From the NCBI GenBank assembly GCA_002385465.1, contig DGDN01000043.1, forward strand, positions 2,927 through 66,926: a stretch of DNA of 64,000 nt. Reading direction: 5' to 3'. The DNA comes from Candidatus Fermentithermobacillaceae bacterium UBA3951. GTDB taxonomy: Bacteria; Bacillota; Sulfobacillia; Fermentithermobacillales; Fermentithermobacillaceae. The notes below the pieces were generated by a model. That model worked only from the letters and a program-made list of their open reading frames with translations. It had not been told where the DNA came from and made no database searches. Positions within the stretch are counted from its first letter, which is position 1, and each line of letters begins with the position of its first letter. The position numbers and the translations under genes are program-made. Below, piece after piece: positions 1 to 64,000 of the stretch.

Positions 1-1978
1 CGACGGCTATTTCCGGTACTATCCGCGACGCAATTTCATATACCTGGCTTCTCGCAGCTGCCGACGTGAGAAGTACGGGCCTCTTGGCCTTCGATGCAAC
101 CTCGGACATACCGATGGAGATGGCTTTCATCATCTCGGAGAGGCGCTGGGCCGAGAGCGCCACGTAAGAGCCCCTGTCGCTTTTCTTCGTAGCCTCGATT
201 ATTTCTTTCTCAAAGGCTGGGTCCAGGGTGGCCACCGGGAAGGGCCCCTTGTCAAGCCCGACTTCTTTGGTTATGAGGCGTGAAAGCCCCTCGCGCACCC
301 TCATCGTGAGATAATCCACGTCTTTTGAAATCCTGGCGGCGTCCGCCATGCTTTCCATGATGGTTACGAGGTCCCGGATGGGTATGCCTTCTCTCACGAG
401 GTTCTGCAGGACCTTCTGGACATCGCCGAGGGAAACGAGGTCGGGCACCGCTTCTTCCACGCATGAGGCGTCTTCCTGCTTCGTGAGGTCGAGAAGCCTC
501 TGGACCTCCTGCCTGGTAAGGAGGAGGTGAGCGTGCTTGCGAAGCACTTCCGTAAGGTGCGTGGCTATGACGGCCGACGATTCTATCACGGTGTATCCCC
601 TTGTCTCGGCCTCATCCCTCAGGCTCTTGGGAATCCATATGACGTCCAGCCCAAATGCAGGCTCCTTTCCGGGGATGCCTTGGAGCTTCTCGGTGACTTG
701 CGGTCCTTCAATCGCCATGAGCCGGTCCGGGTACACCTCGCCCGAACCTATGTCCACGCCGCGGAGGTTTATGCAATAGCTGTTGGGCCCCATCCCCGCG
801 ATGTTGTCTCTCACCCTGACAAATGGGATCAGGATGCCCAGCTCCGAGGCGATCTGACGCCGCACCATCACTATGCGGTCCATGAGGTCGCCTCCCTGAC
901 TGGGGTCTGCTAGCGGGAGGAGCGCCAGCCCGAATTCGATCTCCAATGGGTCGACCTTGACCAGGCTCTGGGCCGCCTCCGGCTTCTTAAGCTCTTCTGC
1001 CTCCCGCCTGTAGGCTTCTTCTCGTTTTTCCTTCTCCTGGGCTTCGTGAGACTTGGATACCGACATCCCCGCAAGGATCCAGATGGCCCCCAAGACGAAC
1101 ATGGGTGCCTTTGGCAGGCCGGGGACGAGCCCGAGTACCACGAGGGCCCCTCCGGTGGTCGTCAAGACCCTGGGCGACGCCATGAGCTGCCCGCTTACAT
1201 CGGAGCCCAAGTTCTCTCTTGAGGTTGTCCTGGTGACAATCATGCCTGCCGCGGTGGAGATCACGAGCGCGGGAAGCTGGGCGACAAGGCCGTTACCTAC
1301 AGTGAGCAGGGCGAACTTCTTCCACGCTTCTCCTGCCGGGAGGCCGTGCTGGAACATACCGATGGCGAAGCCCCCCAGGAGGTTCAGGACCGTGATGAAA
1401 AGCGCGGCAATGGCGTCTCCCTTTACGAACTTTGAGGCTCCGTCCATGGCTCCGTAGAAGTCGGCCTCAGTCTCTATGTCCTTTCGCCTGCGTTTGGCCT
1501 CTTCTTCCGAAATGAGTCCCGCGTTCAAATCGGCATCGATGGACATCTGCTTGCCGGGCATGGCGTCGAGGGTGAACCTGGCCGCGACTTCGGCAACTCG
1601 TTCCGCACCTTTGGTTATGACCACGAACTGTATGATCACGAGGATGACGAAGACTACAAACCCTACGACCTCGTTGCCTCCGATCACAAACTGGCCAAAG
1701 GCCTGTATGATGCGGCCCGGGTCACCGCTTAGCAGGATGAGCCTTGTAGCCGAGATATTGAGCGCCAGCCTGAAAAGGGTCATGACCAGGAGGAGCGTCG
1801 GGAAAACGGAGAATTCCAAAGGCTCCTTGGTGTACATGGTAAGAAGCATCATGCCAATGGAGATGCTGAAGTTGGCCGCGATTAGAAGGTCGAGCATGTA
1901 CCAGGGCAAGGGCACTACCAACATGGCTACGATGAGCACTACGAATATTGGAACGAGTCGTTCGGTCATCTTGCTCAT
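1..1978 (-). CDS. flhA: Flagellar export apparatus protein FlhA, partial (C-terminus lies beyond window start)
   Basis: Hand translation of the reverse strand from ATG at 1978-1976 gives an uninterrupted frame to position 1. It begins MSKMTERLVPIFVVLIVAMLVVPLPWYML...FGQFVIGGNEVVGFVVFVILVIIQFVVITKGAERVAEVAARFTLDAMPGKQMSIDADL, a classic FlhA N-terminal membrane and FHIPEP region. It is absent from the ORF track because there is no stop in the window. The ATGA overlaps the flhB stop. Confidence 0.9.
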   Translation of the reverse strand, partial: MSKMTERLVPIFVVLIVAMLVVPLPWYMLDLLIAANFSISIGMMLLTMYTKEPLEFSVFPTLLLVMTLFRLALNISATRLILLSGDPGRIIQAFGQFVIGGNEVVGFVVFVILVIIQFVVITKGAERVAEVAARFTLDAMPGKQMSIDADLNAGLISEEEAKRRRKDIETEADFYGAMDGASKFVKGDAIAALFITVLNLLGGFAIGMFQHGLPAGEAWKKFALLTVGNGLVAQLPALVISTAAGMIVTRTTSRENLGSDVSGQLMASPRVLTTTGGALVVLGLVPGLPKAPMFVLGAIWILAGMSVSKSHEAQEKEKREEAYRREAEELKKPEAAQSLVKVDPLEIEFGLALLPLADPSQGGDLMDRIVMVRRQIASELGILIPFVRVRDNIAGMGPNSYCINLRGVDIGSGEVYPDRLMAIEGPQVTEKLQGIPGKEPAFGLDVIWIPKSLRDEAETRGYTVIESSAVIATHLTEVLRKHAHLLLTRQEVQRLLDLTKQEDASCVEEAVPDLVSLGDVQKVLQNLVREGIPIRDLVTIMESMADAARISKDVDYLTMRVREGLSRLITKEVGLDKGPFPVATLDPAFEKEIIEATKKSDRGSYVALSAQRLSEMMKAISIGMSEVASKAKRPVLLTSAAARSQVYEIASRIVPEIAV

Positions 1979-3075
1979 ACGGCCCTTCTCTCCCTGATCA
2001 ATTTGCCTTTCAACCTATAGACGTAAGCCAGCACTTCGGCCACTGCCTTGTAAAGTTCCTCCGGAATCATCTCCCCGATGTCCGCTGCTTTGTAGAGAGC
2101 CCTGGCGAGAGGCGGATTCTCGACCACATGGACCCCTGCTTCTTCTGCAATCTGCCTGATCCTGAGCGCTATCTCGTCGACCCCCTTGGCCACCACGAGA
2201 GGTGCGGGGCTTTCGGCTGCATCGTACTTGAGGGCCACTGCGTAGTGGGTGGGGTTTACCACCACAACGTCGGCATTTGGCACCTCCTGCATCATCCGTC
2301 TCCTGGCCATCTGGCGCATCCTCGCCCTTATGGCCTGCCTGACCTCAGGCTTCACTTCGTTGTCGCGGAGCTCGTCCCGGAGCTCCTTTACGGTCATCCT
2401 GAGGCTCCTCTCGTGCTCCCACCATTGGTACAAGTAATCCAGTAGGCCTGCTGCCATGAGGAAGGCCCCGCATTTCATGATCAGTGACTCTACGGTCTTT
2501 TGGGTGATCTCAAGGGACCCGGCAAGTTCCCTTATGGAGAGGCCTGCCATCTCCGGCATGACCCCCCTAAGGGTTGTCCAGGCAAGAAGCCCTATCAGGC
2601 CTATTTTGAGGAGTGACTTAAGGCAATCCGCCAGCGCGCGTCTTGAGAAAAGCCGCGTGAAACCGCTTATGGGATTTAGCCGTTCCGGCTGAGGAGTGAG
2701 GAAAGACAACCTGAACTGTAGGCCTGTCTGGAGGATGGATACTCCCGCTCCAAAAAAGAGAGACGCGGCCATGACCGGAGCACATGCGATGGCGGCGTAC
2801 ATAAACACGCTCCGCAACACTTCCATGGCGTAGGAAACGCCGAACTCCGCCGGTACGGAGGCCGACCATATCACTGCCGAGCGCGCCATTATGAACCGCG
2901 CCACCGGTTTTAGTCCGTAGCGGAGAGCAAGGACGCCGGCAAAGAACGCGGCCGCAGAGACGAGGTCTTGGCTACGGGCAATCTGACCTTTTTCCCGCGC
3001 CATTTGCCTCCGTCTCGGCGATGCCGGTTCGGTCTTTTCCGAAGAAAAGAGCTGCAGGTTGATTATACGCGTCAT
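1975..3075 (-). CDS. flhB: Flagellar export apparatus protein FlhB
   Basis: Track ORF 1975..3285. The true start is the M at ORF residue 71 (MTRIINLQLFSSEKTEPASPRRRQMAREKGQIARSQDL), which matches the FlhB N-terminus and gives a 4-nt overlap with the fliR stop. The C-terminal region carries NPTHYAVAL, the autocleavage NPTH motif. Confidence 0.9.
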   Translation of the reverse strand: MTRIINLQLFSSEKTEPASPRRRQMAREKGQIARSQDLVSAAAFFAGVLALRYGLKPVARFIMARSAVIWSASVPAEFGVSYAMEVLRSVFMYAAIACAPVMAASLFFGAGVSILQTGLQFRLSFLTPQPERLNPISGFTRLFSRRALADCLKSLLKIGLIGLLAWTTLRGVMPEMAGLSIRELAGSLEITQKTVESLIMKCGAFLMAAGLLDYLYQWWEHERSLRMTVKELRDELRDNEVKPEVRQAIRARMRQMARRRMMQEVPNADVVVVNPTHYAVALKYDAAESPAPLVVAKGVDEIALRIRQIAEEAGVHVVENPPLARALYKAADIGEMIPEELYKAVAEVLAYVYRLKGKLIRERRAV

Positions 3076-3839
3076 GAGATACCGACTCCCAGCAGGCTTT
3101 CCAAGAGATTCCTCAGTGTGGTGGCGATTTCCTCCGTGAAAACTCCGTAGAACCCGATAGACGCCGATAGAATCAGGAAGCCGACCAGCGTTTTCACCGG
3201 AAGGCCTATTACAAACACGTTCATCTGGGGCACTGCCCTGGCAACAACTCCAAGACTTACGTCGGTTATGAGCATGGCTGCCCATATGGGGATTGACAAC
3301 ACTATTCCTATAAGTAGCATCTGGGCCACAGTCGTGACCGAGAGCTGCGCCCAGAAAGCCGTCAGGGTCACCCGGCCTGCCGGCATGATGTCAAATGACT
3401 TGGAAAGCGCCCTGATGATCAGGTGGTGACCGTCGAGCATCATGAAAATGAGGGTGATGAGTAGGTACTTGAAGATGCCCATAAGGGGTGACGAGAGACC
3501 TTGCTCCGGATCCAGGACGTTGGAAAGCCCGAAACCCATCTGAACGTCAACGACCTGTCCGGCTACGTCAACGGCCGCAAGAAGGGCTGCAGCCATGAAC
3601 CCTATGAAGAGACCGTAGAAGATCTCCCCTAAGAGCGTCACTGCGACTTGAGCGTACGACTCGCTCATCGGAGGGGTCTCAACCACCGGCATCAAGAGAA
3701 AACTGACCGTGAGACTGAGTCCTACCTTGACCGCAGGCGGGATAAACCTCGCCGCCAGGACCGGAGCGGTTACAAATATGCCAGTGGTCCTCAGTAACAC
3801 ACACATGTATCCGAAGAGCGCATCGCTCATGTCTACCAT
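3072..3839 (-). CDS. fliR: Flagellar export apparatus protein FliR
   Basis: 255-aa polytopic membrane protein in the fliQ-fliR-flhB position of the operon. Confidence 0.85.
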   Translation of the reverse strand: MVDMSDALFGYMCVLLRTTGIFVTAPVLAARFIPPAVKVGLSLTVSFLLMPVVETPPMSESYAQVAVTLLGEIFYGLFIGFMAAALLAAVDVAGQVVDVQMGFGLSNVLDPEQGLSSPLMGIFKYLLITLIFMMLDGHHLIIRALSKSFDIMPAGRVTLTAFWAQLSVTTVAQMLLIGIVLSIPIWAAMLITDVSLGVVARAVPQMNVFVIGLPVKTLVGFLILSASIGFYGVFTEEIATTLRNLLESLLGVGIS

Positions 3840-3886
3840 TTCCTCACCCCTTTTCCATGCGCGTCACGGAACACGAAAGCCTCTTT

Positions 3887-4153
3887 TCACATAAGTCCCG
3901 GCAAGTTCTCGATGATCCTCTGGGCGAAGCCGGCTACAGTCCTGAGCATCCAGCCACCGAACAAGAGGAGGCTTACAACCACGGCCAGAACTTTGGGGAC
4001 AAAGGCCAAGGTCTGGTCGTGTATTTGCGTGGTCGCCTGGAAGACCGAGATGAGGAACCCCACGGCCATTGATATCCCAAGGCAGGGAGCCGCCACGATG
4101 AGTACTGTGGTGAGAGCTTCTCTTCCTATTGATATGGCTTGGTCGAAAGTCAT
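3887..4153 (-). CDS. fliQ: Flagellar export apparatus protein FliQ
   Basis: 88-aa two-TM protein from MTFDQAISIGREALTTVLIVAAPCLG...FQATTQIHDQTLAFVPKV. The start is taken at the M at ORF residue 10, which leaves a 20-nt gap after the fliP stop. Confidence 0.85.
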   Translation of the reverse strand: MTFDQAISIGREALTTVLIVAAPCLGISMAVGFLISVFQATTQIHDQTLAFVPKVLAVVVSLLLFGGWMLRTVAGFAQRIIENLPGLM

Positions 4154-4172
4154 CTCAGGCCCCTCCCTTTTC

Positions 4173-5360
4173 TCATGCAAATCCGCCTATAAGCGACTTG
4201 GTTACCAGGCTCCACCCGTCTACGAGCACGAACAAGAGGAGCTTGAAAGGCAAGGATATGAGTACCGGCGGGAGCATAAGCATTCCCATGGACATGAGGG
4301 TTGACGCCACCACCATGTCGATCACCAAGAACGGCAAGTACAAGAGGAATCCCATTTCGAAAGCCGTCCTGAGCTCGGAGATCACGAAAGCGGGGACCAC
4401 CTGAAAAAGGGACATGTCTTCCGGGCTCTCAGGGGCCTCTTCCCGTCCCAAGGTAGCGAAAAGCGCCAGATCTTTTTCGCGGGTCTCTCTCAACATGAAC
4501 TCCTTCATAGGCTGAGAGGCAAGGGCAAAGGCCTCCTGCCCGTTTATCTCTCCCGCTATGTAGGGCTGCAGCGAAACCCTGTACACTTCCCCCCACGTGG
4601 GAGTCATGACAAAGAACGTGAGGATGAGGGCAAGGCCTATAAGGACCTGATTTGGAGGTGTTTGCTGGGTACCCAGCCCCGACCGCAAGAACGAGAAGAC
4701 GACGACCATCCTTGTGAAAGACGTGGTGAGCATCACGATCGCCGGAGCTAGAGACAGGACCGTGAGTAGCCCCAGTATCCCCAGGGACGTCCCCAGCCCG
4801 CCCTGAGGTGTCTCTCCACCTATGGTGATATCGATTTCGGGGATGGGGAGAGCCTGAGGAGCAGCACTCAAGGTCGCGGCGGGGCCAAGGCACGCGCCGA
4901 AGACGAGAAGGGATGTGACAAACAAGGTGAACTTCTTCCGGGAGAGTTTCTTCCCGATCCTCTTTAGTTCGTCCGCGAGTAACGCCGGGAATGCGGGAGG
5001 TTCGCTCGGAGACTCACCGGGGCGAAGGCCGGAACCCGGACTGTCGGGTAGCGGGTTTGGATCTGCCGTACTCTCATGTGGCTCGATCTCGCGGATGAGG
5101 TTTACGCTGTGATCGGTGACACCGATAAGGAACCTGCTTTCTCCCGAGCGGATGAGGCAAACCATACGGCTGCCCCCGAGCCCTAGGGACTCGACGATTT
5201 CAAGGGTCTTGCCCGATTTCCCGGCAAGGCGAGTCTTTCCATACCTCTTTACCAAAAGGAGACACCCGAATACAAGGAGCCCCATGAATCCCAGGATCTT
5301 GAGAAGTTCAGCGAAGAGCGAATTCGAATGCATGTTGTCGCCGGAGAAACCGGCGGGCAC
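4173..5360 (-). CDS. fliOP: FliO(FliZ)-FliP in one continuous 395-aa frame (fusion, or fliP initiated internally)
   Basis: The N-terminal 130 aa are FliO/FliZ-like (single TM LLKILGFMGLLVFGCLLLV, then GKTLEIVESLGLGGSRMVCLIRSGESRFLIGVTDHSV). A Pro/Ser linker follows, then a FliP signal peptide (KKFTLFVTSLLVFGACLGPAATLSAAPQA) and the FliP core (QQTPPNQVLIGLALILTFFVMTPTW...). There is no stop codon and no ATG/GTG with a Shine-Dalgarno before the FliP signal peptide. Confidence 0.8.
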   Translation of the reverse strand: MPAGFSGDNMHSNSLFAELLKILGFMGLLVFGCLLLVKRYGKTRLAGKSGKTLEIVESLGLGGSRMVCLIRSGESRFLIGVTDHSVNLIREIEPHESTADPNPLPDSPGSGLRPGESPSEPPAFPALLADELKRIGKKLSRKKFTLFVTSLLVFGACLGPAATLSAAPQALPIPEIDITIGGETPQGGLGTSLGILGLLTVLSLAPAIVMLTTSFTRMVVVFSFLRSGLGTQQTPPNQVLIGLALILTFFVMTPTWGEVYRVSLQPYIAGEINGQEAFALASQPMKEFMLRETREKDLALFATLGREEAPESPEDMSLFQVVPAFVISELRTAFEMGFLLYLPFLVIDMVVASTLMSMGMLMLPPVLISLPFKLLLFVLVDGWSLVTKSLIGGFA

Positions 5361-5413
5361 CCCCCTTATCTCTACCCCGCTTGGTTTCCGAGCCGTCTCG
5401 CGCGGTTTTTTCT

Positions 5414-5925
5414 CTAGATTTCTTTCCGAGCGCTTCTATCTATGGCCCTCTTCGAGACTATGTCGGTTATCCTCACTCCGAAGTTCTCGTCGACCACTAC
5501 GACTTCTCCGTGGGCGAAGAGTTTTCCGTTGACGAGAACGTCTACGTTCTCACCCGCAGACTTGTCGAGTTCCACCACAGACCCTACGGTCAGGTTAAGT
5601 AGGTCCCTCACTCGACACCGGGCCCGTCCGAGCTCAACACTAACGGCCAGAGGGACATCAAGGAGCGCATCCATTCCCGCGACCGGTGTTTCCGTCTCCG
5701 CGTCCTTAGAGAGGTCTTCGAAGACGACCGGCTGCACCGACGGCTCGGGCTTCTCCACCGGTTCCTCTGCCGCCTTGCTCTCTGTCTTCGGTGCGGCGCT
5801 AATCTCCTTGTCTTCTTTGGCTTCGGCCGCGGAGGGCTTTTCCTTTGGCTTTGCCGGTGCCTCCTCTTTGGATGCCTCAAGGAGCAAAGCGTCGATTTGG
5901 TCTTGGCTCATCTGCTCATTCATGG
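5414..5925 (-). CDS. fliN: Flagellar motor switch protein FliN (short FliN-type, no CheC domain)
   Basis: C-terminal SpoA/FliN domain (VELGRARCRVRDLLNLTVGSVVELDKSAGENVDVLVNGKLFAHGEVVVVDENFGVRI). The start is taken at MNEQMSQDQIDALL, adjacent to the fliM stop. Confidence 0.85.
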
Positions 5926-6918
5926 GATTAGATCCTCCTCTCCGTCCTCTGCTATGCCCACTATTCGCGCGGCAAGTCTTCCGCCGGTCCTGCCGATTTT
6001 GGCCACAAACTTGGGTTTCCCGAAAACATAAATGGTCGCGTAACATTCTTTGGGCATCGCGAGGTCAATGATGTCTCCCGTTTCCAAGGACAGGAGATCT
6101 TCTACCGACAAGAGTGCTTGTCCAAGCCTGCAGCTCAAGGGCACTTCAACGTCTTGGAGGGCATTGGCAACTGCGTCTGCCTCGCCTTTGTCCTCATCCG
6201 CCCTTCTTCCCCGAGAGAACCAGCGGCTTGCCGAAAAGGCCGGCAGCACGGGTTCCAAGAGGGTGTATGGCAGGCAGAATTGCACGGTCCCCGTCTGCGA
6301 ACCGAACCTCAAGGCCACGCTCACCGACAGGACCATGTCGTTAGGAGGAAGGGCCTGCTGTACGAAGAGCGGGTTCACTTCCATGGTGGTTATTAAGAGA
6401 TCTCTCGCGTCAATACGGTACTCTCGAAGTGTGTCTCTGAAGATGTCTACTATGGATTGGGCTATCCGTTTGCTCATGGCAAGCTCGATCTCTGTGAGCG
6501 ACCTGCTAACACCCGGAGAAGTCCCCCCTCCTCCACAGAGCCTGTCAAGCATCGGAAGAACCACCTTCATCTCGATGCTTAGCAGCATATTGGATGGCAA
6601 GTCGCCCCAGTTCACAATCCCCACGCAGCACGGGTTCGTGAGTTCCTGGGCGAACTCCTCATAAGTTGCCTGGTCAACCGAGCTTACGCCGGCGTGGATC
6701 GCCATCCGGAAGAGCGCCGAGAAGTGCGAGGTGAGCTGCCTCGAGAAGTTGTCGAAGAGAAGCTGCGCACCTCGCAGGTGGTCCTTCGAGAATTTGTCGG
6801 GCCTCTTGAAATCGTAGACCCTCAGCCTCGGCTTGGCTATCTGAGGCTTCGTCTCGGCCTCGTCTTTCTGGATGAGCGAGTTTATGAGGTCCTCAATCTC
6901 TTTCTGTGATAGAGCCAA
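5920..6918 (-). CDS. fliM: Flagellar motor switch protein FliM
   Basis: 332 aa with a FliM N-terminal CheY-P binding-like segment, a middle CheC-like domain and a C-terminal FliN-like domain. Confidence 0.9.
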   Translation of the reverse strand: MALSQKEIEDLINSLIQKDEAETKPQIAKPRLRVYDFKRPDKFSKDHLRGAQLLFDNFSRQLTSHFSALFRMAIHAGVSSVDQATYEEFAQELTNPCCVGIVNWGDLPSNMLLSIEMKVVLPMLDRLCGGGGTSPGVSRSLTEIELAMSKRIAQSIVDIFRDTLREYRIDARDLLITTMEVNPLFVQQALPPNDMVLSVSVALRFGSQTGTVQFCLPYTLLEPVLPAFSASRWFSRGRRADEDKGEADAVANALQDVEVPLSCRLGQALLSVEDLLSLETGDIIDLAMPKECYATIYVFGKPKFVAKIGRTGGRLAARIVGIAEDGEEDLIP

Positions 6919-6944
6919 GCCGTCTCCCCCCTTTTTTCTCGAGT

Positions 6945-7364
6945 CTATTGAATCACGAACTCAGAGAAGAAAACGTTCTTCACCACGTTTGGGCACTTCA
7001 CGTCCATCCACTCACAGATCTCTTTCTGAAGGTTTCTAAGCCCGTTCTCCCCGGATAGGTCTGCGTAGGTCTTCGACCTTAGGAGCGCGTAGACGTCAGT
7101 CTTGAGTTCACTGACTCTATCGGTAACCTGCGTGCTCCTCTGTGCGTCGATCTCAAGATCGACCGTCACCTTGATGTAGCGCCCGCTATCCGCCAGGTTG
7201 GTCAGGAACTGCCCGAGGCTAATGATGGCTAGGTTCGCCTCGTACTCGTTTCTAGGGTCTTGGCGGTTTCCAAGCGCCGGGAAGCCCCACACTTTGGAAG
7301 CCGCGACGTAGCCCACCCCTGCCGTCACTACCAAAGCCAGGACTACCAGCAGGACTTTCCTCAT
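6945..7364 (-). CDS. fliL: Flagellar basal body-associated protein FliL
   Basis: Single N-terminal TM (MRKVLLVVLALVVTAGVGYVAA) plus a FliL domain. The start is chosen at the ATG preceded by GGAGGTG. Confidence 0.75.
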   Translation of the reverse strand: MRKVLLVVLALVVTAGVGYVAASKVWGFPALGNRQDPRNEYEANLAIISLGQFLTNLADSGRYIKVTVDLEIDAQRSTQVTDRVSELKTDVYALLRSKTYADLSGENGLRNLQKEICEWMDVKCPNVVKNVFFSEFVIQ

Positions 7365-7397
7365 GAAAAACACCTCCGTCCACCCATCTCTACCCAT

Positions 7398-8141
7398 TTA
7401 TTGAACCGGGGGTTCGCCCCCCGCCAAGGAAGGCCTCAGTATGACGATATCGACTCTCCTGTTGCGCTGCCGGCCCTCGGCAGTCTCATTAGTGTCGATA
7501 GGCCTGAACTCGGCGTACCCGGCAACTTGAAGTTGTTTCTCCCGGACGCCGCACTTCTCGATAAGGAACCTGACAACGCTTCCCGCGCGGCCGCTTGAGA
7601 GCTCCCAGTTTGATGGGAATTTTTCGGTGCTAATAGGCCAATCGTCGGTGTGCCCTTCAACCCTTATAGGGTTCTCAAGGTCTTTGATCATCTTGCCTAC
7701 AAAAAGCAGGGCCTCCGTCGCTTCGGGACGGAGTTCGGCGCTCCCAAGGTCAAAGAGGACCGAATCGGCAAACCGGAGGATGAGGCCTCTCTCATCCATC
7801 TCAACCGAGACTTTGCCCGCCAAGCCTGCTCCGGCCAGTTCACGGGAGAAGGATTCGCCCGTGACCCTTAGCTGTTCGAGCTCCATGGCCACGATGGCCG
7901 CCATGGGGTCAGGGAGCGGGGTTCCGCCTCCTCCACCGGGTAGGATGGTGGCTCCACCGACGGGCATTACTCCGACCGCGGACCCGTACGACCGCACTGC
8001 GGCGTCGAACTTCTCGGCGCTCAAGACCGAAACGGCGAAGAGCAGAATAAAGAACGTCCAGAGAAGCGTCACCATGTCCGCGTATGAGGTAAGCCAGGGT
8101 TGGGTACGTGGCGGGTCCTCAGTCTGAATCAGCCGCGGCAC
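7398..8141 (-). CDS. motB: Flagellar stator protein MotB (OmpA-like C-terminus)
   Basis: TSYADMVTLLWTFFILLF plug/TM region and an OmpA peptidoglycan-binding C-terminus (NRRVDIVIL). Confidence 0.85.
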   Translation of the reverse strand: MPRLIQTEDPPRTQPWLTSYADMVTLLWTFFILLFAVSVLSAEKFDAAVRSYGSAVGVMPVGGATILPGGGGGTPLPDPMAAIVAMELEQLRVTGESFSRELAGAGLAGKVSVEMDERGLILRFADSVLFDLGSAELRPEATEALLFVGKMIKDLENPIRVEGHTDDWPISTEKFPSNWELSSGRAGSVVRFLIEKCGVREKQLQVAGYAEFRPIDTNETAEGRQRNRRVDIVILRPSLAGGEPPVQ

Positions 8142-8928
8142 CGCTCTGCGCCCCCCTTCGGCTCGGCAGGATTACCTGCTCCCTCTCCTTAGGCGACAGG
8201 AAAGACTTGAGTTTCTCCTGAACGACTCTCGGATTGTCGCCCGCCTGGATAGACAGGACTCCTTCGACTATGGCTTCCTTAATGAATATCTCTCGCGCGC
8301 TGCGGTTTTTCAGTTTCGTAGCGATGGGCAGAAAGATCATGTTGGCAAGCACGGAACCGTAGAAAGTAGTGACCAAGGCAACGGCCATGCCTGGACCGAT
8401 TTCTTCAGGCTTATCAAGCTTTAGGAGCATTTGGATCAGGCCGACCAGAGTGCCGAGCATTCCGAAAGCAGGAGCCATGGCCCCCAAAGTCTCGAAGACC
8501 GATTGCCCCATCTTGTGCCGGTCGGCCACAAATGCGATCTCGGTCTCGAGGATATTTCTCACAAGTTCCTGGGTCGTGCCGTCCACTACCAACCTGATAC
8601 CTTTCTGAAGAAAAGGATCCGTGAGGTGGTTGGCGTCTTCGTCCAACGCCAAAAGGCCTTCTCTTCGCGCCTTGTCGGCGAATCTCACAAGGGTGTTGAT
8701 TGTCTCGCCAATGTCTTCCTCCTGAGAGAAGTAAGCCTGCTTGGTGATCTTGGCCACGTCGAGAAACGTCCGGAGGGGGAAGCTCATCAGGGTAGAAAAG
8801 ATGGTTCCTCCAAGCGTGATGAACAGCGAACCGGGGTCCCAGAACGGCCGGAGCGAGCCACTCATCATGATCCCGATGAGAACCACTGCGAACACGGCGA
8901 TTGTCCCTATCAGCGTCGCCAGATCCAT
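8119..8928 (-). CDS. motA: Flagellar stator protein MotA
   Basis: 269-aa 4-TM MotA/TolQ/ExbB-family protein, sitting upstream of and overlapping motB. Confidence 0.85.
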   Translation of the reverse strand: MDLATLIGTIAVFAVVLIGIMMSGSLRPFWDPGSLFITLGGTIFSTLMSFPLRTFLDVAKITKQAYFSQEEDIGETINTLVRFADKARREGLLALDEDANHLTDPFLQKGIRLVVDGTTQELVRNILETEIAFVADRHKMGQSVFETLGAMAPAFGMLGTLVGLIQMLLKLDKPEEIGPGMAVALVTTFYGSVLANMIFLPIATKLKNRSAREIFIKEAIVEGVLSIQAGDNPRVVQEKLKSFLSPKEREQVILPSRRGAQSGAAADSD

Positions 8929-8999
8929 GTCAACACCCCGTTTCTATCCTGCGCCCCGGCGGAAGGGACGCCTAGAACTTCCGCCGGGGCCTAACCCAC

Positions 9000-10244
9000 T
9001 TATCGCTTGAGGTTCACGAGCTCTTGAAGGAGCTCATCTGAAACCGTGATGATCCTCGAGTTCGCCTGGAACCCTCTCTGAGTGATGATCATCTGGGTGA
9101 ATTCCTCAGAAAGGTCTACGTTGGACATCTCCAGCGAACTGGGCGCTATCGTCCCTCGCCCGGCCGTACCGGCCTCACCGATATCGGCGGTACCCGAGTT
9201 GTTGGACTCAACATACAGGTTCTTGCCCAGCGCTTGGAGCCCCGCAGGGTTCGGGAAGCTCGCGACCGCCAGCTGGCCCAATATCCTCGTTTGCCCGTTG
9301 GAGTAGAACCCAGAGATAATACCCCTGGAGTCGAAAGTGAAGGACTCCAAAGTACCCGTCGGGTGACCGTCAATCACATCGGTATCGATGGTCGTAGGCC
9401 CCGCCACCTGGGTTACCTTGCTGAAGTCGAGGGTCAGGTTAATATCATCGACTCCCAAAGTAGCGCTAAGGGGGATCGTGACTGAGTCGCCGGTCACACT
9501 GTCAAACTTGCCCTGGCTATCGAACGTGATTGTCCCGTCCCCTGTAGCTCCTGTCGGGCCGCTCACGATCTCCCAGTACCACTCGTTTGGGTTGGTCTTT
9601 TCGAACTGTATGGTAAGGGTGTGAGTGCCACCCTGGGAGTCGTACACTGTAATGGGTACTTGCTGAGTGGTGCCGACCGCCGCCTCTGAGTTCAGATTCC
9701 TGTACCAGCCGACGTTTGCTGTCGCCTTGGCTTCCATGTTTGAGCCCAAGGCTATCTGGATTGGCTGGAGCAGGTTCTCAGGGCGCTGGGGTGGAAGATC
9801 TCCCGTCGTAGGATCTACGACCCAGCCCAAGACCTTCCGGCCCTCCGGATCTACCAGTATGCCGTCTCCGTCGGTACCAAAAGCCCCCACTCTGGTGTAG
9901 GCTCGCTGACCGCTTTCCAGGACCAAGAAATAGCCTTTGCCTTCAATTGCAACGTCTGTCATCCTCGACGTGGGCTGGAGGTTGCCGGACGTATGGTTGA
10001 TGTCAATGCTACCCACTGTAACACCCAAGCCGACCTGCATGGGGTTCGTGCCGCCGCGAGCTCCGGTATCGGTGCCGGACGGCGAACCTGCGCCACGCAA
10101 AGTCTGACTAAAGACCTCCTGGAACGTCACCCTCGAAGACTTGAAACCGGGTGTGTTCACGTTGGCCACGTTGTTGCCTATTACATCCATTCTCGTCTGG
10201 TGAGTCCTAAGACCCGACACAGCGCTGAACAGTGAACGCATCAT
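9000..10244 (-). CDS. flgE: Flagellar hook protein FlgE
   Basis: Conserved N-terminal rod/hook segment (MMRSLFSAVSGLRTHQTRMDVIGNNVANVNTPGFK) and C-terminal GFQANSRIITVSDELLQELVNLKR. Confidence 0.9.
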   Translation of the reverse strand: MMRSLFSAVSGLRTHQTRMDVIGNNVANVNTPGFKSSRVTFQEVFSQTLRGAGSPSGTDTGARGGTNPMQVGLGVTVGSIDINHTSGNLQPTSRMTDVAIEGKGYFLVLESGQRAYTRVGAFGTDGDGILVDPEGRKVLGWVVDPTTGDLPPQRPENLLQPIQIALGSNMEAKATANVGWYRNLNSEAAVGTTQQVPITVYDSQGGTHTLTIQFEKTNPNEWYWEIVSGPTGATGDGTITFDSQGKFDSVTGDSVTIPLSATLGVDDINLTLDFSKVTQVAGPTTIDTDVIDGHPTGTLESFTFDSRGIISGFYSNGQTRILGQLAVASFPNPAGLQALGKNLYVESNNSGTADIGEAGTAGRGTIAPSSLEMSNVDLSEEFTQMIITQRGFQANSRIITVSDELLQELVNLKR

Positions 10245-10358
10245 GGTTCTTCAAAAACCCCTTTCGTTTCTCGGGTATCCCGGCTCTCCTTCACTCGTTC
10301 CGGAGAGCTTGGCCTCCCAGAAAGGGTCCGGCCCGGGTACCGCTTTGTGCTTATTGGC

Positions 10359-10754
10359 TTACCTGCCAACCAGCACCGCGCTGTCTATGGAAGTGAACAC
10401 GTTTTCCTTCATCCGCTCTTCGGGGATCACGGTGATCACCGTTCTGGTCTGCGGGGCCACGACGAACGCGACGCCCTTCATGAGCACCAATGTCGACCTT
10501 GCGCCTTTGGCCGAAGCCGTGTCTACAGCGTTCTCCAGTTTCGCAAGCTTCTCCGCGTCTATCCCTTCCCCCCACGTCTTAAGGCGCTCTTCGGCGTGTT
10601 TCGAGAAGGTCACTTGCTGAGAATTCTTGACCTCCGACAGTACTTCCGCAAACGACTTTGCGCCTGGGTCTACTCGCTTTTCTTGAGGTCGTCCGCTCTT
10701 TACCGGGGCAGGCGACCTGACCTTTAGCCTCGGGTCTATCACTCTAAGCTGCAT
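10359..10754 (-). CDS. Small flagellar-operon protein of unknown function (resembles the family found between flgD and flgE in Firmicutes)
   Basis: 131-aa ORF in the conserved flgD-flgE slot. The identification rests on position and my recollection of TIGR02530-like proteins. Confidence 0.5.
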   Translation of the reverse strand: MQLRVIDPRLKVRSPAPVKSGRPQEKRVDPGAKSFAEVLSEVKNSQQVTFSKHAEERLKTWGEGIDAEKLAKLENAVDTASAKGARSTLVLMKGVAFVVAPQTRTVITVIPEERMKENVFTSIDSAVLVGR

Positions 10755-11256
10755 CTTCCTCTACCTCTACCCCTGAAGTCGCCGGCTCCGGAGCTTCGGC
10801 CGGCTCGGGCTCGACGACCTGCGGCTCCGGCTCAGGGCCCACGTAAATCAGACTGTCTATGGGAACCAGGTAGTCCCCGGACTTCACCATGAGATGTCCC
10901 CTGTGGTAACAGACGGACTCGACTACTCCTTCCAGAATACCGGCCTCGTCTTCTGCCACGAATGTCTTTCCTATGAGGTTCGCGGCACTAAGGAGACTCT
11001 GGTTCGACTGAGCTGCGATTAGGTACTGAAGGGTAGCCTGGACCGTCCGGTTCAGTTCTCCGATTTGAGTTGCGCTCGAGAACTGGGCCATCTGGGCCAA
11101 GAACTCCTGTTCCTTTATGGGTTCCATGGGGTCCTGGTACCGGAGCTGCGTGAGCATTATCTTGAGAAACTGGTCCTGAAGCTCTCCGGTCGTGCCCGTC
11201 TTAAACCCGTAGGGAACAGAGTTCCCGTATATTCCGCTTACTCCATCTATCGCCAA
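10744..11256 (-). CDS. flgD: Flagellar hook capping/assembly protein FlgD
   Basis: FlgD N-terminal domain (QDQFLKIMLTQLRYQDPMEP) with an acidic Pro/Glu-rich tail. Confidence 0.85.
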   Translation of the reverse strand: MAIDGVSGIYGNSVPYGFKTGTTGELQDQFLKIMLTQLRYQDPMEPIKEQEFLAQMAQFSSATQIGELNRTVQATLQYLIAAQSNQSLLSAANLIGKTFVAEDEAGILEGVVESVCYHRGHLMVKSGDYLVPIDSLIYVGPEPEPQVVEPEPAEAPEPATSGVEVEEDAA

Positions 11257-11280
11257 ATAATCCGCCTCCTTTCACTCTTC

Positions 11281-12663
11281 CTACACGATGTAATCCAGGT
11301 GGCTTCCGGATAGCGCCGGGAGGTAGCTAGCCGAGGGCTGGCTTGGAACCGCCTCTACACCGAACGAGCGGGCCTTTTTTCTCCCAGCGGAATGAACGCT
11401 GCCCCCTCGCTCCCCCCGCGAAGAAGTGTGTTGAGCATGACCCTGATCTACCGTAAACCCAGAAAGAGTCAGCCCCAGCTCACTAAAAGACCTCGCCAAT
11501 TCGCCGGCCGATGTCTCGAGAGCCTGTATGGCTTCGTGGGACTGGGCGACGAATTTCACGGCGATATCCTGCCCCCTGGCGGTAAGGACCGCAGTAACGC
11601 TTCCGAGCCGCGGTGGGTCGAGTTTTAGCTCCACGCTCCGCGGGAGTCTCTTGAGAGCCTCTTCTCTGAGGCGCTCGGCCAGCGCGCGGGTGTCCGTGAC
11701 AGACACGTCTTGTCGCCCAGCGGGCCGTCCTTCGGCCCCTGGTCTCAGGTGGACATCCGGGCCGGGCGCGGTTTCAACCGTCGCCAAGCGGCCAATGGAA
11801 CCTGTATCGAACGATTCGATAGGTTCCGACGCCTCAAGCCGCTCTCCGCTTCCCGTATCCCTTGAGAGCCTGCTTTCTCCCAGTTCGGCCTCAAAGTCCA
11901 GGGAAATGCCGGCCTCTCGGGACCCCAAACCGTGCTCGGTGACCGGTCCACGATGGACGGCTTCTTCCTCGTGGGTAGTCACCTGGGAGATTCTTACTGC
12001 CTCCGACCGTTCCACCGTGCGCCATGCCTGGGGCACCTCAACGTCTGCCTCCATTTGAGTCGGGCTCAGGTGTTCCTTTACGAGTTGAACTGTGGGCGAT
12101 GAAGCTCCGCCTTCTCGGTCGAGCCCCTTGTCCTTCTCACCTGCCGAGATCAGGCCCGCGTCGCGGACGCCTCTCAGTTGGGCTCCAACATGAGGGGTCT
12201 CTGCGTGGCCGCGCACCTCTCCGGTGTCAAGGACAGGCCTATTCGGCTCTGGAAGCTCTGGAAGTTCTGTCTTCACCGCGATGAACTGCTTCCGGGCCGA
12301 AAAGCCCGTTAGGGGCACCGGCTCACTCGATTGACGGGCCGTCCCCGCGGTTTCGTGGACTGTCCACAGGCTCTCTCCATCAGGCTCTACAGGCAGGCCA
12401 AGGGCACAGGCTGGAAACCTCGTGTTTGGCTCCATGGGATCTGAAACCCCTGCTAGGACTTCCGCGCTTTCGCTTGAAACGGCGGGGGCCGGAGGCACTA
12501 AGATGACAGGGGGTTCAAGGGTCCCGAGAGCCGCGGCCATGAGGGACGCAAAGATCAGGTGACCCCTTTCTTTTCCGGTAGCGTGTCCTACCGCCGGTAC
12601 CGTTTGGGCCCCGGTATCCCGAGCAGCGTGAACTCCTAGAGCACCTTCCAATCCAAGAAACAT
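11281..12663 (-). CDS. fliK: Flagellar hook-length control protein FliK (divergent, low-complexity N-region)
   Basis: Only the C-terminal ~90 aa look like the FliK Flg_hook domain (LPRSVELKLDPPRLGSVTAVLTARGQDIAVKFVAQSHEAIQALETSAGELARSF). Its position between fliJ and flgD is as expected. Confidence 0.6.
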   Translation of the reverse strand: MFLGLEGALGVHAARDTGAQTVPAVGHATGKERGHLIFASLMAAALGTLEPPVILVPPAPAVSSESAEVLAGVSDPMEPNTRFPACALGLPVEPDGESLWTVHETAGTARQSSEPVPLTGFSARKQFIAVKTELPELPEPNRPVLDTGEVRGHAETPHVGAQLRGVRDAGLISAGEKDKGLDREGGASSPTVQLVKEHLSPTQMEADVEVPQAWRTVERSEAVRISQVTTHEEEAVHRGPVTEHGLGSREAGISLDFEAELGESRLSRDTGSGERLEASEPIESFDTGSIGRLATVETAPGPDVHLRPGAEGRPAGRQDVSVTDTRALAERLREEALKRLPRSVELKLDPPRLGSVTAVLTARGQDIAVKFVAQSHEAIQALETSAGELARSFSELGLTLSGFTVDQGHAQHTSSRGERGGSVHSAGRKKARSFGVEAVPSQPSASYLPALSGSHLDYIV

Positions 12664-12675
12664 GACCTTCTTTTC

Positions 12676-13125
12676 TCACCTCTCTTTCGCTCTTAAGAAT
12701 CGCTCCGCTCCGATCTCGTCCAGGACCTTGGCTTGCTGCCACCAGAAAGCATCCATGTATTCCCGCAGCTTGTTCTCCCGGTGCCTCTCAAGGGCCCGTT
12801 CCTCTTGCGTCCGCAGGATGGCGACTTCCCTGGCCTTCCGGGTGATTTCACGCTTGGCCTTTAGGTCGGCCCTGTGACGGAAGATCTCGTTGTCAATTGA
12901 CTCGCCGAACCTCATCATCCGTTTCATAAGATGCGAGTCCAGCCGGCCCGAGAGAGCGCCCCGTAACTCACGAGCAGCTTCCTCTCTGGCTTCACAAGCC
13001 GCATCGAGCCTGGACTTAACCGCATTCTCGTTCCTCTGAGCTTCTCCGAGCTTCTCTTCCGCAAGCAGCTTGCGCAGCCGCCGTATCTCGAGAACTCGCT
13101 CCAGAGGAAACTCGAACTTCTTCAA
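12676..13125 (-). CDS. fliJ: Flagellar export chaperone FliJ
   Basis: 149-aa coiled-coil protein immediately downstream of fliI. Confidence 0.75.
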   Translation of the reverse strand: MKKFEFPLERVLEIRRLRKLLAEEKLGEAQRNENAVKSRLDAACEAREEAARELRGALSGRLDSHLMKRMMRFGESIDNEIFRHRADLKAKREITRKAREVAILRTQEERALERHRENKLREYMDAFWWQQAKVLDEIGAERFLRAKER

Positions 13126-13163
13126 ACCCGTCCCCGTCCTTTATCGACAATCATCCCAATTTG

Positions 13164-14489
13164 CTAAACCACAAGGTTTTCTGAGAAGAGCCCGGTAAGG
13201 AGTGAGACTGTTTCTTCAAATGAATGCTTCTCGTCTACGCCTTGCCTCAGAAACCCGTTCACCCGGTCCACGTAGTTAATCGCGTGGTCTATGCGGTCGT
13301 TTGAGCCCTTGACATAGGCTCCTATGTTTATGAGGTCCTCGGCCTTCTTGTAAGTCGCCAGGACCGCCCGGAGCTCTTTGGCCGCTTCTCTCTGCGCTTC
13401 GCTTGTGACCGTAGTCATGAGCCTTGAGACCGATGCCAATACATCTATGGAAGGGTAGTGACCGAGCTGGGCCAGGTCCCTGGAGAGGACGATGTGTCCG
13501 TCCAGGATCCCCCTTGCTGCGTCGGCTATAGGCTCATCCATGTCGTCGCCCTCAACGAGGACCGTGTAGATCCCGGTGATGCTGCCGGTAGAGCTCTTGC
13601 CCGCCCGTTCCAGGAGTTTCGGGAGATGGGCGAAAACCGACGGAGTATATCCTCTCGTGGTGGGAGGTTCACCCGTTGCCAGCCCGACTTCCCGGAGGGC
13701 CATGCACCACCTGGTGAGCGAATCCATCATGAGGAGGACCGACATCCCGCGGTCACGGAAGTATTCTGCTATGGCCGTGGCCACCCATGCGGCCTTTATC
13801 CTCATGAGGGCGGGTTCATCCGAGGTTGCAACAATTACGACAGATCGCTTGAGCCCTTCGGGGCCCAAGTCTCTTTCAATGAACTCCCTGACTTCGCGAC
13901 CGCGCTCGCCGATGAGGGCGATTACGTTCATGTCCCCCGAGGTGTTCCTGGCAATCATTCCCATGAGTGTCGACTTGCCCACGCCCGAACCGGAGAAAAT
14001 GCCGATCCTCTGACCTTCGCCGAGGGTGAGGAGACCGTCTATGGCCTTCACCCCGGTTGCCAGGGGCTCGAGGATCCTGTCCCTCTCAAGGGGCGAAGGC
14101 GGCCGTTCAGTGGCAGGATAGTACGTGTCCACGGCCCACCAAGGCTTCTTGTCCATCGGGAAGCCCAGGGCATCAACGATCCTGCCGAGCATGCCCTCTC
14201 CCACCGGCACCTTGAGCTGCCTGCCGGTTGCCTCCACCGGGGTGCCCGGCGCCACGCCGTCCAGTTCACCGTAGGGCATAAGGAGGACACGGCCGTCCTT
14301 GAAGCCGACCGCTTCGCTGAGGACCGGAACGCCCGAATCCGGAAGCAGATAGCACATCTCCCCCATCTTGACTTTGGGTCCCGAGGACTCGATTAGAAGG
14401 CCGACAACGTCCCGTACTACGCCGCCGTAAGTGAGCGGCTGGACAGTCCTGACCGTCTCTTCGTACATCTGGAAGGACACGTCGTTCAT
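13164..14489 (-). CDS. fliI: Flagellum-specific ATP synthase FliI
   Basis: Walker A GSGVGKST and Walker B LLMMDSLTRW, similar to the F1/T3SS ATPase family. Confidence 0.95.
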   Translation of the reverse strand: MNDVSFQMYEETVRTVQPLTYGGVVRDVVGLLIESSGPKVKMGEMCYLLPDSGVPVLSEAVGFKDGRVLLMPYGELDGVAPGTPVEATGRQLKVPVGEGMLGRIVDALGFPMDKKPWWAVDTYYPATERPPSPLERDRILEPLATGVKAIDGLLTLGEGQRIGIFSGSGVGKSTLMGMIARNTSGDMNVIALIGERGREVREFIERDLGPEGLKRSVVIVATSDEPALMRIKAAWVATAIAEYFRDRGMSVLLMMDSLTRWCMALREVGLATGEPPTTRGYTPSVFAHLPKLLERAGKSSTGSITGIYTVLVEGDDMDEPIADAARGILDGHIVLSRDLAQLGHYPSIDVLASVSRLMTTVTSEAQREAAKELRAVLATYKKAEDLINIGAYVKGSNDRIDHAINYVDRVNGFLRQGVDEKHSFEETVSLLTGLFSENLVV

Positions 14490-15211
14490 GCCGTTTCAAC
14501 CCCCAGGACTTTCTTGCGGGCTTCGGCCAGCGCAATTGCGATCGAGCGTATCTGGGACTCAATCGTCACGTCCACGTAGCCGTGAGGCGTAGAAACAATA
14601 GCTCCCCCCGCGATTTCCGGATCGCCTACGACTTCCATTGACCTTGCGCCGAACTCTCTCTTAAGAGTGGGGACCTCTCCTTCCACAAGAGAAACCAGTT
14701 CAGGCGGCACCTTGAGCGAGAACTCCCTCTCATCTCGGAGGGCCGTGAGGCCTTGGCGGATGAGGTCAAGCACCACCTTGGGATCGGCCTCAAACGCGTC
14801 TCCCAGGACCTTGCGGCTAATCTCGATGACCAGGGCCAGGAGGCGCGGTTCTGAGTCGGCAAGCATCTTGGAGTAGGCCTCCCTCGCCGCCTCTAGGGCG
14901 GCTCCCGCTTCTTCTACGAGCTTCTGAGCTTCGGCCAAACCCTCCGCGTGACCATCGAAATATCCTCGGTTCCTGCCTGCCTCTCTGGCTTCATTGGCGA
15001 TCTTCCCGGCTTCGTCTCTGGCCCGGCTGATAAGGGCTTCGGCTTCTTCTCTGGCTTCATCAAGGATGGCTTGTGCCTCTTTCCTTGCGGCATCGAGGAT
15101 CTCGGCCGGGTCGGGAAGACGCTGCTCAATCCGAGCCTCGATTTCCACGGGCTTCGGAACCGGGCGCCTTATGCGGATGGGTTGGGAGCGGAAGACTCTA
15201 GACAACGACAT
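14486..15211 (-). CDS. fliH: Flagellar assembly protein FliH
   Basis: 241 aa, charged and repeat-rich (EAREEAEALISRARDEAGKIANEAREAG), located between fliG and fliI. Confidence 0.75.
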   Translation of the reverse strand: MSLSRVFRSQPIRIRRPVPKPVEIEARIEQRLPDPAEILDAARKEAQAILDEAREEAEALISRARDEAGKIANEAREAGRNRGYFDGHAEGLAEAQKLVEEAGAALEAAREAYSKMLADSEPRLLALVIEISRKVLGDAFEADPKVVLDLIRQGLTALRDEREFSLKVPPELVSLVEGEVPTLKREFGARSMEVVGDPEIAGGAIVSTPHGYVDVTIESQIRSIAIALAEARKKVLGVETA

Positions 15212-16214
15212 CGTCTCCTCCTCCGCGACCTACAACGATCTCGCCCTGGTCCTCAAGCCGCCGTATGATCGCAACGATCCTCTGCTGGGCGTCTTCAACA
15301 TCGCGCATACGGACAGGGCCAAGGTAATCGATGCTTTCTTTGAGCGTTTCAACGGCCCTGGACGAGAGGTTCTTGTAGACTTTTTCTTTGACTTCATCGG
15401 ACGCCGCTTTGAGGGCGAGCGGGAGGTCCTTGGACATGTCAACTTCACGCAGGAATCGCTGCACGGCTCTGTCGTCGAGATAGATGATGTCTTCGAACAG
15501 GAACATCCTCCGCTTGATCTCTTCAGACAGTTCGGGCGCTTCAACATCGAGGGCATTCAGAATGGTTTTCTCTGTCTGCCTGTCTACATTGTTCAGAATG
15601 TCGACGATGGCGCCCACTCCGCCCGTACGCGTGTAATCCTGACCGACAACGTTCACCAGCTTGCGTTCCAGGATGCGCTCGATCTCCTTAATGACCTCCG
15701 GGCTCGTGCCTTCCATCGCGGCGATCCGCCGGGCGACTTCGACCTGAAGGTCGGGAGCCAGCGAAGCGAGAATGGCGCCTGACTGGTTCGGAGCCAAGTA
15801 GCTTAGGATAAGGGCGATGGTCTGGGGAGACTCGGACTCTAGGAAGTTTAAGAGCTGGCTCGGTTCAGCCTTCCGCGCGAAGTCGAATGGCCTCACCTGA
15901 AGCGACGCAGTGAGGCGGCCCAGGACATCAACGGCTTTGTCCTTCCCCAACGCCTTCTCGAGGAGCACCTTGGCATATTCAATGCCGCCCTCGTCTATGT
16001 ACTGTTGGGCGATGGCCATATCGGCGAACTCGCTCAGCACCTGGTCTCTGACGTCTTGGTCGACCCTTTTGGTGCCGGCAATCTCCAGGGTCAAGATGTC
16101 TATATCCTCTTCCTTCATGTGTTTCATGACCTGAGACGAAAGGTCTGGTCCCAGGGTGATGAGGAGAATGGCCGCCTTTTCTCTTCCTGACAGGACGCCT
16201 CTACGAGTGGACAT
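15198..16214 (-). CDS. fliG: Flagellar motor switch protein FliG
   Basis: 338 aa with FliG N/M/C domains (ILLITLGPDLSSQVMKHM... and a C-terminal torque helix region). Confidence 0.9.
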   Translation of the reverse strand: MSTRRGVLSGREKAAILLITLGPDLSSQVMKHMKEEDIDILTLEIAGTKRVDQDVRDQVLSEFADMAIAQQYIDEGGIEYAKVLLEKALGKDKAVDVLGRLTASLQVRPFDFARKAEPSQLLNFLESESPQTIALILSYLAPNQSGAILASLAPDLQVEVARRIAAMEGTSPEVIKEIERILERKLVNVVGQDYTRTGGVGAIVDILNNVDRQTEKTILNALDVEAPELSEEIKRRMFLFEDIIYLDDRAVQRFLREVDMSKDLPLALKAASDEVKEKVYKNLSSRAVETLKESIDYLGPVRMRDVEDAQQRIVAIIRRLEDQGEIVVGRGGGDDVVV

Positions 16215-17740
16215 CAGTACTCATCCTCCAGTAACCAGGTCTTGAGAAGTGCGGCCAGCCCGGCCGGGTTTACTCGGGCCATCCTCTCGATGTCTTCCCT
16301 AATTTTCTGCCGCGTCAAAAGGTCAGGAGACAGCGCCGGCGCCTCTTCGACTATGGGAAGAGGTTCAGGCAGGGGTTCCAGAGCTTGGGCACGGCGGCGC
16401 CTCAAGAGGAATAGGATGACGGTACCCAGGATGAGAGCTGCTGTAACCGCGATGGCGTAGATGTAGATTCTGGGGAATGCCTGGTCGGGCGGCGTCATGC
16501 CGGCTTGAATCGTGTCGACAAGGCTCGTGTCGAACGGCATTCCGATTACGCTGATCCTGTCCTGTCTGAGCGGATCGAGCCCCAGGGCGGCGGTAACTCC
16601 TTCTGTGATGAGGCCCTTTTCGTCGTCGTCCAGTTCTTTGTTTACCATGACCGCGACGGAAAGGTTCTTTATGCTGCCGGGAGTCACGAGCGTTTCGGTC
16701 GTCCTCCGGTTAACCTCGTAATTGGTGATGGTCTCTGTACGCTGGTACTGTGACTGTCCCTGGCCTCCTGTTGCATAGGTCGGGACATCGAGGCCACCTG
16801 CCACTCCACCGACGGGCGTCCCCGTTCCCTGGTAGCTCTCGGTCACCTGTTGCGTGCTCCTGAGAGCCCCCTGCGGGTCGGTTGCATATTCGTCGTCAAC
16901 GATCCTCACCTGGTCGAGGTTCAACGTGGCGCGGACCTGGCATACGACGTTCCCCGGTCCCAAGACGGGGGTGAGAGTTGCGAGAAGGCGGGACTCCAGC
17001 TCCCGTTCCACCCGCGAAGTCATCTCGAATGCGGCTGTGGAGACTTGGCCTCCCAAAGGATCGCTTCTTAAGTCCTGAGATAGGAGCTTGCCCGAAGTAT
17101 CCATGACGGTCACGTCATCGGGAGAAAGCCCTTCGACCGACCTCGCCACCAGGTTCATAATGCCCTTTACCGTCGGGCCTCCAAGCTCCTTGCCGGGCGT
17201 TAGGTCCAAAAGGACTGCGGCCGTTGCTGGGGTCTTCAGGGTAGCGAAGACAGTGTTCTCCGGGATGACGATGTGGACTCTCGCGTCCTTAACCCCTGAG
17301 ATCGACTTGATGGTCCTCACGAGTTCTCCCGAGAGGGCCCGGGTGTACTGCACTCTGCGTTCAAAGTCCGTCGCCCAAATGGAGTTTCCTTGGATACTCT
17401 CAAACCCGACAATCCCGGAGGACGGAAGGCCCTGGGTAGCCAAGGATAGCCTGGTCCTGTGGATCTCTTCGCCGGGGATTTTCACGGTACGGCCTCCGTC
17501 CGCTAGCTCGTATGGAATGCCTTGTCTCTCCAGCTCGCTGACAATGGCCCCGGCGTCTTGTAGGTCCAGGTTGGACCACAAGACCTCGTACCGGTTTCCC
17601 CGCGCCGAGAGACCCAGCGCCAAGAGAGAAGCGACGAACACTACGGCGACACTGGTTATGATGACGAGCCTGGGTGTTTTGCCCAGCTTTGACCAGGTGT
17701 CCCGTATGCCCTTTGTGAGTTGAGCGACACTGGTTCCCAT
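16214..17740 (-). CDS. fliF: Flagellar M-ring protein FliF
   Basis: 508 aa with an N-terminal TM, a YscJ/FliF domain and a C-terminal TM (IYIYAIAVTAALILGTVILFLL). Confidence 0.9.
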   Translation of the reverse strand: MGTSVAQLTKGIRDTWSKLGKTPRLVIITSVAVVFVASLLALGLSARGNRYEVLWSNLDLQDAGAIVSELERQGIPYELADGGRTVKIPGEEIHRTRLSLATQGLPSSGIVGFESIQGNSIWATDFERRVQYTRALSGELVRTIKSISGVKDARVHIVIPENTVFATLKTPATAAVLLDLTPGKELGGPTVKGIMNLVARSVEGLSPDDVTVMDTSGKLLSQDLRSDPLGGQVSTAAFEMTSRVERELESRLLATLTPVLGPGNVVCQVRATLNLDQVRIVDDEYATDPQGALRSTQQVTESYQGTGTPVGGVAGGLDVPTYATGGQGQSQYQRTETITNYEVNRRTTETLVTPGSIKNLSVAVMVNKELDDDEKGLITEGVTAALGLDPLRQDRISVIGMPFDTSLVDTIQAGMTPPDQAFPRIYIYAIAVTAALILGTVILFLLRRRRAQALEPLPEPLPIVEEAPALSPDLLTRQKIREDIERMARVNPAGLAALLKTWLLEDEY

Positions 17741-17752
17741 CGGTCTCCCCCG

Positions 17753-18058
17753 CTATATAGGCATTCTCATGATCTCTTGGTACGCCTCGAGAGCTTTATT
17801 GCGGACGGAGATCACAAGGTCCAGCGCCAGGCTCGCCTTTTCGGCTGAAAGGACGGCAGTATGCATATCGCGGGCATTGCCGGTCACCAAGTCAATTTGT
17901 GCCTGAGACATCTCGCGATCAAGGGCGGTAAGGTTTGCGGCAGCCTTCTCCAGCACGCTGGAAAACAGTGTTTCACTGGCAGTTGACTCAGAAGGACGGG
18001 CCACGGTCCTTTCAACCAGAGGCCCCACTCCAGGTATAGAAGCAGCTCTAAGATACAT
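17753..18058 (-). CDS. fliE: Flagellar hook-basal body protein FliE
   Basis: 101 aa in the position downstream of flgC. Confidence 0.8.
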   Translation of the reverse strand: MYLRAASIPGVGPLVERTVARPSESTASETLFSSVLEKAAANLTALDREMSQAQIDLVTGNARDMHTAVLSAEKASLALDLVISVRNKALEAYQEIMRMPI

Positions 18059-18117
18059 CGATTCTCCTCCCCCCGAGAGACCGGCGCCGGATGAGCGCCG
18101 GATTCACACACTTGGCT

Positions 18118-18558
18118 TTATGCCCGAAGCAGTTCAAGCGCCCGCTGGGCCATTGTCTTGGCGGCTTCTATGGCCGTTACATTGGCCTCGTAAGCTCTGG
18201 TTGCCGCCATCATGTCAACCATCTCCGTTACTACATCCACGTTGGGATATGTCACATAACCCTCTTCGTCAGCCTCCGGATGACCCGGCGAATACACCCT
18301 TCGAAGGGGGCTCCGGTCTTCGGCGATACCGTACACTCTGACGCCCCGCGGGAGCTCTCTGACCTCGCGGGCGAGAATGTCCCGGAATGAGTAGCGGGCC
18401 CCGTTGGGTGAAAAGAGAGCCACTTTCCGCCGGTAGGGACCACCGTTCTCGGTCCTCGTGCTTTCGGCGTTTGCGAGGTTTGACGCAATAAGGTCGAGCC
18501 TCAGCCTTTCGGCCGTAAGACCCGATGCGCTGGCCTCAATGGCAGCGAACAACCTCAT
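18118..18558 (-). CDS. flgC: Flagellar basal-body rod protein FlgC
   Basis: ASGLTAERLRLDLIASNLANAEST N-terminus and a C-terminal rod motif. Confidence 0.9.
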   Translation of the reverse strand: MRLFAAIEASASGLTAERLRLDLIASNLANAESTRTENGGPYRRKVALFSPNGARYSFRDILAREVRELPRGVRVYGIAEDRSPLRRVYSPGHPEADEEGYVTYPNVDVVTEMVDMMAATRAYEANVTAIEAAKTMAQRALELLRA

Positions 18559-18563
18559 GTGGT

Positions 18564-18950
18564 CTAGCGCCTCCCTTCAGTGATGGCTTTTCTTAGAAGC
18601 GACAGATGGGCCCGAAGCTGGCCGGAGACTGCCGAGTAGTACAGGGCGTTGGCAGCCACTTCGCCCATTTCACGGTCTATGTCGACGCTGTTGCCGTCGG
18701 GGGTAATGGCCGAAAGGTCCTGCCCCAAGCAGCCCGGTTCGACCGTGTTTGAAGGTACGATGTGGCGCGGCGAAGTTGCGACGAGGGTGGGACGTTTCGC
18801 GGCACTTGCTTCGGCGAGAGCTGTCCGGAAGTCAAGGTCGAGTCGCTTGTAGCCCGGTGTTTCTGCGTTGGCGACGTTGTTGGCGAGCACTTCGTGCCTT
18901 CGCCAGGCCCCGTCCAACGCGCGCTGCATGATAAGCGATACATCCTTCAT
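18564..18950 (-). CDS. flgB: Flagellar basal-body rod protein FlgB
   Basis: The start is taken at MKDVSLIMQRAL, preceded by GGGGGAAAGAG, with a rod N-motif NNVANAETPGYK. Confidence 0.85.
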   Translation of the reverse strand: MKDVSLIMQRALDGAWRRHEVLANNVANAETPGYKRLDLDFRTALAEASAAKRPTLVATSPRHIVPSNTVEPGCLGQDLSAITPDGNSVDIDREMGEVAANALYYSAVSGQLRAHLSLLRKAITEGRR

Positions 18951-19228
18951 GCTCTTTCCCCCCCGTAGATGAAACGAGCCTCCCGGCACCCAAGCCGAGA
19001 GGCAGCGAAAATTATAACCGCCCTCTTCGGTAACCCGGCTGTCATGGCGACTCTTTCTTTCTTGTCGCTTTAGACCCGCAGCTTTGCGTCACTGCCTTTC
19101 GACAGTTTTGCCTTTATCGGTGCGCGGTAACTGGACCTATTTAGCTGTGGTCGCCTCATATTCTACACAAAATCCAAAAATCCTTCTTCCCGTTACTAAT
19201 TTCGGAGATTTTTTTAGATACGTAAGAA

Positions 19229-19261
19229 GGCGGGCAAAGAAAACTGATCTCTTCGCCCGCC
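19229..19261 (-). terminator. GC-rich stem-loop just downstream of codY stop, without adjacent U-tract (possible leaky terminator/processing site)
   Basis: GGCGGGCGAAGAG/loop/TTTGCCCGCC pairs to a stem of about 14 bp. On the minus strand it is followed by TTCTTACGTATCT and then AAAAAAA, which is not a U-run. Confidence 0.3.
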
Positions 19262-19279
19262 TCCTCGGAAAGCGGATTC

Positions 19280-20056
19280 TTATCGAAGCTTCTTGAGCTC
19301 CTCCAGGAGCTTCGTATTCAAGACCCTTATGAAAGTGCCTTTCATGCCCAGCGACCTCGACTCAATAACGCCTGCAGATTCGAACTTCCTGAGGGCGTTC
19401 ACGATAACAGACCTGGTTATTCCAACGCGGTCGGCCACCTTCGATGCCACCAGGAATCCTTCGGTCCCGCCCAGCTCTTCAAAAATATGTCGCATGGCGT
19501 TGAGCTCTGAGAAAGAAAGCGTACCGAGGGCTACCTGGACGGCGGTGCGCTGCCGCGTCTCTTCTTCAACCGTCTCCTGGTTGTAGCGGAGGATCTCCAT
19601 GGCCGCCACGGTCGCTGCGTGTTCTGCGAGAATGAGGTCGTGGACGCTGAAGTCTTTGGTAGTGCGAGCCAAGACCAAGGTGCCCAGCCGTTCTCCGCCA
19701 CCCATGACGGGCAGGATCGTGGTTATCTTCCGCGGGTACTCGCATGAAGTGCCATCCTTGAAAACGCAAACACCCTCATCGTTCTTAATGTTGACTGCAG
19801 GTTCTCTGTACATGAACAGTCGCTCATTGTAAGACGGCGGGAAGCCTTCCGACTCGAGGACGTCTTCTTTCATCACCTTGCAGTCGAAGTCGTCCATGAG
19901 TGCATACCCTAGGACTTTACCGAACTTGTCCAGGACGTATACGTTGCACTCAACTACATCTCTTATGACTTTCGCGCTACCGTGGAAGTCAACTTCGCTT
20001 GCCGCCTCTCTGAGCAGCTGGTTCATACGTCGTGTTTTGTCTAGTAGAGTCTGCAA
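19280..20056 (-). CDS. codY: GTP/BCAA-sensing global transcriptional regulator CodY
   Basis: GAF domain plus a C-terminal wHTH (ASKVADRVGITRSVIVNALRKFESAGVIESRSLGMKGT). The start is taken at TTG (LQTLLDKTRRMNQLL), preceded by AAGAGGAGG, and this aligns with the B. subtilis CodY N-terminus. Confidence 0.9.
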   Translation of the reverse strand: MQTLLDKTRRMNQLLREAASEVDFHGSAKVIRDVVECNVYVLDKFGKVLGYALMDDFDCKVMKEDVLESEGFPPSYNERLFMYREPAVNIKNDEGVCVFKDGTSCEYPRKITTILPVMGGGERLGTLVLARTTKDFSVHDLILAEHAATVAAMEILRYNQETVEEETRQRTAVQVALGTLSFSELNAMRHIFEELGGTEGFLVASKVADRVGITRSVIVNALRKFESAGVIESRSLGMKGTFIRVLNTKLLEELKKLR

Positions 20057-20084
20057 CCGGTTTTCCTCCTCTTTTGCTCTCACG

Positions 20085-21485
20085 CTACAAAATATAGCGG
20101 GAGACATCTCTATTTGAAACTAGGCCCGCTAGCCTCCTTCTCACGTACTCGGCATCCACCGTAACTTTTCGCTCAGCCAAGTCGGGCGCCTCGAAAAGGA
20201 CGTCTTCGAGCAGCTTCTCCATGACGGTGTGAAGTCTTCTTGCCCCTATGTTCTCCGTCTCCTGGTTCACCCTAAAAGCCATGGCAGCCAGCTCGGCTAT
20301 TCCGTCTTCAGTGAATTCTACCTCTACATTATCAGTAGCGAGAAGAGCTTTGTACTGCCTTGTTAGGGAAGTTTCGGGTTCTTTGAGAATTCTGACGAAA
20401 TCCTGCTCCGTAAGTGGGTCCAGTTCCACTCTTATGGGGAACCTTCCCTGAAGCTCGGGGATGAGATCAGAGGGCTTGGTGACGTGAAAAGCCCCTGCCC
20501 CGATGAAAAGGATGTGGTCTGTCTTAACAGGTCCGTACTTCGTGATCACCGTTGTGCCTTCGACTACGGGCAGAAGGTCCCGTTGGACTCCTTCTCTCGA
20601 TACCTGGGGCCCGGATCCTTGCTCGCGGCCTGCGATCTTATCAAGTTCGTCGAGAAACACTATGCCGAGAGCTTCGGTGCGCCTTATGGCTTCCGCGGTG
20701 ATCGAGTCCGTATCCACGAGTTTGGAGGCCTCTTCCTGCGCGAGGACCTTCCTTGCCTCTTTCACTTTGAGGCGCCGGATCTTTTTCCGCTTTGGAAGGA
20801 TACCGCCCAAGAGGTCCTGCATATTAAGGCCCATCTCCTGAATACCGCTGCCGTCGAAGAAGTTAAAGGTCGGAATTGAGGTGTCTTCCACTTCGATCTC
20901 GACCTCTAGGTCTTCACACTCGCCTCTCGAGAGGCGCTCCCGGAACAGACGTCGTTCGGCCCTGGCTTTTCGGACCTTTTCTTCGAAGTCGTCATCTTCT
21001 GTCGTGTCGTCGCGCATGCCCGGGTTAAACAGGTACTCGAAAGGATTCCGGGACGACTCTCTCCTCTTGGGAAGCGGACAAACGATGTCAACCAACCGGT
21101 CTTCCGCAAGCGCCTGGGCTTTCCCTTTGACCATCTCAAGTTGCTCATTCCGAACCATCCGGACGGCCGCCTCAACCAGATCACGTATGATGGAATCCAC
21201 ATCCCGCCCTACGTAGCCGACTTCGGTGAACTTGGAAGATTCCACCTTCACGAACGGGGCATTCACCAGTTTGGCAAGGCGCCTGCATATCTCCGTCTTG
21301 CCTACTCCCGTAGGGCCAATCATGAGGATGTTCTTAGGGATTATGTCGTCCTGAAGATCTCCGTGAACCATCTGCCGCCTTAACCTGTTCCGGACCGCGA
21401 TGGCAACGGCTCTTTTTGCCTTTTCTTGACCTACTATGTATTTGTCGAGTTCGAAAACTATCTCACGAGGCGTAAGGTCCGCCAT
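20085..21485 (-). CDS. hslU: ATP-dependent protease ATPase subunit HslU (ClpY)
   Basis: AAA+ Walker A GPTGVGKTEI and HslU I-domain. Confidence 0.95.
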   Translation of the reverse strand: MADLTPREIVFELDKYIVGQEKAKRAVAIAVRNRLRRQMVHGDLQDDIIPKNILMIGPTGVGKTEICRRLAKLVNAPFVKVESSKFTEVGYVGRDVDSIIRDLVEAAVRMVRNEQLEMVKGKAQALAEDRLVDIVCPLPKRRESSRNPFEYLFNPGMRDDTTEDDDFEEKVRKARAERRLFRERLSRGECEDLEVEIEVEDTSIPTFNFFDGSGIQEMGLNMQDLLGGILPKRKKIRRLKVKEARKVLAQEEASKLVDTDSITAEAIRRTEALGIVFLDELDKIAGREQGSGPQVSREGVQRDLLPVVEGTTVITKYGPVKTDHILFIGAGAFHVTKPSDLIPELQGRFPIRVELDPLTEQDFVRILKEPETSLTRQYKALLATDNVEVEFTEDGIAELAAMAFRVNQETENIGARRLHTVMEKLLEDVLFEAPDLAERKVTVDAEYVRRRLAGLVSNRDVSRYIL

Positions 21486-21508
21486 CCAAAAGCCTCCCTT
21501 TCCTAAGC

Positions 21509-22057
21509 CTAGTTAAGCTCTTCGACCAGGATATTCTCATTCGTGTATATGCAGATCGATGCCGCTATTTTAAGAGATTCTCTGGCTATTTCTCCGGCGG
21601 CAAGAGAACTGTGGCGTAAGAGCGCCTTGGCGGCTGCGGTAGCGTACGGCGCTCCGGACCCTATTGCCAGCACGTTGTCGTCGGGTTCGATCACTTCGCC
21701 GGTCCCGCTCACCAGCAAAATGTGATCCTTATCCATGCATAGGAGCATGGCCTTGAGTTGCCTGAGGACCCTGTCGGTACGCCATTCCTTGGCCAGTTCA
21801 ACCGCGGCCCTCTGCAGGTCGCCCCTGGTTTCCTCAAGGTGTCCCTCGAGCTTATCGAAGAGCGCCAGGGCATCGCCGACAGAGCCTGCAAAACCGGCTA
21901 GTATCTTGCCGTTGTGGATCTTTCGTACCTTTTTCGCCCCGCTCTTTAGGATGGTGCGGCTCTCCTCCAGAGTCACCTGGCCATCGCCTGCCATGGCGCC
22001 CTTACCCCCCGCTCTCACCGCGAGGATGGTGGTGCTCCTTATCAAAGGCCCGTTCAT
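21509..22057 (-). CDS. hslV: ATP-dependent protease subunit HslV (ClpQ/CodW-type)
   Basis: Ntn-hydrolase core ([11 protein letters not shown]...GDGQVT...GSGAPYA). The track ORF begins at GTG 22066, and the ATG after GAGAGG at 22057 is preferred. Confidence 0.9.
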
Positions 22058-22062
22058 GCTCA

Positions 22063-23100
22063 TCACCCTCTCTTTTCTCCGGTACCCTTCCGGCTCTCCG
22101 TTGCGTCCTCGGCTCCGGCACGGGGATGGAAATTCCGGTACACTTCCCTAAGATGCTCAGGCAACACGTGGGTGTAGATTTGGGTGGTCCGGACGCTTGC
22201 GTGCCCCAACATATCCTGGACAGACCGTAAATCTGCCCCGCCTCTTAGAAGATGAGTCGCGAAAGAATGCCTGAGCGTGTGCGGCGAACATCTCGCGGGA
22301 TCCAACCCGGCCGCTATGAGGTGGTTCTCGAGCACCCTGCGTATTGACCTTACCGAAAGCCTCTTACCGAACCGGTTCAAGAAGAGGGGCCTCCTAAGGC
22401 TGGTCAAGACGGCCGGTTTTCCCGCCCGGGCAGGCTCTTTGCCCGTGGCGCGGTTAAGAGCTTTCGGACCGGCCTCTAGGAACGGGCGGCCGTTTTCAAG
22501 GTAGTCACCGAGCGCCTCCAACGCCTCAGAGCCCACGGGGACAAACCGTTCTTTGCTGCCTTTCCCCAGCACCTGGACGAAGCCCAGGGAGTAGTCTATG
22601 TCGCCAACGTTGAGACCTCTTAGTTCGCTTATCCTGAGCCCTGAGCCGTAGAGGAGCTCAAGCATTGCCCTATCTCTCTTGCCGAGAGGAGTCCTCGAAT
22701 CCACGGCCTCCATGAGCTTCTCCACTTCACCTTCGGAGAGGACCTTGGGTAGTTCTTGCCTAGCCCTCCTCGGCGATACCGCCTTGGCGGTTTCCGGCGC
22801 GAGAGCCCCTCGCTTTTCCAAAAACTTTAGGAAGCTCCGGATGCAAGACGTCTTTCGGGCAATAGATGAGGGTTTGTACCCTTTCCTCGAAAGGTCTTGG
22901 ATGAACCCCCTGACATCGTCTCCGGATATCTTCTGGGGTAAATTGGAGGGGTCTCCACCGTACTTCTCGGTAAGGAAGGCCATGAACTGGCCGAGATCAT
23001 TGGCGTATGCGTTAAGGGTACTGGGACTCTGGGTTCTGGATACCCCCACTTGGGCCAGAAATTCCTCTTCTCCTACTTCCAAGATAGATCTCAACGCCAC
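22063..23100 (-). CDS. xerC: Tyrosine site-specific recombinase XerC (CodV-like)
   Basis: Phage-integrase catalytic domain with R...HxxR...Y ([16 protein letters not shown]), in the codV slot upstream of hslV. Confidence 0.85.
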
Positions 23101-23159
23101 ACCTTCTCACAATCAAAGAAATGCCTGCAATGGCAGCCAATTCACAACTAATGATAACA

Positions 23160-25280
23160 TCAGCGTGAAAGACGAGCAACTTTTTCGTAATTTTCTACCT
23201 TTTGCGAGCGATAGCTGCAAGCAGTGTTTGAGCAGCGGAAGCCCCGCCGCCCGCCTTGAGCCTCAACGAGGAACGCACCACAGGTAGGGCACTTGGAGCC
23301 TGCCACGGGTCTTGCCCATGTCGTGTAGTCACACGCGGGGTATTCGGTGCACCCGTAGAAAACCCGCCCTTTGCGCGTCCGCCTCACTACGATGTCACCC
23401 TTTTCGCACTTGGGGCACTTGACGCCGGTCTTCTCCAAGACAGGCTTGGTGTTCTTGCACTCGGGGTATCCCGAGCATGCGATAAACTTGCCGTACCTCC
23501 CCCGTTTTACAACCATTGGACGGCCACACTTGTCGCAGTCTTCCCCCGCCGGTTCGTCGGCAATCTTGATGCGGGCCAACTCTTCTTCGGCCCGGTCGAC
23601 CTGCTCCTTGAACGGTTCCCAGAACTCCCTCAAGATTGAAATCCAGTCGCCTTCACCCTCTTCGATGGCATCGAGCTTTTTCTCCATGTCTGCCGTGAAG
23701 GCAAGGTCAACGATGGAAGGGAAATTCTCTGTAAGCAGCCGGTCCACGGTGATACCCAGCTCTGTGGCAAAAAGGCGCTTTTGCTCTCGCGCAATGTACT
23801 CTCGTTCAAAAAGGGTAGCTATTATCGGGGCATAGGTGGACGGCCGGCCTATCCCGTTCTCCTCCAACGCCTTAACCAGCGTTGCTTCCGTATATCTCGG
23901 AGGTGGTTCGGTGAAATGCTGGGAAGGCTCGGTTTTAAGGAGGCTCAGGACCTCTCCCTCCGCGAGAGGGATGATATCCCGTTCTTCTTCCGTTTCTCCG
24001 GGGTGGTCCCGGCCCTCTTCGTAAACCTTCGTGAAGCCGGGGAACTTCATCCTGGAACCGGTGGCCCTGAACGTTGCCCGGCCCGCCGTTATGTCGGCCG
24101 TCACGGTGTCGTAGACCGCCGGCGCCATCTCGCTGGCGACGAACCTTTCCCATATCAGCTTGTATAACCTGTACTGGTCGTTCCTGAGGAACCTCTTGAG
24201 ATCCGCGGGAGTCCTCAGAAGCGACGTGGGACGTATCGCCTCATGTGCCCCTTGTTCAAGAGGCCTTGCCCGCGCGGCTCTCCCGGAACCCACATACTGC
24301 GATCCGAACACCTCGCCTACGAACCGTCGTGCCTCGGCCACTGCGCTTTCGGCCACTCTGACCGAGTCGGTCCTCGTATATGTGATAAGTCCCGTGTAGC
24401 CTTCATTTCCGATCTCTACACCCTCATACAGCGTCTGGGCGACCGACATTGTCTTTTTCACCGAGAACCCGAGCTTCCTCGAAGCCTCTTGCTGGAGCGT
24501 TGATGTTGTGAACGGAAACGGCGCCTGCCTCCTTCGCTCTCTGGGCTTCACTGAAGCCACGACAAACGGTTCACCTTGGATGGCAGAGAGGACCGCATCT
24601 ACGTCTTTTCGGCTGGAAAGGGTCTTCTTACGCCCGTTTTCTCCGAAATAGCGGGCTTTTACCTCTCCTTGTTCACCCTTTAGATAAGCGTCAAGGGTCC
24701 AGTATTCCTCGGGCTCAAATGAGCCGATCTCCTGGTCGCGCTGGACTATGAGCCTTAGAGCGGCAGACTGCACCCTGCCCGCAGAAAGGCCCGGCCTAAT
24801 CTTGTGCCAGAGGAGCGGGCTTAGGCTGTACCCGACGAGCCTGTCCAACACCCGCCTTACTTGTTGTGCGTTCACGAGCCTCTGGTTCACGGGTCTCGGC
24901 TTGGAGAAAGCCTCTCGCACGGCCTTTTCGGTGATCTCGTGGAAGATGACGCGTTTAGCCTCTTCCGGGTCGATCCCCAAGATGGAGCAAAGGTGCCACG
25001 AAATGGCCTCGCCCTCCCTGTCCGGGTCCGTTGCCAGGTAAACCGAAGACGCCTTCTTGGACGCCTCTTTGAGCTCCTTAATGAGGGGACCTTTGCCCCT
25101 TATGTTTATGTACTTCGGCGCGAAATCGTTTTCTATGTCGACCCCAAGAGTGCTCTTGGGGAGGTCTCTCACGTGACCCAGAGAAGCCATGACCCGGTAT
25201 TTCGATCTCATAAACCGGGATATGGTCTTCGCTTTCGTAGGTGATTCAACGATTATGAGTGGACTTGTCTCAGCAGTCAT
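23160..25280 (-). CDS. topA: DNA topoisomerase I
   Basis: TOPRIM domain (LIIVESPTKAKT), active-site Tyr region and C-terminal Zn-ribbon repeats (CDKCGRPMV, CPKCEKG, CPTCGA). Confidence 0.95.
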   Translation of the reverse strand: MTAETSPLIIVESPTKAKTISRFMRSKYRVMASLGHVRDLPKSTLGVDIENDFAPKYINIRGKGPLIKELKEASKKASSVYLATDPDREGEAISWHLCSILGIDPEEAKRVIFHEITEKAVREAFSKPRPVNQRLVNAQQVRRVLDRLVGYSLSPLLWHKIRPGLSAGRVQSAALRLIVQRDQEIGSFEPEEYWTLDAYLKGEQGEVKARYFGENGRKKTLSSRKDVDAVLSAIQGEPFVVASVKPRERRRQAPFPFTTSTLQQEASRKLGFSVKKTMSVAQTLYEGVEIGNEGYTGLITYTRTDSVRVAESAVAEARRFVGEVFGSQYVGSGRAARARPLEQGAHEAIRPTSLLRTPADLKRFLRNDQYRLYKLIWERFVASEMAPAVYDTVTADITAGRATFRATGSRMKFPGFTKVYEEGRDHPGETEEERDIIPLAEGEVLSLLKTEPSQHFTEPPPRYTEATLVKALEENGIGRPSTYAPIIATLFEREYIAREQKRLFATELGITVDRLLTENFPSIVDLAFTADMEKKLDAIEEGEGDWISILREFWEPFKEQVDRAEEELARIKIADEPAGEDCDKCGRPMVVKRGRYGKFIACSGYPECKNTKPVLEKTGVKCPKCEKGDIVVRRTRKGRVFYGCTEYPACDYTTWARPVAGSKCPTCGAFLVEAQGGRRGFRCSNTACSYRSQKVENYEKVARLSR

Positions 25281-25283
25281 TCG

Positions 25284-26246
25284 TTAGCTGCGCTCCTTCC
25301 CATTTGTAGCCTGCCCCACCAGAGCCAGGAATTTACCTGCTGCAGTCCTCTGGACCGCGCCTTTCATCTCCAGGCAAGCAAGCACCGCTGCGACCCTGCC
25401 TGCCGGCATATTGGAGAGACGCTCACACAGGGCGTCAGCCGAAAGCGGGTGACCGCGAAGCTCATGAAGCACAAGAGATTCCTCCAGCGTGTTCTCCGTA
25501 GCCGCAAGGCGCTTTGGGGACTCCAAAGGTACGGGAACACATTCAGTTTCTCGTCCGAGAAAGGATAGCACATCTTGTGCCGAGGTTACCAGATAAGCAC
25601 CTTCCTGTATCAATTTGTTGGCGCCGGCGCTCTTCGGAGATTTCACGCTTCCCGGTACTGCCATGACCGGAATGCCGTAGTGCAAGGCCCACGAAGCAGT
25701 GTTGAGGGCCCCCGAGCGGGCGCCGGCCTCTATGACGACGACACCAAGGGACAAACCGGCAATAAGGCGGTTTCTTCGAGGAAAGTGATACTTAAGGGGC
25801 CTTACCCCGTCGCCAAACTCGGAAAGCAAAGCTCCGTGATGTGGGATTTCACGGTACAGATCTTCGTTTTCGGGAGGGTAAACGACATCCACCCCGCATC
25901 CCAAGCAGGCGATGGTGCGACCGCCGGCCCTTATGGCCGCGCGGTGGGCTATCCCGTCTATCCCCCTCGCGAGCCCCGAGACGACCGTAACCCCGGCTCC
26001 GGCCATATCTTCCGCAAACTCCCGGGCCACCCACTTGCCCACCTGAGTCGGGTTTCGCGTGCCTACTATGGCCACTGCCAGCCGGTCTTGAGGCACGATA
26101 TTTCCGGCGATGTGAAGGCCCTCCGGAGGGTTTGGAAGACGCATCAGGCTTTCCGGGTACCCTTCTTGCCCCAGGGCGATGACCTGACTCGCCACAAAGT
26201 CACTCCGTTTCCATGATTTGACAATTCCCGATTGAATGTACCACAA
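25284..26246 (-). CDS. dprA: DNA processing/protecting protein DprA (Smf)
   Basis: Rossmann-like DprA domain (GLARGIDGIAHRAAI...IVVIEAGARSGALNTA). Confidence 0.85.
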   Translation of the reverse strand: MWYIQSGIVKSWKRSDFVASQVIALGQEGYPESLMRLPNPPEGLHIAGNIVPQDRLAVAIVGTRNPTQVGKWVAREFAEDMAGAGVTVVSGLARGIDGIAHRAAIRAGGRTIACLGCGVDVVYPPENEDLYREIPHHGALLSEFGDGVRPLKYHFPRRNRLIAGLSLGVVVIEAGARSGALNTASWALHYGIPVMAVPGSVKSPKSAGANKLIQEGAYLVTSAQDVLSFLGRETECVPVPLESPKRLAATENTLEESLVLHELRGHPLSADALCERLSNMPAGRVAAVLACLEMKGAVQRTAAGKFLALVGQATNGKERS

Positions 26247-26333
26247 ATCTCTAGGAAGCGCACCGCCTTTTCATAACTCCCATCGCCCAGGGAGATGCTG
26301 AGAAGAGACTTATTGTGGCCAGGGTGATCTCTC

Positions 26334-28115
26334 GTGCGCGTACCTAATGTTTGGAAGGCAGTTAAGGACCTCCTTTCTCCCGCGAAAGGGACTCCTGAGC
26401 GCGCGCGCTTTTCCCTTGGAGAGCGTCCCATACCCGGCAAGATGCCTGCTAAAGCCAAAGAAGAAGGCAAGAAGCGTGGAAAGGAGCTTAGCCATGACCT
26501 TGACGAGAACATCCGCGCCCTCAAAAAGATCTTCCACGTGCCAGAGTCGTCCGACATCGTGTTCAGAGAGATCCTCATCGCCGAACCAAAGGCAAAAGCC
26601 GTCGTGGCCTATATCGAGGGGCTAAGCGACTTCGACAAGATCTTCAAGTGCGTGCTCCAGCCGCTTATGCTCTTGAGCCCTCTACGGAAAGGCGACCTCA
26701 AGAAGCCGGTTGACAGGTTAGAGTCGGTCCTTCTCCCCAACGGACAGGTTGAACGTACGGAAAGCCTCCACAAACTCGTTGAAAGCATTCTCATGGGCGA
26801 CACGGTGGTACTGGTTGAAAGAAGTAGCGTTGCCCTCGTCGTCGAGACCAAAGGATGGGAGCACAGGCAGGTCGGTGAAGCCGTATCCGAACGTATCGTA
26901 AGGGGGCCCCAGCAGGGGTTCGTGGAAGTACTGAGAAGCAACACGGCCCTCCTCCGCTCCATCGTACAGACCCCCGACTTGGTTGTGGAGAGCCTGGATA
27001 TCGGTGTGACGGCAAACAACAAATGCGCGCTTATTTACGTGTCCTCGATCGCAAGTAAGAAGCTGGTGGACGAGTGCAGGAGAAGGTTACTGGGGCTGGA
27101 CGTCTCGGAGGTTTTCACTTCAGGCGAGCTGGAGCAGCTCATCGAAGACTCCCACAGCCTCTTGCCCACCATCCTAAGCACCGAAAGGCCCGATCGCGTG
27201 GCTGTCCACCTCATGCAGGGGATGTGCGCCATAATGGTCGCCGGGGACCCCTTTGTTCTCATAGTTCCCGTCAACCTATTCGCATTTCTGGACAGCGCCG
27301 AAGACCGCTTTGTTCGCTGGCCGTACGGGAACATACTCCGGATTATACGTTACGTCAGTTTCTTCCTCACCATATACCTACCGGGGCTCTACGTGGCCAT
27401 AGTGAGCTATCACCCCGAGATGGTCCCTTCGGCCATGATGATGGCAATTGCGGCATCTCGGGAACCTATCCCGTTTCCGCTTTACATCGAAGTGCTGGTC
27501 ATGTTTTTCGGGTTTGAGCTCATAAGAGAGGCGGGAATACGGATACCTTCCCCCATCGGACCTACTATCGGCATCGTGGGTGCCTTGCTTATCGGTGAAG
27601 CCGCCGTGACCGCCTTCATTGTGAGCCCGATCTTGGTGATAATCATAGCAGTTACAGCGGTCGCTTCCTTCACTCTTCCGAACCTAGAAATAGGCATGTT
27701 CATCAGGGTGGCGACGTTTCTTTTCATCGTTGCGGGAGCAGCGCTGGGATTTCTGGGGATAGCCGTCCTCACTTACCTCATGCTGTGCCACGCCTTCTCA
27801 CTCAACAGCTTCGGAGTGCCCTTCCTCACGCCCCTGGCACCCATGAGGAAGCCTTCTTACCGGGGGGCATTTGTGACGGAACCCTGGAAAGTCGAGAAGA
27901 GGCCACCCTACATCCATCCCCAAAACACGTGGCGCCTCGGTCGCATAGCGCGCCTTTGGGATGCGGGGCTAACCCTCGAAGAGGACGGCACAAGAGGAGA
28001 GAGAGGTGACGGAGGTGGCGGAGGACAAGGTGGCTCACCAAGAGAAGCCGTCGAGGGCGGGAAAGGACCAAGGGACGAGAATGGGAGCAGGAGTAGCGAA
28101 AAGAGCGGGCGGTGA
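26334..28115 (+). CDS. gerKA: Spore germination receptor A subunit (GerA/GerKA family)
   Basis: GerAA-family core with 4-5 TM helices after a soluble N-domain. The GTG start follows AGGGTGAT. The C-terminus is a long Gly/Arg/Glu low-complexity tail. Confidence 0.85.
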   Translation: MRVPNVWKAVKDLLSPAKGTPERARFSLGERPIPGKMPAKAKEEGKKRGKELSHDLDENIRALKKIFHVPESSDIVFREILIAEPKAKAVVAYIEGLSDFDKIFKCVLQPLMLLSPLRKGDLKKPVDRLESVLLPNGQVERTESLHKLVESILMGDTVVLVERSSVALVVETKGWEHRQVGEAVSERIVRGPQQGFVEVLRSNTALLRSIVQTPDLVVESLDIGVTANNKCALIYVSSIASKKLVDECRRRLLGLDVSEVFTSGELEQLIEDSHSLLPTILSTERPDRVAVHLMQGMCAIMVAGDPFVLIVPVNLFAFLDSAEDRFVRWPYGNILRIIRYVSFFLTIYLPGLYVAIVSYHPEMVPSAMMMAIAASREPIPFPLYIEVLVMFFGFELIREAGIRIPSPIGPTIGIVGALLIGEAAVTAFIVSPILVIIIAVTAVASFTLPNLEIGMFIRVATFLFIVAGAALGFLGIAVLTYLMLCHAFSLNSFGVPFLTPLAPMRKPSYRGAFVTEPWKVEKRPPYIHPQNTWRLGRIARLWDAGLTLEEDGTRGERGDGGGGGQGGSPREAVEGGKGPRDENGSRSSEKSGR

Positions 28116-29454
28116 CCGGAAACGGAAAGGGAGCGGCGGAACGTACAAACTCAAAGAAGCCTCTCTCGCCCTCGGGCATATTTCAACAAATCAAGTGGCG
28201 GGGCTCCTTGGCTTCTTGCTCGGAGTGAAGTCCTTCCTCATCACCCCCACCTTTCTTACGCTGGAACTCTCAACGGGGGCGTGGCTCTCCGTACTCATCT
28301 CCGTCGCCCTCGCAGTCGTAGCGGCAATTGGCTGGCTTAAGTGGTCCTATCTCACACGTGGGCTCCCGTTCCTCCAGGCGCTTCAAGAGACGTTGGGAAA
28401 AGCCCTCGGGACTCTGCTTTGCGCCTCGATTACCGCATCTTTCGTGTTCGCGATTTCCCTGAGCATGCGGCTCTTCGCAGGTGGAGCTGCGATCGGCCTC
28501 CTGCCCGACGTCCCTATCGAAGTCCTCCTCATAGCCCTCATAGCATCCAGCGCTTACTCCGCATGGGCAGGGCTTGAAAGTTTGGCCCGGGCGACCACTT
28601 TCTTCTTTGCTCCTACCGTCATCTCTTTTGTGATCATTGTGGTGACCTCCCTCCGTGATCTGGACCTTAGAAATCTCTTGCCGTTTTGGGGACCCGGGCC
28701 GGCCGAAGTAGGTTTGGCCGGACTTAGGCTGATCGGCCTCTGGGGAATACTGCCTGCTTTCGGGGCCGTAAAGACCTATGTCCGCCGCGAGGAAGACCTA
28801 GAGAAGGGTGTCTTGACAGGGCTCTTGGCTGCCGGCGCCACACTTACGGCGACCGTTGTGGCAACACTCCTGTTCTTTCCGTATCCCTCCGGGACACGCC
28901 TCACCCACCCTCTGGGAATTCTCGCAAGGTCCATATATCTCGGCAGGTACTTTCAGCGTCTTGAGGCGGTATTTGTGTTTACCTGGTTTTTTCCTTCCGC
29001 GATTCAGGCCGGCTTTACCTACTTCGTTATACTTGTGTTTCTTGCCCAGATGTCGGGCGTGAATACATATCGCATGTTCTTGCCGGCTCTTTCCGCCCTG
29101 ACGTTTGCTATAGGCGCGATGCCCGTAAGCCTCCACAAGACGGCGCAAGTTCTTACCACCTACTTCTTCGACACCGCAGGCATAGCCCTCATATCCCTCG
29201 GGTGGGTGCTGTACGGAGTGGCAAGACTAAGGGGGATAAAGCCTCCTCAGGCCAAAAATCCGGAAAAAGACCCGGCTCAAGATACGGAACAAGATACTGA
29301 CCCGGATACAGAGGGCGTGGGGATGCAGGCGTCAGAGTCGCCGGGACGTGGGCCTAAGGCTCAGGATAAAGAGGCGGGCCTAGGTAGCGCTCAAAAAGGC
29401 CGAGGGGGTGACTATCGTGCGCCTTCCGGAAACACGAATGCGACCTCGAACTAG
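28081..29454 (+). CDS. gerKB: Spore germination receptor B subunit (GerAB/spore permease family)
   Basis: About 10 TM segments in an APC-like spore permease pattern. The start is uncertain. The track ORF starts at 28006, and I use the ATG at 28081, which overlaps the gerKA 3' end. Confidence 0.75.
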   Translation: MGAGVAKRAGGDRKRKGSGGTYKLKEASLALGHISTNQVAGLLGFLLGVKSFLITPTFLTLELSTGAWLSVLISVALAVVAAIGWLKWSYLTRGLPFLQALQETLGKALGTLLCASITASFVFAISLSMRLFAGGAAIGLLPDVPIEVLLIALIASSAYSAWAGLESLARATTFFFAPTVISFVIIVVTSLRDLDLRNLLPFWGPGPAEVGLAGLRLIGLWGILPAFGAVKTYVRREEDLEKGVLTGLLAAGATLTATVVATLLFFPYPSGTRLTHPLGILARSIYLGRYFQRLEAVFVFTWFFPSAIQAGFTYFVILVFLAQMSGVNTYRMFLPALSALTFAIGAMPVSLHKTAQVLTTYFFDTAGIALISLGWVLYGVARLRGIKPPQAKNPEKDPAQDTEQDTDPDTEGVGMQASESPGRGPKAQDKEAGLGSAQKGRGGDYRAPSGNTNATSN

Positions 29455-30667
29455 CGTATACTTCGCGATCTTCGGCGCGCTTCTCCTACTTCTTCCCGGC
29501 TGCTGGGGAAGAAGGGAGGTTGAGGAAAGGTCCTTCATACACGTCATGGGCGTGGATAAGGGTAAGAGCGGGAGGGTCCATGTAACTGCCGCGATCGCCG
29601 TTCCAAGGTCGCTCCAGCGGGGGCCGGAAAGTGGTTCAGAGGGTGGCAAGACATCCGTCATCCTAGACGGTGAGGGCTATGACATCGTGGACGCACTAAA
29701 CAAACTTGAGGCGGTGAGCTCGAGGGAATTCACGGGGCAGCACATAAGCTGCCTGGTGTTGGGAGAGGGCTTGGCCAAGGACGATATATCGCCCGTCATC
29801 GACGTCTTCCACAGAGGACTGGAGTTCCGGCCCACTACGCTGGTAGCGGTCTCTAGGGGTGACGCCAGGGATTTCATCCGGGGCCTCAGGGCACCTGAGG
29901 AAATTGATATTGCCGACTATCTCACCAAAGTGATTGATACCGGGTATACCTCGCTGGGCTACTGTCCGGTGGTGACCATGCATGACTTCTCCGAGCGCTA
30001 TCAAACCGTCGAGGCTTCCCCTTGGGCACCCCTTCTGGACCTCGCCTCGCCAACAGGGGACAACGAAGAAATGAGTGAGCCACAAGAAGGCTCGGGTGAT
30101 TCTGAGCTCATGCCCGCCGCCATTGTAGGGACGGCCTTATTTGCCCCTACCGACGGAAGGTACCGCATGGTCGGGCACCTCACGGCGGAGGAGACCAGGG
30201 CAGCCCTGGTCTTGTGGGGCCGCTCGCGGTCGTGGTTTCTTGACATAAAGAGCCCGGGCGACGAGGGGCTTCTCAGCGTTGCGGTGAAGCACGCCTCCGT
30301 AAGGACAAAAGTAAACCGTCAAGGTGACAAGGTAGATGTCCAGTTCATCATCCGTCTGAGCGGGTCCATCGAGGAGTATCTGGTAGACCCAAAGGCACCT
30401 CCAACTACGGATAGAAGCCGTGTTGCCATGGCCGAGACGGCGGCCCAAAGGGTACAAGAGCTTTGTCAGACGTCCTTCTACAAGATGATGAAACTCGGAT
30501 GTGATGCCATCGCCCTTGGGCGGTCTGTCCACGGAACGTTCAGGACCATGCCGGAGTGGGAAGCTTTCAACTGGCCCGCCAGACTGTCAGAAGTTAGTGC
30601 TACCTTCACCGTAAAATTCGACATCTACTCAACCGGATTTGCCTTCCACCGCCCTGTTCCCAGGTAG
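29438..30667 (+). CDS. gerKC: Spore germination receptor C subunit lipoprotein (GerAC family)
   Basis: Signal peptide plus lipobox (MRPRTSVYFAIFGALLLLLPGCWG) and a GerAC-type fold, overlapping the gerKB end. Confidence 0.8.
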   Translation: MRPRTSVYFAIFGALLLLLPGCWGRREVEERSFIHVMGVDKGKSGRVHVTAAIAVPRSLQRGPESGSEGGKTSVILDGEGYDIVDALNKLEAVSSREFTGQHISCLVLGEGLAKDDISPVIDVFHRGLEFRPTTLVAVSRGDARDFIRGLRAPEEIDIADYLTKVIDTGYTSLGYCPVVTMHDFSERYQTVEASPWAPLLDLASPTGDNEEMSEPQEGSGDSELMPAAIVGTALFAPTDGRYRMVGHLTAEETRAALVLWGRSRSWFLDIKSPGDEGLLSVAVKHASVRTKVNRQGDKVDVQFIIRLSGSIEEYLVDPKAPPTTDRSRVAMAETAAQRVQELCQTSFYKMMKLGCDAIALGRSVHGTFRTMPEWEAFNWPARLSEVSATFTVKFDIYSTGFAFHRPVPR

Positions 30668-30754
30668 CGTTGCCTTACCTGGGGGCTTCGCAGGAAACCG
30701 CCCTAATGATTCAGAAGAGAGAGATGAGAGGTCGATTCCTGCGGGGGCTACTTC

Positions 30755-31417
30755 ATGGCTAAGAACGAAACTCTTAAGAAGCAACTTGACCGGGCAAGGG
30801 AACTTTATGAATACGACGAAACCGAAAGGCGCATTCACCGCTTTATAGTGGGAGTCGATGAGGTGGGCAGGGGCCCCATGGCGGGCCCTGTCGTTGCGGC
30901 GGCAGTAATCCTCCCTCCCACGCCCAGGATAAACGGCATAGATGACAGCAAGAAGCTCACCCCTAAGAAACGCGAGCGCGTCTTTGACCTCATACTTGAT
31001 ACTTGCTTGGGTTTCGGCATCGGCATACGCTCCTCAAGGTTCGTAGATGAAAGAGGGATTGTTGAGGCCACCCATTCGGCCATGAGGATGGCCGTCTGGT
31101 CGCTGATCGCGCAAGGATTTCGACCAGACTTGGTGCTCGTTGACGGTTACAAGATCAGGGGTCTACCCTTTCCCCAGAAAGGCCTTGTAAGGGGAGACTC
31201 GATTTCGGCTTCCGTAGCCTCAGCGTCCATAATCGCAAAAGTGGTAAGGGACCGGGTCATGGACCGGTTTGAAACCCTCTACCCGGGGTACGGCTTCGAG
31301 AAGCACAAGGGGTACTGCACAGCCTCTCACAGGTCCGTCGTGAGCTCTCTCGGCCCGTGCCCCATTCACCGGAGGTCCTTCGCACCTGTCTCAGGCAAAG
31401 TCCACGACGCCCTTTAG
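30755..31417 (+). CDS. rnhB: Ribonuclease HII
   Basis: VGVDEVGRGPMAGPVVAAAVIL catalytic DEDD motif region. Confidence 0.9.
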   Translation: MAKNETLKKQLDRARELYEYDETERRIHRFIVGVDEVGRGPMAGPVVAAAVILPPTPRINGIDDSKKLTPKKRERVFDLILDTCLGFGIGIRSSRFVDERGIVEATHSAMRMAVWSLIAQGFRPDLVLVDGYKIRGLPFPQKGLVRGDSISASVASASIIAKVVRDRVMDRFETLYPGYGFEKHKGYCTASHRSVVSSLGPCPIHRRSFAPVSGKVHDAL

Positions 31418-31849
31418 GACCTCAAACCTCACAAGGCCCACAAAGGGCACTTGAACGACCTCTCCGCCCCCTCTCTCAGCGGTCCCCTCTTCGCACCCGG
31501 TTTCAGGGACGGGACGGGCCAAACAGACGTCTACCCTAACCACCCGCGGTTCCCTTCCCAATCGTTCCGCCAGGTAATGCCGGATAGCCCGCTTTATTCG
31601 AGACAATTTTCGCCGGTCCAAAGACTCTGCAGGAGACTCGACGGACCTCATTCCCCTATACCTTACCTCTACGAATACGAGAATGCCGCCGTCTTTCGCC
31701 ACTATGTCTATTTCGCCAACCCGTGAGGCGTAGTTTCGTTCCAAAATGCGGTAGCCCAGCGATGCAAGGTGCCTGGAAGCCGCTTCTTCCACCAAAGAAC
31801 CCACGGTCCTCTGCGGTACCTTTGACCTACGGGAGGTGGCCTTACTCAT
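31391..31849 (-). CDS. yraN: YraN-family (UPF0102) predicted endonuclease
   Basis: GEIDIVAKDGGILVFVEVRYR motif typical of UPF0102/YraN. It is convergent with rnhB and overlaps its 3' end. Confidence 0.75.
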   Translation of the reverse strand: MSKATSRRSKVPQRTVGSLVEEAASRHLASLGYRILERNYASRVGEIDIVAKDGGILVFVEVRYRGMRSVESPAESLDRRKLSRIKRAIRHYLAERLGREPRVVRVDVCLARPVPETGCEEGTAERGGGEVVQVPFVGLVRFEVLKGVVDFA

Positions 31850-33365
31850 GCTGCCCTACCGTTTGCCTGTATGATAGGGCTTCGGCTACATGTTCTTCCT
31901 CAACTCTCGGCGAGCACTCAAGGTCCGCTACGGACACCGCCACTTTCAACACCCGGTAATAGGCCCTTGTTGAGAGGTGCATTTTGTTCACGGCCTGAAA
32001 TGCCAGTTTTCTCGCCTTCCCGGAAAAGGTTACAAGGGTCGAAAGCTCTCTTGGGCCCATTTCGGCATTCGTGCGTATGCCGCTCGACTCAAACCGCTTC
32101 GCTTGCCTTTCTCGTGCGGCCAAAACCCGTTCCCTCAACCTCTCTGAAGGCTCCCCCTTTTCCCCAATGAGTTCCTCCACCGGCACTCTGGGCACAGATA
32201 TGGAGATATCCATGCGGTCCAGAAAGGGGCCGCTTATCCTTCCTACATAATTCCGCCGGGCGTGGGGCGTACAGGTACATTCTCGAAGGTCGTCTTCAAA
32301 ATACCCACAGGGGCAGTTGTTCATCGCGGCAACAAGCTGGAAACGACACGGAAACCTGTATGAGCCTCTTGACCGGGTTACAACGGCATAACCGTCCTCT
32401 AGGGGTTGCCTCAGCGCGTTCAACACTGAGGGTGAAAACTCGGGCATTTCGTCGAGAAACAAGACGCCGCGGTGGGCCAGGCTGATCTCCCCCGGCCTTG
32501 GGTGCGCCCCGCCCCCAATTAGGGCGGTAGCCGTCACCGTGTGGTGGGGTGCCCGGAATGGGCGGTGCCTTATGAGACCGCCCCCGGGAGGGAGGATCCC
32601 TGCGACACTGTGTATCCGCATGACCTCAAGGGCTTCTTCCCGGGTTAGGTCGGGTAGGATCCCTGGGAGTGAACGGGCCAGCATGCTCTTGCCCACGCCG
32701 GGCGACCCGGTGAGGAGTACATTATGGGAACCGCAAGCGGCCACAACTAAGGCCCTCTTGGCCACCGCCTGACCCCTGATTTCCGCTGTGTCCACGACCT
32801 TTTGAGTGACGTCCGGAGGGGCGCTTTGCGCCTCCGTAACTCGGGGGAGAGGCCCATGTCCTTTGAGAAAAGAAGCCACCTCGCCCAGAGACCTCGCCAC
32901 CAGCAGTTTCATGCCGTCCAGGAAGGACACCTCTCCTGAGTTCTCCCATGGTATGACGGCCCCCTTGATTCCTTCCTTGAGGCCCAACACCATTGGCAAG
33001 ACCCCTCTTACCGGTCTCAAGGTGCCGTCCAGTGCGAGCTCGCCAAGGAGTAGGTAGTCGGCATAATCCGAATGGAGGGGGAGCTGACCTCCGGCGCTCA
33101 AGATGCCGGCGGCAACCGCCAGGTCAATCTGTGACCCGTCTTTGTGCAAGTCGGCAGGAGCCAGGTTTACGGTTATCCTCCTTGCGGGCATCTCAAAACC
33201 CGAATTCTTGATGGCCGACCTAACCCTGTGGCGAGATTCTCTCACTGCCGCATCCGCGAGCCCGACTATCTCCAGCCCCGGCAACCCGCCGGACACATCG
33301 GTTTCCACCCTTACCGGGACACCGTCGATGCCAGCAATGGTCGCACTCCATAGGCGCGAGTACAA
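31842..33365 (-). CDS. comM: Mg-chelatase-like AAA+ ATPase YifB/ComM
   Basis: N-terminal ChlI/Lon-like domain, AAA+ Walker A GSPGVGKSMLA and a C-terminal ComM domain. Confidence 0.9.
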   Translation of the reverse strand: MYSRLWSATIAGIDGVPVRVETDVSGGLPGLEIVGLADAAVRESRHRVRSAIKNSGFEMPARRITVNLAPADLHKDGSQIDLAVAAGILSAGGQLPLHSDYADYLLLGELALDGTLRPVRGVLPMVLGLKEGIKGAVIPWENSGEVSFLDGMKLLVARSLGEVASFLKGHGPLPRVTEAQSAPPDVTQKVVDTAEIRGQAVAKRALVVAACGSHNVLLTGSPGVGKSMLARSLPGILPDLTREEALEVMRIHSVAGILPPGGGLIRHRPFRAPHHTVTATALIGGGAHPRPGEISLAHRGVLFLDEMPEFSPSVLNALRQPLEDGYAVVTRSRGSYRFPCRFQLVAAMNNCPCGYFEDDLRECTCTPHARRNYVGRISGPFLDRMDISISVPRVPVEELIGEKGEPSERLRERVLAARERQAKRFESSGIRTNAEMGPRELSTLVTFSGKARKLAFQAVNKMHLSTRAYYRVLKVAVSVADLECSPRVEEEHVAEALSYRQTVGQHE

Positions 33366-33621
33366 AAGATCACCCTCCAGTCACCGCTCTTCTTCGACAC
33401 GCTTATTCATAGATTACCATAAACTCCCAAGTTTTTCCATTCCAAGTGGCGAATTGAGATCCCTCCCGTCTCTCATTGGTGTTCTGATTGTGATGCTGTG
33501 ACTCATGGCCTGCTTGCGGGGGTCGCTATGCGGCGCCGCCATCGCCCTTCACGCTGTCAGAACGTTGCTCTCTGAGATGTTGGGTGCTAGAATGTTTGGA
33601 GTACAGAAATATCAGCTGTTC

Positions 33622-35112
33622 ATGGGAATGGAGAACGGAGCAGTGTTTCAAGACATAGACATAGAGGAAAGACCCGATAGCAAGTTGTCTCCTGAAGCCG
33701 GCGGCGGGGGCGCTTCCTCCGCGGCGGCGGTTTCGGAACCCAATCTTGCCGGCAGGGCAGCTGCCCGCGAGCCCATTGAACCCCTAGGCGAACTGAGAAA
33801 GAAAATCTTCAACCTTGCCCTCCCGTCACTCACCGAGATGACGCTCATGACCCTTGTCTCCATGGTAGACATGATGCAGGTGGGTAGGCTCGGACCTTGG
33901 GCCATTACCGCAGTCGGGCTCTCCAACCAGCCTATGTTCATCGCCATGTCGGTCTTCATGTCGCTCAACGTAGGGGCAACTGCAGTTGTTGCGCGGTCTG
34001 TTGGGGCCAAGAAGACGGAAGACGCTTATGCCGCCGCAAGGCAAGCTCTCGTCATGGCCTCGCTCTTCGGAGTTCTGCTGGCGGTATTGGGAATGGTCTT
34101 CGCCCCTTCCCTGCTCCGGATGATGGGGGCCCAGGCAGATGTAATGGAGCCGGGGACCGCATACTTGCGGATCGTCGCTGCCGGGTTGGTCTTCCAAGGG
34201 GCCGCCGTCAGCCTGAACGCTTCGCTGAGAGGCGCGGGCGATACAAAGACTCCGATGTCGGTAAACATAGTGGCTAACCTTGTCAACGTCGTTGGCAATT
34301 TCCTTCTGATTAATGGGCATTTCGGTTTCCCCAGGCTGGAGGTGGCCGGGGCGGCCTATGCGACCTCGTTTGCGCGATTGGTAGCGCTTGTACTCATCCT
34401 GCGAAAGGTCTTTGGCCACAAAGGTGCAATAAAGATGTCGCTACACGATTCGTTCCGGCCTGACATTGAGATTTTGAAGAGGATCTTTCGTGTCGGCATC
34501 CCCGCTGCCATGGAACAGGTGGTCATGCGGTCAGGGCAGATGGTGTATGCCCGCATAGTATCAAGTCTTGGCACGGTGACCTACGCTGCACACCAGGTCG
34601 CCCTCAATATCGAAGGCCTATCCTTCACGCCGCCGATGTCATTCCAGACCGCTTCTACGACCTTGGTGGGTCAGAGCCTCGGGGCGAGAAACCCTGACCG
34701 GGCCGTGCGTGCGGCGCGAGAATCTCAGAAAATGGCCCTCATAGGAGCAGGCGCAGCCGGTTTCGTGCTTTTCTTCTGCGGGCGGTACATTGCCTATGCG
34801 TACACCGAGGACCCCGTGGTGATCTCGCTTACGGCCAACGTCCTAAGGCTTATTGCCTTCGTCCAGCCTTTTCTTGCCAGCACCTTCGTACTTGCAGGAG
34901 CTCTAAGAGGGGCCGGCGACACGAGGTGGACCATGTACATCACCATGGCCGGAGTGTGGGGCGTGCGCGTCATGACGGCCTATATCCTTGTGTTCAAGGT
35001 AGGGCTCGGGCTCTACGGAGCGTGGATCGCCATGGGGCTCGATATGATAATAAGGGCCATCCTTATAGACCTCAGGTTCAGAGCAGGACACTGGACCAAA
35101 CTGAAGGTGTAG
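33622..35112 (+). CDS. MATE-family multidrug/Na+ efflux transporter
   Basis: 12-TM MatE repeats (LALPSLTEMTLMTLVSMVDMMQVGRLG...). The track ORF starts at 33505. A later start is more likely but unresolved, as the N-extension is Gly/Ala low-complexity. Confidence 0.8.
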   Translation: MGMENGAVFQDIDIEERPDSKLSPEAGGGGASSAAAVSEPNLAGRAAAREPIEPLGELRKKIFNLALPSLTEMTLMTLVSMVDMMQVGRLGPWAITAVGLSNQPMFIAMSVFMSLNVGATAVVARSVGAKKTEDAYAAARQALVMASLFGVLLAVLGMVFAPSLLRMMGAQADVMEPGTAYLRIVAAGLVFQGAAVSLNASLRGAGDTKTPMSVNIVANLVNVVGNFLLINGHFGFPRLEVAGAAYATSFARLVALVLILRKVFGHKGAIKMSLHDSFRPDIEILKRIFRVGIPAAMEQVVMRSGQMVYARIVSSLGTVTYAAHQVALNIEGLSFTPPMSFQTASTTLVGQSLGARNPDRAVRAARESQKMALIGAGAAGFVLFFCGRYIAYAYTEDPVVISLTANVLRLIAFVQPFLASTFVLAGALRGAGDTRWTMYITMAGVWGVRVMTAYILVFKVGLGLYGAWIAMGLDMIIRAILIDLRFRAGHWTKLKV

Positions 35113-35119
35113 TTTGGCC

Positions 35120-36364
35120 TCATGCGTCACGGATGGTCGGGGTCGAAAGGGCGGCCAGGGAGACCGTCCCTAAACCTCCGGCAAGCATGAGCAGCACCGC
35201 TGTGCTCCCTAGCGAGTCAAGCCATATTCCTACCAATGGCGTCGAGACCGGGGAAAGAAAGGTCGACACGGTGAACCTGAGCGCAAATACCCTGCCGCGG
35301 ACATCCTGTGGCGTGATCTCCTGGTAGATGGTGCTCATGGGCACCTGTATGAACGGGGTGCTCGCGCCAAACAAGGCAAAGGCGAGGAACACCTGCCAGA
35401 CATGCCGTGAAATGCCTATTACCCCAAATGAAACGGCCATGGCTGCAATCCCGGAGGCCATTGTACGCCCGAGGCGCGGCCACCTCCCGCGCGTAGCCAT
35501 GAAGTACGAGGCGACGGAAGAGGCTACGGCAGCGATGCTGAAGAGAAGTCCGAGCACATCCGAGTCTCTTCCAAGGACGTTGAGTACGTGGTACTGAAAG
35601 GCGAGCCCTGAGGGCATCGTGCAGAGGTTTACCATTACCGCCATGATGAGAAGGTGCATGGCCAGCGGAACTGCCTTGTAGAACTTGAAACCTTCCATGG
35701 CTTCGGCGAGCCCAGGGCGCCCTGCAACACGCCCGGCCCTGTCTTCGTGTAAGGGCTGCATGAGAGCCACGCATGACGCAGCCAGGGAGAAAGCCAGGGC
35801 CCCCGCTGCGAGTGTCCAAGTTCCCCCAAGCCTCGACAAAGCGAAGCCCCCTATTGCAGGGCCCAGGATCATAGCCGTGTTCTTTCCTAATGTGTGCACG
35901 GCATTGGCCGGCTGGATGGACTCCTTGGAGACCACCGTGGGGATAAGTGCATTGGTAGCGGGGTCGTAAAATGCCCGGACAATGCCGCTCAAGGTCATCC
36001 AGCCGTATACGTGGATGAGACCAAAGCGACCGCCGTACAGCGCGCACGCGGCTATGAGGCCGGCTACAGCCCTCGATATATCAGACACCACAAGGACCGT
36101 TTTCCTTTGGACTCTATCAAGGACAACTCCTGCGCCAGGCCCCAGGATAAGGGCGGGGATCATCTGGAGGAGAAGCCCTAGAGAAGCCTTTGTCGCCGAA
36201 CCCGTCCTTTGGAGGACGAGGATGGACAGGGCCATAGCCGTTATGTTGTCGGTCAAGGCGGAAAGCGTCTGCCCGCCCCAGAGTTTGGAGTACTCACGTC
36301 CCAGTGTGAAGGGGCGTAAGAGGGTGGCTCCAAGACTCATAATGCCGGTTGCCCGTTGGGACAC
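35120..36364 (-). CDS. MFS transporter (drug-efflux-like)
   Basis: 12-TM MFS signature (LDRVQRKTVLVVSD). The GTG start follows GGGGGGA. Confidence 0.8.
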   Translation of the reverse strand: MSQRATGIMSLGATLLRPFTLGREYSKLWGGQTLSALTDNITAMALSILVLQRTGSATKASLGLLLQMIPALILGPGAGVVLDRVQRKTVLVVSDISRAVAGLIAACALYGGRFGLIHVYGWMTLSGIVRAFYDPATNALIPTVVSKESIQPANAVHTLGKNTAMILGPAIGGFALSRLGGTWTLAAGALAFSLAASCVALMQPLHEDRAGRVAGRPGLAEAMEGFKFYKAVPLAMHLLIMAVMVNLCTMPSGLAFQYHVLNVLGRDSDVLGLLFSIAAVASSVASYFMATRGRWPRLGRTMASGIAAMAVSFGVIGISRHVWQVFLAFALFGASTPFIQVPMSTIYQEITPQDVRGRVFALRFTVSTFLSPVSTPLVGIWLDSLGSTAVLLMLAGGLGTVSLAALSTPTIRDA

Positions 36365-36494
36365 TCAGATCCCCCCAATAGGTCAGAAAAAGAAGAGGGT
36401 GGCAAGGGTAAATAATGCTATTCAACCCACTTCTCGTAAATCCTCTATTCCGAGCGTAGAGTACAAATGGTGCGTGCGGCCGAAAGGCTGCCGG

Positions 36495-36534
36495 AAAAAC
36501 CGCAGCGTGGCCATCCTGTGATGGATTGGCCACG
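36495..36534 (-). terminator. Probable intrinsic terminator downstream of trpS
   Basis: On the minus strand there is a CGTGGCCA/TGGCCACG 8-bp stem, then CTGCGG, then TTTTT, 55 nt after the trpS stop. Confidence 0.5.
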
Positions 36535-36588
36535 CCTTGAGAAAGAGGTCGCGAGGGGACTTCAGCCACTTGTGATTCTTACGGAAGG

Positions 36589-37599
36589 CTAGATCCTCAC
36601 TCCCTCGGGGTCGATGAAAAGCGAGAGGCCCATGGCTTCTTTGACGCGCCTGAGGACCGTGGAGGACACTTCATGAGCCCTCCTGGCTCCTTCCCGAAGC
36701 ACCTCTACATAAGACCCGTCGGCTACTATGGCATCGTGCCTCGCCTGTACGGGAGTCAGGGCCTCTACCACGACCTCGGCCAAATCCTTCTTGAATTCTG
36801 CGTAACCTTTTCCTTCGTAAGCCGCAACTACCTCGTCGATCGACCTACCCGAGCAATGGGAGAAGATCGTAATGAGGTTGGCCAGCGCGGGTTTCTCTTC
36901 CGGGTCATAAGCTACCTCCCGACCCGAATCGGTGACTGCCCTCCTGATCTTCTTAGCAATATCATCCTTGGAGTCTGCGAGCGAGATGTACCCTGAAGGG
37001 TTGGGATCCGACTTGGACATCTTCTTGTGCGGATCTTGTAGAGACATGATCCGCGCTCCGGTTTCCGCGATAAGCGGTTCCGGCACCTTGAGTACGCTTC
37101 CGAATCGGGAGTTGAACCGCTCGGCCAAGTCCCGACAAAGCTCTACATGCTGTTTCTGATCTTCGCCGACAGGCACGGCATCTGCGTCGTATAACAGGAT
37201 GTCGGCGGCCATGAGCGCAGGATAGGTGAACAACCCTCCCGATACGGACTCTTTTCCTTGAGACTTATCTTTGAACTGGGTCATTCTAGACAGCTCTCCA
37301 AACGTCGCCGTGCATTCCATGATCCACCCGAGCTGGGTATGAGCCGGGACGTCGGACTGGACGAAAAGCGTCATCTTCTCAGGATCCAATCCGGCTCCCA
37401 ACATGAAGGCGGCAGTGCGAGCGATCTGTGACCTGAGGCTTTCCGGCGGTTGGGGGACGGTAATGGCGTGATAGTCAACTACACAGTAGAAAGCCTCGAA
37501 CTCGTCTTGGATCTCCACAAACCGTTTGATCGCCCCTAGGTAATTGCCGAGCGTCAGTATGCCGCTGGGCTGAACGCCGGAAAAAACTCTTTTTCTCAT
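36589..37599 (-). CDS. trpS: Tryptophan--tRNA ligase
   Basis: Class I HIGH (TLGNYLGA) and KMSKS (KMSKS present) motifs. Confidence 0.95.
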   Translation of the reverse strand: MRKRVFSGVQPSGILTLGNYLGAIKRFVEIQDEFEAFYCVVDYHAITVPQPPESLRSQIARTAAFMLGAGLDPEKMTLFVQSDVPAHTQLGWIMECTATFGELSRMTQFKDKSQGKESVSGGLFTYPALMAADILLYDADAVPVGEDQKQHVELCRDLAERFNSRFGSVLKVPEPLIAETGARIMSLQDPHKKMSKSDPNPSGYISLADSKDDIAKKIRRAVTDSGREVAYDPEEKPALANLITIFSHCSGRSIDEVVAAYEGKGYAEFKKDLAEVVVEALTPVQARHDAIVADGSYVEVLREGARRAHEVSSTVLRRVKEAMGLSLFIDPEGVRI

Positions 37600-37639
37600 T
37601 AGCGCACCCCTGGAGGGACTCTTAAGATCCCCACCGGGG

Positions 37640-37896
37640 CTCCACCTCCTTCCAAACTAAAAAACCCGTCCTCTAAGGGACGGACTTCTACCGCGGTGCC
37701 ACCCAAATTCGCCAAAGCGGCGCACTTTGTTTCCGGAGCGCTGTCACGCCCGACGTCCGTGGTAACGGGGACGAGCCGGCTCTCGCAAGCTCCCGAGTCC
37801 ATTCGCGCGCCATCCGGTACCGGGCTTCCACCGACCCCGGCTCGCTTTGCCTTCCGAACGCGTTACTATTCTCGTTCATAGCCGCAATTATCGGGT
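37640..37896 (-). promoter_or_regulatory. T-box riboswitch leader (Trp specifier) controlling trpS
   Basis: The minus strand carries a near-consensus T-box AATTTGGGTGGCACCGCGG (plus coordinates 37691-37709). It is followed by the hairpin CCGTCC-cttaga-GGACGG plus TTTTTT (37657-37683). A candidate specifier loop GAAUGGA sits upstream in stem I. Confidence 0.8.
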
Positions 37897-37903
37897 TTTC
37901 AAG

Positions 37904-37933
37904 ATTATCACACGGAACCTAGCCTTAAGGCAA
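37904..37933 (-). promoter_or_regulatory. Candidate sigma-A promoter for the trpS T-box leader
   Basis: Minus strand TTGCCT, 18 nt, then TGtGATAAT (extended -10). Confidence 0.45.
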
Positions 37934-38001
37934 ATGGAATCCGGTCCGGGTATTCTCGAAACGCACGAATGTCTTTATGCATATGGGCGCACGCTTGAGA
38001 T

Positions 38002-38175
38002 ATGCACGTGATCATAGGGACTATTTCTGTGCTCATAGGGATATACACGCTCTCCTGGGCCTGGGCTCTGGCGAAAAGAAGGATGTGGGCCGGGGTTTTT
38101 TGGAGCATCGTCCTTGCTTTCTCAGCCACCGGGCTTACGCTCTTTTACCTGTTTCGACACGCATTCTACCCTTAG
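38002..38175 (+). CDS. Small hydrophobic protein (57 aa, two predicted TM), unknown function
   Basis: Hand translation gives MHVIIGTISVLIGIYTLSWAWALAKRRMWAGVFWSIVLAFSATGLTLFYLFRHAFYP*. It is below the 60-aa track cut-off, has a weak Shine-Dalgarno, and its GC3 is consistent with the genome. Confidence 0.3.
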   Translation: MHVIIGTISVLIGIYTLSWAWALAKRRMWAGVFWSIVLAFSATGLTLFYLFRHAFYP

Positions 38176-38189
38176 GAGCGAAACGCTCA

Positions 38190-38228
38190 TTTTCGGAAAA
38201 AAGGTCCCGGGCACCTGCCCGGGCGCTC
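38190..38228 (-). terminator. Intrinsic terminator after the LuxR-family regulator gene (possibly bidirectional)
   Basis: CCCGGGCA-cc-TGCCCGGG hairpin at 38205-38225, followed on the minus strand by CCTTTTTTCC. Confidence 0.55.
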
Positions 38229-38281
38229 TCGCTGCTCTTTTCGCATCTCGGGGGGGAGATATGCGATAAAGAAACAACTTC

Positions 38282-38968
38282 TCATTGGTGTTCATCGAGC
38301 TCGTAGAACACCTCAAGAGGGGCGTAAGGCCCATATTTATGGGACGAAAGACTCTTGACCGCGTAGAGCGCCGCTTTGGTCCTATCTGAAACCCCTATTT
38401 TCCGGAAAATGCTGTACAGGTGGTTCTTTACCGTCTTCTCGCTGATGTACAGGGTCTCGGCGATGGCCCTGTTGGAAAGCCCGCGCGCGACCAACGACAA
38501 GACTTCCAGCTCCCGGTCGCTCAGTTCATCCGGGGGCAAGAAGCCACCTTGGCCGTCTCCCACATGCTGTGAGGCGGCCCTTTTCAAGATCGGGGCCGCA
38601 ACGTACAGGTCTCCCCTGGAAGCTGCCTCGAGTGAAGCCAGAATCTGATCGGGGCCTGCGCTTTCGTCCAGTATTGCGCTTATACCCATGCTGTGGCCAA
38701 AGGAGAAATCGCTGATTCCTAGGTTTTCAAGGATCAAGACAATCCTCGCACTGGGAAAGCGTTTTCTGAGAGATGCCAGCGAGTCTCGCAGCCTGGCCTT
38801 GTTGGGCCCTGACTGGAGGATAATCACTTCAAACTTGTCTCGAGCATGCTTCTTCTCGCCCGGCCCGAGGGCCGCATATGACGCGTTCACGTATCTTTGC
38901 CTTGAGAGAATATGCTGAATACTTCTCTGCCAAGAAGGCTTTTCATAGGTAACCAGTATATTGAGCAT
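38282..38968 (-). CDS. LuxR/GerE-type HTH transcriptional regulator with degenerate (pseudo-)receiver domain
   Basis: The C-terminus has a GerE HTH (LSDRELEVLSLVARGLSNRAIAETLYISEKTVKNHL). The N-terminal domain has a receiver fold, but the key residues are replaced (ILVTYEK in place of the acidic pair and VIILQSG in place of the phospho-Asp). The start at MLNILV follows GGGAGG. Confidence 0.8.
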   Translation of the reverse strand: MLNILVTYEKPSWQRSIQHILSRQRYVNASYAALGPGEKKHARDKFEVIILQSGPNKARLRDSLASLRKRFPSARIVLILENLGISDFSFGHSMGISAILDESAGPDQILASLEAASRGDLYVAAPILKRAASQHVGDGQGGFLPPDELSDRELEVLSLVARGLSNRAIAETLYISEKTVKNHLYSIFRKIGVSDRTKAALYAVKSLSSHKYGPYAPLEVFYELDEHQ

Positions 38969-39058
38969 AGCCCCGCCTCCCTGCGAGGATAAATCCACAC
39001 GGTTATAATCGGAAAAGTGGAGCGTGAAATAAGTCCTACGTCTCTTGCAGGAGGGGGG

Positions 39059-39598
39059 TTATTGTGGGATAGGGGCGCCGTCTGTGTCTTCTTCGTGCTC
39101 AATTCTGAATCTGTCCATCTGCCTTAGGACTCGCCTTTCCAGGATCCGCACTATCCTGGTGCCGAAGAACTCCCGATGTCCTATTCTCTCAACGAGGACC
39201 GTATAGCAACCCATCAGATTGCCTCCTAAGACGTCGGTGAAAACCTGGTCTCCGATAACGCAAGCTTCGGCGGGAGAAGCGTTCACCTTCTCCAGGGCGC
39301 GCCGGAAGAACCGCTGGATTGGCTTTCTGGCCCCAACAACCAGCTGGGTTTCAAGCTGCTCCGACATTTTCTGTATCGTCGGTGAAGGTCTTGCGTTGGT
39401 CAGTATGACCGTCCTGAAACCCTCGTCGTGGAGTGTCCGAAACCACTCGGCAAGCTCTCCGGCCACGCGGTAATCGCGCCAGGGGACAAGCGTGTTGTCA
39501 AGGTCTGTGAGGATGGCGCTTATATTCCTCTCCCTAAGCCACGGTATAGGGAGATCGTATATGGATTTGAGCCGTAAGTTTGGGGTCAAGAGGCGCAT
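39059..39598 (-). CDS. yqeG: YqeG-family HAD-IIIA phosphatase
   Basis: ILTDLDNTLVPW HAD motif I, aligning residue-for-residue with the B. subtilis YqeG N-terminus from MRLLTPN. Confidence 0.8.
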   Translation of the reverse strand: MRLLTPNLRLKSIYDLPIPWLRERNISAILTDLDNTLVPWRDYRVAGELAEWFRTLHDEGFRTVILTNARPSPTIQKMSEQLETQLVVGARKPIQRFFRRALEKVNASPAEACVIGDQVFTDVLGGNLMGCYTVLVERIGHREFFGTRIVRILERRVLRQMDRFRIEHEEDTDGAPIPQ

Positions 39599-39691
39599 GG
39601 GCCCTCTGCCCTTGAGTTCCAGATACTGAGCCAACGAGACACCCCCACCTATCTTACCAGAATGGTGGAGGGTCCATGAAAGGTTGCGGCT

Positions 39692-40393
39692 TTACTGGAC
39701 GAACATCTGACAGGACTTGGCCAGCTTCGATAACGCCCTTTTCTCGATGCGACTTACGTATGACCGTGAAATGCCCAGCAGCCTCGCAATTTCCCGCTGG
39801 GTCTTCTGAGGTTTGCCCGAAAGCCCGTATCTCAGCTCAAGGACTTCCCTCTCCTTCTCGTCGAGGATTTGAAGCTTTGAGAGAACGTTCTCCGCCTGGA
39901 CCTTGGCCGTGACGACTTCGGCGACGTCACCGTCTTCGTCTCTCACGAGATCGATGTAGGTGACTTCTCCCTCATCATCTTCGGAGGACAAAGGGTCGAA
40001 AAGGTGGAGCTCCGTCTTATCGTTCTTTGTTGCCCTGAGGTACATGAGGATCTCGTTCTCAATGCACTTGGACGCGTATGTTGCCAGCCTGGTGCCCTTA
40101 TCCGCCCGGTAGGTGTTTATGGCCTTGACGAGCCCTATGCTCCCGATCGATATCATATCCTCAATGTCTTGAGGGTTCGGATCGAACTTCTTCACTATGT
40201 GTGCAACGAGACGCAGGTTGTGTTCCACAAGGGTATTCCTGCTGTTAATATCGCCCCTTTTCACTCCGTTAAGGCAGTTTTGTTCCTCTTCTTCAGATAG
40301 AGGATGCGGGAAGTTGTTTCCACCTATGAAACCCAGAGAGGCCTCAAGGACCTTGATAATAAGCTGAGCAATGCCGTGAAGGGCGTTTACCAC
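39692..40393 (-). CDS. sigK: Sporulation sigma factor sigma-K (uninterrupted, with pro-sequence)
   Basis: Pro-region MVNALHGIAQLIIKVLEASLGFIGGNNFPHPLSEEEE matches the B. subtilis pro-sigma-K region around KNNAFPQPLSSSEE. Regions 2 and 4 (IEHNLRLVAHIVKKF, KTQREIARLLGISRSYVSRIEKRAL) are close to SigK. The GTG start follows GGAGGGTAGG. Confidence 0.8.
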   Translation of the reverse strand: MVNALHGIAQLIIKVLEASLGFIGGNNFPHPLSEEEEQNCLNGVKRGDINSRNTLVEHNLRLVAHIVKKFDPNPQDIEDMISIGSIGLVKAINTYRADKGTRLATYASKCIENEILMYLRATKNDKTELHLFDPLSSEDDEGEVTYIDLVRDEDGDVAEVVTAKVQAENVLSKLQILDEKEREVLELRYGLSGKPQKTQREIARLLGISRSYVSRIEKRALSKLAKSCQMFVQ

Positions 40394-40438
40394 GCTGCCT
40401 ACCCTCCGTACATTGGGTTTGAGGACCCTACATCATAT

Positions 40439-42061
40439 TCAGGGTAAAGGCCTCGTGTGCGTGTCCGGCCTGAGAAGCCTTTCTGCTATGTCGTGAAAGA
40501 TGGGAGCAGCCACAGTGGGACCGTCTCCGCCTTCTTCGACGAAGACGACGATAACGTACTTGGGCGCGATAAGTGGCGTCCACCCGGCGAACCAGGCATG
40601 AGGTTTCCCGTCTCTGTGCCCTGTTTCTGCGGTGCCGGTCTTACCTGCCGAGCCGAATCCGTCTATGTAGGCGGCCTGACCCGTTCCGCTTCGGGTGGCA
40701 AGGAGAAGCGCCGATTGGAGTGTCCCGGCCGTTTCTTCGCCGAAAAGCCTCTTTAGGGTCTTATCGGAGCCGGGGATGAGTTCGGGGCTTTTCCACATGC
40801 CGCCATCCACGATCGAACGGTAAAATGCCGCTACCTGGAGGGGCGTGACCAACAGGTAACCCTGGCCGATCGCCAGGTTGGCCAAGTCGCCGAGGTACAT
40901 ACTATGGGCATTGGGCAGCACTCCGGGCGATTCTTCCGGCAGCTCCAAACCTGTCTTTTCCCCAAACCCAGAGAGCCGGGCGAACTCCACGAGCTCCCGG
41001 GCAGGGATCCTTTGTACGCACTGGATCAGGGCTGAATTGCAGGAGTATGCCAGGGCTTCTTTGACCGTGACCGTCCCGTGGCCGCTTTCGCGGGAACCGC
41101 ATGCTACTACCCTGTCGCCGACCTCGATGCTGCCTTCGCAAAGAAATGAGTCGGTCTCTCTCACGTACCCCTTATCCAGCAAAAGAGCCATGACAACCGT
41201 TTTCCACACCGACCCCGGGGGGAAAGCAGAGATCGCGCGGTTCACAAACGGGGAGTCGTGGTCGTCCATACACCTCTCGGGGTGATTTTGATCGTAGTTT
41301 GGCCTGGACGCCATGGCCAGGACCTCACCTGTCGCCGCATCCAGTACGAGCGCAGCTCCCTTCCTTACGCCCCTTTCGTCCAGGACGTCTTCTACGGCCA
41401 GCTGAACGGAGACATCGAGAGTAGTCCGTAGATCCGACGGTTTATCCTGGGGCGGCACAACCCGGATGCCGAGCCCGGGGATCCCGGTGCCTTCACCTGT
41501 TAGAACGACTCCGGCTGACGAGGGATACCTCCCCGATAGGGAATCCTGGAACCACTTCTCGAGCCCGCCTTCACCGACGTTGTCTCTGGGGTTTACGTAG
41601 GCATTGGTCCTAACGTGCCCAACTACGTGGCGGGCGAGCGACGAGGGCCCGTACCGTATTTCTTCCGGGACTACGGCCCAACCCTCCCCCCTCTCTCTCC
41701 CCAATACCTCGTCCACCTGTTCGGGTGACGCTTCCCTCACAACCTTTTCGGCCACCGGATCCTTCGAGCCGGCGCCTGCCGAGAGGCGGGCGATGGCGTT
41801 TCCCCATACGGGATAGTGGAGGGGGATCCCGTGCCTGTCCACGATGTTTCCCCGGGACAGCCCCACCGGGATCCCCATGTACCTTTGGTAGAAGGCGGGT
41901 TCCACGAACCTATCCGACTGGAGCGGTCCTATGAGCTGATACCGTACAAGGAGACCGAGGAGGCAGAAGAATATAAGCGAGACGGACGCTTTAACAAGCT
42001 CTATCCGTCTCTCGGACTCCTGGTTACCCGGCCTCGACCTAGACGCCTGCAAGCGATTCAC
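40439..42061 (-). CDS. spoVD: Class B penicillin-binding protein (SpoVD/FtsI-like transpeptidase)
   Basis: N-terminal TM and PBP dimer domain, with transpeptidase motifs SVWK, SCN and KTGTA. A sporulation role is inferred only from its position next to sigK. Confidence 0.7.
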   Translation of the reverse strand: MNRLQASRSRPGNQESERRIELVKASVSLIFFCLLGLLVRYQLIGPLQSDRFVEPAFYQRYMGIPVGLSRGNIVDRHGIPLHYPVWGNAIARLSAGAGSKDPVAEKVVREASPEQVDEVLGRERGEGWAVVPEEIRYGPSSLARHVVGHVRTNAYVNPRDNVGEGGLEKWFQDSLSGRYPSSAGVVLTGEGTGIPGLGIRVVPPQDKPSDLRTTLDVSVQLAVEDVLDERGVRKGAALVLDAATGEVLAMASRPNYDQNHPERCMDDHDSPFVNRAISAFPPGSVWKTVVMALLLDKGYVRETDSFLCEGSIEVGDRVVACGSRESGHGTVTVKEALAYSCNSALIQCVQRIPARELVEFARLSGFGEKTGLELPEESPGVLPNAHSMYLGDLANLAIGQGYLLVTPLQVAAFYRSIVDGGMWKSPELIPGSDKTLKRLFGEETAGTLQSALLLATRSGTGQAAYIDGFGSAGKTGTAETGHRDGKPHAWFAGWTPLIAPKYVIVVFVEEGGDGPTVAAPIFHDIAERLLRPDTHTRPLP

Positions 42062-42620
42062 GGGTATCTCTAAGCGCCTTAAGGTCTTCTTCCATGGCCG
42101 AAGAAAACTCCTTGAGCGACGACACCCTGTCGACCTGGCTTTGTTCCAGCCACCTTGCCAGATTTGCCGAATGCTCTTCGATTACTCTGGCGGCTTCTCT
42201 AATGCGCTTCCTGAGTCCCGCGATTTCCTCTCTAAGGCGCGTGCCCTCCTTTGATAGGACAGCCATCCTTGAGAGCCCCTTTATGAACGGGACTATGTCC
42301 TGCCCAGACTCCTCAGTGGAACGGACCAAATCTTGGAGGTAATCCAGGAAACCTTCTTCCCGTGATTGGGGTCCTTCCATTGCGGCAGGTTCTGTCTCTC
42401 CAGCTCTCGACTCACGCCCCTCAGTCCCCTGGTTCCTTACCTGATAGTACTTCCATCGAGCAGTGAGCCACGAAATGCGGTTCTTCTCGGCATATTCTTT
42501 GAGCGCCTGGGTGATGGACGCTCCTTGCAGTACGCGTCCCTCTACAAACTCTCTGAGGTCCGCTTCTTTACCTTCTTTCCATCGATATCTGGGTGACCTG
42601 GCGGTTGTTCCCAAAGACAT
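42039..42620 (-). CDS. RsfA-family (Myb-like) sporulation transcription regulator, putative
   Basis: RYRWKEGKEADLREFVEGRVLQGASITQALKEYAEKNRISWLTARWKYYQV aligns by eye with the RsfA Myb-like region (AWT..LLLAETVLRHIREGGTQL.AFEEVG..L.RT.AACRFRWNSLVRKQY). The C-terminal half is coiled-coil. Confidence 0.5.
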   Translation of the reverse strand: MSLGTTARSPRYRWKEGKEADLREFVEGRVLQGASITQALKEYAEKNRISWLTARWKYYQVRNQGTEGRESRAGETEPAAMEGPQSREEGFLDYLQDLVRSTEESGQDIVPFIKGLSRMAVLSKEGTRLREEIAGLRKRIREAARVIEEHSANLARWLEQSQVDRVSSLKEFSSAMEEDLKALRDTRESLAGV

Positions 42621-42846
42621 CCAGCTCCTTTCTTTTTCTGGCAGTATATGTTTCCTATTTTCGGGCGAGTTTTATTCAACCTACAGTCTGTCCGGTGCTT
42701 TTTCCGTACAGGTTCGTATGGACAGGTAAGGGCGCCGGCAGGTTGCGTAAACCGGCACAATCCGGGGATAATCAGAACCGGATGGGCGTACCGGCTTAGC
42801 TGCATAAGACGTCCGGCCGCCCAAGATGCTGAGGTGGGCTGAAAAC

Positions 42847-43980
42847 ATGAACATAGCCATGGTTAGCGACAGCTACTATCCCTACATATCAGGAGTTACA
42901 CGCGCGGTATCCACGCTGAAAGAAACACTTCACAAAATGGGGCACCGGGTAACGCTTTATTGTCCGGCTTACCCGGGCGCACAGCCCGAGGAAGGGGTAA
43001 AGAGGCTTCCTTCCCTCAGGTCTCCCACCAATGCTACGTACTACGTAGCCATACCGCCCTTTCTTGGTCTGAGAAGGTCGCTCGTCGGGAGCCGGCCCGA
43101 TGTCATACACATACACTCGCCTTTCAACCTGAGCAGGGCAGGGTACTCCATAGGCCGTCGCTACGGCATACCGGTGGTAATGACCTACCATACGATGTAC
43201 AACCTCTATTCCCACTACGTGCCGGTGGGAGGCAAGCGCGTCTCCCAGACCGTGGAGCGGATGGCGTTCAGGGTGGCAAATGCAGTGGACGCTGTGGTAA
43301 CCCCGTCTAGCGTCCTGTCCGACTACCTCAGAGAACGCGGGATCCGGACACCCCTCTTCCCTATCCCCAACGGGATCCCCGTGGAGGATTTTCAGGGAGG
43401 CGACCCGCACTACGCCCGCGACCGCTACGGTATACCGGGTGACATCCCCGTCATCATCTCCTGTGGCAGGCTGGGGGTTGAGAAAAACATAGAGGTACTC
43501 CTCAGGGCTTTCGCCCGCGTTCGGGCAAAGAAGGACGCAGCGCTACTGCTGGTTGGCGACGGCCCCCTCCGGGAACACCTTCAGAAACTGGCATATTCCC
43601 TTGGTGTTGGCGGCAGGGTCTTCTTTGTGGGTTCAGTCCCGCCGGAGGCAATGCCGCACATGTACGCCTCTGCGGACCTCTTCATGTTCGCGTCCCTCAC
43701 CGACACGCAAGGCTTGGTGCTCGTGGAGGCTAAGGCCGCAGGCTTGCCCGCGGTGGCCGTCGGCGCCCTGGGTGTGAAAGACATGGTAATCGACGGAGAG
43801 GACGGGTACCTGTGCGCCAACGACCCGGATGAGCTCGCCGATAAGGCGAGCTACCTCCTGGACAACCCCGGGGTCCTCTCCATGATGCAGGAGGCTGCAA
43901 AAAAGAACGCCATGGCCTTTTCCAAGGAGGCAGCAGCGTCCAAGATACTGGCCTGCTACGAATCGGTGATGCGCGGTTAG
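42847..43980 (+). CDS. GT4-family glycosyltransferase
   Basis: GT-B fold with an N-terminal MNIAMVSDSYYPYISGV and a C-terminal EX7E-like region (GLVLVEAKAAGLPAVA). The start is taken at the M at track-ORF residue 8. Confidence 0.8.
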   Translation: MNIAMVSDSYYPYISGVTRAVSTLKETLHKMGHRVTLYCPAYPGAQPEEGVKRLPSLRSPTNATYYVAIPPFLGLRRSLVGSRPDVIHIHSPFNLSRAGYSIGRRYGIPVVMTYHTMYNLYSHYVPVGGKRVSQTVERMAFRVANAVDAVVTPSSVLSDYLRERGIRTPLFPIPNGIPVEDFQGGDPHYARDRYGIPGDIPVIISCGRLGVEKNIEVLLRAFARVRAKKDAALLLVGDGPLREHLQKLAYSLGVGGRVFFVGSVPPEAMPHMYASADLFMFASLTDTQGLVLVEAKAAGLPAVAVGALGVKDMVIDGEDGYLCANDPDELADKASYLLDNPGVLSMMQEAAKKNAMAFSKEAAASKILACYESVMRG

Positions 43981-43989
43981 TACGGCGTG

Positions 43990-45465
43990 CTAGGCCGGCC
44001 GTTCAACTCGACCTCGCCGGGACAGCGCCTCCATGTACACCTCGGTATACATGGCAGCCGACTTGTTCCACGAGAAGTCGGTCTCCATAGCCTGCTTAAC
44101 TATATGGTTCCAGGTTGACCGGTCTCTGTATTTGTCGAGCGCGCGGTCAAGTGCAGCTACCAGGTCTTCGGCTTCGTAGCGGTCGAACAGAAACCCGGTT
44201 CCCGTGCCCGTTGAAACGTCATACTCACTTACGGTATCTGCAATGCCGCCGGTCCTACGGGCAACCGGGATCGAACCGTACCTCATGGCTATGAGCTGGC
44301 CCAGGCCACAAGGCTCGAACCTGGACGGCATGAGGAACATGTCAGAACCGGCATAGATCCGCTGGGCCAGGATTCCGTTGAAGCCTGTGGTGACAGACAC
44401 TTTTCCCGGATGGGACCGGGCCAGAGACCGGAAGGCCTCCTCGTAGCGCTCGTCGCCGGACCCGAGAAGCACGAACTGGAGCGGCCGCGAGAGGATCTCC
44501 GGCATGGCCTCAAGCAGTACGTCCAAACCCTTTTGGTCGACCAACCTGGAGACCATCCCTACGAGGGGCTCATGAGACAACGAAAGCCCCAACTCCCTTT
44601 GAAGGGCCAGTTTGTTGTCGACTTTTGCACCTAGGTTCCTGCTGTCATACGTCTTGAACAACCGCGGATCGGACGACGGGTCATATTCGTGGTAGTTTAT
44701 GCCGTTCACGATCCCGTATAGGTCACTGCCACGCTTCCTCAAGACGCCGTCAAGACCTTCGCCGAATTCCGGCGTCTGGATTTCTCGCGCATAAGTCTCC
44801 GATACGGTGTTTATGACATCTGCAAAGAGAAGACCCGCCTTCATGAAACTCACGTCGCCGTAAAACTCCACTCCTCCGGGAGTAAAATACTCTTCCCCCA
44901 AACCCAGAAGACCCAGGGTGACCTTTGGAAACCGGCCTTGGTACCGGAGGTTATGTATGGTGAAAACCGATGCGGTCTCGTTCCATAGGGCGCTGTGCCT
45001 TCCCCGGATGCGGATGAGCAGGGGGATGAACCCTGACTGCCAGTCGTTTAAGTGGACTACATCCGGACGGAAGCCCAATTCCTCGCAGAGGGGCAAGATC
45101 GAGAGGTTGAAAAAGGCAAACCTCTCTGCGTCGTCTTCGTATCCATAGAGCCGGTCCCGGTCGAAATAGTGGTAGTTGTCGACGAAATAGACGGGCACCT
45201 CTTTGGTGCCGCGGGAAGACTTGGCCTCTATCCGGGAACGCCTTACAATGCACGTCTCTTTCCTTTGCCCGACTTCTACCGGGAAGTCGGTAACCGTCGC
45301 GTAATCTCCAATGCGGCGATACCTTGGGAGCACAACCCTCACATCGTTGCCCTGAACCGCCAGAGCTTTGGGAAGGGAGCCGGCCACGTCTGCCAGTCCT
45401 CCCGTCTTGGCGAAAGGGGCTACTTCGCTGGCAACCACGAGTATCTTGAGTCCTGTGTCGAGCAT
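43990..45465 (-). CDS. glgA: Glycogen (starch) synthase GlgA
   Basis: KILVVASEVAPFAKTGGLADV GT5 motif. The start at MLDTGLKIL is preceded by GGGAGG and overlaps the upstream stop in a TAATG arrangement. Confidence 0.9.
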   Translation of the reverse strand: MLDTGLKILVVASEVAPFAKTGGLADVAGSLPKALAVQGNDVRVVLPRYRRIGDYATVTDFPVEVGQRKETCIVRRSRIEAKSSRGTKEVPVYFVDNYHYFDRDRLYGYEDDAERFAFFNLSILPLCEELGFRPDVVHLNDWQSGFIPLLIRIRGRHSALWNETASVFTIHNLRYQGRFPKVTLGLLGLGEEYFTPGGVEFYGDVSFMKAGLLFADVINTVSETYAREIQTPEFGEGLDGVLRKRGSDLYGIVNGINYHEYDPSSDPRLFKTYDSRNLGAKVDNKLALQRELGLSLSHEPLVGMVSRLVDQKGLDVLLEAMPEILSRPLQFVLLGSGDERYEEAFRSLARSHPGKVSVTTGFNGILAQRIYAGSDMFLMPSRFEPCGLGQLIAMRYGSIPVARRTGGIADTVSEYDVSTGTGTGFLFDRYEAEDLVAALDRALDKYRDRSTWNHIVKQAMETDFSWNKSAAMYTEVYMEALSRRGRVERPA

Positions 45466-46535
45466 TATGTGGCCTCCCAACTCCCCATCGCCCCGGCGAA
45501 CTCCCTGGTTGCGAGTTCAGGCGATGTGGGGTTTATGTACGTGCCGCTTCCCAACTCGAGCCCGGCCTCGGTGTTGAGCCTGGGGTAGACGTGGATATGG
45601 GCGTGATAGGGCCACCCTCGCTTGGTCTTCACGGACGAAGGCAGACCGTGGAAGACCATGTTGTAAGGCAATGCCGAGAACATGGACTCGTATGCTCCAA
45701 ATAGCTGTCGAATGGTAGCGGCGAGGTCATCCATCAGCGCATCGTTCATCTCTGTGAACCCGGAAACGTGCTCCGCGGGCACAATGAGGGTCTCGTAAGC
45801 CCGCCTTGAAGCGAAAGGCGAAAGGACGAGAAACCGGTCGTTCCTGAGTATCACCCGCACGTCCTTCTCGGCTTCACGCTCCAGAAGGTCGCACATGAGG
45901 CATCTACGGGTCTTGGATTCGTAGTCCTTCAGGCGTTGCCCTTCCAGCAAGATAGCCGGGGGCATGACGGGCAACGCGATGATCTGAAAGTGGGGATGGG
46001 TGAGCGACGCTCCCGCTGTCTTTCCACTGTTCTTAAAGACCTGGACGTAGGAGATGTCACTCGAGTCGTACATGGCCGCGCATCTCTCCTTGATGGCTTC
46101 CAGCACCTTCTTCATGTGGCCAGTGGAGTACGAGCCCAGAGAGCCGTTGTGTGCGGGGGATTCCACGACGACCTCGTGGAAACCCACTCCCGGAGCTTGC
46201 CAGTACAAAGCCCCCTCGGGAGAGTCGGGGAACGGAGGAACCCTCCACGCATCATCTTCTGCCATCCCGTGAGGCCTGGAGATAAGAGCCGGGAACTTAT
46301 TCGGTACCACCCGCACCGTCCAGCCTGGGCTATCGGCGTTTCCTTCCGTGCGATTCGCCCACACCTCGGGCGGGGTCTCCCGCTCGTTCCCAGGACAAAA
46401 CGGACACTTAGGATCCCTTTCGGGCAATTCGCCGGCTCCGTCCTGCGCGGACCTGTAATCGGAAGGCCTTTTCGACCTTTCTTGAGCGATGATTGCGAAG
46501 CCTGCGCTCAACACATCAAACCGGATCTCAGGCAA
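45465..46535 (-). CDS. galT: GalT-family (HIT superfamily) hexose-1-phosphate nucleotidyltransferase
   Basis: Zn site CPFCPGNE and active-site HPHFQI (HxHxQ), with VFKNSG and HAHIHVYP aligning with the E. coli GalT VFENKG / HPHGQI / HAHFYP segments. Confidence 0.8.
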   Translation of the reverse strand: MPEIRFDVLSAGFAIIAQERSKRPSDYRSAQDGAGELPERDPKCPFCPGNERETPPEVWANRTEGNADSPGWTVRVVPNKFPALISRPHGMAEDDAWRVPPFPDSPEGALYWQAPGVGFHEVVVESPAHNGSLGSYSTGHMKKVLEAIKERCAAMYDSSDISYVQVFKNSGKTAGASLTHPHFQIIALPVMPPAILLEGQRLKDYESKTRRCLMCDLLEREAEKDVRVILRNDRFLVLSPFASRRAYETLIVPAEHVSGFTEMNDALMDDLAATIRQLFGAYESMFSALPYNMVFHGLPSSVKTKRGWPYHAHIHVYPRLNTEAGLELGSGTYINPTSPELATREFAGAMGSWEAT

Positions 46536-46613
46536 ACGTATCGTCCTCTCAAGTTGGGCTCAGTGCTTTGACCCTTCGTTGGGCTCCCGGTAGTGCTACG
46601 CATCGTGCTTTAG

Positions 46614-46648
46614 GGGAACAAAAGGGGTAGTCAAGATACTACCCCTTC
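46614..46648 (-). terminator. Intrinsic terminator downstream of the CotF-repeat gene
   Basis: Minus strand AAGGGGTAGT-atcttg-ACTACCCCTT 10-bp stem followed by TTGTT. It lies between the coat gene stop (46674) and the galT start (46535). Confidence 0.6.
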
Positions 46649-46673
46649 TTGTGTTCCTTCGTCGTACGCGTCT

Positions 46674-47813
46674 CTACTGGCTCTGCCAGTTGCCCTGGCT
46701 TCCCAGCTGCCAGCCTTGACGCTGGACCCCAAGATCTCTCTGCCAGCTGCCGGTGCCGAAATGGGTGGGTGAACCCTGCATTCCTCCAAGGCCCTGCTGC
46801 GTCCCACCGTGCTGGAACCCTAGAGATGGCTGACCGGGTACAAAACCTACCTGTTGTCCCGGTCCGCCCTGGCCAAAGCCTGTGCCTCCCCTTGCCCAAT
46901 TGGGTAGGTTCGCGCTGTGGCCGGATTGATACTGGCCGCCGAAACCCATCCAGCTCGGCTCACCGCCCCACTGAGCGCTCTGCCCCAGACTCGACGGTCC
47001 GAAGCCACTCTGGCCTTCCCCGTACTGCGTTCCTGTCCAGCCCTGCCTGCTTACTGCCCCTTCTTGAACGCCGAAGCCGCTCTGGCTGCCGAAACCTCTC
47101 TGGGCCCACTGGGGGATGTTCTGGTACTGCTGCGTTCCGTGGATCTGGCCTGCTCCCGTCGAAATCCAGCTGGGCTGGCCACCCCAGCGCGCTCCCTGTG
47201 CCAGGCTTGAGGGTCCAAAACCGCTCTGCCCTTCGCCGTACTGGGTACCGGTCCAGCCCGTGCTTCCCTGCCAACCGGTAGACGCGCTTTGTGCTCCGTA
47301 CCCGCCTCTGGCCCAATCGGGAATGCCGCCTTGATGCTGGGTACCCTGGAACTGCCCGGTGCTTCCCGACATCCAGCTCGACTCACCGCCCCAACGCGCA
47401 CCCTGGCTCACGCTGGAGGGTCCCATACCGCTTTGGCCTTCCATGATCTGAGTGCCGGTCCAACCCACTTGTCCTTGATTCATGCTCACGTTAGTTCCTC
47501 CCATGTTCACAGTGGAATTCATGACTTGCCTCGACTGGTGAACGGCGTTTCTGAGATGAGAGAGCGTCTCCTGATCCGCTTTCCGAACCTGATACCAGCC
47601 TTTGGAGTGCAAGTAGTCAAAGACGCTTTTTGCCGCACTGGTTGCGCCGGCGTGGAGCTCCTGAAAGGCCGAACGCAGCGCGGGATCGCCCGATTCCAGG
47701 ATCGCGGGCGCATAGTAGTAGTTGGACAAGTACTTCTGTCCAGCCAGAAGGTCTTCGGCGATTTCCCGGTCGGTCATGGGTTTGCCGCCGGAAGATCCTG
47801 CCACTTCAGACAC
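46674..47813 (-). CDS. CotF-domain spore coat protein with C-terminal Trp/Gly/Gln-rich tandem repeats
   Basis: The N-terminus (EDLLAGQKYLSNYYYAPAILESGDPALRSAFQELHAGATSAAKSVFDYLHSKGWY) is a Coat_F-type domain. Residues about 117-330 form three repeats of about 70 aa (GWTGTQYGEGQSGFGPSSLAQGARWGGQPSW...IPQWAQRGFG). Confidence 0.7.
   Translation of the reverse strand: MSEVAGSSGGKPMTDREIAEDLLAGQKYLSNYYYAPAILESGDPALRSAFQELHAGATSAAKSVFDYLHSKGWYQVRKADQETLSHLRNAVHQSRQVMNSTVNMGGTNVSMNQGQVGWTGTQIMEGQSGMGPSSVSQGARWGGESSWMSGSTGQFQGTQHQGGIPDWARGGYGAQSASTGWQGSTGWTGTQYGEGQSGFGPSSLAQGARWGGQPSWISTGAGQIHGTQQYQNIPQWAQRGFGSQSGFGVQEGAVSRQGWTGTQYGEGQSGFGPSSLGQSAQWGGEPSWMGFGGQYQSGHSANLPNWARGGTGFGQGGPGQQVGFVPGQPSLGFQHGGTQQGLGGMQGSPTHFGTGSWQRDLGVQRQGWQLGSQGNWQSQ
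46824..47465. repeat. Three in-frame tandem coding repeats (~210 bp each) inside the CotF-domain gene
   Basis: The protein repeats start at residues 117, 186 and 258. The DNA shows recurring ccagctgggct / caccgcccca / ggtccaa blocks. Confidence 0.7.
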
Positions 47814-47835
47814 TTTCTTGACCGCCCCCTGCTTT

Positions 47836-48039
47836 TCACTTCACGTGACTTGATAAGAGGCTCAAGTGTCGCTCACACGCTCGTTCCAGGTTTTCGATAA
47901 GTGCCCGTAGTTCGGGGTCTTGGGCCATCTGCCTGTAAGAGGTGAGTTTTTGCGACATGAGGGTCTCACCCTTTATGGACTCTCCAAGGTACCAGGCCTC
48001 GGTCTGGGTGAGCTGCAATACGCGCCACCTCCCTTCCAT
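47836..48039 (-). CDS. Small CotF-like spore coat protein (start uncertain)
   Basis: LMSQKLTSYRQMAQDPELRALIENLERACERHL resembles the Coat_F core. The track ATG at 48039 lacks a Shine-Dalgarno. The internal ATG (MSQKL, 40 aa) is preceded by AAGGTGA. There are 22 nt between this gene and the larger CotF gene. Confidence 0.5.
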   Translation of the reverse strand: MEGRWRVLQLTQTEAWYLGESIKGETLMSQKLTSYRQMAQDPELRALIENLERACERHLSLLSSHVK

Positions 48040-48082
48040 TCAGGCTTAGAATGTCACTGGCCCCCTGCGTGTATTCCCGCGG

Positions 48083-49486
48083 CTATACGGACATTGCCCC
48101 TGATTCATCCTCAATCAGCTGCAGGACGACCTGCTCTTTGCCCGTCATGGCGTTTATGTAGACAAGATAGGTGTCGTTACCGCTTCTCACCCTGAACTCC
48201 CATGCCATTACCTCCGTTGTAGGGAGGATCGGTATGACGCAGAGTCTGGGTTCGGCGCTTTCAACCTTGAGCTCGGGCCTGAGCACGCTGCGGGCCGCGG
48301 CCGGTGAAACGATGGGCGCCCTGAGCACGCGTCCGGGGTGACCGTGGGTCATCAAGTAGTTCATCTGGTCGAATGAGACAATGGCACCGGTATCGAGCGA
48401 TACCTCGACCTTCACCGTGTCGGGGTAGAGGCGAACTTTTGTACTCCCTCCGGGCCCGGACACCTCTGTATGAGGCACGTAGGCGAATACTACACGGCTC
48501 GCGTCCGCGCCGCGCTTTCGCCACCCCGTTTCCTCGAGGCTTAGAAAACCCTTGGACTTCAGGAATTCCATTGCCTTATTCCGGGCCTCATCCAACCCGA
48601 TGGCGCCCGCGCCTCTCGGGGCGGAGTCTGTGGCCATGACCACTGCCCCTCCCTGTTTGGCAACGGTCGTAGCCACCTCGCTCCCATCCTGTCTCTTTGC
48701 GGTGACCACGTACGAAGGAATAGACCCTTCAACCGTCCCTACTGAGACGGACTCGAAACTCTCGCCGGGAGTGAGAAATGACAGGGCTATCTCTTTGGCC
48801 CTCTCCTGAGAGATCAAGGGACCGGGCTGCGCAAGGGCCTGGGCTTCCAGGTTCTTCTCCGAGAAAGGCCCGTCGTAAACGGGTGTAGGGATGCTCTGGG
48901 TGATCTGATCGATCTCGGAGAAGCCGTGGTTCAGCGAATCCGCCGCCCGTTGAGAGCTTCCTGTGAAAGAAGCCGCCATCTCCTGAAGCCCCGCCCTTTG
49001 GGGCCTAGGCGCAGTGATGCTGGCCTGCGCCGTCCTCGCAAGGACACCGGAAAGCTGCTTTACTCCTTCCTCAAGCCGGGCGAGTTCAGCCCACTCATCC
49101 GGAGTCACGGTTTCGCCTCTCGCCAGCTTCTGGGAAAGCACCAGAGCGAAGTCTCCTACTGTTGCTACAAAACGGCGAGGGCCGGAGAGGTCCACTCCGT
49201 CTGCTCCTGCCAGGCTGAGATCGCTCCGGGCCGCCTGACAGTTCAGCCAGCCCGAGGTCAAGAAATTGATCTGCTGCCCGGGCGACGATGAAGCCCTGGC
49301 TTTAGCCAGGCTCGCCTCGAGGTTCTCAACGTGGGTAACCAAGTTAAAAAGGGCTCTTTGCTGAGCCGCTTGCATCCTGATCCTAGCCGACCGGGCGTCT
49401 CTGTATTGCGCAAGACCAAACGCCAGAGAAAGTACGGTCACGGCGCCAAGAGCCCAGAGGAGCCATCTCTCTCTTCGTGTCCTCAT
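48083..49486 (-). CDS. ypeB: Germination protein YpeB (PepSY-domain membrane protein, SleB partner)
   Basis: N-terminal TM, and the C-terminus matches B. subtilis YpeB (VFAYVPHTEVS...VRLYPDTVKVEVSLDTGAIVSF...TYLVYINAMTGKEQVV). Confidence 0.85.
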   Translation of the reverse strand: MRTRRERWLLWALGAVTVLSLAFGLAQYRDARSARIRMQAAQQRALFNLVTHVENLEASLAKARASSSPGQQINFLTSGWLNCQAARSDLSLAGADGVDLSGPRRFVATVGDFALVLSQKLARGETVTPDEWAELARLEEGVKQLSGVLARTAQASITAPRPQRAGLQEMAASFTGSSQRAADSLNHGFSEIDQITQSIPTPVYDGPFSEKNLEAQALAQPGPLISQERAKEIALSFLTPGESFESVSVGTVEGSIPSYVVTAKRQDGSEVATTVAKQGGAVVMATDSAPRGAGAIGLDEARNKAMEFLKSKGFLSLEETGWRKRGADASRVVFAYVPHTEVSGPGGSTKVRLYPDTVKVEVSLDTGAIVSFDQMNYLMTHGHPGRVLRAPIVSPAAARSVLRPELKVESAEPRLCVIPILPTTEVMAWEFRVRSGNDTYLVYINAMTGKEQVVLQLIEDESGAMSV

Positions 49487-49522
49487 CCTTCCTTTACACC
49501 TCTCTTAATGCAAGGGCCTTCA

Positions 49523-49981
49523 TCAGTACGCGAACACATGGTTGCCGATCTGAGTGACGATGGGCCTAGACCATATCCAGGGGCTCACCGGCTTGTAGGG
49601 GTTCCAGAAGAAAGTACATCCGTAGGTTGGGTCGTATCCATTGAGCGCCAGTTCGGCCGCGCGGTACATCTCATCGGTAGGCGTGGTGCTCCATATGAGG
49701 CCGTTGGTGACCGATTCGAAGGCATCCGGGTCATAGATGACCCCTGCTATCGTAGGTGGGAAAGCAGGATCTCTGGTCCGGTTCACTATAACCGCACCGA
49801 CGGCGACCATGCCCAAGAAAGGCTCCCCAGTGGCTTCGCCCATGATCACCCGGGCAAGGAGCTCGAATTCGTCGTACCAGCTCTGGGGCGCGGCAGCACA
49901 CCGCGGCATGTCGGCGGAAAGCGAAGTTGATAAGAAGATCAGCGCTGCTGCGCAAAGGCAAAAAAAAGTCTTGATCCTCAA
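49523..49981 (-). CDS. sleB: Spore cortex-lytic enzyme SleB/CwlJ-family hydrolase (catalytic domain only, secreted)
   Basis: Signal peptide plus a Hydrolase_2 domain (IMGEATGEPFLGMVAVGAVIVNR...FWNPYKPVSPWIWSRP). The TTG start follows GGAAGGG. There is no N-terminal PG-binding domain. Confidence 0.9.
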   Translation of the reverse strand: MRIKTFFCLCAAALIFLSTSLSADMPRCAAAPQSWYDEFELLARVIMGEATGEPFLGMVAVGAVIVNRTRDPAFPPTIAGVIYDPDAFESVTNGLIWSTTPTDEMYRAAELALNGYDPTYGCTFFWNPYKPVSPWIWSRPIVTQIGNHVFAY

Positions 49982-50089
49982 ATGGCATCCCTTCCTCTAC
50001 TTGTAGGTCCTACCGCGTCCTTTGGCGCTTGCGAAAGGGCGCAAGGAAGGCCCGTGCTCTTAGAATGCGTGAGGAAGGGATGCAGTTAT

Positions 50090-51142
50090 TCAGCGACCTT
50101 GGTAAGTCGCGCGGTTTTGGTTGTGCTCCGCCAAAGTGCGGGCAAAAGCGTGGGTACCGTCGTTCTTGGCTACGAAGTACAGATAATCCACGTCATCGGG
50201 AGCAAGGACGGCTTCCAGGCTCGCCTTGCCGAAATTGCAGATGGGGCCCGGCGGGAGGCCGGGATTCCTGTATGTGTTGTACGGAGAGTCTACTTCTAGG
50301 TCCTTCCAGAGCACCAATGCGTCGGGGGGTTTTCCCAGTGCATAGAGCACGGTAGGATCGGCATCCAGCTTCATCCCGATCCTAAGCCTGTTTAAGTAGA
50401 CTGCAGCGACGATAGGCCTCTCAGAAGCAACCTGAGCTTCGCGCTCCACAATCGAGGCCAAAGTGGCCGCCTGATGCGGGGTGAGATTGACCGCCGCGGC
50501 CTTCTCCTGCAACTCTTCGGTGAAAACCTGCTCCATCCGCTTGAGCATCATGAGCACCAGTTCTCGTTCGGACATTCCTCTCCGGATGTAATAGGTGTCG
50601 GGGAAGAGATAACCCTCAAGCGGCGCTCTTGCGGTTTCAAGATATTCGGGCGGGAGGTAAGCCGGGGCAAGGGATCTGTCCGAGGCGGCCTCCAGGAAAG
50701 CTTCCTTTGACCCGAAACCCCTCTCCTCTACAAGAGCCGCTATTTGGTCCACGCTGAGCCCTTCCCGCACCGTAAGCGAATAATAGATGACACGCCCTTG
50801 GACCAGGCTGTCAACCACATCAAGAGCGTGAATGCCGGGCTCAAATCTGTACTCCCCCGATTGGATGCGGCCGTCGGCTCTCATCACTCTGGTAAGCACC
50901 CTGAAAAACAGCTCGTCCCGTATCACGCCGTGGTCCTTAAGGAGGGCCGCGACATCACGGGTGGACATCCCCGGTTCCACAATCACGCTAACCGGCCCGG
51001 CTGTTTCCGGCAGAGGACAAGAGCTGAGGTAGGACGCTATTGACAAGGCCACTATGCCGAAAGCAAGGACAAGCCACAAACCGTACTTGCGTAGGCGGCT
51101 GCGGCGGGGCAGCGTGCCAACTTGCGTGCCGGGTGCTCTCAA
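50090..51142 (-). CDS. mltG: Endolytic murein transglycosylase MltG (YceG-like)
   Basis: N-terminal TM and a YceG domain. Confidence 0.85.
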   Translation of the reverse strand: MRAPGTQVGTLPRRSRLRKYGLWLVLAFGIVALSIASYLSSCPLPETAGPVSVIVEPGMSTRDVAALLKDHGVIRDELFFRVLTRVMRADGRIQSGEYRFEPGIHALDVVDSLVQGRVIYYSLTVREGLSVDQIAALVEERGFGSKEAFLEAASDRSLAPAYLPPEYLETARAPLEGYLFPDTYYIRRGMSERELVLMMLKRMEQVFTEELQEKAAAVNLTPHQAATLASIVEREAQVASERPIVAAVYLNRLRIGMKLDADPTVLYALGKPPDALVLWKDLEVDSPYNTYRNPGLPPGPICNFGKASLEAVLAPDDVDYLYFVAKNDGTHAFARTLAEHNQNRATYQGR

Positions 51143-51513
51143 TACTCGGGCTCCTCCTCATCTTCTTCCGGCTCGTCTTCATAGCCCAGGTTCGGGTCTT
51201 CGTCGCCCTCATCGACAACGAACTCGCAGTCTCCGTACTCGCCCTCCAGCTCGATCTCTTCAAAAGCCTTGAGGACTTCTTCCCATTCCTCGTCGCTGTC
51301 AATGGTGGCGAGGATGTTTTCACCTTCGTCATCGACATCGACCCTCAAGATGACTATCTCAGGCTCCATGTCGTCTTCTTCTTGGATTGGCATAAGCACC
51401 ACATACTGCCGCTCACCCACAAAGAGCGAGTCGAACAGTATCCGAAAGCTTATCTCTTCGCCGTTTTCGTCTTGAAGCACGATTAGATCATCATACTCTT
51501 TCACCGATATCAC
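51139..51513 (-). CDS. DUF1292/UPF0473-family acidic protein (YrzB-like)
   Basis: MISVKEYDDLIVLQDENGEEISFRILFDSLFVGERQYVVL plus an acidic tail, in the conserved slot between ruvX and mltG. Confidence 0.7.
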   Translation of the reverse strand: MISVKEYDDLIVLQDENGEEISFRILFDSLFVGERQYVVLMPIQEEDDMEPEIVILRVDVDDEGENILATIDSDEEWEEVLKAFEEIELEGEYGDCEFVVDEGDEDPNLGYEDEPEEDEEEPEY

Positions 51514-51959
51514 TACCCTTCTTTTTGAGGGGTCCTATTCCGCCTGGCCCTCAGGTAATTCTCAAGGATGAGGGCCGCCGCGGCGCCGTCTATGGTGTTT
51601 TTCCTCAGGCGGCGGGACTTCCCTAAGGCTATCATTTCCTTTTCCGCCTGGGAAGTGGTAAGTCTCTCGTCGGAGAGGAAAACCGGCATGCCGGCGTAAC
51701 GCTCAAGAAGCCCGGCAAACCGCCTCGCACGCTTCGCGGAAGGACCGAGAGTGCCGTCCATGTTTTTCGGTAATCCAACCACAAATGACGAGGCGCCGTG
51801 CTTTATTGCGAGAGCCGTGAGGTTTTCTGCGAGGTCCTCGAGGCCCCTGTAACTCAACGTGACCAGGGGACTCGCGAGGGTATTGGTTTCATCACTGATG
51901 CTGACCCCTATTCTCTTGAGGCCGAGGTCGACGCCTATTATCCTGCCCGTCTCTTCCAT
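51513..51959 (-). CDS. ruvX: Holliday-junction resolvase-like nuclease YqgF/RuvX
   Basis: IIGVDLGLKRIGVSISD RNase H-like motif. The start is taken at MEETGRII (the M at residue 53 of track ORF 51513..52115). Confidence 0.85.
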   Translation of the reverse strand: MEETGRIIGVDLGLKRIGVSISDETNTLASPLVTLSYRGLEDLAENLTALAIKHGASSFVVGLPKNMDGTLGPSAKRARRFAGLLERYAGMPVFLSDERLTTSQAEKEMIALGKSRRLRKNTIDGAAAALILENYLRARRNRTPQKEG

Positions 51960-51964
51960 GGGCG

Positions 51965-52912
51965 TCACATCACCTTCAGACAGAAATGAGGGCATACCTT
52001 GGCGCAATAACCGCAGAGCATGCACTTTGCCATGGAAACAAGGGGACGCCCTTCCTCCATTGAAAGCGCCCCGAAGTCGCAAGCCTCCACGCAGCGGCCA
52101 CACCCTTCGCACCAATCCTCGATGAGGAGTCTCTTTGGCTGAGAGCCGCGAGACAATCCGTCATCGGGCGGTTCTTCGTTGGAGAAGATCCTCGCTGCGA
52201 ATTGTACCTCGTGGACCGTGTGCATACCAACTGCCACGCTGTGTCTATAAGGGAAATCCCTGACATACTCGAGGGCGCGTCTCGCTTGAGCAAAGAGGTG
52301 CCCTCCGCCCAAGGCCTTCATGAGGTAGACACCTTTGCCGCATTCCCACGCAAACCCCAGGGCTTTTTCCATGTCGACCCTTCCGCCGCCCCTTATACCC
52401 AGCCCTTCAACATTTAGAATGGCGAAGATTATGTCCACTTCGGATAACGTGGCGGCGGCCCTCACGCACTCGACGGTGTGGGTCGAGACCGCTATTCCCC
52501 TGATCGTCCCGCGTTCCTTCTCGCGCGCAAGGTACTCGAGGGCCTCACGGTGCCCCTTTAGAGTGAGGGCTGACTCCTGCTCGTGGAGTCCGAAAATATC
52601 CAGAGTGTCACGACCGAGTTCACGCCTGGCGCGGTCAAGGGATTTCTTCATGCCCTCGCGGCCGAAAGCGAATGAACGGGAAGCGATTACCGAGCCGTCT
52701 CTTTTGGCCACCTTCTTGAGGTGTGCGTAGGTGTCGTAGAAGTCTGCGGTGTCGAAAAAGTTGACACCCATGTCCCAGGCGAAGTCGATCACCTTAGCGG
52801 AATCGTCGGGAGTCATGTTGTAGTGGGTGCGACTTAATGAAAGGGAGCCGAAACAGAGTTCTGACACTCTGATGCCGGTCGCTCCGAAATACTTGTAGCG
52901 CAATGGGGTCAC
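51965..52912 (-). CDS. Aldo/keto reductase fused to C-terminal 2x[4Fe-4S] ferredoxin domain
   Basis: AKR N-terminus (MTPLRYKYFGATGIRVSELCFGSLSL, DTADFYD) plus two CxxCxxC...CP cluster motifs (CEGCGRCVEAC, CMLCGYCAKVCP). Confidence 0.7.
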   Translation of the reverse strand: MTPLRYKYFGATGIRVSELCFGSLSLSRTHYNMTPDDSAKVIDFAWDMGVNFFDTADFYDTYAHLKKVAKRDGSVIASRSFAFGREGMKKSLDRARRELGRDTLDIFGLHEQESALTLKGHREALEYLAREKERGTIRGIAVSTHTVECVRAAATLSEVDIIFAILNVEGLGIRGGGRVDMEKALGFAWECGKGVYLMKALGGGHLFAQARRALEYVRDFPYRHSVAVGMHTVHEVQFAARIFSNEEPPDDGLSRGSQPKRLLIEDWCEGCGRCVEACDFGALSMEEGRPLVSMAKCMLCGYCAKVCPHFCLKVM

Positions 52913-52956
52913 CGTCTCACCGGGTCCCTCCGTGGGAAACGAAGGGACCCTTTGCG

Positions 52957-54054
52957 TTACTCTATGGGCTCCATCCGTCCGGCGAGTTTCTTAAGGACTT
53001 CAGGCATCGTGGTGTACTCCAGCTCTTCAAGCCCTAAGCGGTGAGGCTCAAAGGGGCCCATGGAGCGGAAGTAGTCCGCCATCTCGTTGGCGATCTGCCG
53101 GGCCCGGTCAAACGCGACGTCCGCAAAGAAGTCCTGGGGGCCTATGAGCTTGCCCTGGCTGAGCTGGAAGCCGAACGCCATAACTCTCGGAGGTCCGTCA
53201 AATCTGGTCGGAATGGCCTGCTCTGCTCCGCACGGCATGAGCGGCCCGTGGTGGGAACCCCTCATCCAGCCTGCGACAATATGAGGCTTGGAGAAGGGCT
53301 CAAGCGCTTCTCCAACGGCAGGCATACCGCTCTGGCAGCGGACGATCAAGACCGGATCGTCCTTACCTACGTACCGGCCGGCCATGAGGTTGAGCCTCTG
53401 TGTCGACGACGTGGCCGCGATCTCGCCGAGTGTCCTGGAGTAGACGGACTTCACGCAGTAGCGGCCTGGGGCACCGATGAACACTAAGAGGTCGTAGAGC
53501 TCTTCAGGGCAGTGGAAAACGACCTTCTTGTGTTCTATGAGGTCGTGGACCTCAAAATCGAAGCCTTTGTGCATCTTGGGGTCGATAACCAACCCGGCGG
53601 TGTTGAACGGGTCTGCGAACATCTTGTAGAGCGGGTAGTTCCAGGCTCCGGGCTCGGTCTTGTCAGCCATGAAGACTATGACCGGCTCCGAGGGTCTCTC
53701 TTCGAACTCCATCTCGGCGACCCCGGGTCCCAGGCCCTTTATGTTCCCTGAGAACGAGTCGCTGAGAAGGTCTTGCCCCGCCCCGTACAGCTTGAGTCTC
53801 TTGGCTTCCGCGGTAGCGGCAAGGAAGGCATCCCAAGCCAGCTTGTGGATGTCTTCGTTGTCCACGCCGAGAGAGTGAGTCATGATGAGCTCGATGTCGT
53901 CTCCCACGTGGTCAACGTGGAAGTCTATGAGGAGCCCTTTCCCACGCGTCTCGAGGTGGTCCTTCGCGGCCGCAAGCAGGTTCTGGTGCACCGATGAATG
54001 TCCAACGAACCCCCCTACGTCGGCCTTGATCACGGATAGCGTTACTTTAGACAA
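52957..54054 (-). CDS. fbp: Bifunctional fructose-1,6-bisphosphate aldolase/phosphatase (archaeal-type class V FBPase)
   Basis: Near-colinear identity by eye with the archaeal FBP A/P hallmark segments (VIKADVGG, LIMTHSLG, YGAGQDLLSDSFSGNIKGLGPGVAEME, ADKTEPGAWNYPLYKMFADPFNTAGLVIDP, WMRGSHHGPLMP, RFDGPPR). Confidence 0.9.
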   Translation of the reverse strand: MSKVTLSVIKADVGGFVGHSSVHQNLLAAAKDHLETRGKGLLIDFHVDHVGDDIELIMTHSLGVDNEDIHKLAWDAFLAATAEAKRLKLYGAGQDLLSDSFSGNIKGLGPGVAEMEFEERPSEPVIVFMADKTEPGAWNYPLYKMFADPFNTAGLVIDPKMHKGFDFEVHDLIEHKKVVFHCPEELYDLLVFIGAPGRYCVKSVYSRTLGEIAATSSTQRLNLMAGRYVGKDDPVLIVRCQSGMPAVGEALEPFSKPHIVAGWMRGSHHGPLMPCGAEQAIPTRFDGPPRVMAFGFQLSQGKLIGPQDFFADVAFDRARQIANEMADYFRSMGPFEPHRLGLEELEYTTMPEVLKKLAGRMEPIE

Positions 54055-54099
54055 TTACTATCCCTCCGGTGCGTAATAAAGACATCTGAGAGTTCTAGT

Positions 54100-54789
54100 T
54101 CAGCGAGACGTAATCCTTCCCCGTCTCATAACGATAGCGAGAAGCATCCCGGCGATGAACCCTCCGATATGGGCCCACCAGGCCACACCCCCCTGTGCTG
54201 TGACTCCGAGGGAAGCCACTCCCGACAGGAGGTTCGTGATGAACCAAAGGAACAGAAAGACAATGGACGGGACCTCAACCATTGGGAGGAAGAAGCCTAT
54301 GGGTATAAGCGCCAGCACTCTAGCCCGTGGAAACATGACGAAGTAGGCCCCAAGGACTCCCGCGATGGCTCCGCTGGCCCCTACTGTCGGGACCGTGGAA
54401 GTCGGGGATGAAAACACATGGGCAAGCGACGCGATGATCCCGGAACACAGATAGAACACCGCGTAGCGCCCGTGCCCCAGCCTGTCTTCAACGTTGTCGC
54501 CGAAGATGAAAAGGTACATAAGGTTTCCGAGGAGGTGAAACCATCCCACATGGATGAAAAGCGATGTTATTAGGGCCAACCATCCCGACGTCATCTCGAG
54601 AACATGAGGAGGGAAAGCCCCGGGGTTGATGAGGACCGCCGGGATGACCCCGTACCTTACGGTAAACGCATTCAGGCCCCTTTGCGTGAGAGCCAGTTCG
54701 TATACGAAGACAAGGAGGTTTATTGCGATCAAGAGCCAGTTCACGACCGGTTTTCGGCGTGACCTCTGAGTGTCTCTCAAGGGGATCAA
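54100..54789 (-). CDS. Rhomboid-family intramembrane serine protease
   Basis: 6 TM, a catalytic GASGAIAG (Ser) on TM4 and AHIGGF (His) on TM6. Confidence 0.75.
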   Translation of the reverse strand: MIPLRDTQRSRRKPVVNWLLIAINLLVFVYELALTQRGLNAFTVRYGVIPAVLINPGAFPPHVLEMTSGWLALITSLFIHVGWFHLLGNLMYLFIFGDNVEDRLGHGRYAVFYLCSGIIASLAHVFSSPTSTVPTVGASGAIAGVLGAYFVMFPRARVLALIPIGFFLPMVEVPSIVFLFLWFITNLLSGVASLGVTAQGGVAWWAHIGGFIAGMLLAIVMRRGRITSR

Positions 54790-54835
54790 TGTCCATCCCT
54801 TCCTTCCGGGAGCCGCCTACTTCTTAGAGCATTCC

Positions 54836-56410
54836 CTAATATAGATATAGAAGTGAGTCCACCGGAGCATAGTCGTCGGTAAGGAACACTGCCCCCTCTA
54901 CCGGTATCTCGCCCTCGTAGAGCGAAGAGGCGAAGCCGGGAAGCCCCTTGATGGTGGCTCTTTGACCTTCAAGCATACGGGCCTTCTCAATAAGCCGCTC
55001 CTTTCCCTGCGGAACTCCGAAGCCTTCTCCCGGCTTTAGGCAAAATACTTCGATGTTCCGGAGAGACGATTCGGTGCCGGGCGAATAATTCACCGGGAAT
55101 ACATAGGTGTCCGCAAAGACCCTTCTTATCGTATGAAACATGGAACGAAACAGCTTGGACTTCTCTCCTTCAAGGGCTCCTATGAGGTTCGAGGCCAGGA
55201 CACCGCCGGGCTTCAGCCTTTCCCGGACCAACTCGTAGAATTCCACCGTAGTCAGGTGAAAGGGAATTGAGTCGGCATAGTAGGCGTCCACGATGATAAG
55301 GTCGTAAGCCTTCTCCGAAGATTTCAAGAAAGCTCGCCCGTCGGCCGTATGTACCCGTATCTCCTCGTCGCCGGGAAAACCGAAGTATTCGCGGGCTATG
55401 CGGGTCACTTCCGGGTCGATTTCAACGCACTCGATGGTCATGTCCGGGTAGTCTCTATGGAAGCGTTTAGGCACAGTGCCGGCTCCCAGCCCTATGAACA
55501 GGACGTCCTCCAGGTCCTCCTTGAAAAGAAGCGCAAGGTGAAAGAAGTCGGTGTATGGGAAGACGCTCTCGTAGGGCCTTTCGGGGTACATCCCGCTCTG
55601 TATCGAGTTGTCGAACTTAAGGAGGCGCCTTGAGCCGTCTTCCACAACATAGATGTGGTGGTAGAGAGACTGGGTTTCATATATGACGCCCGCCGAGCCA
55701 CCGGGGAAAAGAGACGGTCCCAGGCCAAAGACTAGGGCCGCACATAGAATGAGTGCCGCGGCTTTCGGTCGCCGGGGCCGGGCGGAGATACAAAGTACCG
55801 CCCCCACTCCAAGCATCGAGACCGAGAGGCACCGGAGGATTGTCTCCGTCCCTAGAGACGGGATCAAGTAGAACGACGTAGCGAAAGTGCCGGCTATACT
55901 GCCTATGTTGGAGACGGCATACAATAGGCCGGCAGACCTTCCGGCGCTATCTATCCGGTTTAAGGTAAGCCGTACGCACCAGGGTGAAATCGTTGCGAGG
56001 AGAAGAGAAGGCACAAAAAACAGGAGGGTTGAGGCCCCAAGGAGCGACGGAATGCCCGGAGCTCCTGAAGCCAGTACCGGCAGGAGGCGTTCCGAAAAGA
56101 CGGGGATTAGCCCGGTCCAGACTCCTGCTATCGCAAACACGATTGAGGTATCTGAAAGCCTCGGGAAACGGTCCGACAGATATCCGCCCGTATAATATCC
56201 CAAACTCAAGGCAGTGAGTACTACACCGATAAGACTGCCCCATACGTAGATGGACGACCCGAAAAAGGGAGCCAGTATGCGAGAGCCAACCATCTCCAGG
56301 CTCATGAGTGCGGCGCCGGAGAAAAGCGCCACAACATGCACAAAAAAACCCACGGCATACCTCCTGGAATAGACGGAGGGCCCTCCGGCCCCCTCACCTC
56401 TACCTGCCAA
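54836..56410 (-). CDS. Spermidine-synthase-like methyltransferase fused to N-terminal polytopic membrane domain (COG4262-like)
   Basis: About 8 N-terminal TM helices and a C-terminal PABS/SAM-MTase fold (FIGLGAGTVPKRF...ECVEIDPEV...YDLIIVDAY). Confidence 0.65.
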   Translation of the reverse strand: MAGRGEGAGGPSVYSRRYAVGFFVHVVALFSGAALMSLEMVGSRILAPFFGSSIYVWGSLIGVVLTALSLGYYTGGYLSDRFPRLSDTSIVFAIAGVWTGLIPVFSERLLPVLASGAPGIPSLLGASTLLFFVPSLLLATISPWCVRLTLNRIDSAGRSAGLLYAVSNIGSIAGTFATSFYLIPSLGTETILRCLSVSMLGVGAVLCISARPRRPKAAALILCAALVFGLGPSLFPGGSAGVIYETQSLYHHIYVVEDGSRRLLKFDNSIQSGMYPERPYESVFPYTDFFHLALLFKEDLEDVLFIGLGAGTVPKRFHRDYPDMTIECVEIDPEVTRIAREYFGFPGDEEIRVHTADGRAFLKSSEKAYDLIIVDAYYADSIPFHLTTVEFYELVRERLKPGGVLASNLIGALEGEKSKLFRSMFHTIRRVFADTYVFPVNYSPGTESSLRNIEVFCLKPGEGFGVPQGKERLIEKARMLEGQRATIKGLPGFASSLYEGEIPVEGAVFLTDDYAPVDSLLYLY

Positions 56411-56416
56411 GCTGAC

Positions 56417-56722
56417 CTAGATGGCCTTTGCTTCCCGCACGTAAGCCTTGATCAGTTCTTCCAGGATCTCATCCCGCTCTACTTTCCGGACAAGACTCCT
56501 CGCATTATTGTGGCTGGTGATGTACGTGGGATCCCCCGATAGAAGATAGCCTGCGATCTGGCTAACCGGATTATGGCCTTTCTCCTTGAGGGCCACATAA
56601 ACCTTGAGGATGATATCCCTTGTCTCTTCGTCTCTGTCGGGCTTTACCTTAAAAAAACGCGTTTCTTCGAACTCAGCCATGCCCAGGACCCCTCCTAGGA
56701 TCACTCTTCGCCAGAGGCGCAA
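56417..56722 (-). CDS. ireB: UPF0297 protein IreB (YrzL-like)
   Basis: [66 protein letters not shown], a typical UPF0297 protein located downstream of alaS. Confidence 0.8.
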
Positions 56723-56742
56723 AAACTCCTACGTCTAATACC

Positions 56743-59429
<2,687 letters not shown>

Positions 59430-59430
<1 letters not shown>

Positions 59431-61172
59431 CAGGATTCCTCCCCCGGCAGAATGCGCTCTATCTCGCGCCGGATTATCTCTTTGAGCCGGTCAGGCAATT
59501 CGTCCAAGGGAACGATCTCTCCCTCGGGCAGCCGGCGGAGCTTGACTTCTGCCCCGCCCCTCTTGAGGCTCCTCTCAGATACGGTCACCCTTATCGGCAT
59601 GCCCAGAAGGTCGGCATCGTTGAACTTGACTCCGGCAGACTCGTCCCTGTCATCGTAAAGGACTTCAATCCCTTCGGCCAGGAGACGCTCGTACACACCT
59701 TCCGCCGTGCTCCTCGCGTCCTCTGAGGTCCCGAGCGCCACAAGATGCACGTGGTACGGCGCAACCGTCATGGGCCAGATGATGCCCTTGTCATCGTGGT
59801 TCGCTTCTATCACGCACGCGAGGAGCCTCCCGACTCCCATACCGTAGCAACCCATAACCAAGGGTTTGAGCTCTCCGTTTTCGTCTTGGTACATGGCTTT
59901 CATTGGAACCGAATACCGCGTCCCCAACTTAAAGGTGTTGCCGACCTCGACACCCCTCTTAACGGTCAAGCGCTCACCGCACGCCGGGCACGCGTCTCCC
60001 TCCCTGGCAGTGGCGATATCTGCTACAACGTCAATCCTGAAATCCCTCCCGGGCACTACTCCGACCAGGTGATAGCCACTTTCGTTGGCGCCGGCCACGT
60101 AGGCCCTTTCGGCGGAGAGACTGTCGTCGGCGACGACGAAAATGCGTTCCACCCCTACCGGCGACATGTATCCTTGCTCCAACCCGAGTTCTTTGAGTTC
60201 TTCGGGCTCCGCGAGCCGCATCTTATCTACCTTGCGCAAGTTTGCGAGCTTCTTCTCGTTGACATCGAGATCGCCTCGCAGTACCACCATCACCGGATCC
60301 TGGCCCGCGAAATATACCATTGTCTTTATGCTGGTCTTTGGGTCTCTACCCAGGAACTCGCAGACCGATGCTATCGTGTCCTTTCCGGGTGTCGAGACCT
60401 TGGCCGGCGCAGGCAGCATCTCCCCTTCCACAGGCTCGGGGACTCCTGAGCTCTTGTCTATCCGGGCGGCCTCCCTGTTTGCTGCATAGCCGCACCTCGG
60501 ACAGAGGATTAGCGTATCTTCTCCTGCGTCTGTCACGTAGGTGAACTCGTGGGCGCCGGTCCCTCCCATCATGCCGACATCACCCTGGACCTGAGTGACG
60601 GGCACTCCACACGACCGGCATATTCGTCTGTAAGCCCTACACTGCGCGGGATAGTACTCGTCAAGGCCCTTCTCATCGGCGTGGAAGCTGTACGCGTCTT
60701 TCATGACGAACTCGCGCACCCGCACGAGGCCTCCTCTGGACCTCGGTTCATCCCTGAACTTGGTCTGGATATGGTACACAACGATCGGGAGCTGCTTGTA
60801 CGAGTCGATGAACCGCCTCGCGAGGTCAGTCACGGGTTCCTCGTGAGTCATGGCAAGCACCATGTCTCTCCCCGAGCGGTCTTTGAACCTGACCATCTCG
60901 GGCCCTACCTCGAAGAAACGTCCGGATTCCTCCCATATGTCCGAAGGGTGCACGACCGGCATGTTGATTTCTTGACCACCGGCCGCGTCCATTTCCTTGC
61001 GCATGATGTCCTCGATTTTCCTGATACTGCGCCAGGCAAGAGGCAAGTAGCTGTATATACCGGCGGCCAGTTTGGAAATCATGCCGGCCCGGAGAAGCAG
61101 TTCGTGAGAAGGCATTTCGGCTTCGGCGGGCTTTTCTCTTAGGGTCCTGCCGAACCTCTGACTCATTCGCAT
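59430..61172 (-). CDS. proS: Proline--tRNA ligase (bacterial type with INS editing domain)
   Basis: Class II motifs and an insertion editing domain. The start is taken at MRMSQRFGRTLREKPAEAE (SD GGAGG), 30 codons downstream of the track start. Confidence 0.9.
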
Positions 61173-61208
61173 AGCAAGGCCTCCAATTAGTGGGCGAAGA
61201 TTAGAACG

Positions 61209-61237
61209 ATTATATCGACCATATATATGAGGGTCAA
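61209..61237 (-). promoter_or_regulatory. Sigma-A-type promoter upstream of proS
   Basis: Minus strand TTGACC, 17 nt, TATAAT about 35 nt upstream of the proS Shine-Dalgarno. No T-box motif is seen in the short leader. Confidence 0.6.
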
Positions 61238-61310
61238 CGAACCGGGCCCGCGCGCAAGGCATGAGAAGCCCCGCCTTCGGGAGGCCCGCAACTAAAAGCC
61301 AACCGGGAGG

Positions 61311-62573
61311 CTACGTGTTCGCAAGCGCCGCGTCCCTCCGGTCGAGGCTCCGGCTGTAGATTAGCGATACTGCGGCAAGAGCCGCCCCTCCGGCAAAGAC
61401 CACCCCAGGCCCAAACGCATCCCACAGAAAGCCGCCCAGGACCGGAACCGACACACCGCTCACGTGGTTCACCGTGCTGCCCATGGCATATGCTGCCGCC
61501 AGGGATTCCTTCGGGGCTATCCTTCCCAGGTATGTAGTAATCGCCGCGTCAAAACCCATAAGTCCGTGGTCTAGGACAAACACCAGAAACAGGATAACCG
61601 GGAGTTTCACGAAGCCGTAGGCCGTAAAGAGCGAGATCACGAAAACATAGTTCAGAACCAGGCTTTTCTGCTCGCCCCACTTATCGATCACTTTGCCCAC
61701 GAGGGGCCTGGTGATAATGGCCACCACGCTGGAGATGGCCGAAAGGAGCACCATGACGCTTACCGGGGTCTTGTAGACTTCCACCAACAAATATCCCGCA
61801 AATGTCTGGGTGATGTGCCTCCGTGATCCCCCCAAGAAGGTCAAGACATAATAGCTCATATATCGCGGGTTTAGGTCCATCGAAGCCCGCCCCGAAGGCT
61901 TGTTGCCCATAGCCTTCCTCAAGATGCTGACTCCGCCCAAAGCCGTGAATGCCGCGGCCATGGTGTGGAGAAAGGCGTAGTCTGTCTTCCAGTATTTCGA
62001 TATCGCTATGACGATTCCTACTGAAATCAGCGACCCGGCTGCGCCCGCGCTGTTCATCTGTCCAACCTTCGTAGCCCTCTCCTCAGGCAGGCAGGTTTTT
62101 ATAACGATGGACGACTGAACGGGGTAGAACAAATGAAAGCCTGTAGACATGACCAAGGTGGCGACGACCAGCAGGGGGAAATTCAAGGCGACCGTGTGCA
62201 TGAAGATGCCTGCCGCAGTCAAGATGAGACAGATCCCGGCCCAGGTGTTCTCCCTGAAAAAACCCGACACCATGGCTAGAGGCGCGGTGAGAAGACCCGG
62301 CACCTCGCGGATCCCCTGCACGAGGCCCAGCTGGGATGGCTGTATACCAACCACCTCGACTACAAAGTTGTTGAAGATGCCCCTTTGCAGGCCGTGCCCA
62401 AGTTCGAGCGCAAGAGTAGCCCCCAGGATGTTCCGGAAAACGGCGTGGCGCTCGGCATCCGACCGCAGGCCTCCTCCTTCGCCGTCTGAGACCCGGTCAC
62501 AGGTCGCCTCTTCGCCGGCCTCCGGTCTCAATGGCACGTTGCCTTTCTCTCTTGTCCCTCTGCTTGTGGCCAA
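61311..62573 (-). CDS. MFS transporter
   Basis: 12-TM MFS with a soluble 50-aa N-extension. Confidence 0.75.
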   Translation of the reverse strand: MATSRGTREKGNVPLRPEAGEEATCDRVSDGEGGGLRSDAERHAVFRNILGATLALELGHGLQRGIFNNFVVEVVGIQPSQLGLVQGIREVPGLLTAPLAMVSGFFRENTWAGICLILTAAGIFMHTVALNFPLLVVATLVMSTGFHLFYPVQSSIVIKTCLPEERATKVGQMNSAGAAGSLISVGIVIAISKYWKTDYAFLHTMAAAFTALGGVSILRKAMGNKPSGRASMDLNPRYMSYYVLTFLGGSRRHITQTFAGYLLVEVYKTPVSVMVLLSAISSVVAIITRPLVGKVIDKWGEQKSLVLNYVFVISLFTAYGFVKLPVILFLVFVLDHGLMGFDAAITTYLGRIAPKESLAAAYAMGSTVNHVSGVSVPVLGGFLWDAFGPGVVFAGGAALAAVSLIYSRSLDRRDAALANT

Positions 62574-62657
62574 GCAACATCACCGTCTCGTCCCTGTCAA
62601 AACTAGTGGCCCAAGCCGTCCCTCCCTTGAACATACAAGCCGGCGCAGACTCACATC

Positions 62658-63998
62658 CTACATTACGGCGCCTTGAGCCCTTAACGAAGCCTTGTTCTCT
62701 ATACGCTGCACCAACCGGAAAAAGAGGCTTGCCGAAAGGCGCATCAAAGCGCATATCATAAACGCCACCCGGAAGCCGTAGAGGTTGAGGAGACCCACAC
62801 CGACCATAGGAGCGAAAATGGCAGAAACGTTTATTGCAGTGGTGTAATAGGCTATGTAACTAGCCTTGGACTCTTCGGGCGTGACCTCAAGAAGACGGTT
62901 GAAAAGCGCCAGGTTGACGCCTGAGAAAATAGCCCCCGTGAAAAGGTTGAAGCAGACGATGGTGAGGAGGCTCTTGGAAAACGCGTAAACCAGCGGGATG
63001 GCGAAAATACCTGCGCTGGCTATTGCGAGAGTGCTGAGGTTTCCCCGTTTCCTGCACTGCCTTGCCCAAAAACCGTACCCAAGGAGCGACCCACTGGTAT
63101 TGGTTAGGTTCAAGAGGCTCACCCAAGTGTTGTTGGCTCCAAGCACCTTAACCTGGTACAGGGTGAAGAGGGGCCAGGGTGCCTGGAGGGCCAGGTAGAA
63201 AAACACCGATGCCAAGGTGTACCGGAGAAAAGGGTCCGGAACCCTCAATCTGCGCAAGAGCCCCTTGGAGCCGGCGCCATCATCGTGACCGGAATTTCCG
63301 GCCGCCGCTGCGGCGGCCCCACCACCAGCGGCACTGGTCTCAACGTTCCCTTCCGGTTCGTCCACCGTTTCGTCGACCTTCCCGAGCACCCAGATCTCAA
63401 GAAGCGACAACACGAAAGCACCCGCGAAGAAAATCTGGTAGCCGACGGGAAAGCCGGCTATGTCAATGAGGCGACCGGCTACGAGGACCACTATCGTCCC
63501 CGTTAGGTTCATGAGACGGTTTCTCGCGGCGAATGCTTCGGCTCTTCTCTCCGCAGGCACCACTTTCGAGATGAACGCCTGCCACCCTATGTTGGCTATG
63601 GAGGCAGGGATGTTCATGGCCGTCACTGCCAGCACCAACAGGTGAGCGCGCCGGTCGGGCACAAAGAAGGGGATGGCTGCTATGAAAAGATAGAAGACGC
63701 GCTGGAGCATTATGAAAACCGAGATGGCCCTTTTCTTGCGGGCCCTCTTATCCATGAACCTTCCGCCGGGGATCATGGACAAGAGGCTCACCAGGGCAGG
63801 TCCAGAGGAAAGGAGACCCACCTGGTACTCTGATGCCCCCAGTTTGACGGCGAAAATGCCCATGAAGGGCGCGGCCATGTTTACGGCCAAGATGGAACAG
63901 ATGCCGTGGTATATATTTACGCGGATGTTCCTCTCAATCCGGTCGGAAGGGTGCTCAAGAGGAGACATGCCAAGGTCAGACTTAATGCGGGCCACCAC
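62658..63998 (-). CDS. MFS transporter (paralogue of the neighbouring gene)
   Basis: 12-TM MFS with an Ala/Gly-rich central loop (AAGGGAAAAAAGNSGHDDGAGS). Confidence 0.75.
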   Translation of the reverse strand: MVARIKSDLGMSPLEHPSDRIERNIRVNIYHGICSILAVNMAAPFMGIFAVKLGASEYQVGLLSSGPALVSLLSMIPGGRFMDKRARKKRAISVFIMLQRVFYLFIAAIPFFVPDRRAHLLVLAVTAMNIPASIANIGWQAFISKVVPAERRAEAFAARNRLMNLTGTIVVLVAGRLIDIAGFPVGYQIFFAGAFVLSLLEIWVLGKVDETVDEPEGNVETSAAGGGAAAAAAGNSGHDDGAGSKGLLRRLRVPDPFLRYTLASVFFYLALQAPWPLFTLYQVKVLGANNTWVSLLNLTNTSGSLLGYGFWARQCRKRGNLSTLAIASAGIFAIPLVYAFSKSLLTIVCFNLFTGAIFSGVNLALFNRLLEVTPEESKASYIAYYTTAINVSAIFAPMVGVGLLNLYGFRVAFMICALMRLSASLFFRLVQRIENKASLRAQGAVM

Positions 63999-64000
63999 GC

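Follow-up and report, generated by a model that had tools for sequence, protein, structure and literature searches.

In Candidatus Fermentithermobacillaceae bacterium UBA3951, the flagellar export proteins FliO and FliP are encoded in one uninterrupted reading frame, which is, as judged from sequence comparison, a genuine and evolutionarily fixed fliO-fliP fusion. The gene lies in the 64,000-nucleotide stretch of contig DGDN01000043.1 that was analysed ("the window", to which all positions refer). It is likely that this gene specifies a single polypeptide, whose internal signal peptide would be cleaved by signal peptidase I, giving FliO and FliP in a 1:1 ratio.

The frame 4173..5360 contains no stop across the FliO domain and the complete FliP domain in the ORF listing of the window. 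It sits on the minus strand between fliN and fliQ, the same-strand flanking ORFs (fliM, fliN, fliQ, fliR, and flhB) being those of a flagellar export operon, with motA/motB, flgE, flgD, and fliL upstream. No second copy of fliO or fliP was found within the window. Profile searches place the Pfam FliO domain (PF04347) at residues 36-107, where it scores 46.1 bits (gathering score 22), and the Pfam FliP domain (PF00813) at residues 198-390, with 272 bits over profile positions 1-191 of 191. The NCBIfam equivalog for FliP (TIGR01103) is likewise covered in full (positions 1-197 of 197; 276 bits for a cutoff of 217), while the stricter FliO equivalog (TIGR03500) scores 53.5 bits, narrowly under its cutoff of 55.25. 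The downstream part is identified as FliP by these full-length profiles, by the neighbouring fliQ, fliR, and flhB, by the LTTSFTR gate motif, and by the signal-peptide-like region that precedes it. The upstream part is identified as FliO by its PF04347 score, by the helix and four strands of its AF2 model, with a positive-inside charge pattern after the helix, and by its position directly 5' of FliP in the same frame. The preliminary description had proposed a continuous 395-aa frame, leaving the strand unspecified, in which a FliO-like single-TM domain, a Pro/Ser-rich linker, a FliP signal peptide, and the FliP core follow each other. Both points are borne out, the first by the two Pfam domains within this minus-strand ORF, and the second by the profiles, the alignment, and an AF2 model.

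The features of the gene are listed in Table 1. Among relatives, the linker varies in both length and sequence in the alignment. The tail that follows it carries a conserved motif (F-x-x-L-L-x-x-E-L-K-R-I-G-K-K-L-S-R-K-K) and is the counterpart of the C-terminal end of FliO proteins that stand alone. This basic tail also provides the signal peptide with its positively charged n-region. In split relatives, the stand-alone FliO ends with a comparable F..L..K/R tail just ahead of its stop, and the fliO stop usually abuts the fliP start or overlaps it by a few bases. The fusion point would therefore be located at the very end of FliO, where a small indel would be enough to create the fusion.

Table 1. 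Coordinates of the FliO-FliP gene, of its translation-initiation region and of the segments of its product
Feature	Position	Strand	Description
Maximal FliO-FliP ORF	4173..5360	minus	395 codons from GTG, plus stop at 4173-4175; from the ORF list, both domains in frame
Probable real CDS	4173..5333	minus	386 aa from the clade-conserved ATG; motif M-[NDS]-S-[YN]-S-L
Translation-initiation region	5340..5368	minus	G-rich Shine-Dalgarno AAGGGGGG at ~5368-5360, GC hairpin, 6 nt, ATG
GC hairpin of the initiation region	GCCGG 5354-5350, loop 5349-5345, CCGGC 5344-5340	minus	GCCGG-N5-CCGGC
FliO transmembrane helix	5250..5318	minus	Residues 15-37 (GTG numbering); AF2 helix 4-32 (M10 numbering)
FliO cytoplasmic β-sheet domain	5085..5207	minus	Residues 52-92; PF04347; four AF2 strands in 44-83 (M10 numbering)
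Pro/Ser/Glu-rich disordered linker	4995..5084	minus	Residues 93-122; alignment; pLDDT <50
Amphipathic/basic tail AFPALLADELKRIGKKLSRKK	4932..4994	minus	Residues 123-143; conserved; AF2 helix 115-129
TTG codon 146	4923..4925	minus	Sole in-frame ATG/GTG/TTG at the junction
Internal signal-peptide core	4863..4931	minus	h-region FTLFVTSLLVFGACLG, residues 144-159, and c-region PAATLSA, residues 160-166; AF2 helix 132-148, then disorder
Mature FliP (predicted)	4176..4862	minus	Residues 167-395; N-terminal segment APQALPIPEIDITIGGETPQGG, TTSFTR motif, FliP core

The FliO C-terminal domain is cytoplasmic (PMC2947984) and the mature N-terminus of FliP is periplasmic, so that a membrane span is needed at the junction. 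The distribution of charges along the product fits this layout: six K/R are found in the 15 residues following the first transmembrane helix and seven in the 15 residues that lead up to the second hydrophobic segment, while the 15 residues downstream of the predicted cleavage site contain none and include two acidic residues. By the positive-inside rule, the predicted topology would thus be N-out, first helix, cytoplasm, second helix, out. The secondary structure of the AF2 model, a monomer of moderate confidence (mean pLDDT 63.8), agrees with this parse of domains and topology.

The product is probably 386 residues long, starting at the ATG at 5333 rather than at the GTG at 5360, since the Met at codon 10 aligns in all 17 members of the clade, whereas the GTG is found in the closest relatives only. 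A G-rich Shine-Dalgarno (SD) sequence lies ~22 nt 5' of this ATG, with a GC hairpin in between, and the succession of SD, hairpin, and ATG is kept in 17/17 clade sequences. Predicted folds of the -36..-1 segment range from -7.8 to -14.6 kcal/mol among these 17 members. Covariation of the hairpin was searched for and none was found, its stem being of invariant G/C, and RNAalifold did not recover the stem. As a separate observation, the hairpin might shorten the effective distance between the SD and the start.

Both domains share one frame in the window sequence and in the species-representative genomes L001-L015 and L017, which are 51-87% identical to it, and the fusion is kept in all 17 species-level relatives of the clade, down to ~52% identity. 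Most of these genomes are labelled Candidatus Fermentithermobacillaceae, of the class Ca. Fermentithermobacillia in the Bacillota. A protein search also returned a 99%-identical protein of 395 aa from an ENA assembly made independently; of the 120 best clusters in this search, 79 contain both Pfam domains, at lengths of 327-401 aa. Eight distinct junction lengths are observed in the clade, every one of them in frame. Since the frame is kept in all 17 species-level genomes and in the independent protein, it is, to judge from these sequences, not open by chance. That the single frame might instead be an artefact of sequencing or assembly, through a lost stop or a compensated frameshift, is extremely improbable. 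Metagenome-assembled genomes (MAGs) do carry indel errors, and L016/L085 and L017 show such errors in this very gene, but the errors seen in relatives break the fusion instead of creating it. Moreover, the same fusion occurs in the 17 genomes, which come from many independent studies, as well as in the 99%-identical protein, and the amino-acid motifs of the junction are conserved in frame.

Apparent departures from the fused state were each inspected. L016 falls inside the clade, and its frame shifts within the linker, at an A5 run. The organism is also represented by another assembly, L085; three one-base indels within ~60 nt set the two apart, and joining the upstream part of L016 to the downstream part of L085 restores a single frame. 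In L017, two frame breaks fall within the most conserved part of FliP. The annotated "FliP" proteins P0076 and P0078, of ~250 aa, begin at a non-conserved internal Met with weak SD pairing, and their FliO part has no gene call; their loci (L081 and L082-L084) hold the complete in-frame fusion. The unfused FliPs P0074-P0078 (~250 aa, 72-74% identity) were accordingly considered as true re-splits and rejected, as they trace back to internal-start annotation or to indel-ridden assemblies, as in L016 versus L085. In this comparison of fused and split arrangements, no member of the clade seems convincingly split, and the apparent splits look like annotation choices or assembly indels. A conserved near-cognate start with an SD in separately annotated relatives, which the preliminary description had named as speaking against a fusion, was not found.

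In a tree of the FliP domain, the window sequence and the fused clade sequences form one clade. Three further fused genes, from other Bacillota MAGs (L024, L035, and L071), are placed among split sequences, which suggests that they were fused independently; the tree was built by neighbour-joining without support values, and the number of fusion events is approximate. These three genes also retain the A-x-A motif at the junction. Elsewhere, a stand-alone FliO is the overwhelming norm: a search with the FliO part returned a single protein of fused length with an N-terminal FliO among the best 150 representatives. As clustering at 50% merges the fused clade into one representative (P0010), this search speaks only to most FliO relatives being stand-alone. 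Several long candidates were examined and rejected. P0197 and P0227 are FliOs with N-terminal extensions and not FliP fusions, and the 12 "FliO-like" stretches of P0124 (4998 aa) are spurious, this being a surface protein with SdrD_B/DUF11 repeats. The long upstream frames of L023, L076, and L077 are Arg/Gly/Pro-rich read-through of GC-rich DNA, devoid of FliO features.

FliP could also be made separately, by internal initiation at a TTG or at a non-canonical codon, the full-length product being then minor or serving as FliO only. This reading is very unlikely. The only in-frame ATG, GTG, or TTG between the FliO domain and the hydrophobic core is the TTG at 4925-4923; the preliminary description had rightly reported a TTG and no ATG or GTG with a usable SD at the junction, but its codon number is 146 and not 148. 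The anti-SD pairing of this codon (-3.5 kcal/mol) equals the mean of the 2657 ATG, GTG, and TTG codons of the minus strand, 44% of which pair equally well or better; the 11 homology-supported starts of the same operon reach -6.3 to -12.0 kcal/mol. Initiation at this codon would also cost the signal peptide its entire basic n-region, which lies upstream, as had been pointed out at first. TTG146 does not look like a credible start, even if FliM and FlgD of this operon begin with TTG. The ATC at codon 135 was considered as a non-canonical start and rejected: it directly follows AAAGAGG, with a spacing of zero and a pairing of -3.2 kcal/mol.

Some relatives do have an in-frame Met at the junction (L005, L006, L007, L010-L013, and L016), although they are a minority of the clade. 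This Met occupies the same position only in L005, L006, L007, L013, and L016, and F, L, P, T, or S is found there in the others; the sisters L007 and L008 have ATG and CTT, respectively. As neither the position nor the identity of the Met is conserved, and as it is lost between sisters, no start codon seems to be under selection at the junction. The junction Mets have SD pairings of between -0.4 and -7.3. In L005, L006, and L012 the pairing is moderate (-5.8 to -7.3), and a second, separately started FliP is possible there; the public annotations of P0076 and P0078 also start FliP at an internal Met. However, with no stop codon in between, ribosomes engaged on FliO read on through FliP, and the fused product is made regardless. 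The sequences show no credible or conserved start for FliP alone, which may be translated only as part of one polypeptide. Of the two explanations offered in the preliminary description, initiation from a non-canonical codon is disfavoured by the background-level pairing of TTG146 and by the lack of a conserved junction start, and a true fusion with a cleaved internal signal peptide is supported, the fusion being kept throughout the clade with changes in linker length that always preserve the frame.

Fused (n=20) and unfused (n=37) FliPs were then compared in register with the TSFTR motif. The hydropathy of the h-region is 2.86 in the former and 2.77 in the latter, and the mean -3/-1 score, obtained with our own rule-based heuristic, is 5.78 in both. 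The median distance from the cleavage site to TSFTR is 44 residues in fused proteins and 43 in unfused ones, and Ala is found at -1 in 19/20 and 34/37 of them, respectively. In the window, the n-region contains 7 K/R and the h-region 16 residues, and the candidate cleavage site reads LSA|AP or GPA|AT, with no Pro at +1 in either. This signal-peptide-like n/h/c region is located 46 residues upstream of LTTSFTR, in the same register as in unfused homologs. The c-region reads A-x-A|A clade-wide, and is less canonical in L014 and L015. The predicted signal peptidase I site of the window follows Ala166 (LSA|AP) and is homologous to the AxA|A site of relatives, with a Leu at -3, which is tolerated but not optimal; the heuristic score favours an alternative site after Ala162 (GPA|AT), and the exact cleavage site in the window is thus uncertain. 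Overall, the junction appears to keep all the features of a cleavable signal peptide and to be statistically similar to that of unfused FliPs.

In Salmonella, the signal peptide of FliP is cleaved at 21/22 (PMC12403130, PMC5542437), and the β-cap found at the distal tip of FliP5Q4R1 is made of β-hairpins contributed by residues 22-41 (PDB 9K29; PMC12403130). The segment APQALPIPEIDITIGGETPQGG starts directly after the predicted site of the window and matches this β-cap hairpin region by position. From the conservation of the motif and the Salmonella structure, signal peptidase I most likely cleaves the predicted site and releases FliP.

A protein that is left uncleaved, the signal peptide being a permanent second span and FliO a permanent, stoichiometric part (five copies) of the export gate, is an unlikely outcome. 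The hydrophobic segment, with its 16-residue core and flanks, is indeed long enough to span the membrane, and cleavage itself is a prediction. Salmonella FliO co-purifies with FliP-containing intermediates (PMC5542435), and the fliO-fliP fusion of Buchnera is cited as a sign of FliO-FliP interaction in the source that reports it (PMC2947984). However, the A-x-A motif and its register are as well conserved as in unfused FliPs, and a plain anchor would not need them. In Salmonella, the β-cap occupies the distal tip of FliPQR, a long way from the base in the membrane (PMC12403130), so that an uncleaved tether, leaving only ~8 residues between the span and the β-cap-equivalent segment, looks incompatible with β-cap formation. 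Room would also be needed among FliPQR, FlhB, FlhA, and the MS ring for ten additional helices and five cytoplasmic domains, and FliO is absent from the completed basal body of Salmonella (PMC5542435).

The preferred course, with cleavage, would be the following. One cistron of the mRNA would be translated from the ATG at 5333 into a polypeptide of 386 residues. The FliO helix would insert with its N-terminus outside the cell, the β-domain, the disordered linker, and the basic tail would remain cytoplasmic, and the former FliP signal peptide would insert as a second span, from inside to outside. On the outer face, signal peptidase I would act at the conserved A-x-A motif, which in the window puts the cut after Ala166, and would liberate a mature FliP whose free N-terminus may form the β-cap and join FliP5Q4R1. 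The remaining FliO would cross the membrane twice, with the former signal peptide as its C-terminal helix, adjacent to FliP and in an exactly 1:1 ratio to it, and could then serve as the FliP chaperone, as in Salmonella. There, FliO protects FliP from Lon-dependent degradation (PMC5542435) and promotes the formation of the FliP-FliR complex. In B. subtilis, fliP overlaps fliO and has a weak ribosome-binding site, and the level of FliP limits activation of the export apparatus (PMC4526659); a fused gene would have no need for such a weak, overlapping site. The benefit of the fusion may hence lie in equal synthesis and immediate closeness of the chaperone and its client.

The fusion of fliO to fliP is already known from Buchnera sp. 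APS (Shigenobu et al. 2000, as cited by Barker et al. 2010, PMC2947984), where the two also form a single gene. The present gene is a well-conserved and independently arisen case in a poorly studied class of anaerobic Bacillota. Buchnera is a gammaproteobacterial insect endosymbiont with a reduced genome, whereas the clade described here consists of free-living anaerobic Bacillota. The origin of the fusion is independent in the two. In the present lineage, an entire class-level clade has the fusion as a fixed trait, and further cases occur among other Bacillota. A search of the full-text literature found no discussion of FliO-FliP fusions beyond the mention of Buchnera, and no study of the processing of such fusions in Buchnera or in this clade.

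The split genes of Salmonella and B. subtilis follow the same order as the window (fliN-fliO-fliP-fliQ-fliR-flhB), and their FliO has the same transmembrane helix, cytoplasmic β-domain, and basic tail. In these bacteria, fliO is closed by a stop codon and fliP is started separately, whereas in the window the FliO tail runs into the signal peptide. The FliP of the window shares a signal peptide of the cleavable type with that of Salmonella; FliP of B. subtilis has been reported to be without a signal sequence (PMC4526659). Views on the fate of FliO differ: for Fabiani et al. 2017, it is a transient chaperone with no place in the final machine, and a 2025 PNAS survey argues that it is a core component. 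LysM and AMIN additions to FliO are described in the 2025 survey of FliO diversity, the main text of which makes no mention of FliP fusions.

Other fusions provide points of comparison. FliR and FlhB are naturally fused in Clostridium. Their fusion has also been engineered in Salmonella, where, as cited in PMC5542437, it was tolerated and used to argue for a 1:1 association (Van Arnam et al. 2004). The partners differ from those studied here: FliR and FlhB are both retained in the final complex and do not have to be cleaved apart, whereas one partner of FliO-FliP is a transient chaperone and the junction harbors an internal signal peptide. Closer in its layout is FbcH, the cytochrome b-c1 precursor of Bradyrhizobium japonicum, in which cleavage at an internal signal peptide has reportedly been shown experimentally. 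In FbcH as in FliO-FliP, a membrane protein is followed by a signal-peptide-like span in one polypeptide, from which a cut by signal peptidase on the outer face yields, or would yield, two proteins in a 1:1 ratio. The proteins are unrelated, and cleavage is reported from experiment for FbcH but predicted for the FliO-FliP of the window. In a literature search for bacterial precedents of internal signal peptides, the hits were confined to viral polyproteins and to Bradyrhizobium papers on other subjects.

A different role for FliO may also be envisaged, in which the chaperone has been built into its client, either as a permanent, five-copy covalent part of the gate or, after cleavage, as a two-helix FliO that stays docked on FliP during FliPQR assembly. 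This is an improbable scenario; if true, FliO would in either case act in a way for which the Salmonella model offers no example, and the clade would provide a natural tethered-chaperone system in which to study how assembly of the type III export gate begins.

The fusion bears on several questions. Public records name these genes only "FliP" or begin FliP at an internal Met, leaving the FliO part unannotated, so that surveys could score FliO as absent from this lineage. The fusion also offers a clean natural setting in which to test whether an internal signal peptide is cleaved within a bacterial membrane polyprotein. For flagellar assembly, its fixation in the clade supports a direct and stoichiometric FliO-FliP interaction at the first step of export-gate assembly. 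At the scale of the class, the fusion indicates that a working flagellum can be built when FliO and FliP are obligatorily produced 1:1, co-translationally, and side by side, a mode of production that has apparently been favoured.

In the leader of the fused fliO-fliP gene, a G-rich Shine-Dalgarno (SD) precedes the conserved ATG by ~22 nt and is separated from it by a GC hairpin, GCCGG-N4-5-CCGGC. All 17 clade members (the window and 16 related species-level loci) keep this SD-hairpin-ATG arrangement despite diverging flanks. A search for covariation across the clade gave none, as the G/C pairs of the stem do not vary. The hairpin could draw the SD nearer to the start codon, or could be a palindromic protein-binding site.

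Within the same operon, the longest ORFs of fliN and flhB, which begin at 6046 and 3285, probably extend too far in the 5' direction. The candidate Met codons (Table) overlap by 4 nt the stops of fliM and fliR, respectively, which is typical of translational coupling. By contrast, fliO and fliP are fused outright.

Table. Coordinates of the features discussed
Feature	Locus	Positions	Strand	Remark
fliN candidate start	window	5920-5923	minus	Met codon at 5923; SD pairing -12.0 kcal/mol
flhB candidate start	window	3072-3075	minus	Met codon at 3075; SD pairing -6.8 kcal/mol
G-rich SD and GC hairpin	window	5340-5368	minus	same region 5' of the fused gene in L001-L015, L017
Two frame breaks in FliP	L017	3940-3990
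FliO-FliP linker differences	L016 vs L085	3265-3360 vs 895-985		two assemblies, same organism
Fused frame annotated as FliP alone	L081; L082-L084	2126-3256; about 1100-2250		public annotation

Some copies display interrupted frames. Both breaks in L017, a related locus from a MAG whose source study is shared with L016, fall within the most conserved FliP segment, VVPAF-AISELKTAFEMGF; they are probably an indel error of that assembly, a pseudogene being less likely. L016 and L085 are identical across hundreds of bases, yet a stretch of about 60 nt in the linker holds three one-base indels and one substitution between them, and their frames are broken at different places. These differences probably stem from assembly error, but might reflect true heterogeneity in a linker under low constraint.

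An exhaustive search with the FliO part also matched 12 "FliO-like" stretches in a 4998-aa protein (P0124). It was rejected as a FliO relative, since its Pfam content (SdrD_B / DUF11 / CarboxypepD_reg repeats) is that of a repeat surface protein, and its resemblance to the FliO beta-domain is therefore a repeat-driven false positive.

In the public annotations of L081 and L082-L084, loci of relatives, the sole gene call in the fused frame is a ~250-aa FliP starting at an internal Met, so that the in-frame FliO part, about 125 codons long, goes unannotated. The full-length fusion is labelled just "FliP" in other public records. Owing to such annotation practice, surveys could count FliO as missing from this lineage.

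Follow-up and report, generated by a model that had tools for sequence, protein, structure and literature searches.

A GalT-like nucleotidyltransferase translationally coupled to glycogen synthase in class DTU015 Bacillota is a candidate ADP-glucose phosphorylase

A GalT-like gene and glgA, the gene for glycogen synthase, form a gene pair whose conservation is far beyond chance. The pair lies in a 64-kb stretch of DNA (the window) from an uncultured Fermentithermobacillaceae-like member of the Bacillota, class DTU015. Its conservation supports the view that the two genes are a functional unit acting on the NDP-glucose/glucose-1-phosphate pair, not incidental neighbors. The GalT-like protein is predicted to be an At5g18200-type NDP-glucose:phosphate nucleotidyltransferase, probably using ADP-glucose, that is coupled to GlgA and works more likely in the phosphorolytic direction. 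This assignment, made from sequence and gene order, has about an even chance of being right. A description of such a GalT-like/glgA module was not found in the literature; the module points away from galactose use and toward an unrecognized step of bacterial glycogen metabolism between ADP-glucose and glucose-1-phosphate.

Anatomy of the locus

The GalT-like gene (45465..46535, minus strand) encodes a HIT-family nucleotidyltransferase of 356 aa with the Pfam domains PF01087 and PF02744, apparently of the At5g18200 (ADP-glucose phosphorylase) type. It has a TTG start preceded by the SD sequence GAGAGGA at 46550-46544. Immediately downstream is glgA (43990..45465, minus strand), which encodes a 491 aa GT5 glycogen synthase of the ADP-glucose type. 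The coupling junction (45463..45478, minus strand) consists of an SD sequence GGGAGG (45478-45473), the GalT-like stop codon TAA (45467-45465) and the glgA start codon ATG (45465-45463), and in the resulting TAATG one A is common to stop and start. The initial annotation had described a GalT-family gene with HxHxQ and Zn-Cys motifs sharing TAATG with glgA, which the ORF, Pfam and motif readings bear out. A lone TAATG overlap is frequent in operons and is weak proof on its own. An identical GalT-like protein is present in four assemblies, where public gene calls show the same 1-nt overlap with glgA, and the spacing between the two genes is 0-35 nt in all DTU015-like loci.

By its profile scores and motifs, the product of 43990..45465 is a canonical GT5 bacterial glycogen synthase, GlgA. 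It scores 563.9 bits against TIGR02095 'ADP-glucose type' (cut-off 328.45) and 490.6 bits against NF001899 (cut-off 459), with E 3.3e-84 for PF08323, and contains the motif K20-TGGL and, in the catalytic region, S381-RFEPCGL. A GT4 glycosyltransferase gene (42826..43980, plus strand; public gene call start 42847; Pfam Glyco_transf_4 and Glycos_transf_1) converges on the 3' end of glgA across a gap of 9 nt (43981-43989), as originally reported. Its product reached no NCBIfam equivalog cut-off, the top one being MGlcDAG synthase at 154 bits against a required 400. The GT4 gene is kept as a neighbor of the pair within DTU015 only, and in the more distant DTU015 loci it is adjoined by GalU, which leaves room for a UDP-glucose role.

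A Pfam/NCBIfam search of essentially all long ORFs found no glgC, glgB, glgP, pgm, galK, galE or galU in the 64-kb window. Searches of the window by tblastn with GlgC, a GH57 branching enzyme and an NTP-transferase-PGM fusion as queries were likewise negative. The lack of glgC and glgB noted near glgA is thus a property of the whole window. In 12 DTU015-like loci, flanks of +/-10 kb held no glgC either.

Family placement of the GalT-like protein

The GalT-like protein matches PF01087 with 64.8 bits (GA 22.1; E 1.9e-17) and PF02744 with 58.1 bits (GA 29.2; E 1.2e-15). The HxHxQ motif, H180-P-H182-F-Q184, whose second His is nucleophilic, is invariant in an alignment of 47 sequences. A first zinc site, C44-P-F-C47/H129/H180, aligns with C63/C66/H133/H184 of At5g18200 and C52/C55/H115/H164 of E. 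coli GalT. A second, C212-L-M-C215/H256/H311, corresponds to C216/C219/H255/H310 of At5g18200; at three of these positions E. coli GalT, which has an iron site here, carries P196, V199 and Q294. The second CxxC was considered as a diagnostic of phosphorylases and dropped, as it is also carried by P. aerophilum GalT, which we take to be a true uridylyltransferase.

The best match in the PDB is At5g18200 (1z84; 179.6 bits, E 9e-52), and E. coli GalT scores 118.8 bits (E 2.6e-33). Over residues 71-356 the scores are 142 for At5g18200, 115 for P. aerophilum GalT and 105 for E. coli GalT, and the identities of the protein to the three are 34.5%, 33.3% and 29.0%, respectively. Among columns conserved at >=85% in the family, 19 are common to At5g18200 and not E. 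coli GalT, and only 4 show the reverse. Neighbor-joining, a distance method used here on partial sequences with just two GalT references, placed At5g18200 inside the prokaryotic family with 94% bootstrap and set the family plus At5g18200 apart from the P. aerophilum and E. coli GalTs with 86%. Thus, by best PDB match, column counts and bootstrap, the protein appears to belong with the ADP-glucose phosphorylase type rather than with Leloir GalT. A single monophyletic clade of 'GlgA-linked' GalT-like proteins found no support: the set tested had 0% bootstrap, and linked members are dispersed across the tree.

The C-terminal sugar-site motif YINP is common to the GalT-like protein and At5g18200. 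When the C-terminal half was scored alone, the E. coli, human and Arabidopsis proteins were equal; it is the N-terminal half and the very end of the C-terminus that chiefly account for the preference for At5g18200. The protein passed TIGR00209 'galT' (137.6 bits vs 102.1), a broad family that also holds At5g18200, and missed NF008724 (PRK11720), the E. coli-type equivalog, with 173.1 bits against a cut-off of 448. Its AF2 model (pLDDT 93.4) shows a two-lobed HIT fold, and the top 19 Foldseek matches, at TM 0.70-0.89, consist of chains of At5g18200 and of class I GalTs. The fold comparison did not separate these two groups and was given zero weight as a guide to function. The pocket positions K80, P78 and E121 are specific to the family and unlike both references, K80 corresponding to L95 in At5g18200 and D78 in E. 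coli GalT; therefore the nucleotide or the acceptor could differ.

Conservation of the pair

The GalT-like gene is followed by glgA in all 12 DTU015-like genomes, where GalT-like identity goes down to 48%, and the pair is also found in at least five other lineages. It overlaps by 4 nt in a Peptococcaceae MAG and recurs in the loci L064, L065, L067 and L071. The Chloroflexi locus L017 also has glgA next to the GalT-like gene, though on its upstream side and in divergent orientation. A metagenome sample of 80 loci was picked by GalT-like similarity alone. GlgA was the immediate downstream neighbor in 14 of the 57 loci with >=1.5 kb of downstream sequence and the upstream neighbor in 0 of 62.

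The recurrent partners in the metagenome clusters are a GH57 branching enzyme, a GH57 AmyA-like enzyme and GlgC, and no PF00343 phosphorylase occurs among their recurrent neighbor families. About half of the clusters outside DTU015 that hold the pair also encode a bona fide GlgC (TIGR02091 427.3 bits vs cut-off 424.9), namely 7 of 15 metagenome loci as well as L065 and L071. Thus in those genomes the GalT-like enzyme would not be a substitute for GlgC. In L071, GlgA has a NUDIX gene as a neighbor. TreT directly precedes a member of the GalT-like family in four distant genomes (L025, L030, L043 and L050), often with a glucokinase near. Many family members, for example in Terriglobales and Bryobacteraceae, lie away from any glucan gene. 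An apparent GalT-like pseudogene in L053, split over three reading frames, was rejected as such; ypeB, cotF and spoVD are broken likewise, which argues for an assembly error.

Leader and sporulation surroundings

One flank of the pair holds sleB, ypeB and a cotF-like gene, the other a spoVD-like PBP gene and sigK (NF004471, 297.6 bits; cut-off 252), and gerA/B/C lie at 26-30.6 kb of the window. The initial description of the set as located among sporulation genes is therefore correct, and the order sleB-ypeB-cotF / GalT-like-glgA / GT4 / orf193-spoVD-sigK is found class-wide.

The terminator scan detected a conserved G+C-rich hairpin, AAGGGGTAG-loop-CTACCCCTT followed by a T-run, 3' of the cotF-like gene (46622..46647, minus strand). 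The motif occurs once in the window and is found in 12 of 12 DTU015-like loci. A leader of 84 nt (46536..46621, minus strand), which contains the SD sequence GAGAGGA, connects the hairpin to the GalT-like start codon; this distance is 28-47 nt in nine of the 12 loci, too short for a separate promoter. A promoter search of the 138-nt intergenic region between the cotF-like and GalT-like genes gave no sigma-70 match, inspection of the leader by eye recognized no SigK/SigE-type box, and no Rfam family was matched. The terminator-like hairpin may be an attenuator ahead of the pair.

Proposed function

The anatomy, the family placement and the pairing are observed; we infer which substrates are used, that the nucleotide is ADP and not UDP, and in which direction the reaction runs. 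A class I GalT-fold HIT enzyme with the activity of 'ADP-glucose phosphorylase' (EC 2.7.7.36), its fold held by the two Cys/His zinc sites, would be made together with the GT5 GlgA from one translationally coupled transcript. By family analogy, His182 would attack the alpha-phosphate of ADP-glucose, releasing glucose-1-phosphate and leaving a covalent AMP-enzyme. Phosphate would then accept the AMP to give ADP, in a reversible reaction. Support for adenine specificity is indirect and consists of the pairing with the ADP-glucose-type GlgA and TreT. The net reaction of the two enzymes would be glucan(n) + glucose-1-P <-> glucan(n+1) + Pi, in which ADP is used catalytically.

The equilibrium of At5g18200, the characterized relative, reportedly lies toward breakdown to ADP + glucose-1-P, and cellular Pi is far above glucose-1-P. 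Phosphorolysis is thus the more likely direction of flux, in which the enzyme would drain or salvage ADP-glucose; supply of ADP-glucose is less likely. The GlgA step is also said to be reversible, and a pull on it could mobilize alpha-glucan without GlgP. It is possible, though somewhat doubtful, that the HIT enzyme and GlgA serve as a two-enzyme glucan phosphorylase/synthase that replaces GlgP in a widespread group of GH57-type glycogen clusters, with a like arrangement for TreT and trehalose. Here the GlgA reaction would be reversed (glucan + ADP -> ADP-glucose), its product being drawn on to glucose-1-phosphate by the high-affinity phosphorylase. At5g18200 itself, whose Km is 7 uM, converts ADP-glucose to ADP + G1P (PMC4136846, PMC6329318) and is without GalT activity (PMC6329318).

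Two features of the locus sit uneasily with ADP-glucose phosphorolysis. An ADP-glucose 'drain' co-translated with the synthase seems wasteful, and the supply direction fits a GalT-like gene at the usual glgC position in 64 kb that hold no glgC.

Alternative explanations

Run toward supply, the enzyme would bypass GlgC: ADP + glucose-1-P -> ADP-glucose + Pi would feed the co-translated GlgA, the ADP from GlgA would be recycled and glycogen would be built without ATP cost. The position of the gene immediately 5' of glgA, its translational coupling, the missing glgC in the window and the 12 flanks, and the hosts being energy-poor fermenters (PMC10215811) agree with this, and the HIT reaction is reversible. 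Its net reaction, however, would be that of glycogen phosphorylase in reverse. That reaction requires a G1P/Pi ratio above ~0.3, and fermenters that live on amino acids and run gluconeogenesis are unlikely to reach it. GlgC co-occurs with the pair in the clusters noted above, and the sole characterized relative is said to have its equilibrium on the breakdown side; both weaken the reading as a replacement for GlgC, and we consider it unlikely. Of the alternative NDP-glucose donor route first suggested, what stands is that a predicted enzyme of NDP-glucose and glucose-1-phosphate is tied to glgA. The Leloir-type link raised along with it is not borne out. A genuine hexose-1-phosphate uridylyltransferase (UDP-Glc + Gal-1-P <-> UDP-Gal + G1P) would tie UDP-sugars to G1P for the GT4 enzyme and GlgA. 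It would account for the TIGR00209 score, the public annotations as GalT, the second CxxC shared with P. aerophilum 6K5Z, which is described as a uridylyltransferase, and the GalU of the more distant DTU015 genomes. But galK and galE are absent from the window and are not enriched beside homologs (no GHMP kinase or epimerase among the recurrent families of 133 + 108 neighbor ORFs), the recurrent partners (GlgA, TreT, GlgC, GH57) are glucose-only, and the protein is nearer to At5g18200, with which it shares the sugar-site motif. This explanation is very unlikely.

The pair could instead be a sporulation-specific glucan module, read through from the sleB-ypeB-cotF spore unit, in which a granulose-like or spore-associated glucan is made or remobilized; either enzymatic direction is compatible with it. 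The gene order kept across the class, the short distance between hairpin and start codon in most loci and the leader without a detectable sigma-70 promoter are in its favor. However, other lineages carry this pair with no sporulation genes around it, the leader shows no SigK/SigE-type box recognizable by eye, and inherited synteny alone could yield the arrangement. A spore module is thus quite improbable, and the spore-associated glucan of the initial annotation is weakly indicated: class-specific synteny and possible read-through from the cotF unit speak for it, the pair outside sporulation genes in other lineages against it. That there is no functional link at all, the adjacency being inherited and the overlap incidental, would suit the many family members that lack a nearby glucan gene. 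It is scarcely credible, given that the adjacency recurs in distant lineages with different surroundings and that glgA is usually directly downstream. In the metagenome sample it is never upstream, and by chance one given gene would be expected as the neighbor in well below one locus; the divergent Chloroflexi locus is the one upstream exception.

Significance

EC 2.7.7.36 is an orphan activity known since the 1960s, and to our knowledge no function has been assigned to ADP-glucose phosphorylase activity since its discovery in plants. The findings point to a glycogen synthase partner, conserved and fixed in position, that all annotation pipelines label as a galactose enzyme. It is found throughout an entire class of uncultured thermophilic fermenters and, in the environmental sample of the family, at about one locus in four. 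A 2024 review in Chem Rev on the alpha-glucan enzymes of prokaryotes makes no mention of a GalT-like partner of GlgA. The literature search returned nothing relevant on a bacterial ADP-glucose phosphorylase or on a galT-glgA or galT-TreT link, and the sole paper on the lineage (PMC10215811), with its supplements, has no mention of glycogen, glgC or phosphoglucomutase.

If the enzyme is an ADP-glucose phosphorylase, many MAG reconstructions would drop their inferred galactose use, and the plant activity would have a proposed function. It would also provide a testable ATP-neutral route between glucan or trehalose and glucose-1-phosphate, relevant to energy-limited anaerobes and to arguments on GlgC-independent ADP-glucose pools. 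If the two-enzyme glucan phosphorylase/synthase is also true, EC 2.7.7.36 would gain its first physiological role and bacterial alpha-glucan metabolism an unrecognized step.

Comparison with known systems

At5g18200 (PDB 1Z84, 2H39) is the top match in both sequence and structure and shares HxHxQ, both Cys/His zinc sites and YINP. The two are only 34.5% identical and differ at the pocket residues K80, P78 and E121 of the prokaryotic family. The plant enzyme is stand-alone and cytosolic, whereas the bacterial gene shares an operon with that of glycogen synthase. The class I GalTs (E. coli 1HXP, human GALT and P. aerophilum 6K5Z) share the two-lobed HIT fold (Foldseek TM 0.77-0.80), HxHxQ, the first zinc site and the TIGR00209 family. 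They differ in the missed NF008724 and the lower sequence scores; the GalT-like gene is outside a galK/galE context, and its partners are enzymes of glucose polymers and trehalose.

The textbook scheme of bacterial glycogen consists of synthesis by GlgC, GlgA and GlgB and breakdown by GlgP and GlgX. As in the classical glgC-glgA operon (with glgB/glgP/glgX), a GT5 GlgA is preceded by a co-translated nucleotide-sugar enzyme, and in other lineages the module is embedded in complete clusters that also encode GlgC and a branching enzyme. In contrast to the classical operon, a HIT phosphorylase-type enzyme takes the upstream place of the pyrophosphorylase GlgC, the related clusters have GH57 instead of GH13 branching enzymes, and a PF00343 GlgP is not recurrent.

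In Clostridium thermocellum glycogen cycling has been proposed as a source of pyrophosphate (PMC8863071). Like the proposed phosphorylase, this cycle and the ADP-sugar pyrophosphatase AspP would consume ADP-glucose that GlgC has produced. The cycle, however, uses GlgP and proved non-essential, and AspP hydrolyzes ADP-glucose without phosphorolysis. Purely conceptually, GlgC and an ADP-glucose phosphorylase together would convert ATP + Pi directly to ADP + PPi.

The 64-kb window has no TreT. In the TreT clusters of other genomes, a reversible NDP-glucose-dependent glycosyltransferase lies immediately beside a member of the GalT-like family, as GlgA does here. TreT comes first, unlike GlgA, and glucokinase, PEP synthase and PPK2 take the place of the glycogen genes. 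The common logic suggested by the two arrangements is the pairing of an NDP-glucose transferase with an NDP-glucose phosphorylase.

The GalT-like/glgA gene pair

The GalT-like open reading frame (45465-46535, minus strand) encodes 356 aa from a TTG start with GAGAGGA 5' of it, and glgA (43990-45465, minus strand; 491 aa) follows directly. The frame ends in ...GGGAGGCCACATAATG, where its TAA stop and the ATG of glgA have one A in common; GGGAGG lies 7 nt upstream of this ATG. Four assemblies with the identical GalT-like protein (two ENA metagenome assemblies, GCA_050952005.1 and GCA_029776355.1) have this 1-nt overlap in their public gene calls as well. A GT4 gene (start 42826 or 42847, end 43980, plus strand) converges on glgA, with the two stop codons 9 nt apart.

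The GalT-like protein matches both Pfam GalT domains and contains H180-P-H182-F-Q184, C44-P-F-C47 and a second cysteine pair, C212-L-M-C215. The 491-aa protein, judged by its sequence, is a canonical GT5 glycogen synthase: it scores 564 bits against the "ADP-glucose type" model TIGR02095 (cut-off 328) and 490.6 against NF001899 (cut-off 459), and has both the KTGGL and RFEPCGL motifs.

Genomic surroundings

Practically all long ORFs of the 64 kb were annotated. A flagellar operon (2-18 kb) is followed by codY, hslUV, xerC, topA and dprA, then gerA/B/C (26-30.6 kb) and sigK (39692-40393). After sigK come a spoVD-like PBP gene, a 193-aa ORF, the GT4 gene, glgA, the GalT-like gene, a cotF-like gene, a 60-aa ORF, ypeB, sleB and mltG; a bifunctional FBP aldolase/phosphatase gene (52957-54054, minus strand), which marks a gluconeogenic lifestyle, precedes alaS and proS at the end of the series. 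None of the annotated long ORFs of the window is glgC, glgB, glgP, pgm, galK, galE or galU, and tblastn of the window with GlgC, GH57 and nucleotidyltransferase-PGM queries from related loci gave no match. The sequence thus confirms in full what the initial annotation had observed, a coupled pair lacking its usual partner genes nearby, and the sporulation neighbourhood it described is equally real (sigK, spoVD-like, cotF-like, ypeB, sleB, and also gerA/B/C).

Two of the neighbours have features of their own. In the cotF-like gene product (46674-47813, minus strand) the Coat_F domain is confined to the first ~76 residues; the ~300 residues past it, with abundant Gly, Gln, Ser and Trp, include a ~45-residue repeat (WTGTQ..EGQSG.GPSS..QGA.WGG..SW) three times, from residues 118, 187 and 259 onward. 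The 193-aa ORF (42039-42620, minus strand) has no match in Pfam or NCBIfam and overlaps the 5' end of the spoVD-like gene. Its position is kept in most DTU015-like loci (34-84% identity), and its product could be a sporulation protein restricted to this lineage.

Conservation of the pairing

The strongest result is the conserved, position-specific pairing of the GalT-like gene with glgA. By GalT-like identity the nearest genome loci are from Candidatus Fermentithermobacillaceae MAGs (89%, 78% and 77%) and Bacillota MAGs, of class DTU015. All 12 DTU015-like loci have the order sleB-ypeB-cotF, GalT-like-glgA, convergent GT4, orf193-spoVD (orf193 being the 193-aa ORF), with GalT-like identity down to 48% and a GalT-like-to-glgA spacing of 0-35 nt.

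The pair is also found in other lineages, with very different neighbours. In a Peptococcaceae MAG the two genes overlap by 4 nt, a gene for a small starch-binding (CBM53) protein comes next, and glycine-cleavage genes adjoin; a Bacillota MAG (L064) also has the pair. Locus L067 encodes a GH57 branching enzyme, a nucleotidyltransferase-PGM fusion and a GT4-like synthase, then GalT-like-GlgA-CBM53. Loci L065 and L071 have a co-directional series, GH57 AmyA-like, GH57 branching enzyme, GlgC (TIGR02091 passed at 427.3, cut-off 424.9), histidine kinase, response regulator and GalT-like, with GlgA convergent. In a Chloroflexi MAG glgA lies beside the GalT-like gene in divergent orientation.

An independent metagenome sample of 80 loci was chosen by GalT-like similarity only (34-41% identity; the best 80 of at least 598). 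GT5 GlgA is the next gene downstream in 14 of the 57 loci with at least 1.5 kb downstream, and the upstream neighbour in none of 62; the chance expectation for any one given gene as next gene is far below one locus. Counting L083, which has less than 1.5 kb downstream, 15 loci are GlgA-positive, 11 of them co-directional and 4 convergent. Within 6 kb, 7 loci of the sample have GlgC and 6 have a GH57 branching enzyme. Pfam families that recur among the 108 ORFs neighbouring the gene in glucan-linked loci are GH57 (10), GT5 (7), NTP_transferase/GlgC (5), histidine kinase (5) and NUDIX (2); PF00343 glycogen phosphorylase, GH13, GH77 and PGM are not among the families seen at least twice.

Several arrangements recur around the pair. 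A "GH57-type" glycogen cluster (L071:1-8625, L065, L073, L079, L083, L086) has the genes listed above for L065 and L071, which overlap or abut from GH57 AmyA-like to GalT-like, a convergent GlgA, sometimes a NUDIX gene, and no GlgP within it. A stand-alone CBM53 protein of ~128 aa stands 3' of the pair in two lineages (L062:8817-9146, L067:8606-8992, L068:2822-3208), a hint of an insoluble, starch-like product. In the more distant DTU015-like genomes a GalU gene lies between GT4 and orf193 (L007:13862-14746, L011:13823-14710, also L008-L010 and L053; TIGR01099 371-376 bits, cut-off 327); the window and its closest relatives have none there. The GT4 substrate is probably UDP-glucose. At L053 (10001-11031 and neighbours) the GalT-like, ypeB, cotF and spoVD genes are split across reading frames. 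With four genes split alike, assembly indel errors, not gene decay, are the most likely cause.

Affiliation of the GalT-like protein

The database name "galactose-1-phosphate uridylyltransferase" arises because the protein passes the broad NCBI model TIGR00209 (137.6, cut-off 102.1). Against the E. coli-type equivalog NF008724 it falls far below the cut-off (173 vs 448). The top sequence match among solved structures is Arabidopsis At5g18200 (E 9e-52, 179.6 bits), with weaker matches to E. coli GalT (118.8 bits) and human GALT (~100). At5g18200 is a plant "GalT homolog" that was found to act as an ADP-glucose phosphorylase; its Km for this substrate is 7 uM (PMC6329318, PMC4136846).

In an alignment of 173 sequences, 19 of the columns at least 85% conserved in the prokaryotic family are common to At5g18200 only and not E. 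coli GalT, and 4 show the reverse. The second zinc site (C212/C215/H256/H311) aligns with C216/C219/H255/H310 of At5g18200, and the C-terminal G-x-E-x-G...YINP...PE motif can be aligned with it up to the protein end. At5g18200 falls inside the prokaryotic family in 94% of NJ bootstrap replicates, and the family plus At5g18200 excludes Pyrobaculum aerophilum and E. coli GalT in 86% (236 shared columns, partial reference sequences). Identities are low and near each other (34.5% to At5g18200, 33.3% to P. aerophilum GalT, 29.0% to E. coli GalT), the C-terminal half by itself scores equally against all references, and the AF2 model (pLDDT 93.4) matches At5g18200 and class I GalTs nearly equally. 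The second CxxC also occurs in P. aerophilum GalT, and the conserved pocket residues K80, P78 and E121 differ from both references. Thus membership in the At5g18200 subfamily is well supported; the exact nucleotide and acceptor are not well supported.

Association with TreT

The 133 ORFs flanking family members of other phyla represent mostly non-sugar contexts and show no enrichment of galK or galE. In four distant genomes, an alphaproteobacterium, another proteobacterium, a Chitinispirillaceae member and a Glycomyces, the GalT-like gene lies directly 3' of TreT (L025:8737-10969, L030:6128-11995, L043:3762-6031, L050:8340-10963; PF21269, E down to 4e-60). TreT is a reversible NDP-glucose:glucose trehalose synthase. 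This order, with glucokinase, PEP synthase or PPK2 beside the genes, suggests two-step trehalose phosphorolysis or synthesis via NDP-glucose. The family is thus repeatedly paired with glycosyltransferases that use NDP-glucose as co-substrate, as expected for an enzyme interconverting NDP-glucose and glucose-1-phosphate (G1P) and not for a galactose enzyme.

The interpretation in the initial annotation is partly supported. It had proposed a functional link with glgA, with a Leloir-type link as one alternative, and a comparison of the protein with GalT and ADP-glucose phosphorylase-like clades. The functional link is supported by its recurrence in DTU015-like, other and metagenomic loci, and the phosphorylase clade by the bootstrap, column and bit-score comparisons; the Leloir-type link is not supported, there being no galK or galE in the window and no enrichment near homologs.

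A conserved hairpin and a possible sporulation link

A hairpin, AAGGGGTAG-loop-CTACCCCTT(TT), lies between the cotF-like and GalT-like genes (46622-46647). It is unique within the window and its sequence is kept at the equivalent site in 12 of 12 DTU015-like loci, L001-L011 and L053, with one compensatory change in L003 (TAG/CTA to TGG/CCA), though the proteins of these genomes have diverged to about 50% identity. Since this is more conservation than an ordinary terminator has, the element may attenuate transcription or bind a protein.

The distance from the hairpin to the start codon of the GalT-like gene is just 28-47 nt in 9 of the 12 loci, which leaves too little room for a promoter and a leader; a search of the window's 84-nt leader gave neither a sigma-70-type promoter nor an Rfam element. 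Judged from this spacing, the pair may rely for its transcription on read-through from the sleB-ypeB-cotF unit, which would tie it to sporulation. The module lies outside sporulation neighbourhoods in other lineages, and a spore glucan is unproven.

Proposed mechanism and direction of flux

By homology, His182 would attack NDP-glucose to give a covalent nucleotidyl-enzyme and free G1P, and the nucleotidyl group would then be passed to phosphate. Summed with GlgA, the reaction would be glucan(n) + G1P <-> glucan(n+1) + Pi with ADP recycled, that is, the glycogen phosphorylase reaction split in two steps. A GlgP-like role of the pair fits the lack of a recurrent GlgP in the clusters, without proving it. 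We have moderate confidence that the protein is an NDP-glucose/G1P enzyme coupled to GlgA, and low confidence in any direction of flux.

The initial annotation suggested an alternative route to the NDP-glucose donor, which would supply GlgA. For the window's genome this may hold, the GalT-like gene occupying the usual place of glgC and no glgC lying within 64 kb; a simple replacement of GlgC is unproven, and it is countered by GlgC itself, which about half of the non-DTU015 clusters contain. The phosphorylase equilibrium also weighs against supply: Pi/G1P is ~3.6 at equilibrium and cells hold millimolar Pi and micromolar G1P, so net synthesis would be unfavorable in vivo. For At5g18200, McCoy et al. 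in 2006 reportedly gave a Keq of ~5-40 toward ADP + G1P. E. coli GlgA is said to be measurably reversible (Fox et al. in 1976), so an ADP-glucose phosphorylase with a micromolar Km could pull glucan mobilization through reversed GlgA or, in a lesser role, scavenge ADP-glucose with one phosphoanhydride bond conserved.

Comparison with known systems

The enzyme family, its fold and GlgA are already known. What appears to be new is a glycogen gene module with an unrecognized, systematically mis-annotated partner. A full-text literature search of an incomplete collection found no description of the GalT-like/GlgA module, the TreT/GalT-like module or a prokaryotic ADP-glucose phosphorylase, and only plant papers on the activity; in a comprehensive review of 2024 on the alpha-glucan enzymes of prokaryotes, GalT and a HIT partner both go unmentioned.

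On the basis of one closed MAG, DTU015, the class of the window's organism, has been characterized as spore-forming thermophiles that ferment peptides and amino acids (PMC10215811). That paper does not mention glycogen and reports the genome to be without glucokinase and PGI, so glycogen metabolism would be disconnected unless an unrecognized isomerase exists. DTU015 genomes also encode PPDK and a PPi-driven pump (PMC10215811). Where GlgC is present, the GalT-like enzyme would also close a cycle, ATP + Pi -> ADP + PPi, similar to the "glycogen cycling" that was at one time suggested to supply PPi (PMC8863071).

Follow-up and report, generated by a model that had tools for sequence, protein, structure and literature searches.

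The window analysed here, a stretch of DNA of 64,000 nucleotides, carries on its reverse strand a gene for a 379-residue protein in which a Coat_F domain precedes three tandem repeats and a Gly/Gln/Trp-rich end. A small gene lies immediately upstream, preceded by the cortex-lysis genes ypeB and sleB. The gene is real and comes from the uncultured endospore-forming lineage Ca. Fermentithermobacillaceae; we read the locus as variation within an already known family. Its features are as follows.

46613..46647 (-), intrinsic terminator: GC-rich stem of 10-11 bp, loop of 6 nt, then UUUUGUU
46674..47813 (-), gene with Coat_F domain and repeat tail: 379 aa, GTG start, ribosome-binding site (RBS) AGGGGG at 47830-47825
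46677..46823 (-), C-terminal Gly/Gln/Trp segment, aa 331-379, ending ...GNWQSQ
46824..47045 (-), repeat unit 3, aa 257-330: motif A 46947-47042; motif B NLPNWARGG 46884-46910
47046..47261 (-), repeat unit 2, aa 185-256: motif A 47163-47258; motif B NIPQWAQRG 47094-47120
47262..47468 (-), repeat unit 1, aa 116-184: motif A 47370-47465; motif B GIPDWARGG 47301-47327
47508..47774 (-), folded N-terminal helical domain, aa 14-102 (AlphaFold2 helices)
47586-47774 (-), Coat_F part of that domain, aa 14-76 (Pfam)
47836..48018 (-), small partner gene, 60 aa: TTG start at 48018, RBS GGGAGGTG at 48033-48026
48047..48076 (-), sigma-G-type promoter-like element: -35 GAATA 48076-48072, 18-nt spacer, -10 CATTCTA 48053-48047
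48083-49486 (-), ypeB, cortex-lysis gene (Pfam and NCBIfam)
49523-49981 (-), sleB, cortex-lysis gene (Pfam and NCBIfam)
50061..50091 (-), second sigma-G-type promoter-like element, upstream of sleB: GAATA-N19-CATTCTA

Pfam assigns residues 14-76 to Coat_F (PF07875) with an E-value of 2.9e-14 and a score of 53.5 bits against a gathering cut-off of 25.7, covering model positions 1-62 of 63; the Coat_F-like domain of the preliminary description thus holds up by HMM homology. NCBIfam has no family for the 379-residue protein, its tail or the small ORF, and a direct reading of the protein sequence revealed neither a signal peptide nor a hydrophobic segment. AlphaFold2 placed helices at residues 15-40, 44-70 and 81-102 with pLDDT values of 70-88, above 80 for the first two. 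In Foldseek, this predicted domain matched half-ferritin hairpins and the CotF-like four-helix protein BH2358, a putative spore coat protein (PDB 2RBD), with probabilities of 0.9-1.0, at E-values of 0.08-0.7 that all exceed 1e-3, and superposed on encapsulated-ferritin hairpins with a TM score of 0.8-0.9 and an rmsd of 0.9 Å over 57-59 residues. The predicted fold is therefore the helical, ferritin-like hairpin of the Coat_F family.

The best of these structural matches, the encapsulated ferritins (EncFtn/EncB; PDB 7S5C, 5DA5), are likewise two-helix half-ferritin hairpins that need a partner to form a four-helix bundle. Unlike in those proteins, the di-iron residues (Glu and ExxH) are not conserved: the alignment of the N-terminal domain contains a near-invariant His (FQxxH) preceded by a variable Glu, and the small ORF has RH or QH at the place corresponding to ExxH. 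Sequence and profile searches of the PDB with the N-terminal domain and the small ORF returned nothing significant, only weak ferritin or di-iron hints (E 0.03-0.3). Encapsulated ferritins also have a disordered C-terminal extension that bears a short docking peptide; the tail motifs described below are unrelated to it, and no encapsulin shell gene lies nearby.

The tail comprises 275 residues (73 Gly, 45 Gln, 32 Ser, 16 Trp or 5.8%, and 5 Tyr) and contains neither Lys nor Cys. As the preliminary description had proposed, it is built from three Trp/Gly/Gln-rich repeats (aa 116-330), each of 69-74 residues, followed by a Gly/Gln/Trp segment whose ending is kept among the closest orthologues. 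Every repeat contains one copy of a 30-residue motif A, WTGTQYGEGQSGMGPSSLAQGARWGGQPSW, and one LPxW(A/T)R motif (motif B). Smith-Waterman alignment of unit against unit gave scores of 195-219 (z = 16-18), compared with 46 +/- 9.5 and a maximum of 101 for 1,000 composition-preserving shuffles; the similarity is far beyond an effect of composition, as expected of a protein tandem repeat. In the DNA, the repeats form one family of three 132-nt copies, 61-72% identical and spaced 216 and 207 bp apart, so that the suggested period of 210-225 bp was roughly right. Tandem Repeats Finder, one of the checks suggested at the time, did not detect this region because the copies (61-76% identical in DNA) are too diverged, and reported only a 17-bp micro-repeat at 46677-46711. 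The array is thus no slippage-prone DNA repeat, defined as at least about 70% identity together with detection by that program.

AlphaFold2 predicts the tail to be disordered, with a pLDDT of 30-40 in the full-length model and of 51, without secondary structure, for a single repeat modelled with a 36-sequence alignment. A folded repeat domain of the GW-like or beta-solenoid type was rejected because AlphaFold2 gave the tail no fold. A sortase-like LPxTG reading of LPSWTRG was dropped as a chance resemblance.

Such a tail could be taken for low-complexity sequence, as the preliminary description had it, but it carries a defined motif that has outlasted the domain it is fused to. Between repeat copies, pS is 0.58-0.80 and pN 0.08-0.17, with synonymous sites near saturation, and motif A is under purifying selection. 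In a logo of 158 instances, the first 18 positions are mostly at least 87-100% conserved, with two variable positions, and conservation is strongest at non-aromatic positions (GEGQSGMGPSS). Over 17 orthologues, identity is 80-88% in motif A versus 62% in the Coat_F domain. In two lineages Coat_F is lost or degraded while the motif is still present, evidence that the tail does not depend on the bundle. The motif is lineage-restricted: among 1.84 billion representative proteins it has 24 matches (E <= 1e-3), and the proteins that bear it apparently all belong to one uncultured lineage, Ca. Fermentithermobacillaceae and related metagenome-assembled genomes (MAGs). The predicted variation in repeat number was borne out, with one to six motif copies per homologue and three near-identical protein pairs (99.7%, 100% and 96% identity) exactly one unit of 76-82 residues apart; these one-unit differences may instead reflect short-read assemblers that collapsed units duplicated recently.

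The small ORF ends 22 nt upstream of the Coat_F gene. It is found directly 5' of that gene in 28 loci, including four outgroups, and the pairing persists in outgroups whose neighbouring genes differ. Its start is supported by orthologues and gene callers, which give 60-61 residues. The product is predicted to be a helical hairpin, ferritin-like at best weakly. Of the earlier claim of a small CotF-like gene upstream, the conserved neighbour of 60 residues stands, but a likeness to CotF was not detected: Pfam yielded no Coat_F match and only a weak one to DUF3231 (E 0.0024), and hhalign of the small-ORF profile against the Coat_F domain gave a non-significant probability of 4.6%. What connects the small gene to CotF is the parallel with B. 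subtilis yraG/yraE (PMC6878958), a likeness that neither Pfam nor hhalign detects.

Upstream of the pair lies a conserved promoter-like element that resembles one at sleB. The pattern GHATR-N17-19-CATNHTA has two matches on both strands of the whole window (128 kb; mean of 0.5 in shuffles), one upstream of the small gene and the other upstream of sleB. The sigma-G consensus of B. subtilis is GHATR-18-CATXHTA, and the element at 48076-48047, GAATA-N18-CATTCTA, matches it perfectly, which is evidence at the consensus level. Both elements have been kept over about 28 syntenic loci although the flanking intergenic sequence has diverged; at 27 of 28 such loci G[AC]ATA-N18-NAT..TA occurs in the same place, and the remaining locus has N19. 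Three loci in which the small gene and Coat_F are deleted (L029, L030 and L031) all retain the promoter, and the latter two also the RBS. A scan found no sigma-70-like promoter, and reading the sequence upstream of the two-gene unit revealed no sigma-E- or sigma-K-like element; the -10 CATTCTA differs from CATA...TA and CATACA.T, and the spacing is unfit for sigma-E. At the consensus level, the unit thus has no mother-cell promoter of the sigma-E or sigma-K type, such as would be expected for a structural coat protein.

The interval from ypeB to the small gene contains no terminator, and apart from the one after the Coat_F gene the sole terminator-like site lies inside ypeB. Downstream of the repeat tail, the strong terminator noted earlier was confirmed: the hairpin at 46622-46647 and its U-tract have a folding energy of -25.3 kcal/mol (z -4.1). 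Among controls, sigK and upstream regions, examined for mother-cell promoters, displayed no clear consensus. The gerA-type operon is sigma-G-dependent in B. subtilis; upstream of its counterpart in the same window (26334-30667), a sigma-G-type motif was looked for and not found. Synteny with sleB-ypeB was dropped as functional evidence, as the conserved block ruvX-yceG-sleB-ypeB-...-galT-glgA includes unrelated functions. The consensus match suggests that the products of the two-gene unit are made in the forespore.

We propose that transcription of the unit takes place in the forespore and has two sources, its own sigma-G-type promoter and read-through out of sleB-ypeB, and that the unit is the counterpart of the forespore 'split CotF' pairs yraG/yraF and yraE/yraD of B. 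subtilis and not a mother-cell coat gene. The half-ferritin-like N-terminal hairpin and the small protein would probably come together as a four-helix bundle like that of CotF. The disordered, uncharged, Gly/Gln/Ser/Trp-rich tail would be the selected and autonomous part of the protein. Its three bipartite short linear motifs, each combining motif A with LPxW(A/T)R, would make it multivalent by providing identical sites for binding or self-association; in this way it could give rise to a scaffold or matrix in the developing spore, with valency adjusted through repeat gain and loss. Taken as a whole, this proposal seems to us to have about the same chance of proving right as wrong.

In B. subtilis, yraG-yraF-adhB-yraE-yraD is sigma-G-controlled and forespore-specific (PMC6878958), and YraF has been termed a forespore-specific protein (PMC7352945). 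As with YraF/YraD and YraG/YraE, a gene for a single Coat_F hairpin directly follows one for a small helical partner (PMC6878958), and the promoter is of the sigma-G type, here by consensus match. In contrast to the yra operon, this locus has no adhB, and YraF and YraD, at about 100-120 residues, lack the 275-residue repeat tail. The Coat_F domain is also shared with CotF of B. subtilis and with BH2358, whose fold the N-terminal domain resembles, but CotF (a sigma-K-controlled protein of the inner coat) and BH2358 each consist of one fused chain of about 160 residues and have no tail. Whereas CotF is made in the mother cell, the promoter here is of the forespore type and the predicted bundle is split over two genes.

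A rival reading, in line with the preliminary description, is a conventional spore coat or crust protein made by the mother cell: Coat_F would anchor it in the coat, and its aromatic/Gly/Gln tail would become cross-linked or phase-separate at the spore surface. Coat proteins typically have tails rich in aromatics, Gly and Gln, and this one resembles known Gly/Tyr/Gln-rich coat proteins in composition; outgroup relatives have Gly/Tyr-rich tails, and the Coat_F domain and the database name 'MAG: spore coat protein' of an identical protein (MGI6662928.1) fit as well. CotF of B. subtilis is under sigma-K and a cotF-like gene of C. difficile under sigma-E (PMC6878958). However, the only promoter-like element is of the sigma-G type and common to sleB, no sigma-E- or sigma-K-like promoter was found, and ypeB is followed by no terminator. 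From the forespore, a cytoplasmic protein has no route to the coat. The coat or crust reading is not supported. With no Lys or Cys and only 5 Tyr, the tail also offers few sites for transglutaminase, disulfide or dityrosine cross-links, and bulk cross-linked material needs no 30-residue motif at 80-88% conservation. CotT, YeeK, GerQ, CotG and the FG-nucleoporin or prion-like domains similarly space aromatics in uncharged Gly/Ser/Gln sequence with predicted disorder and variable copy number, yet all of these are defined by composition and have short degenerate repeats, whereas a long, position-specific motif of 30 residues is conserved here. We regard this coat reading as rather improbable.

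A forespore-type promoter would also suit a storage protein akin to the gamma-type small acid-soluble proteins (SASPs), that is, a Gln/Gly-rich reserve degraded at germination with the motif serving as a protease recognition site. Gamma-type SASPs are sigma-G-expressed, Gln-rich and repeat-containing, and their conserved part is the cleavage site of the GPR protease. The tail is likewise Gln/Gly-rich, disordered and internally repeated, with a copy number that varies freely, and SspE of the Bacillales has the same combination of disorder, repeats with a conserved core and forespore-type expression, which here would follow from the promoter match. Against this, a GPR-type site, E-[IF]-[AG]-S-E, is not present in the sequence as read directly (a GPR site in GEGQSGM was dropped as a resemblance by chance), no SASP family in Pfam or NCBIfam is similar, the conserved block far exceeds a protease site in length, and 5.8% Trp is costly for a reserve. 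The protein has no sequence similarity to SspE, is four times as large, and differs further in its high Trp content and in the folded domain attached to it. We therefore consider a reserve function unlikely. The most mundane alternative, a spurious ORF in GC-rich DNA or mis-assembled repeats, could appeal to long overlapping ORFs on the opposite strand and to three MAG orthologues that are frameshifted or truncated within the repeat region (L005, L022 and L023). It is effectively refuted. The identical 379-residue protein occurs on 17 contigs, and 9 of the 13 members of its 90% cluster, from independent NCBI, JGI, ENA and Logan assemblies, have this length; there are 57 homologues, and synteny is kept in at least 24 loci (gathered by an alignment-based scan of genome contigs; a single-protein scan gave no locus). 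The reading frame is under selection, the gene has an RBS and a terminator, and assemblers would not confuse copies with a DNA identity of only 74-76%.

Returning to the forespore scaffold, a bolder version is that the tail is an undescribed module: a disordered unit of about 70 residues, consisting of a Trp-flanked 30-residue motif and LPxW(A/T)R, that builds a multivalent condensate or matrix in the forespore of a deep-branching Bacillota class. It would be a lineage-specific component of the core or inner membrane, analogous yet unrelated to the SASPs or to other protective matrix proteins, and able to work without a Coat_F anchor. This version is speculative, and we would sooner expect it to fail than to hold. 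Confirmation of a forespore location and of a role as scaffold or matrix would establish a new motif that neither Pfam nor NCBIfam contains, and a lineage-specific addition to the poorly known inventory of spore-interior proteins in an uncultured Bacillota class. Independently of that role, the locus is a clean case of motifs in a disordered tail that outlast and out-conserve the folded domain. Coat_F proteins are routinely labelled 'spore coat protein', but this locus hints at a forespore origin for some of them, like that of yraF/yraD of B. subtilis. In practical terms the gain is modest: annotation could be improved, and the variable copy number could serve as a marker for strain typing in anaerobic-digester metagenomes. 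Homologue searches with the small ORF returned 9 unnamed proteins, and those with the outgroup protein L028 returned 7.

The gene under study encodes a protein whose residues 14–76 match the Pfam Coat_F family well above the cut-off (E 2.9e-14; 53.5 against 25.7 bits), bearing out the CotF-domain assignment of the preliminary description. No NCBIfam model matches the protein or its tail. The gene and its immediate signals are as follows:

46674–47813, minus strand: Coat_F-domain ORF, GTG start, 379 aa
11 nt upstream of the GTG start, minus strand: ribosome-binding site AGGGGG
46622–46647, minus strand: hairpin terminator (−25.3 kcal/mol, z −4.1 versus shuffles), followed by UUUUGUU

An identical 379-aa protein is already public (MGI6662928.1, 'MAG: spore coat protein [Bacillota bacterium]') and occurs on 17 contigs; its cluster has 13 members, 9 of them of this length. 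Because the same product recurs in this way, an assembly artefact, which the preliminary description named as a way for the repeats to be refuted, can be excluded with near certainty. Four orthologues from metagenome-assembled genomes (MAGs; loci L005, L022, L023 and L026) carry a frameshift, truncation or masked N runs within the repeat region, a sign that assembly or polishing of the repeats may be difficult in some genomes.

From residue 116, the protein consists of three repeat units of 69, 72 and 74 aa and a 49-aa Gly/Gln/Trp end. Unit-versus-unit Smith–Waterman scores were 195–219, compared with 46 ± 9.5 for composition-preserving shuffles (z 16–18); compositional bias thus does not account for the repeats, which are genuine. 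Tandem Repeats Finder, one of the tools proposed for confirming them in the DNA, missed them, but another repeat search recovered one family of 132-nt copies, 61–72% identical, at spacings of 216 and 207 bp. Among the three copies, pS was 0.58–0.80, with synonymous sites near saturation, and pN was 0.08–0.17. The copies are thus old and the peptide is held by purifying selection, explaining why the repeats are faint at the DNA level.

In each unit, variable Gly/Gln/Ser spacers lie between two conserved stretches: motif A, about 30 aa long (W-T-G-T-Q-[YA]-G-E-G-Q-S-G-M-G-P-S-S-L-A-Q-G-A-R-W-G-G-Q-P-S-W), and motif B ([NG][IL]P-x-W-[AT]-[RQ]-G). In a logo built from 158 motif A instances in 57 homologues, 14 of the first 18 positions were conserved at ≥87%, 12 of them at >90%, the exceptions being positions 6, 11, 13 and 18 (44–80%). 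Across 17 orthologues, identity to the motif A copies in the window was 80% for the full 30 aa and reached 88% in the first 18, above the 62% of the folded N-terminal domain. Strong conservation of the non-aromatic GEGQSGMGPSS points to specific recognition, whether by a partner, an enzyme or the protein itself, rather than generic stickiness. In one clade (P0012, P0014, P0018, P0021, P0022, P0027 and others), a third conserved piece, GTGWQP[TS]YSQ[TP]P, directly precedes motif A, and the C-terminal ends of the tail are conserved within clades (...GNWQSQ, ...QGQWR); a conserved end of this kind could be a terminal docking peptide.

The 275-aa tail is 27% Gly, 16% Gln, 12% Ser and 5.8% Trp and contains neither Lys nor Cys. 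AlphaFold2 predicted confident helices at residues 15–40, 44–70 and 81–102 (pLDDT 70–88) and no structure for residues 107–379 (pLDDT 30–40). A single unit modelled with a 36-sequence unit alignment likewise gave no secondary structure (pLDDT 51). These models lead us to regard the tail as intrinsically disordered, carrying short linear motifs within it.

Two lineages (loci L029, L030 and L031) have lost the N-terminal part of the protein:

L029:4740–5800: small upstream gene deleted; Coat_F reduced to a 'SYYYAP' remnant
L030:100–1040: small upstream gene deleted; Coat_F reduced to a 'SYYYAP' remnant
L031:2940–4251: small upstream gene deleted; Coat_F region degenerate, no Pfam match

All three retain four well-conserved motif A copies and an upstream sigma-G-like promoter element, and L030 and L031 also keep a recognisable ribosome-binding site. 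As motif A outlasts the N-terminal loss, the tail is the part under strongest selection and is able to stand alone.

Searching 5.8 billion proteins yielded 57 relatives, every one of metagenomic or MAG origin; several bear the label Candidatus Fermentithermobacillus or Fermentithermobacillaceae. With a repeat-unit profile, 24 of 1.84 billion cluster representatives matched at E ≤ 1e-3, essentially all of them the same family or its fragments; motif A is therefore a lineage-specific invention, carried by a candidate class of Bacillota. A genome scan gave 28 loci, 24 of which keep the order ruvX–yceG–sleB–ypeB–small gene–CotF gene–galT-like–glgA. In the four outgroup loci, the small-gene/CotF-gene pair persists in other neighbourhoods, and the tails lack motif A while retaining motif-B-like NLPSWAYxE and LPAWTRQEV in Gly/Tyr-rich spacers; judged from these sites, motif B seems to predate motif A and to be more widespread. 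In outgroup Coat_F proteins (L025–L028, P0064–P0069), the Gly/Tyr-rich tails repeat the site NLPSWAYxEPPRRE or LPAWTRQEV, and a homologue search with the L028 protein returned only 7 proteins, all metagenomic. Repeat number varies among relatives, as had been anticipated, with 1 to 6 motif A copies per protein. In three near-identical protein pairs (identities of 99.7%, 100% and 96%), the two members differ by a single 76–82-aa unit, which supports recent unit gain or loss, short-read collapse of near-identical units being an alternative.

In Foldseek searches of the PDB, the N-terminal domain (residues 14–102) matched the two-helix half-ferritin hairpins of encapsulated ferritins (EncB, 7S5C; target-normalised TM 0.8–0.9, r.m.s.d. 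0.9 Å over 57–59 residues, probability 1.0). A second type of match was BH2358 (2RBD), a putative spore coat protein with four helices. Every E-value was 0.08 or weaker. The 60-aa product of the small gene gave weak ferritin-like hints (Pfam DUF3231, E 0.0024; di-iron/ferritin-like PDB chains, E 0.03–0.2) and no significant similarity to Coat_F in profile–profile comparison. Strict pairing of the genes (28 loci), the hairpin fold and the fact that fused relatives exist lead us to infer that the two products associate as a CotF-like four-helix bundle. Neither alignment conserves the di-iron ligands (Glu, ExxH), which makes it unlikely that the bundle acts as a ferroxidase.

The following features bear on the compartment of expression:

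47836–48018, minus strand: small gene, 60 aa, most likely TTG start at 48018, ribosome-binding site GGGAGGTG 7 nt upstream
48076–48047, minus strand: sigma-G-type element GAATA-N18-CATTCTA, upstream of the small gene
50091–50061, minus strand: sigma-G-type element GAATA-N19-CATTCTAAG upstream of sleB, with the same −35 and −10 boxes
26334–30667, plus strand: gerA-type germinant receptor operon (GerA, Spore_permease and GerAC domains)

The start at 48018 agrees with orthologues and independent gene calls. The small-gene element perfectly matches the B. subtilis sigma-G consensus (GHATR-18-CATXHTA). It does not fit a sigma-K promoter (AC-17-CATANNNTA) and fits only the −35 box of a sigma-E promoter (ZHATAXX-14-CATACAHT), with the wrong spacing. 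Scanning both strands of the 64-kb window with GHATR-N17-19-CATNHTA gave exactly two matches, at the small gene and at sleB (shuffles, mean 0.5). G[AC]ATA-N18-NAT..TA recurs at this position in 27 of the 28 syntenic loci, with N19 in the remaining one, and GAATA-N19-[CA]A[TC]TCTA is kept upstream of sleB in the syntenic loci. No sigma-70-like promoter was found in 46400–50200. Nor does a terminator separate ypeB from the small gene, so read-through from sleB–ypeB, in B. subtilis a forespore, sigma-G-dependent operon, would place the transcript in the same compartment as sleB. In line with export from the forespore, SleB of this locus carries a signal peptide and YpeB is anchored in the membrane at its N terminus. 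As a caveat to this promoter reading, the gerA-type operon, sigma-G-dependent in B. subtilis, has no recognisable sigma-G-type motif upstream. Its first gene is annotated from a GTG that is probably too far upstream, an ATG near 26442 being likelier. On promoter consensus, forespore expression of the small gene and the Coat_F gene is likely.

We propose that this locus encodes a forespore-expressed split-CotF pair, whose large subunit would display three copies of a bipartite linear motif on a disordered, uncharged tail, and that this tail may serve within the developing spore as a multivalent scaffold or matrix element. Taken whole, we put the chances of this proposal at about even. The arrangement, a small gene and then a Coat_F gene, mirrors yraG–yraF of B. 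subtilis; yraG-yraF-adhB-yraE-yraD is a sigma-G-controlled, forespore-specific operon (PMC6878958), and YraF has been described as a forespore-specific protein (PMC7352945). The annotated role, a conventional mother-cell coat protein, draws on the domain name and the composition, but the promoter evidence and a tail without Lys or Cys for classical cross-links make it rather unlikely. We hold it to be more doubtful still that the product is a forespore reserve protein like gamma-type SASPs, with motif A as the protease site: there is no GPR-type site, motif A is too long for one, and Trp is costly.

The family is already in databases as 'spore coat protein' or 'hypothetical', and the Coat_F domain and small-gene pairing are of known kinds. 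Pfam, NCBIfam and the PDB contain no relative of the repeat module. Among the libraries and publications searched, we found no description of it, of motif conservation exceeding that of the folded domain, of its survival after Coat_F loss, or of a forespore-type promoter common to sleB and this locus.

Elsewhere in the window, an apparently intact sigK (39692–40393, minus strand; NCBIfam SigK subfamily, 297.6 bits, cut-off 252) immediately follows a PBP2/SpoVD-like transpeptidase gene (40439–42061), with no interrupting element visible. A 193-aa ORF (42039–42620, minus strand) without a Pfam or NCBIfam match shares 23 nt with the start of the PBP gene, and a 141-aa ORF (18564–18989, minus strand) also has no Pfam match. 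A gene for a GalT/HIT-like nucleotidyltransferase (45465–46535, minus strand), with further matches to DUF4921 and DUF4931, has a 16-nt overlap with the glycogen synthase gene that follows it (43990–45480, minus strand), and the two are syntenic with the CotF locus in all 22 loci that reach that far. Fructose-1,6-bisphosphatase (52957–54054, minus strand; PF01950, E 6e-185) belongs to FBPase_3, a family typical of thermophiles and deep-branching lineages. A large flagellar cluster within 1975–18558 (minus strand) comprises flhB, fliR, fliP/O, fliN, fliM, fliL, motAB, flgE, flgD, fliK, fliJ, fliI, fliH, fliG and fliF, and is followed by codY, hslU/hslV-like genes, an xerC-like gene, topA and dprA.

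Follow-up and report, generated by a model that had tools for sequence, protein, structure and literature searches.

The four genes wedged between ireB and ruvX in the 64,000-nucleotide stretch of contig DGDN01000043.1 analysed here (the window), from Candidatus Fermentithermobacillaceae bacterium UBA3951, were probably assembled as a composite within a conserved housekeeping cluster, at a single junction, rather than brought in by one four-gene insertion. As a lineage-specific form of a cluster already known, the block is unremarkable, and all four of its genes are, judging by profile matches and motifs, members of known families. Read along the minus strand, the genes are proS-alaS-ireB, then a fused membrane/SpeE-like methyltransferase gene, a rhomboid gene, an FBP aldolase/phosphatase (FBPA/P) gene (fbp) and an AKR gene with two [4Fe-4S] ferredoxin motifs (AKRFer), followed by ruvX-DUF1292-mltG-sleB-ypeB (Table 1). 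An earlier, sequence-only reading had placed four extra genes on one strand between ireB and ruvX, and the ORF listing and the Pfam/NCBIfam scans bear this out, together with the identities it gave them. The spacers are short, as it had stated, at 5-63 nt: 63 nt for ireB/SpeE-like, 46 for SpeE-like/rhomboid, 45 for rhomboid/fbp, 44-53 for fbp/AKRFer and 5 for AKRFer/ruvX. Stops and starts overlap or almost touch at proS/alaS, AKRFer/ruvX, ruvX/DUF1292 and DUF1292/mltG. Because the identical order is found in independent ENA, NCBI and JGI assemblies of relatives (L001, L002 and L005, with 73-95% protein identity), it is not an assembly artefact. The ireB product is 90% identical to its orthologue in Ca. 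Fermentithermobacillus carboniphilus. For the SpeE-like gene the most likely start is GTG 56353 and not TTG 56410, since the former has an AGGAGG Shine-Dalgarno sequence and agrees with the 505-aa NCBI call. For AKRFer it is most likely TTG 52903, opposite the ATG of relatives in the alignment; a start at GTG 52912 would give 315 aa. For proS, ATG 61172 is the probable start, with the same product length as in relatives.

Table 1. Genes and signals around the ireB-ruvX junction, in window coordinates.
Feature	Coordinates	Strand	Product	Basis and remarks
Sigma-70-like promoter TTGACC-17-TATAAT	61209..61237	-		11/12 matches; ~37 nt upstream of probable proS start
proS (prolyl-tRNA synthetase)	59430..61172	-	580 aa	Stop overlaps alaS start
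alaS (alanyl-tRNA synthetase)	56743..59430	-	895 aa	ORF listing; Pfam families read on orthologues
ireB (IreB/ReoM-family regulatory phosphoprotein)	56417..56680	-	87 aa	PF06135, 121 bits; upstream anchor
Fused membrane/SpeE-fold methyltransferase-like gene	54836..56353	-	505 aa	NF037959, 256 bits; PF01564; start most likely as given
Rhomboid intramembrane serine protease	54100..54789	-	229 aa	PF01694, 123 bits
fbp (FBPA/P; class V FBPase)	52957..54054	-	365 aa	PF01950, 615 bits; NF041126, 604 bits
GC-rich hairpin, 12 bp stem, no U tract	52922..52950	-		Between fbp stop and AKRFer start
AKRFer (AKR + 2x[4Fe-4S] ferredoxin)	51965..52903 (or 52912)	-	312 aa	PF00248 + Fer4; start most likely as given first
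ruvX (YqgF-family nuclease)	51513..51959	-	148 aa	Pfam/NCBIfam scan; downstream anchor
DUF1292 gene	51139..51513	-		Pfam/NCBIfam scan; start overlaps ruvX stop
mltG (YceG-like endolytic transglycosylase)	50090..51142	-		Pfam/NCBIfam scan; overlaps DUF1292 stop

The FBPA/P scores 603.9 bits against the NF041126 equivalog cut-off of 520 and 614.9 bits against PF01950 over profile positions 1-360 of 361. The motifs Y228-V-G-K231-D-D, KAD12VGG and D52-D53 are all present; from archaeal structures, we take these to supply the Schiff-base lysine with its tyrosine and Asp-Asp pair, and the N-terminal metal-binding aspartates. Besides its PF01694 match, the rhomboid protein has the HxxxxHxxxN signature (H80, H85 and N89), G137-A-S139-G, H207 and hydrophobic segments. 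The SpeE-like protein matches NF037959 at 256.5 bits (cut-off 40) over positions 2-480 of 480, with about 6-7 hydrophobic segments in residues 1-219 and a C-terminal SpeE fold; the best PDB sequence matches of the protein are 3GJY and 5WCJ. Its assignment as a spermidine synthase was rejected: TIGR00417 scores 58 bits against 249.55 and NF002010 scores 75 against 260, and the protein reads GLGAG, with no GGGDG. With scores so far below the speE equivalog cut-offs and with the GLGAG motif, polyamine synthesis is not established. In AKRFer, the AF2 model (pLDDT 91.7) has the eight strand-helix units of a (beta/alpha)8 barrel, and the structure closest to it by Foldseek is that of the AKR PA4992 (4exa; TM-score 0.80, E 1.6e-15). 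All 46 family members compared have three of the tetrad residues, D51, Y56 and H107. Most of them also have Lys at the lysine position, which is Arg (R76) in the window protein and in its relatives from DTU015. In place of the G-x-S-N motif usual for NAD(P)H binding, the window protein has V-S-T-H. Both [4Fe-4S] motifs (C265-x2-C-x2-C-x3-C275 and C294-x2-C-x2-C-x3-C304) are likewise invariant in the 46 sequences. The protein lacks a flavin that could link one-electron Fe-S chemistry with hydride transfer. To our knowledge the family is uncharacterised, and the fusion has no solved structure.

AKRFer has a history apart from the rest of the block. In a set of 80 loci anchored on IreB and taken from GTDB species genomes, ireB directly adjoins ruvX in most, as the sequence-only reading had held for Bacillus-type genomes; the same applies to Lachnospiraceae, and no AKRFer lies between ireB and ruvX in either group. 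Twelve of the 80 have AKRFer downstream of ireB, with ruvX next wherever the contig reaches. These include L010 (Peptococcaceae), L011, L017, L021, L022, L045, L048, L056 (Tissierella), L078 and L081 (Sporomusa), at 41-47% identity, so that one of the four genes proves ancestral to the cluster in distant Firmicutes. The cultured Thermosediminibacter oceani and Desulfovirgula thermocuniculi have a tight alaS-ireB-AKRFer-ruvX-DUF1292 arrangement. A reciprocal census took in 80 metagenomic AKRFer loci, 69 of them with enough flank to read and 52 with at least 3 kb upstream. It placed ruvX within 250 nt downstream of AKRFer in 67 of the 69. Directly 5' of AKRFer is ireB in 38 of the 52 and fbp in 7; in another 7/52, ireB is followed by some other insert of 0.9-2.3 kb and then by AKRFer. 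The AKRFer-ruvX linkage extends over Thermosediminibacter, Desulfovirgula, Sporomusa, Tissierella and Peptococcaceae. AKRFer is probably an ancient resident, the usual order in anaerobic Firmicutes being alaS-ireB-AKRFer-ruvX-DUF1292-(mltG), with AKRFer tight against ruvX.

The rhomboid and fbp genes behave as a pair. Both sit at the junction between ireB and AKRFer in all members sampled from DTU015 (Ca. Fermentithermobacillia), an uncultured class of thermophiles, namely in L001, L002, L005, L006, L008 (Ca. F. carboniphilus Bu02), L009, L090 and L093 and in 10 metagenomic loci. In an NJ tree, 11 representative rhomboid-fbp loci, the window included, form one clade with 100% bootstrap. In both outgroup genomes looked up, T. 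oceani and Koleobacter methoxysyntrophicus, fbp is located elsewhere, and the closest FBPA/P sequences outside the clade, at 75-77% identity, belong to other thermophilic Firmicutes. The pair would have arrived between ireB and AKRFer in the DTU015 common ancestor and been retained since, and it can serve as a synteny marker for DTU015/Ca. Fermentithermobacillia.

The SpeE-like gene is patchy and variable in position: some lineages have it inside the cluster, whereas others have it at another site or not at all. It is missing from L008, L090, L096, L097 and L099, and it is accompanied by a convergent M28 peptidase gene in L006, L009 and L093. Copies outside the cluster (L003, L007) nest within the clade of in-cluster copies. 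The gene thus appears to be a variable occupant of the junction, beside which some lineages carry opposite-strand M28-peptidase and BON genes; the window lineage would have lost such opposite-strand genes, leaving the twelve genes from proS to ypeB unidirectional. The order of events is ambiguous: on the NJ tree, in which one node is weak (64%), parsimony scarcely separates a single gain combined with two or more losses or relocations from a pair of independent gains. Of the single four-gene insertion that had been proposed, what stands is the addition of three genes relative to the outgroups: AKRFer is ancestral, and the other three are not one unit.

How the block is transcribed can be approached through consensus scans, which non-canonical promoters escape. 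The sigma-70-like site upstream of proS is the strongest of only three promoter-like sites in 49000-64000, and no promoter-like or U-tailed terminator site was found in the gaps of the block. Co-transcription of the block from this site is plausible, and proS to mltG would be largely read through from it. The gap after fbp does hold a conserved hairpin. This hairpin has no U tract (dG -24.6 kcal/mol, z -3.8), occurs once in the window, and keeps its stem with variable loops in L001, L005, L006 and L008. It might stabilise or attenuate the mRNA, giving different levels of fbp and of the AKRFer-ruvX tail. Two features of relatives suggest further subdivision. In L006, L009 and L093, opposite-strand genes lie between ireB and the rhomboid gene, and a promoter is therefore required upstream of rhomboid there, which shows that transcription of the downstream genes can start independently; a remnant of this promoter could be active in the window. 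Strong hairpins immediately follow ireB in several relatives, with a T run in L006, and proS-alaS-ireB may therefore be a separate transcription unit. The translation-linked control suggested by the sequence-only reading is weakened: no T-box or other Rfam element was matched at E <= 0.1 on either strand of 44000-64000. With ireB, mltG, sleB and ypeB, the cluster belongs to the cell envelope at least as much as to translation. The sleB-ypeB pair apparently has a forespore-type promoter of its own.

These data bear on two other accounts of origin. A single cassette of four genes, inserted whole and co-transcribed from the proS/alaS promoter, with gluconeogenic, redox and membrane functions brought under translation-linked control, would account for the shared strand and short spacers, for the strong promoter-like site upstream of proS followed by gaps free of promoter or terminator sites, and for the direct contact of ireB with ruvX in most Lachnospiraceae loci. 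We nevertheless regard it as improbable, as distant Firmicutes have AKRFer at this site without the other three genes, many class members have rhomboid-fbp-AKRFer but no SpeE-like gene, and opposite-strand genes break the block in L006, L009 and L093. In addition, the lack of a T-box or Rfam element upstream of proS or alaS leaves no evident amino-acid-responsive control. The spread of identity (41-64%) and the taxonomic breadth of the AKRFer-containing clusters speak against a single recent transfer of the whole block. Recent acquisition of the block as a genomic island by horizontal transfer, for example from archaea, is very unlikely indeed. Archaea and deep-branching bacteria are the best-known sources of FBPA/P, and the 'archaeal-type' enzyme could hint at such a source, as could the unrelated inserts downstream of ireB elsewhere (a 536-aa Baseplate_J-like ORF in L022, a 716-aa ORF of unknown function in L045, and the 0.9-2.3 kb inserts of seven metagenomic loci). 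However, GC stays at 0.54-0.62 throughout, with no GC or skew anomaly, neither flanking repeats nor mobility genes were found at the block, the nearest FBPA/P sequences come from other thermophilic Firmicutes, and the arrangement is kept across the whole class, where AlaS identity falls to 59%.

DTU015 bacteria are predicted to be peptide/amino-acid fermenters that lack the upper glycolytic steps and carry gluconeogenesis only as far as fructose-6-phosphate (PMC10215811). For such an organism, growth-coupled FBPA/P would be useful in feeding gluconeogenic fructose-6-phosphate into cell-wall amino sugars. A tentative further reading is that selection keeps ireB, rhomboid, FBPA/P, AKRFer and mltG in one transcription unit as a module that supplies the cell envelope, with FBPA/P providing fructose-6-phosphate for UDP-GlcNAc and with IreB/ReoM-type regulation of MurA, and MltG, acting on the same pathway. 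In Listeria and Enterococcus, IreB/ReoM proteins regulate peptidoglycan synthesis through their control of MurA (PMC7286690, PMC12077105); mltG, sleB and ypeB come next in the same direction; DTU015 depends on gluconeogenesis for fructose-6-phosphate; and rhomboid-fbp is fixed at this site class-wide. This support is correlative only, however, and is offset by the unrelated metabolic neighbourhoods of fbp in the two outgroup genomes, by the apparent separate promoter of sleB-ypeB, and by a rhomboid and an AKRFer for which no substrate is known. It is possible, though doubtful, that the 312-316-aa AKRFer is a functional partner of the RuvX/IreB/DUF1292 module in anaerobic Firmicutes and not an incidental neighbour. 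If so, its near-obligate adjacency to ruvX (67/69 loci) would be the footprint. It could be a carbonyl reductase linked to the ferredoxin pool or, alternatively, a Kv-beta-like redox sensor tying ribosome or cell-envelope maturation to redox state.

The four-gene insertion in itself carries little weight: it amounts to known gene families rearranged in one lineage of an uncultured class. The almost constant place of AKRFer immediately upstream of ruvX in anaerobic Firmicutes is a modest guilt-by-association lead, and it bears on a cluster in which RuvX and DUF1292 have poorly defined roles in Firmicutes. The idea that DTU015 peptide fermenters co-express their sole route to fructose-6-phosphate with cell-envelope housekeeping genes is testable.

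Compared with known systems, the window shares the anchors, order and strand of the Bacillus subtilis cluster alaS-yrzL(ireB)-yrrK(ruvX)-yrzB(DUF1292)-yrrL(mltG), and the ruvX/DUF1292 and DUF1292/mltG overlaps are also shared with the conserved Firmicutes form. Unlike the B. subtilis-type cluster, it has four genes between ireB and ruvX, proS before alaS, sleB-ypeB after mltG, and no detected T-box leader. The clostridial form (T. oceani CP002131, D. thermocuniculi, Sporomusa silvacetica) likewise has an orthologous AKRFer of 312-316 aa directly upstream of ruvX, which retains D-Y-(K/R)-H and all eight of the invariant cysteines. There, however, AKRFer follows ireB directly, whereas in the window the SpeE-like gene, rhomboid and fbp lie in between, and the DTU015 proteins differ in having Arg at the catalytic Lys position. 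The SpeE-like protein resembles the fused MFS/spermidine synthase family NF037959 in joining an N-terminal polytopic membrane region to a C-terminal SpeE-fold domain. The C-terminal domain of METTL13 (PDB 5WCJ), a methyltransferase of the SpeE fold, is one of its best PDB sequence matches, and it has GLGAG in place of the GGGDG of aminopropyltransferases. Finally, the FBPA/P is a full-length class V enzyme (PF01950, NF041126) with the motifs of its family, and only its genomic context sets it apart: the T. oceani gene adjoins aroC/aroB-like genes and the Koleobacter gene adjoins dihydroxyacetone kinase genes, whereas in the window it sits in the ireB-ruvX cluster.

In the window, every long ORF within 48083-61262 lies on the minus strand, and the ORF listing and the Pfam and NCBIfam scans, from which gene identities are taken, bear out the sequence-only reading that four extra genes stand between ireB and ruvX, with two starts adjusted (see the table). 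The start of the SpeE-like gene is corrected to a GTG at 56353, preceded by an AGGAGG Shine-Dalgarno, and that of AKRFer, an aldo-keto reductase (AKR) fused to a 2x[4Fe-4S] ferredoxin domain, to a TTG at 52903, aligned with the ATG of relatives. Other non-ATG starts are apparent within 48000-61300 (GTG in DUF1292; TTG in rhomboid, fbp, mltG and sleB), and several were compared with the ATG starts of orthologues. The spacers of the block measure 63, 46, 45, 44-53 and 5 nt. Among named genomes, that of Candidatus Fermentithermobacillus carboniphilus Bu02, a member of the uncultured class DTU015 (Ca. Fermentithermobacillia), is the closest (IreB 90% identical), and a Bacillota MAG encodes a 100% identical copy of the SpeE-like protein. 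The order ireB-SpeE-like-rhomboid-fbp-AKR-ruvX is identical in independent ENA, NCBI and JGI assemblies (loci L001, L002 and L005, proteins 73-95% identical), and an assembly artefact is therefore excluded.

Genes of the array and its flanks in the window
Feature	Position	Strand	Profile match
proS	59430-61172	minus	
alaS	56743-59430	minus	
ireB	56417-56680	minus	
Fused membrane/SpeE-like protein	54836-56353	minus	NF037959, 256 bits
Rhomboid protease	54100-54789	minus	
FBPA/P (fbp), fructose-1,6-bisphosphate aldolase/phosphatase	52957-54054	minus	NF041126, 604 bits vs cut-off 520
AKR + 2x[4Fe-4S] ferredoxin domain	51965-52903	minus	
ruvX	51513-51959	minus	
DUF1292	51139-51513	minus	
mltG	50090-51142	minus	
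sleB	49523-49981	minus	
ypeB	48083-49486	minus	

In anaerobic Firmicutes AKRFer has long belonged to the core of the cluster and stands outside any insertion, as is seen from IreB-anchored loci, cultured species and a reciprocal metagenome census. The IreB-anchored search (one genome per GTDB species, with cluster proteins located by tblastn) yielded 80 loci, and in most of them, mainly from Lachnospiraceae, ireB adjoins ruvX directly, which agrees with the adjacency assumed at the outset. AKRFer, 41-56% identical, is placed 3' of ireB in 12 of the 80, and ruvX comes next wherever the contig extends. Loci with ireB-AKRFer include Peptococcaceae, Oscillospiraceae, Clostridiaceae, Tissierella, Schnuerera and Sporomusa, and a tight alaS-ireB-AKRFer-ruvX-DUF1292 array is found in the cultured Thermosediminibacter oceani and Desulfovirgula thermocuniculi. 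When metagenome contigs are scanned with an alignment of 46 AKRFer proteins, ruvX is found no more than 250 nt downstream on the same strand in 67 of the 69 loci whose contigs extend 500 nt or more past the gene. Directly upstream, among the 52 loci with at least 3 kb, there is ireB in 38, fbp in seven (the arrangement of DTU015, the window's uncultured thermophilic class), and ireB followed by a different 0.9-2.3 kb insert in another seven. Since the gene is ancestral in relatives, it no longer belongs in the proposed four-gene insertion. This near-obligate linkage of AKRFer to ruvX is the most useful by-product of the analysis; literature searches on the family, on the linkage and on COG1453 returned nothing relevant except one proteomics table entry.

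The AKRFer family is uniform (310-316 aa), and over the alignment of 46 proteins D51, Y56, H107 and eight cysteines are invariant, while the catalytic Lys position holds Lys or Arg (Arg in DTU015). The AF2 model is confident (pLDDT 91.7), with a compact eight-stranded barrel and the ferredoxin domain. Structurally it is most similar to the short AKR PA4992, and none of the solved structures has an AKR-ferredoxin fusion. In close relatives, a second AKR-2x[4Fe-4S] paralogue, 39-42% identical to the in-cluster copy, lies beside MFS transporter genes, a few kb 5' of proS (L001 2460-3416, L005 3429-4043, L006 1-943). The matching region of the window contains two MFS genes (61311-62573 and 62658-63998); any such paralogue in this organism would sit past the window edge.

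Rhomboid and fbp have a different history. The pair is immediately upstream of AKRFer in every DTU015-type locus sampled, namely the window, L001/L002, L005, L006, L008 (the Bu02 genome), L009, L090, L093 and ten metagenomic loci. Eleven representatives, the window among them, group as one clade with 100% support in a neighbor-joining tree of concatenated AlaS, IreB, AKRFer and RuvX (1377 columns, 200 bootstraps). FBPA/P carries its expected motifs (D12, D52/D53, Y228-x-x-K231-D-D), and the rhomboid has H80/H85/N89, GASG and H207. A recent transfer of FBPA/P from archaea is rejected on the evidence of its nearest homologues, as the closest proteins outside the clade are from thermophilic Firmicutes (Koleobacter, Thermosediminibacter, Carboxydothermus, Moorella and Pelotomaculum, 75-77% identity). 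In T. oceani and Koleobacter, fbp is found in unrelated neighbourhoods without rhomboid. A compositional island is likewise dismissed, GC content and skew being unremarkable, and a repeat search of 51400-56900 gave only short chance-level matches and no flanking repeats. Because Firmicute homologues are nearest, GC is uniform and flanking repeats are absent, rhomboid-fbp looks like an old relocation within a Firmicute lineage rather than a recent foreign island.

The presence of the SpeE-like gene in the cluster varies. The clusters of L008, L090, L096, L097 and L099 lack it; in L006, L009 and L093 a convergent M28/DUF4910 peptidase gene comes after it, and L093 also has an opposite-strand BON-domain gene ahead of it. 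Only in the window, L001/L002 and L005 is it present and free of opposite-strand neighbours. On the concatenated tree, the form with SpeE and M28 occupies both a basal branch (L009/L093) and a position beside the window's clade (L006), with two SpeE-less groups falling between them, a pattern that repeated gains could also produce. In the SpeE-like protein tree, copies from outside the cluster (L003, L007) nest within the 100%-supported in-cluster clade, so that one and the same orthologue shifts its position. A plausible account is a single ancient gain with subsequent losses or relocations. For the uninterrupted array of the window, we infer loss of the opposite-strand peptidase gene as the most likely origin. 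The junction 3' of ireB is a recurrent insertion point: it holds a 536-aa ORF with a weak Baseplate_J hit in L022 (10391-12001), and, in L045 (5250-7400), a 716-aa ORF that matches no Pfam family. A 2.23 kb gap recurs at the ireB/AKRFer junction in metagenomic loci L129, L144, L146 and L172, and this insert is close in size to the L045 ORF. The SpeE-like protein itself has about 6-7 hydrophobic segments and then a SpeE-fold domain, which is equally close to the METTL13 protein-methyltransferase domain (5WCJ) and to aminopropyltransferases. Its identification as a spermidine synthase is rejected, since GLGAG replaces GGGDG and scores are far under the speE equivalog cut-offs, and "SpeE-like methyltransferase" is a fair label.

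A consensus scan of 49000-64000 finds only three sigma-70-like sites, of which by far the best (TTGACC-17-TATAAT, 61237-61209) lies immediately 5' of the proS start. Inside the block, the gaps contain no promoter-like site, and no gap contains a U-tailed terminator-like site; a weak promoter-like site (9/12) is within the AKR gene (52230-52201). At proS/alaS, AKR/ruvX, ruvX/DUF1292 and DUF1292/mltG the stop of one gene overlaps or all but abuts the start of the next, which together with the promoter scan fits predicted read-through from proS to mltG. An Rfam scan (E <= 0.1) finds no T-box or other leader RNA in 44000-64000; thus amino-acid-responsive control is unsupported, and no cis element is visible for the suggested translation-linked control. 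This absence, the hairpin after fbp described below and the relatives all call for caution over read-through: where opposite-strand genes interrupt the block, rhomboid-fbp-AKR-ruvX must have a separate promoter, and several relatives have strong hairpins directly 3' of ireB. The M28/rhomboid intergenic regions of L006 (13660-13842) and L009 (10490-10625) have in common a short palindrome, CCTCCGGACACGGAG, and, ahead of rhomboid, a TAGAAT hexamer resembling a -10 box; they are a candidate independent promoter region for rhomboid-fbp-AKR-ruvX in relatives interrupted by opposite-strand genes.

The fbp stop and the AKR start are separated by a GC-rich hairpin with a 12-bp stem and no U tract (52922-52950, minus strand; dG -24.6 kcal/mol, z -3.8), whose stem is kept and whose loops vary in L001, L005, L006 and L008; L009 has a hairpin of other sequence at the same place. 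It is not a repeated element, the motif being unique in the window, and it may serve to stabilise the mRNA on its 5' side or to attenuate expression on its 3' side. Immediately 5' of the fbp start, the ribosome-binding-site sequence (T)ATCAT..ACCGGAGGGAT(A/G).. (54055-54085, minus strand) is conserved across DTU015 loci including L006, L008, L009 and L090, the rest of the 45-280 nt spacer being unconserved; short complementary bases flanking the Shine-Dalgarno could sequester it. At the other end, sleB and ypeB seem to form a unit of their own. The 108-nt mltG/sleB spacer (49982-50089, minus strand) is strongly structured (dG -45.5 kcal/mol, z -5.1), with a 13-bp long-range stem whose 3' arm covers the sleB Shine-Dalgarno. 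A GAATA-19 nt-CATTCTA motif overlapping the mltG stop is conserved in the window, L001, L005 and L090 (GCATA replaces GAATA at the same spacing in L006), and is a candidate promoter resembling the forespore (sigma G/F) type.

In the likeliest account, the housekeeping cluster alaS-ireB-AKRFer-ruvX-DUF1292-mltG gained rhomboid and fbp in the DTU015 ancestor, the SpeE-like gene was variably hosted at the same ireB/AKRFer junction, and the array became fully co-directional in the window's lineage, where it is probably transcribed in large part by read-through from the proS promoter. DTU015 members are predicted to be thermophilic, spore-forming peptide and amino-acid fermenters whose gluconeogenesis stops at fructose-6-phosphate (PMC10215811). 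FBPA/P, as the only route to this compound and on to cell-wall amino sugars, would be coupled with envelope genes of the ireB/mltG type, a coupling that we infer and find attractive because IreB/ReoM has a role in MurA control (PMC7286690, PMC12077105). Of the four genes first read as one insertion, rhomboid and fbp are a class-wide addition, the SpeE-like gene is a variable occupant, and AKRFer is an old resident. The interpretation is partly supported, and the array is a known cluster in altered form, built from known gene families.
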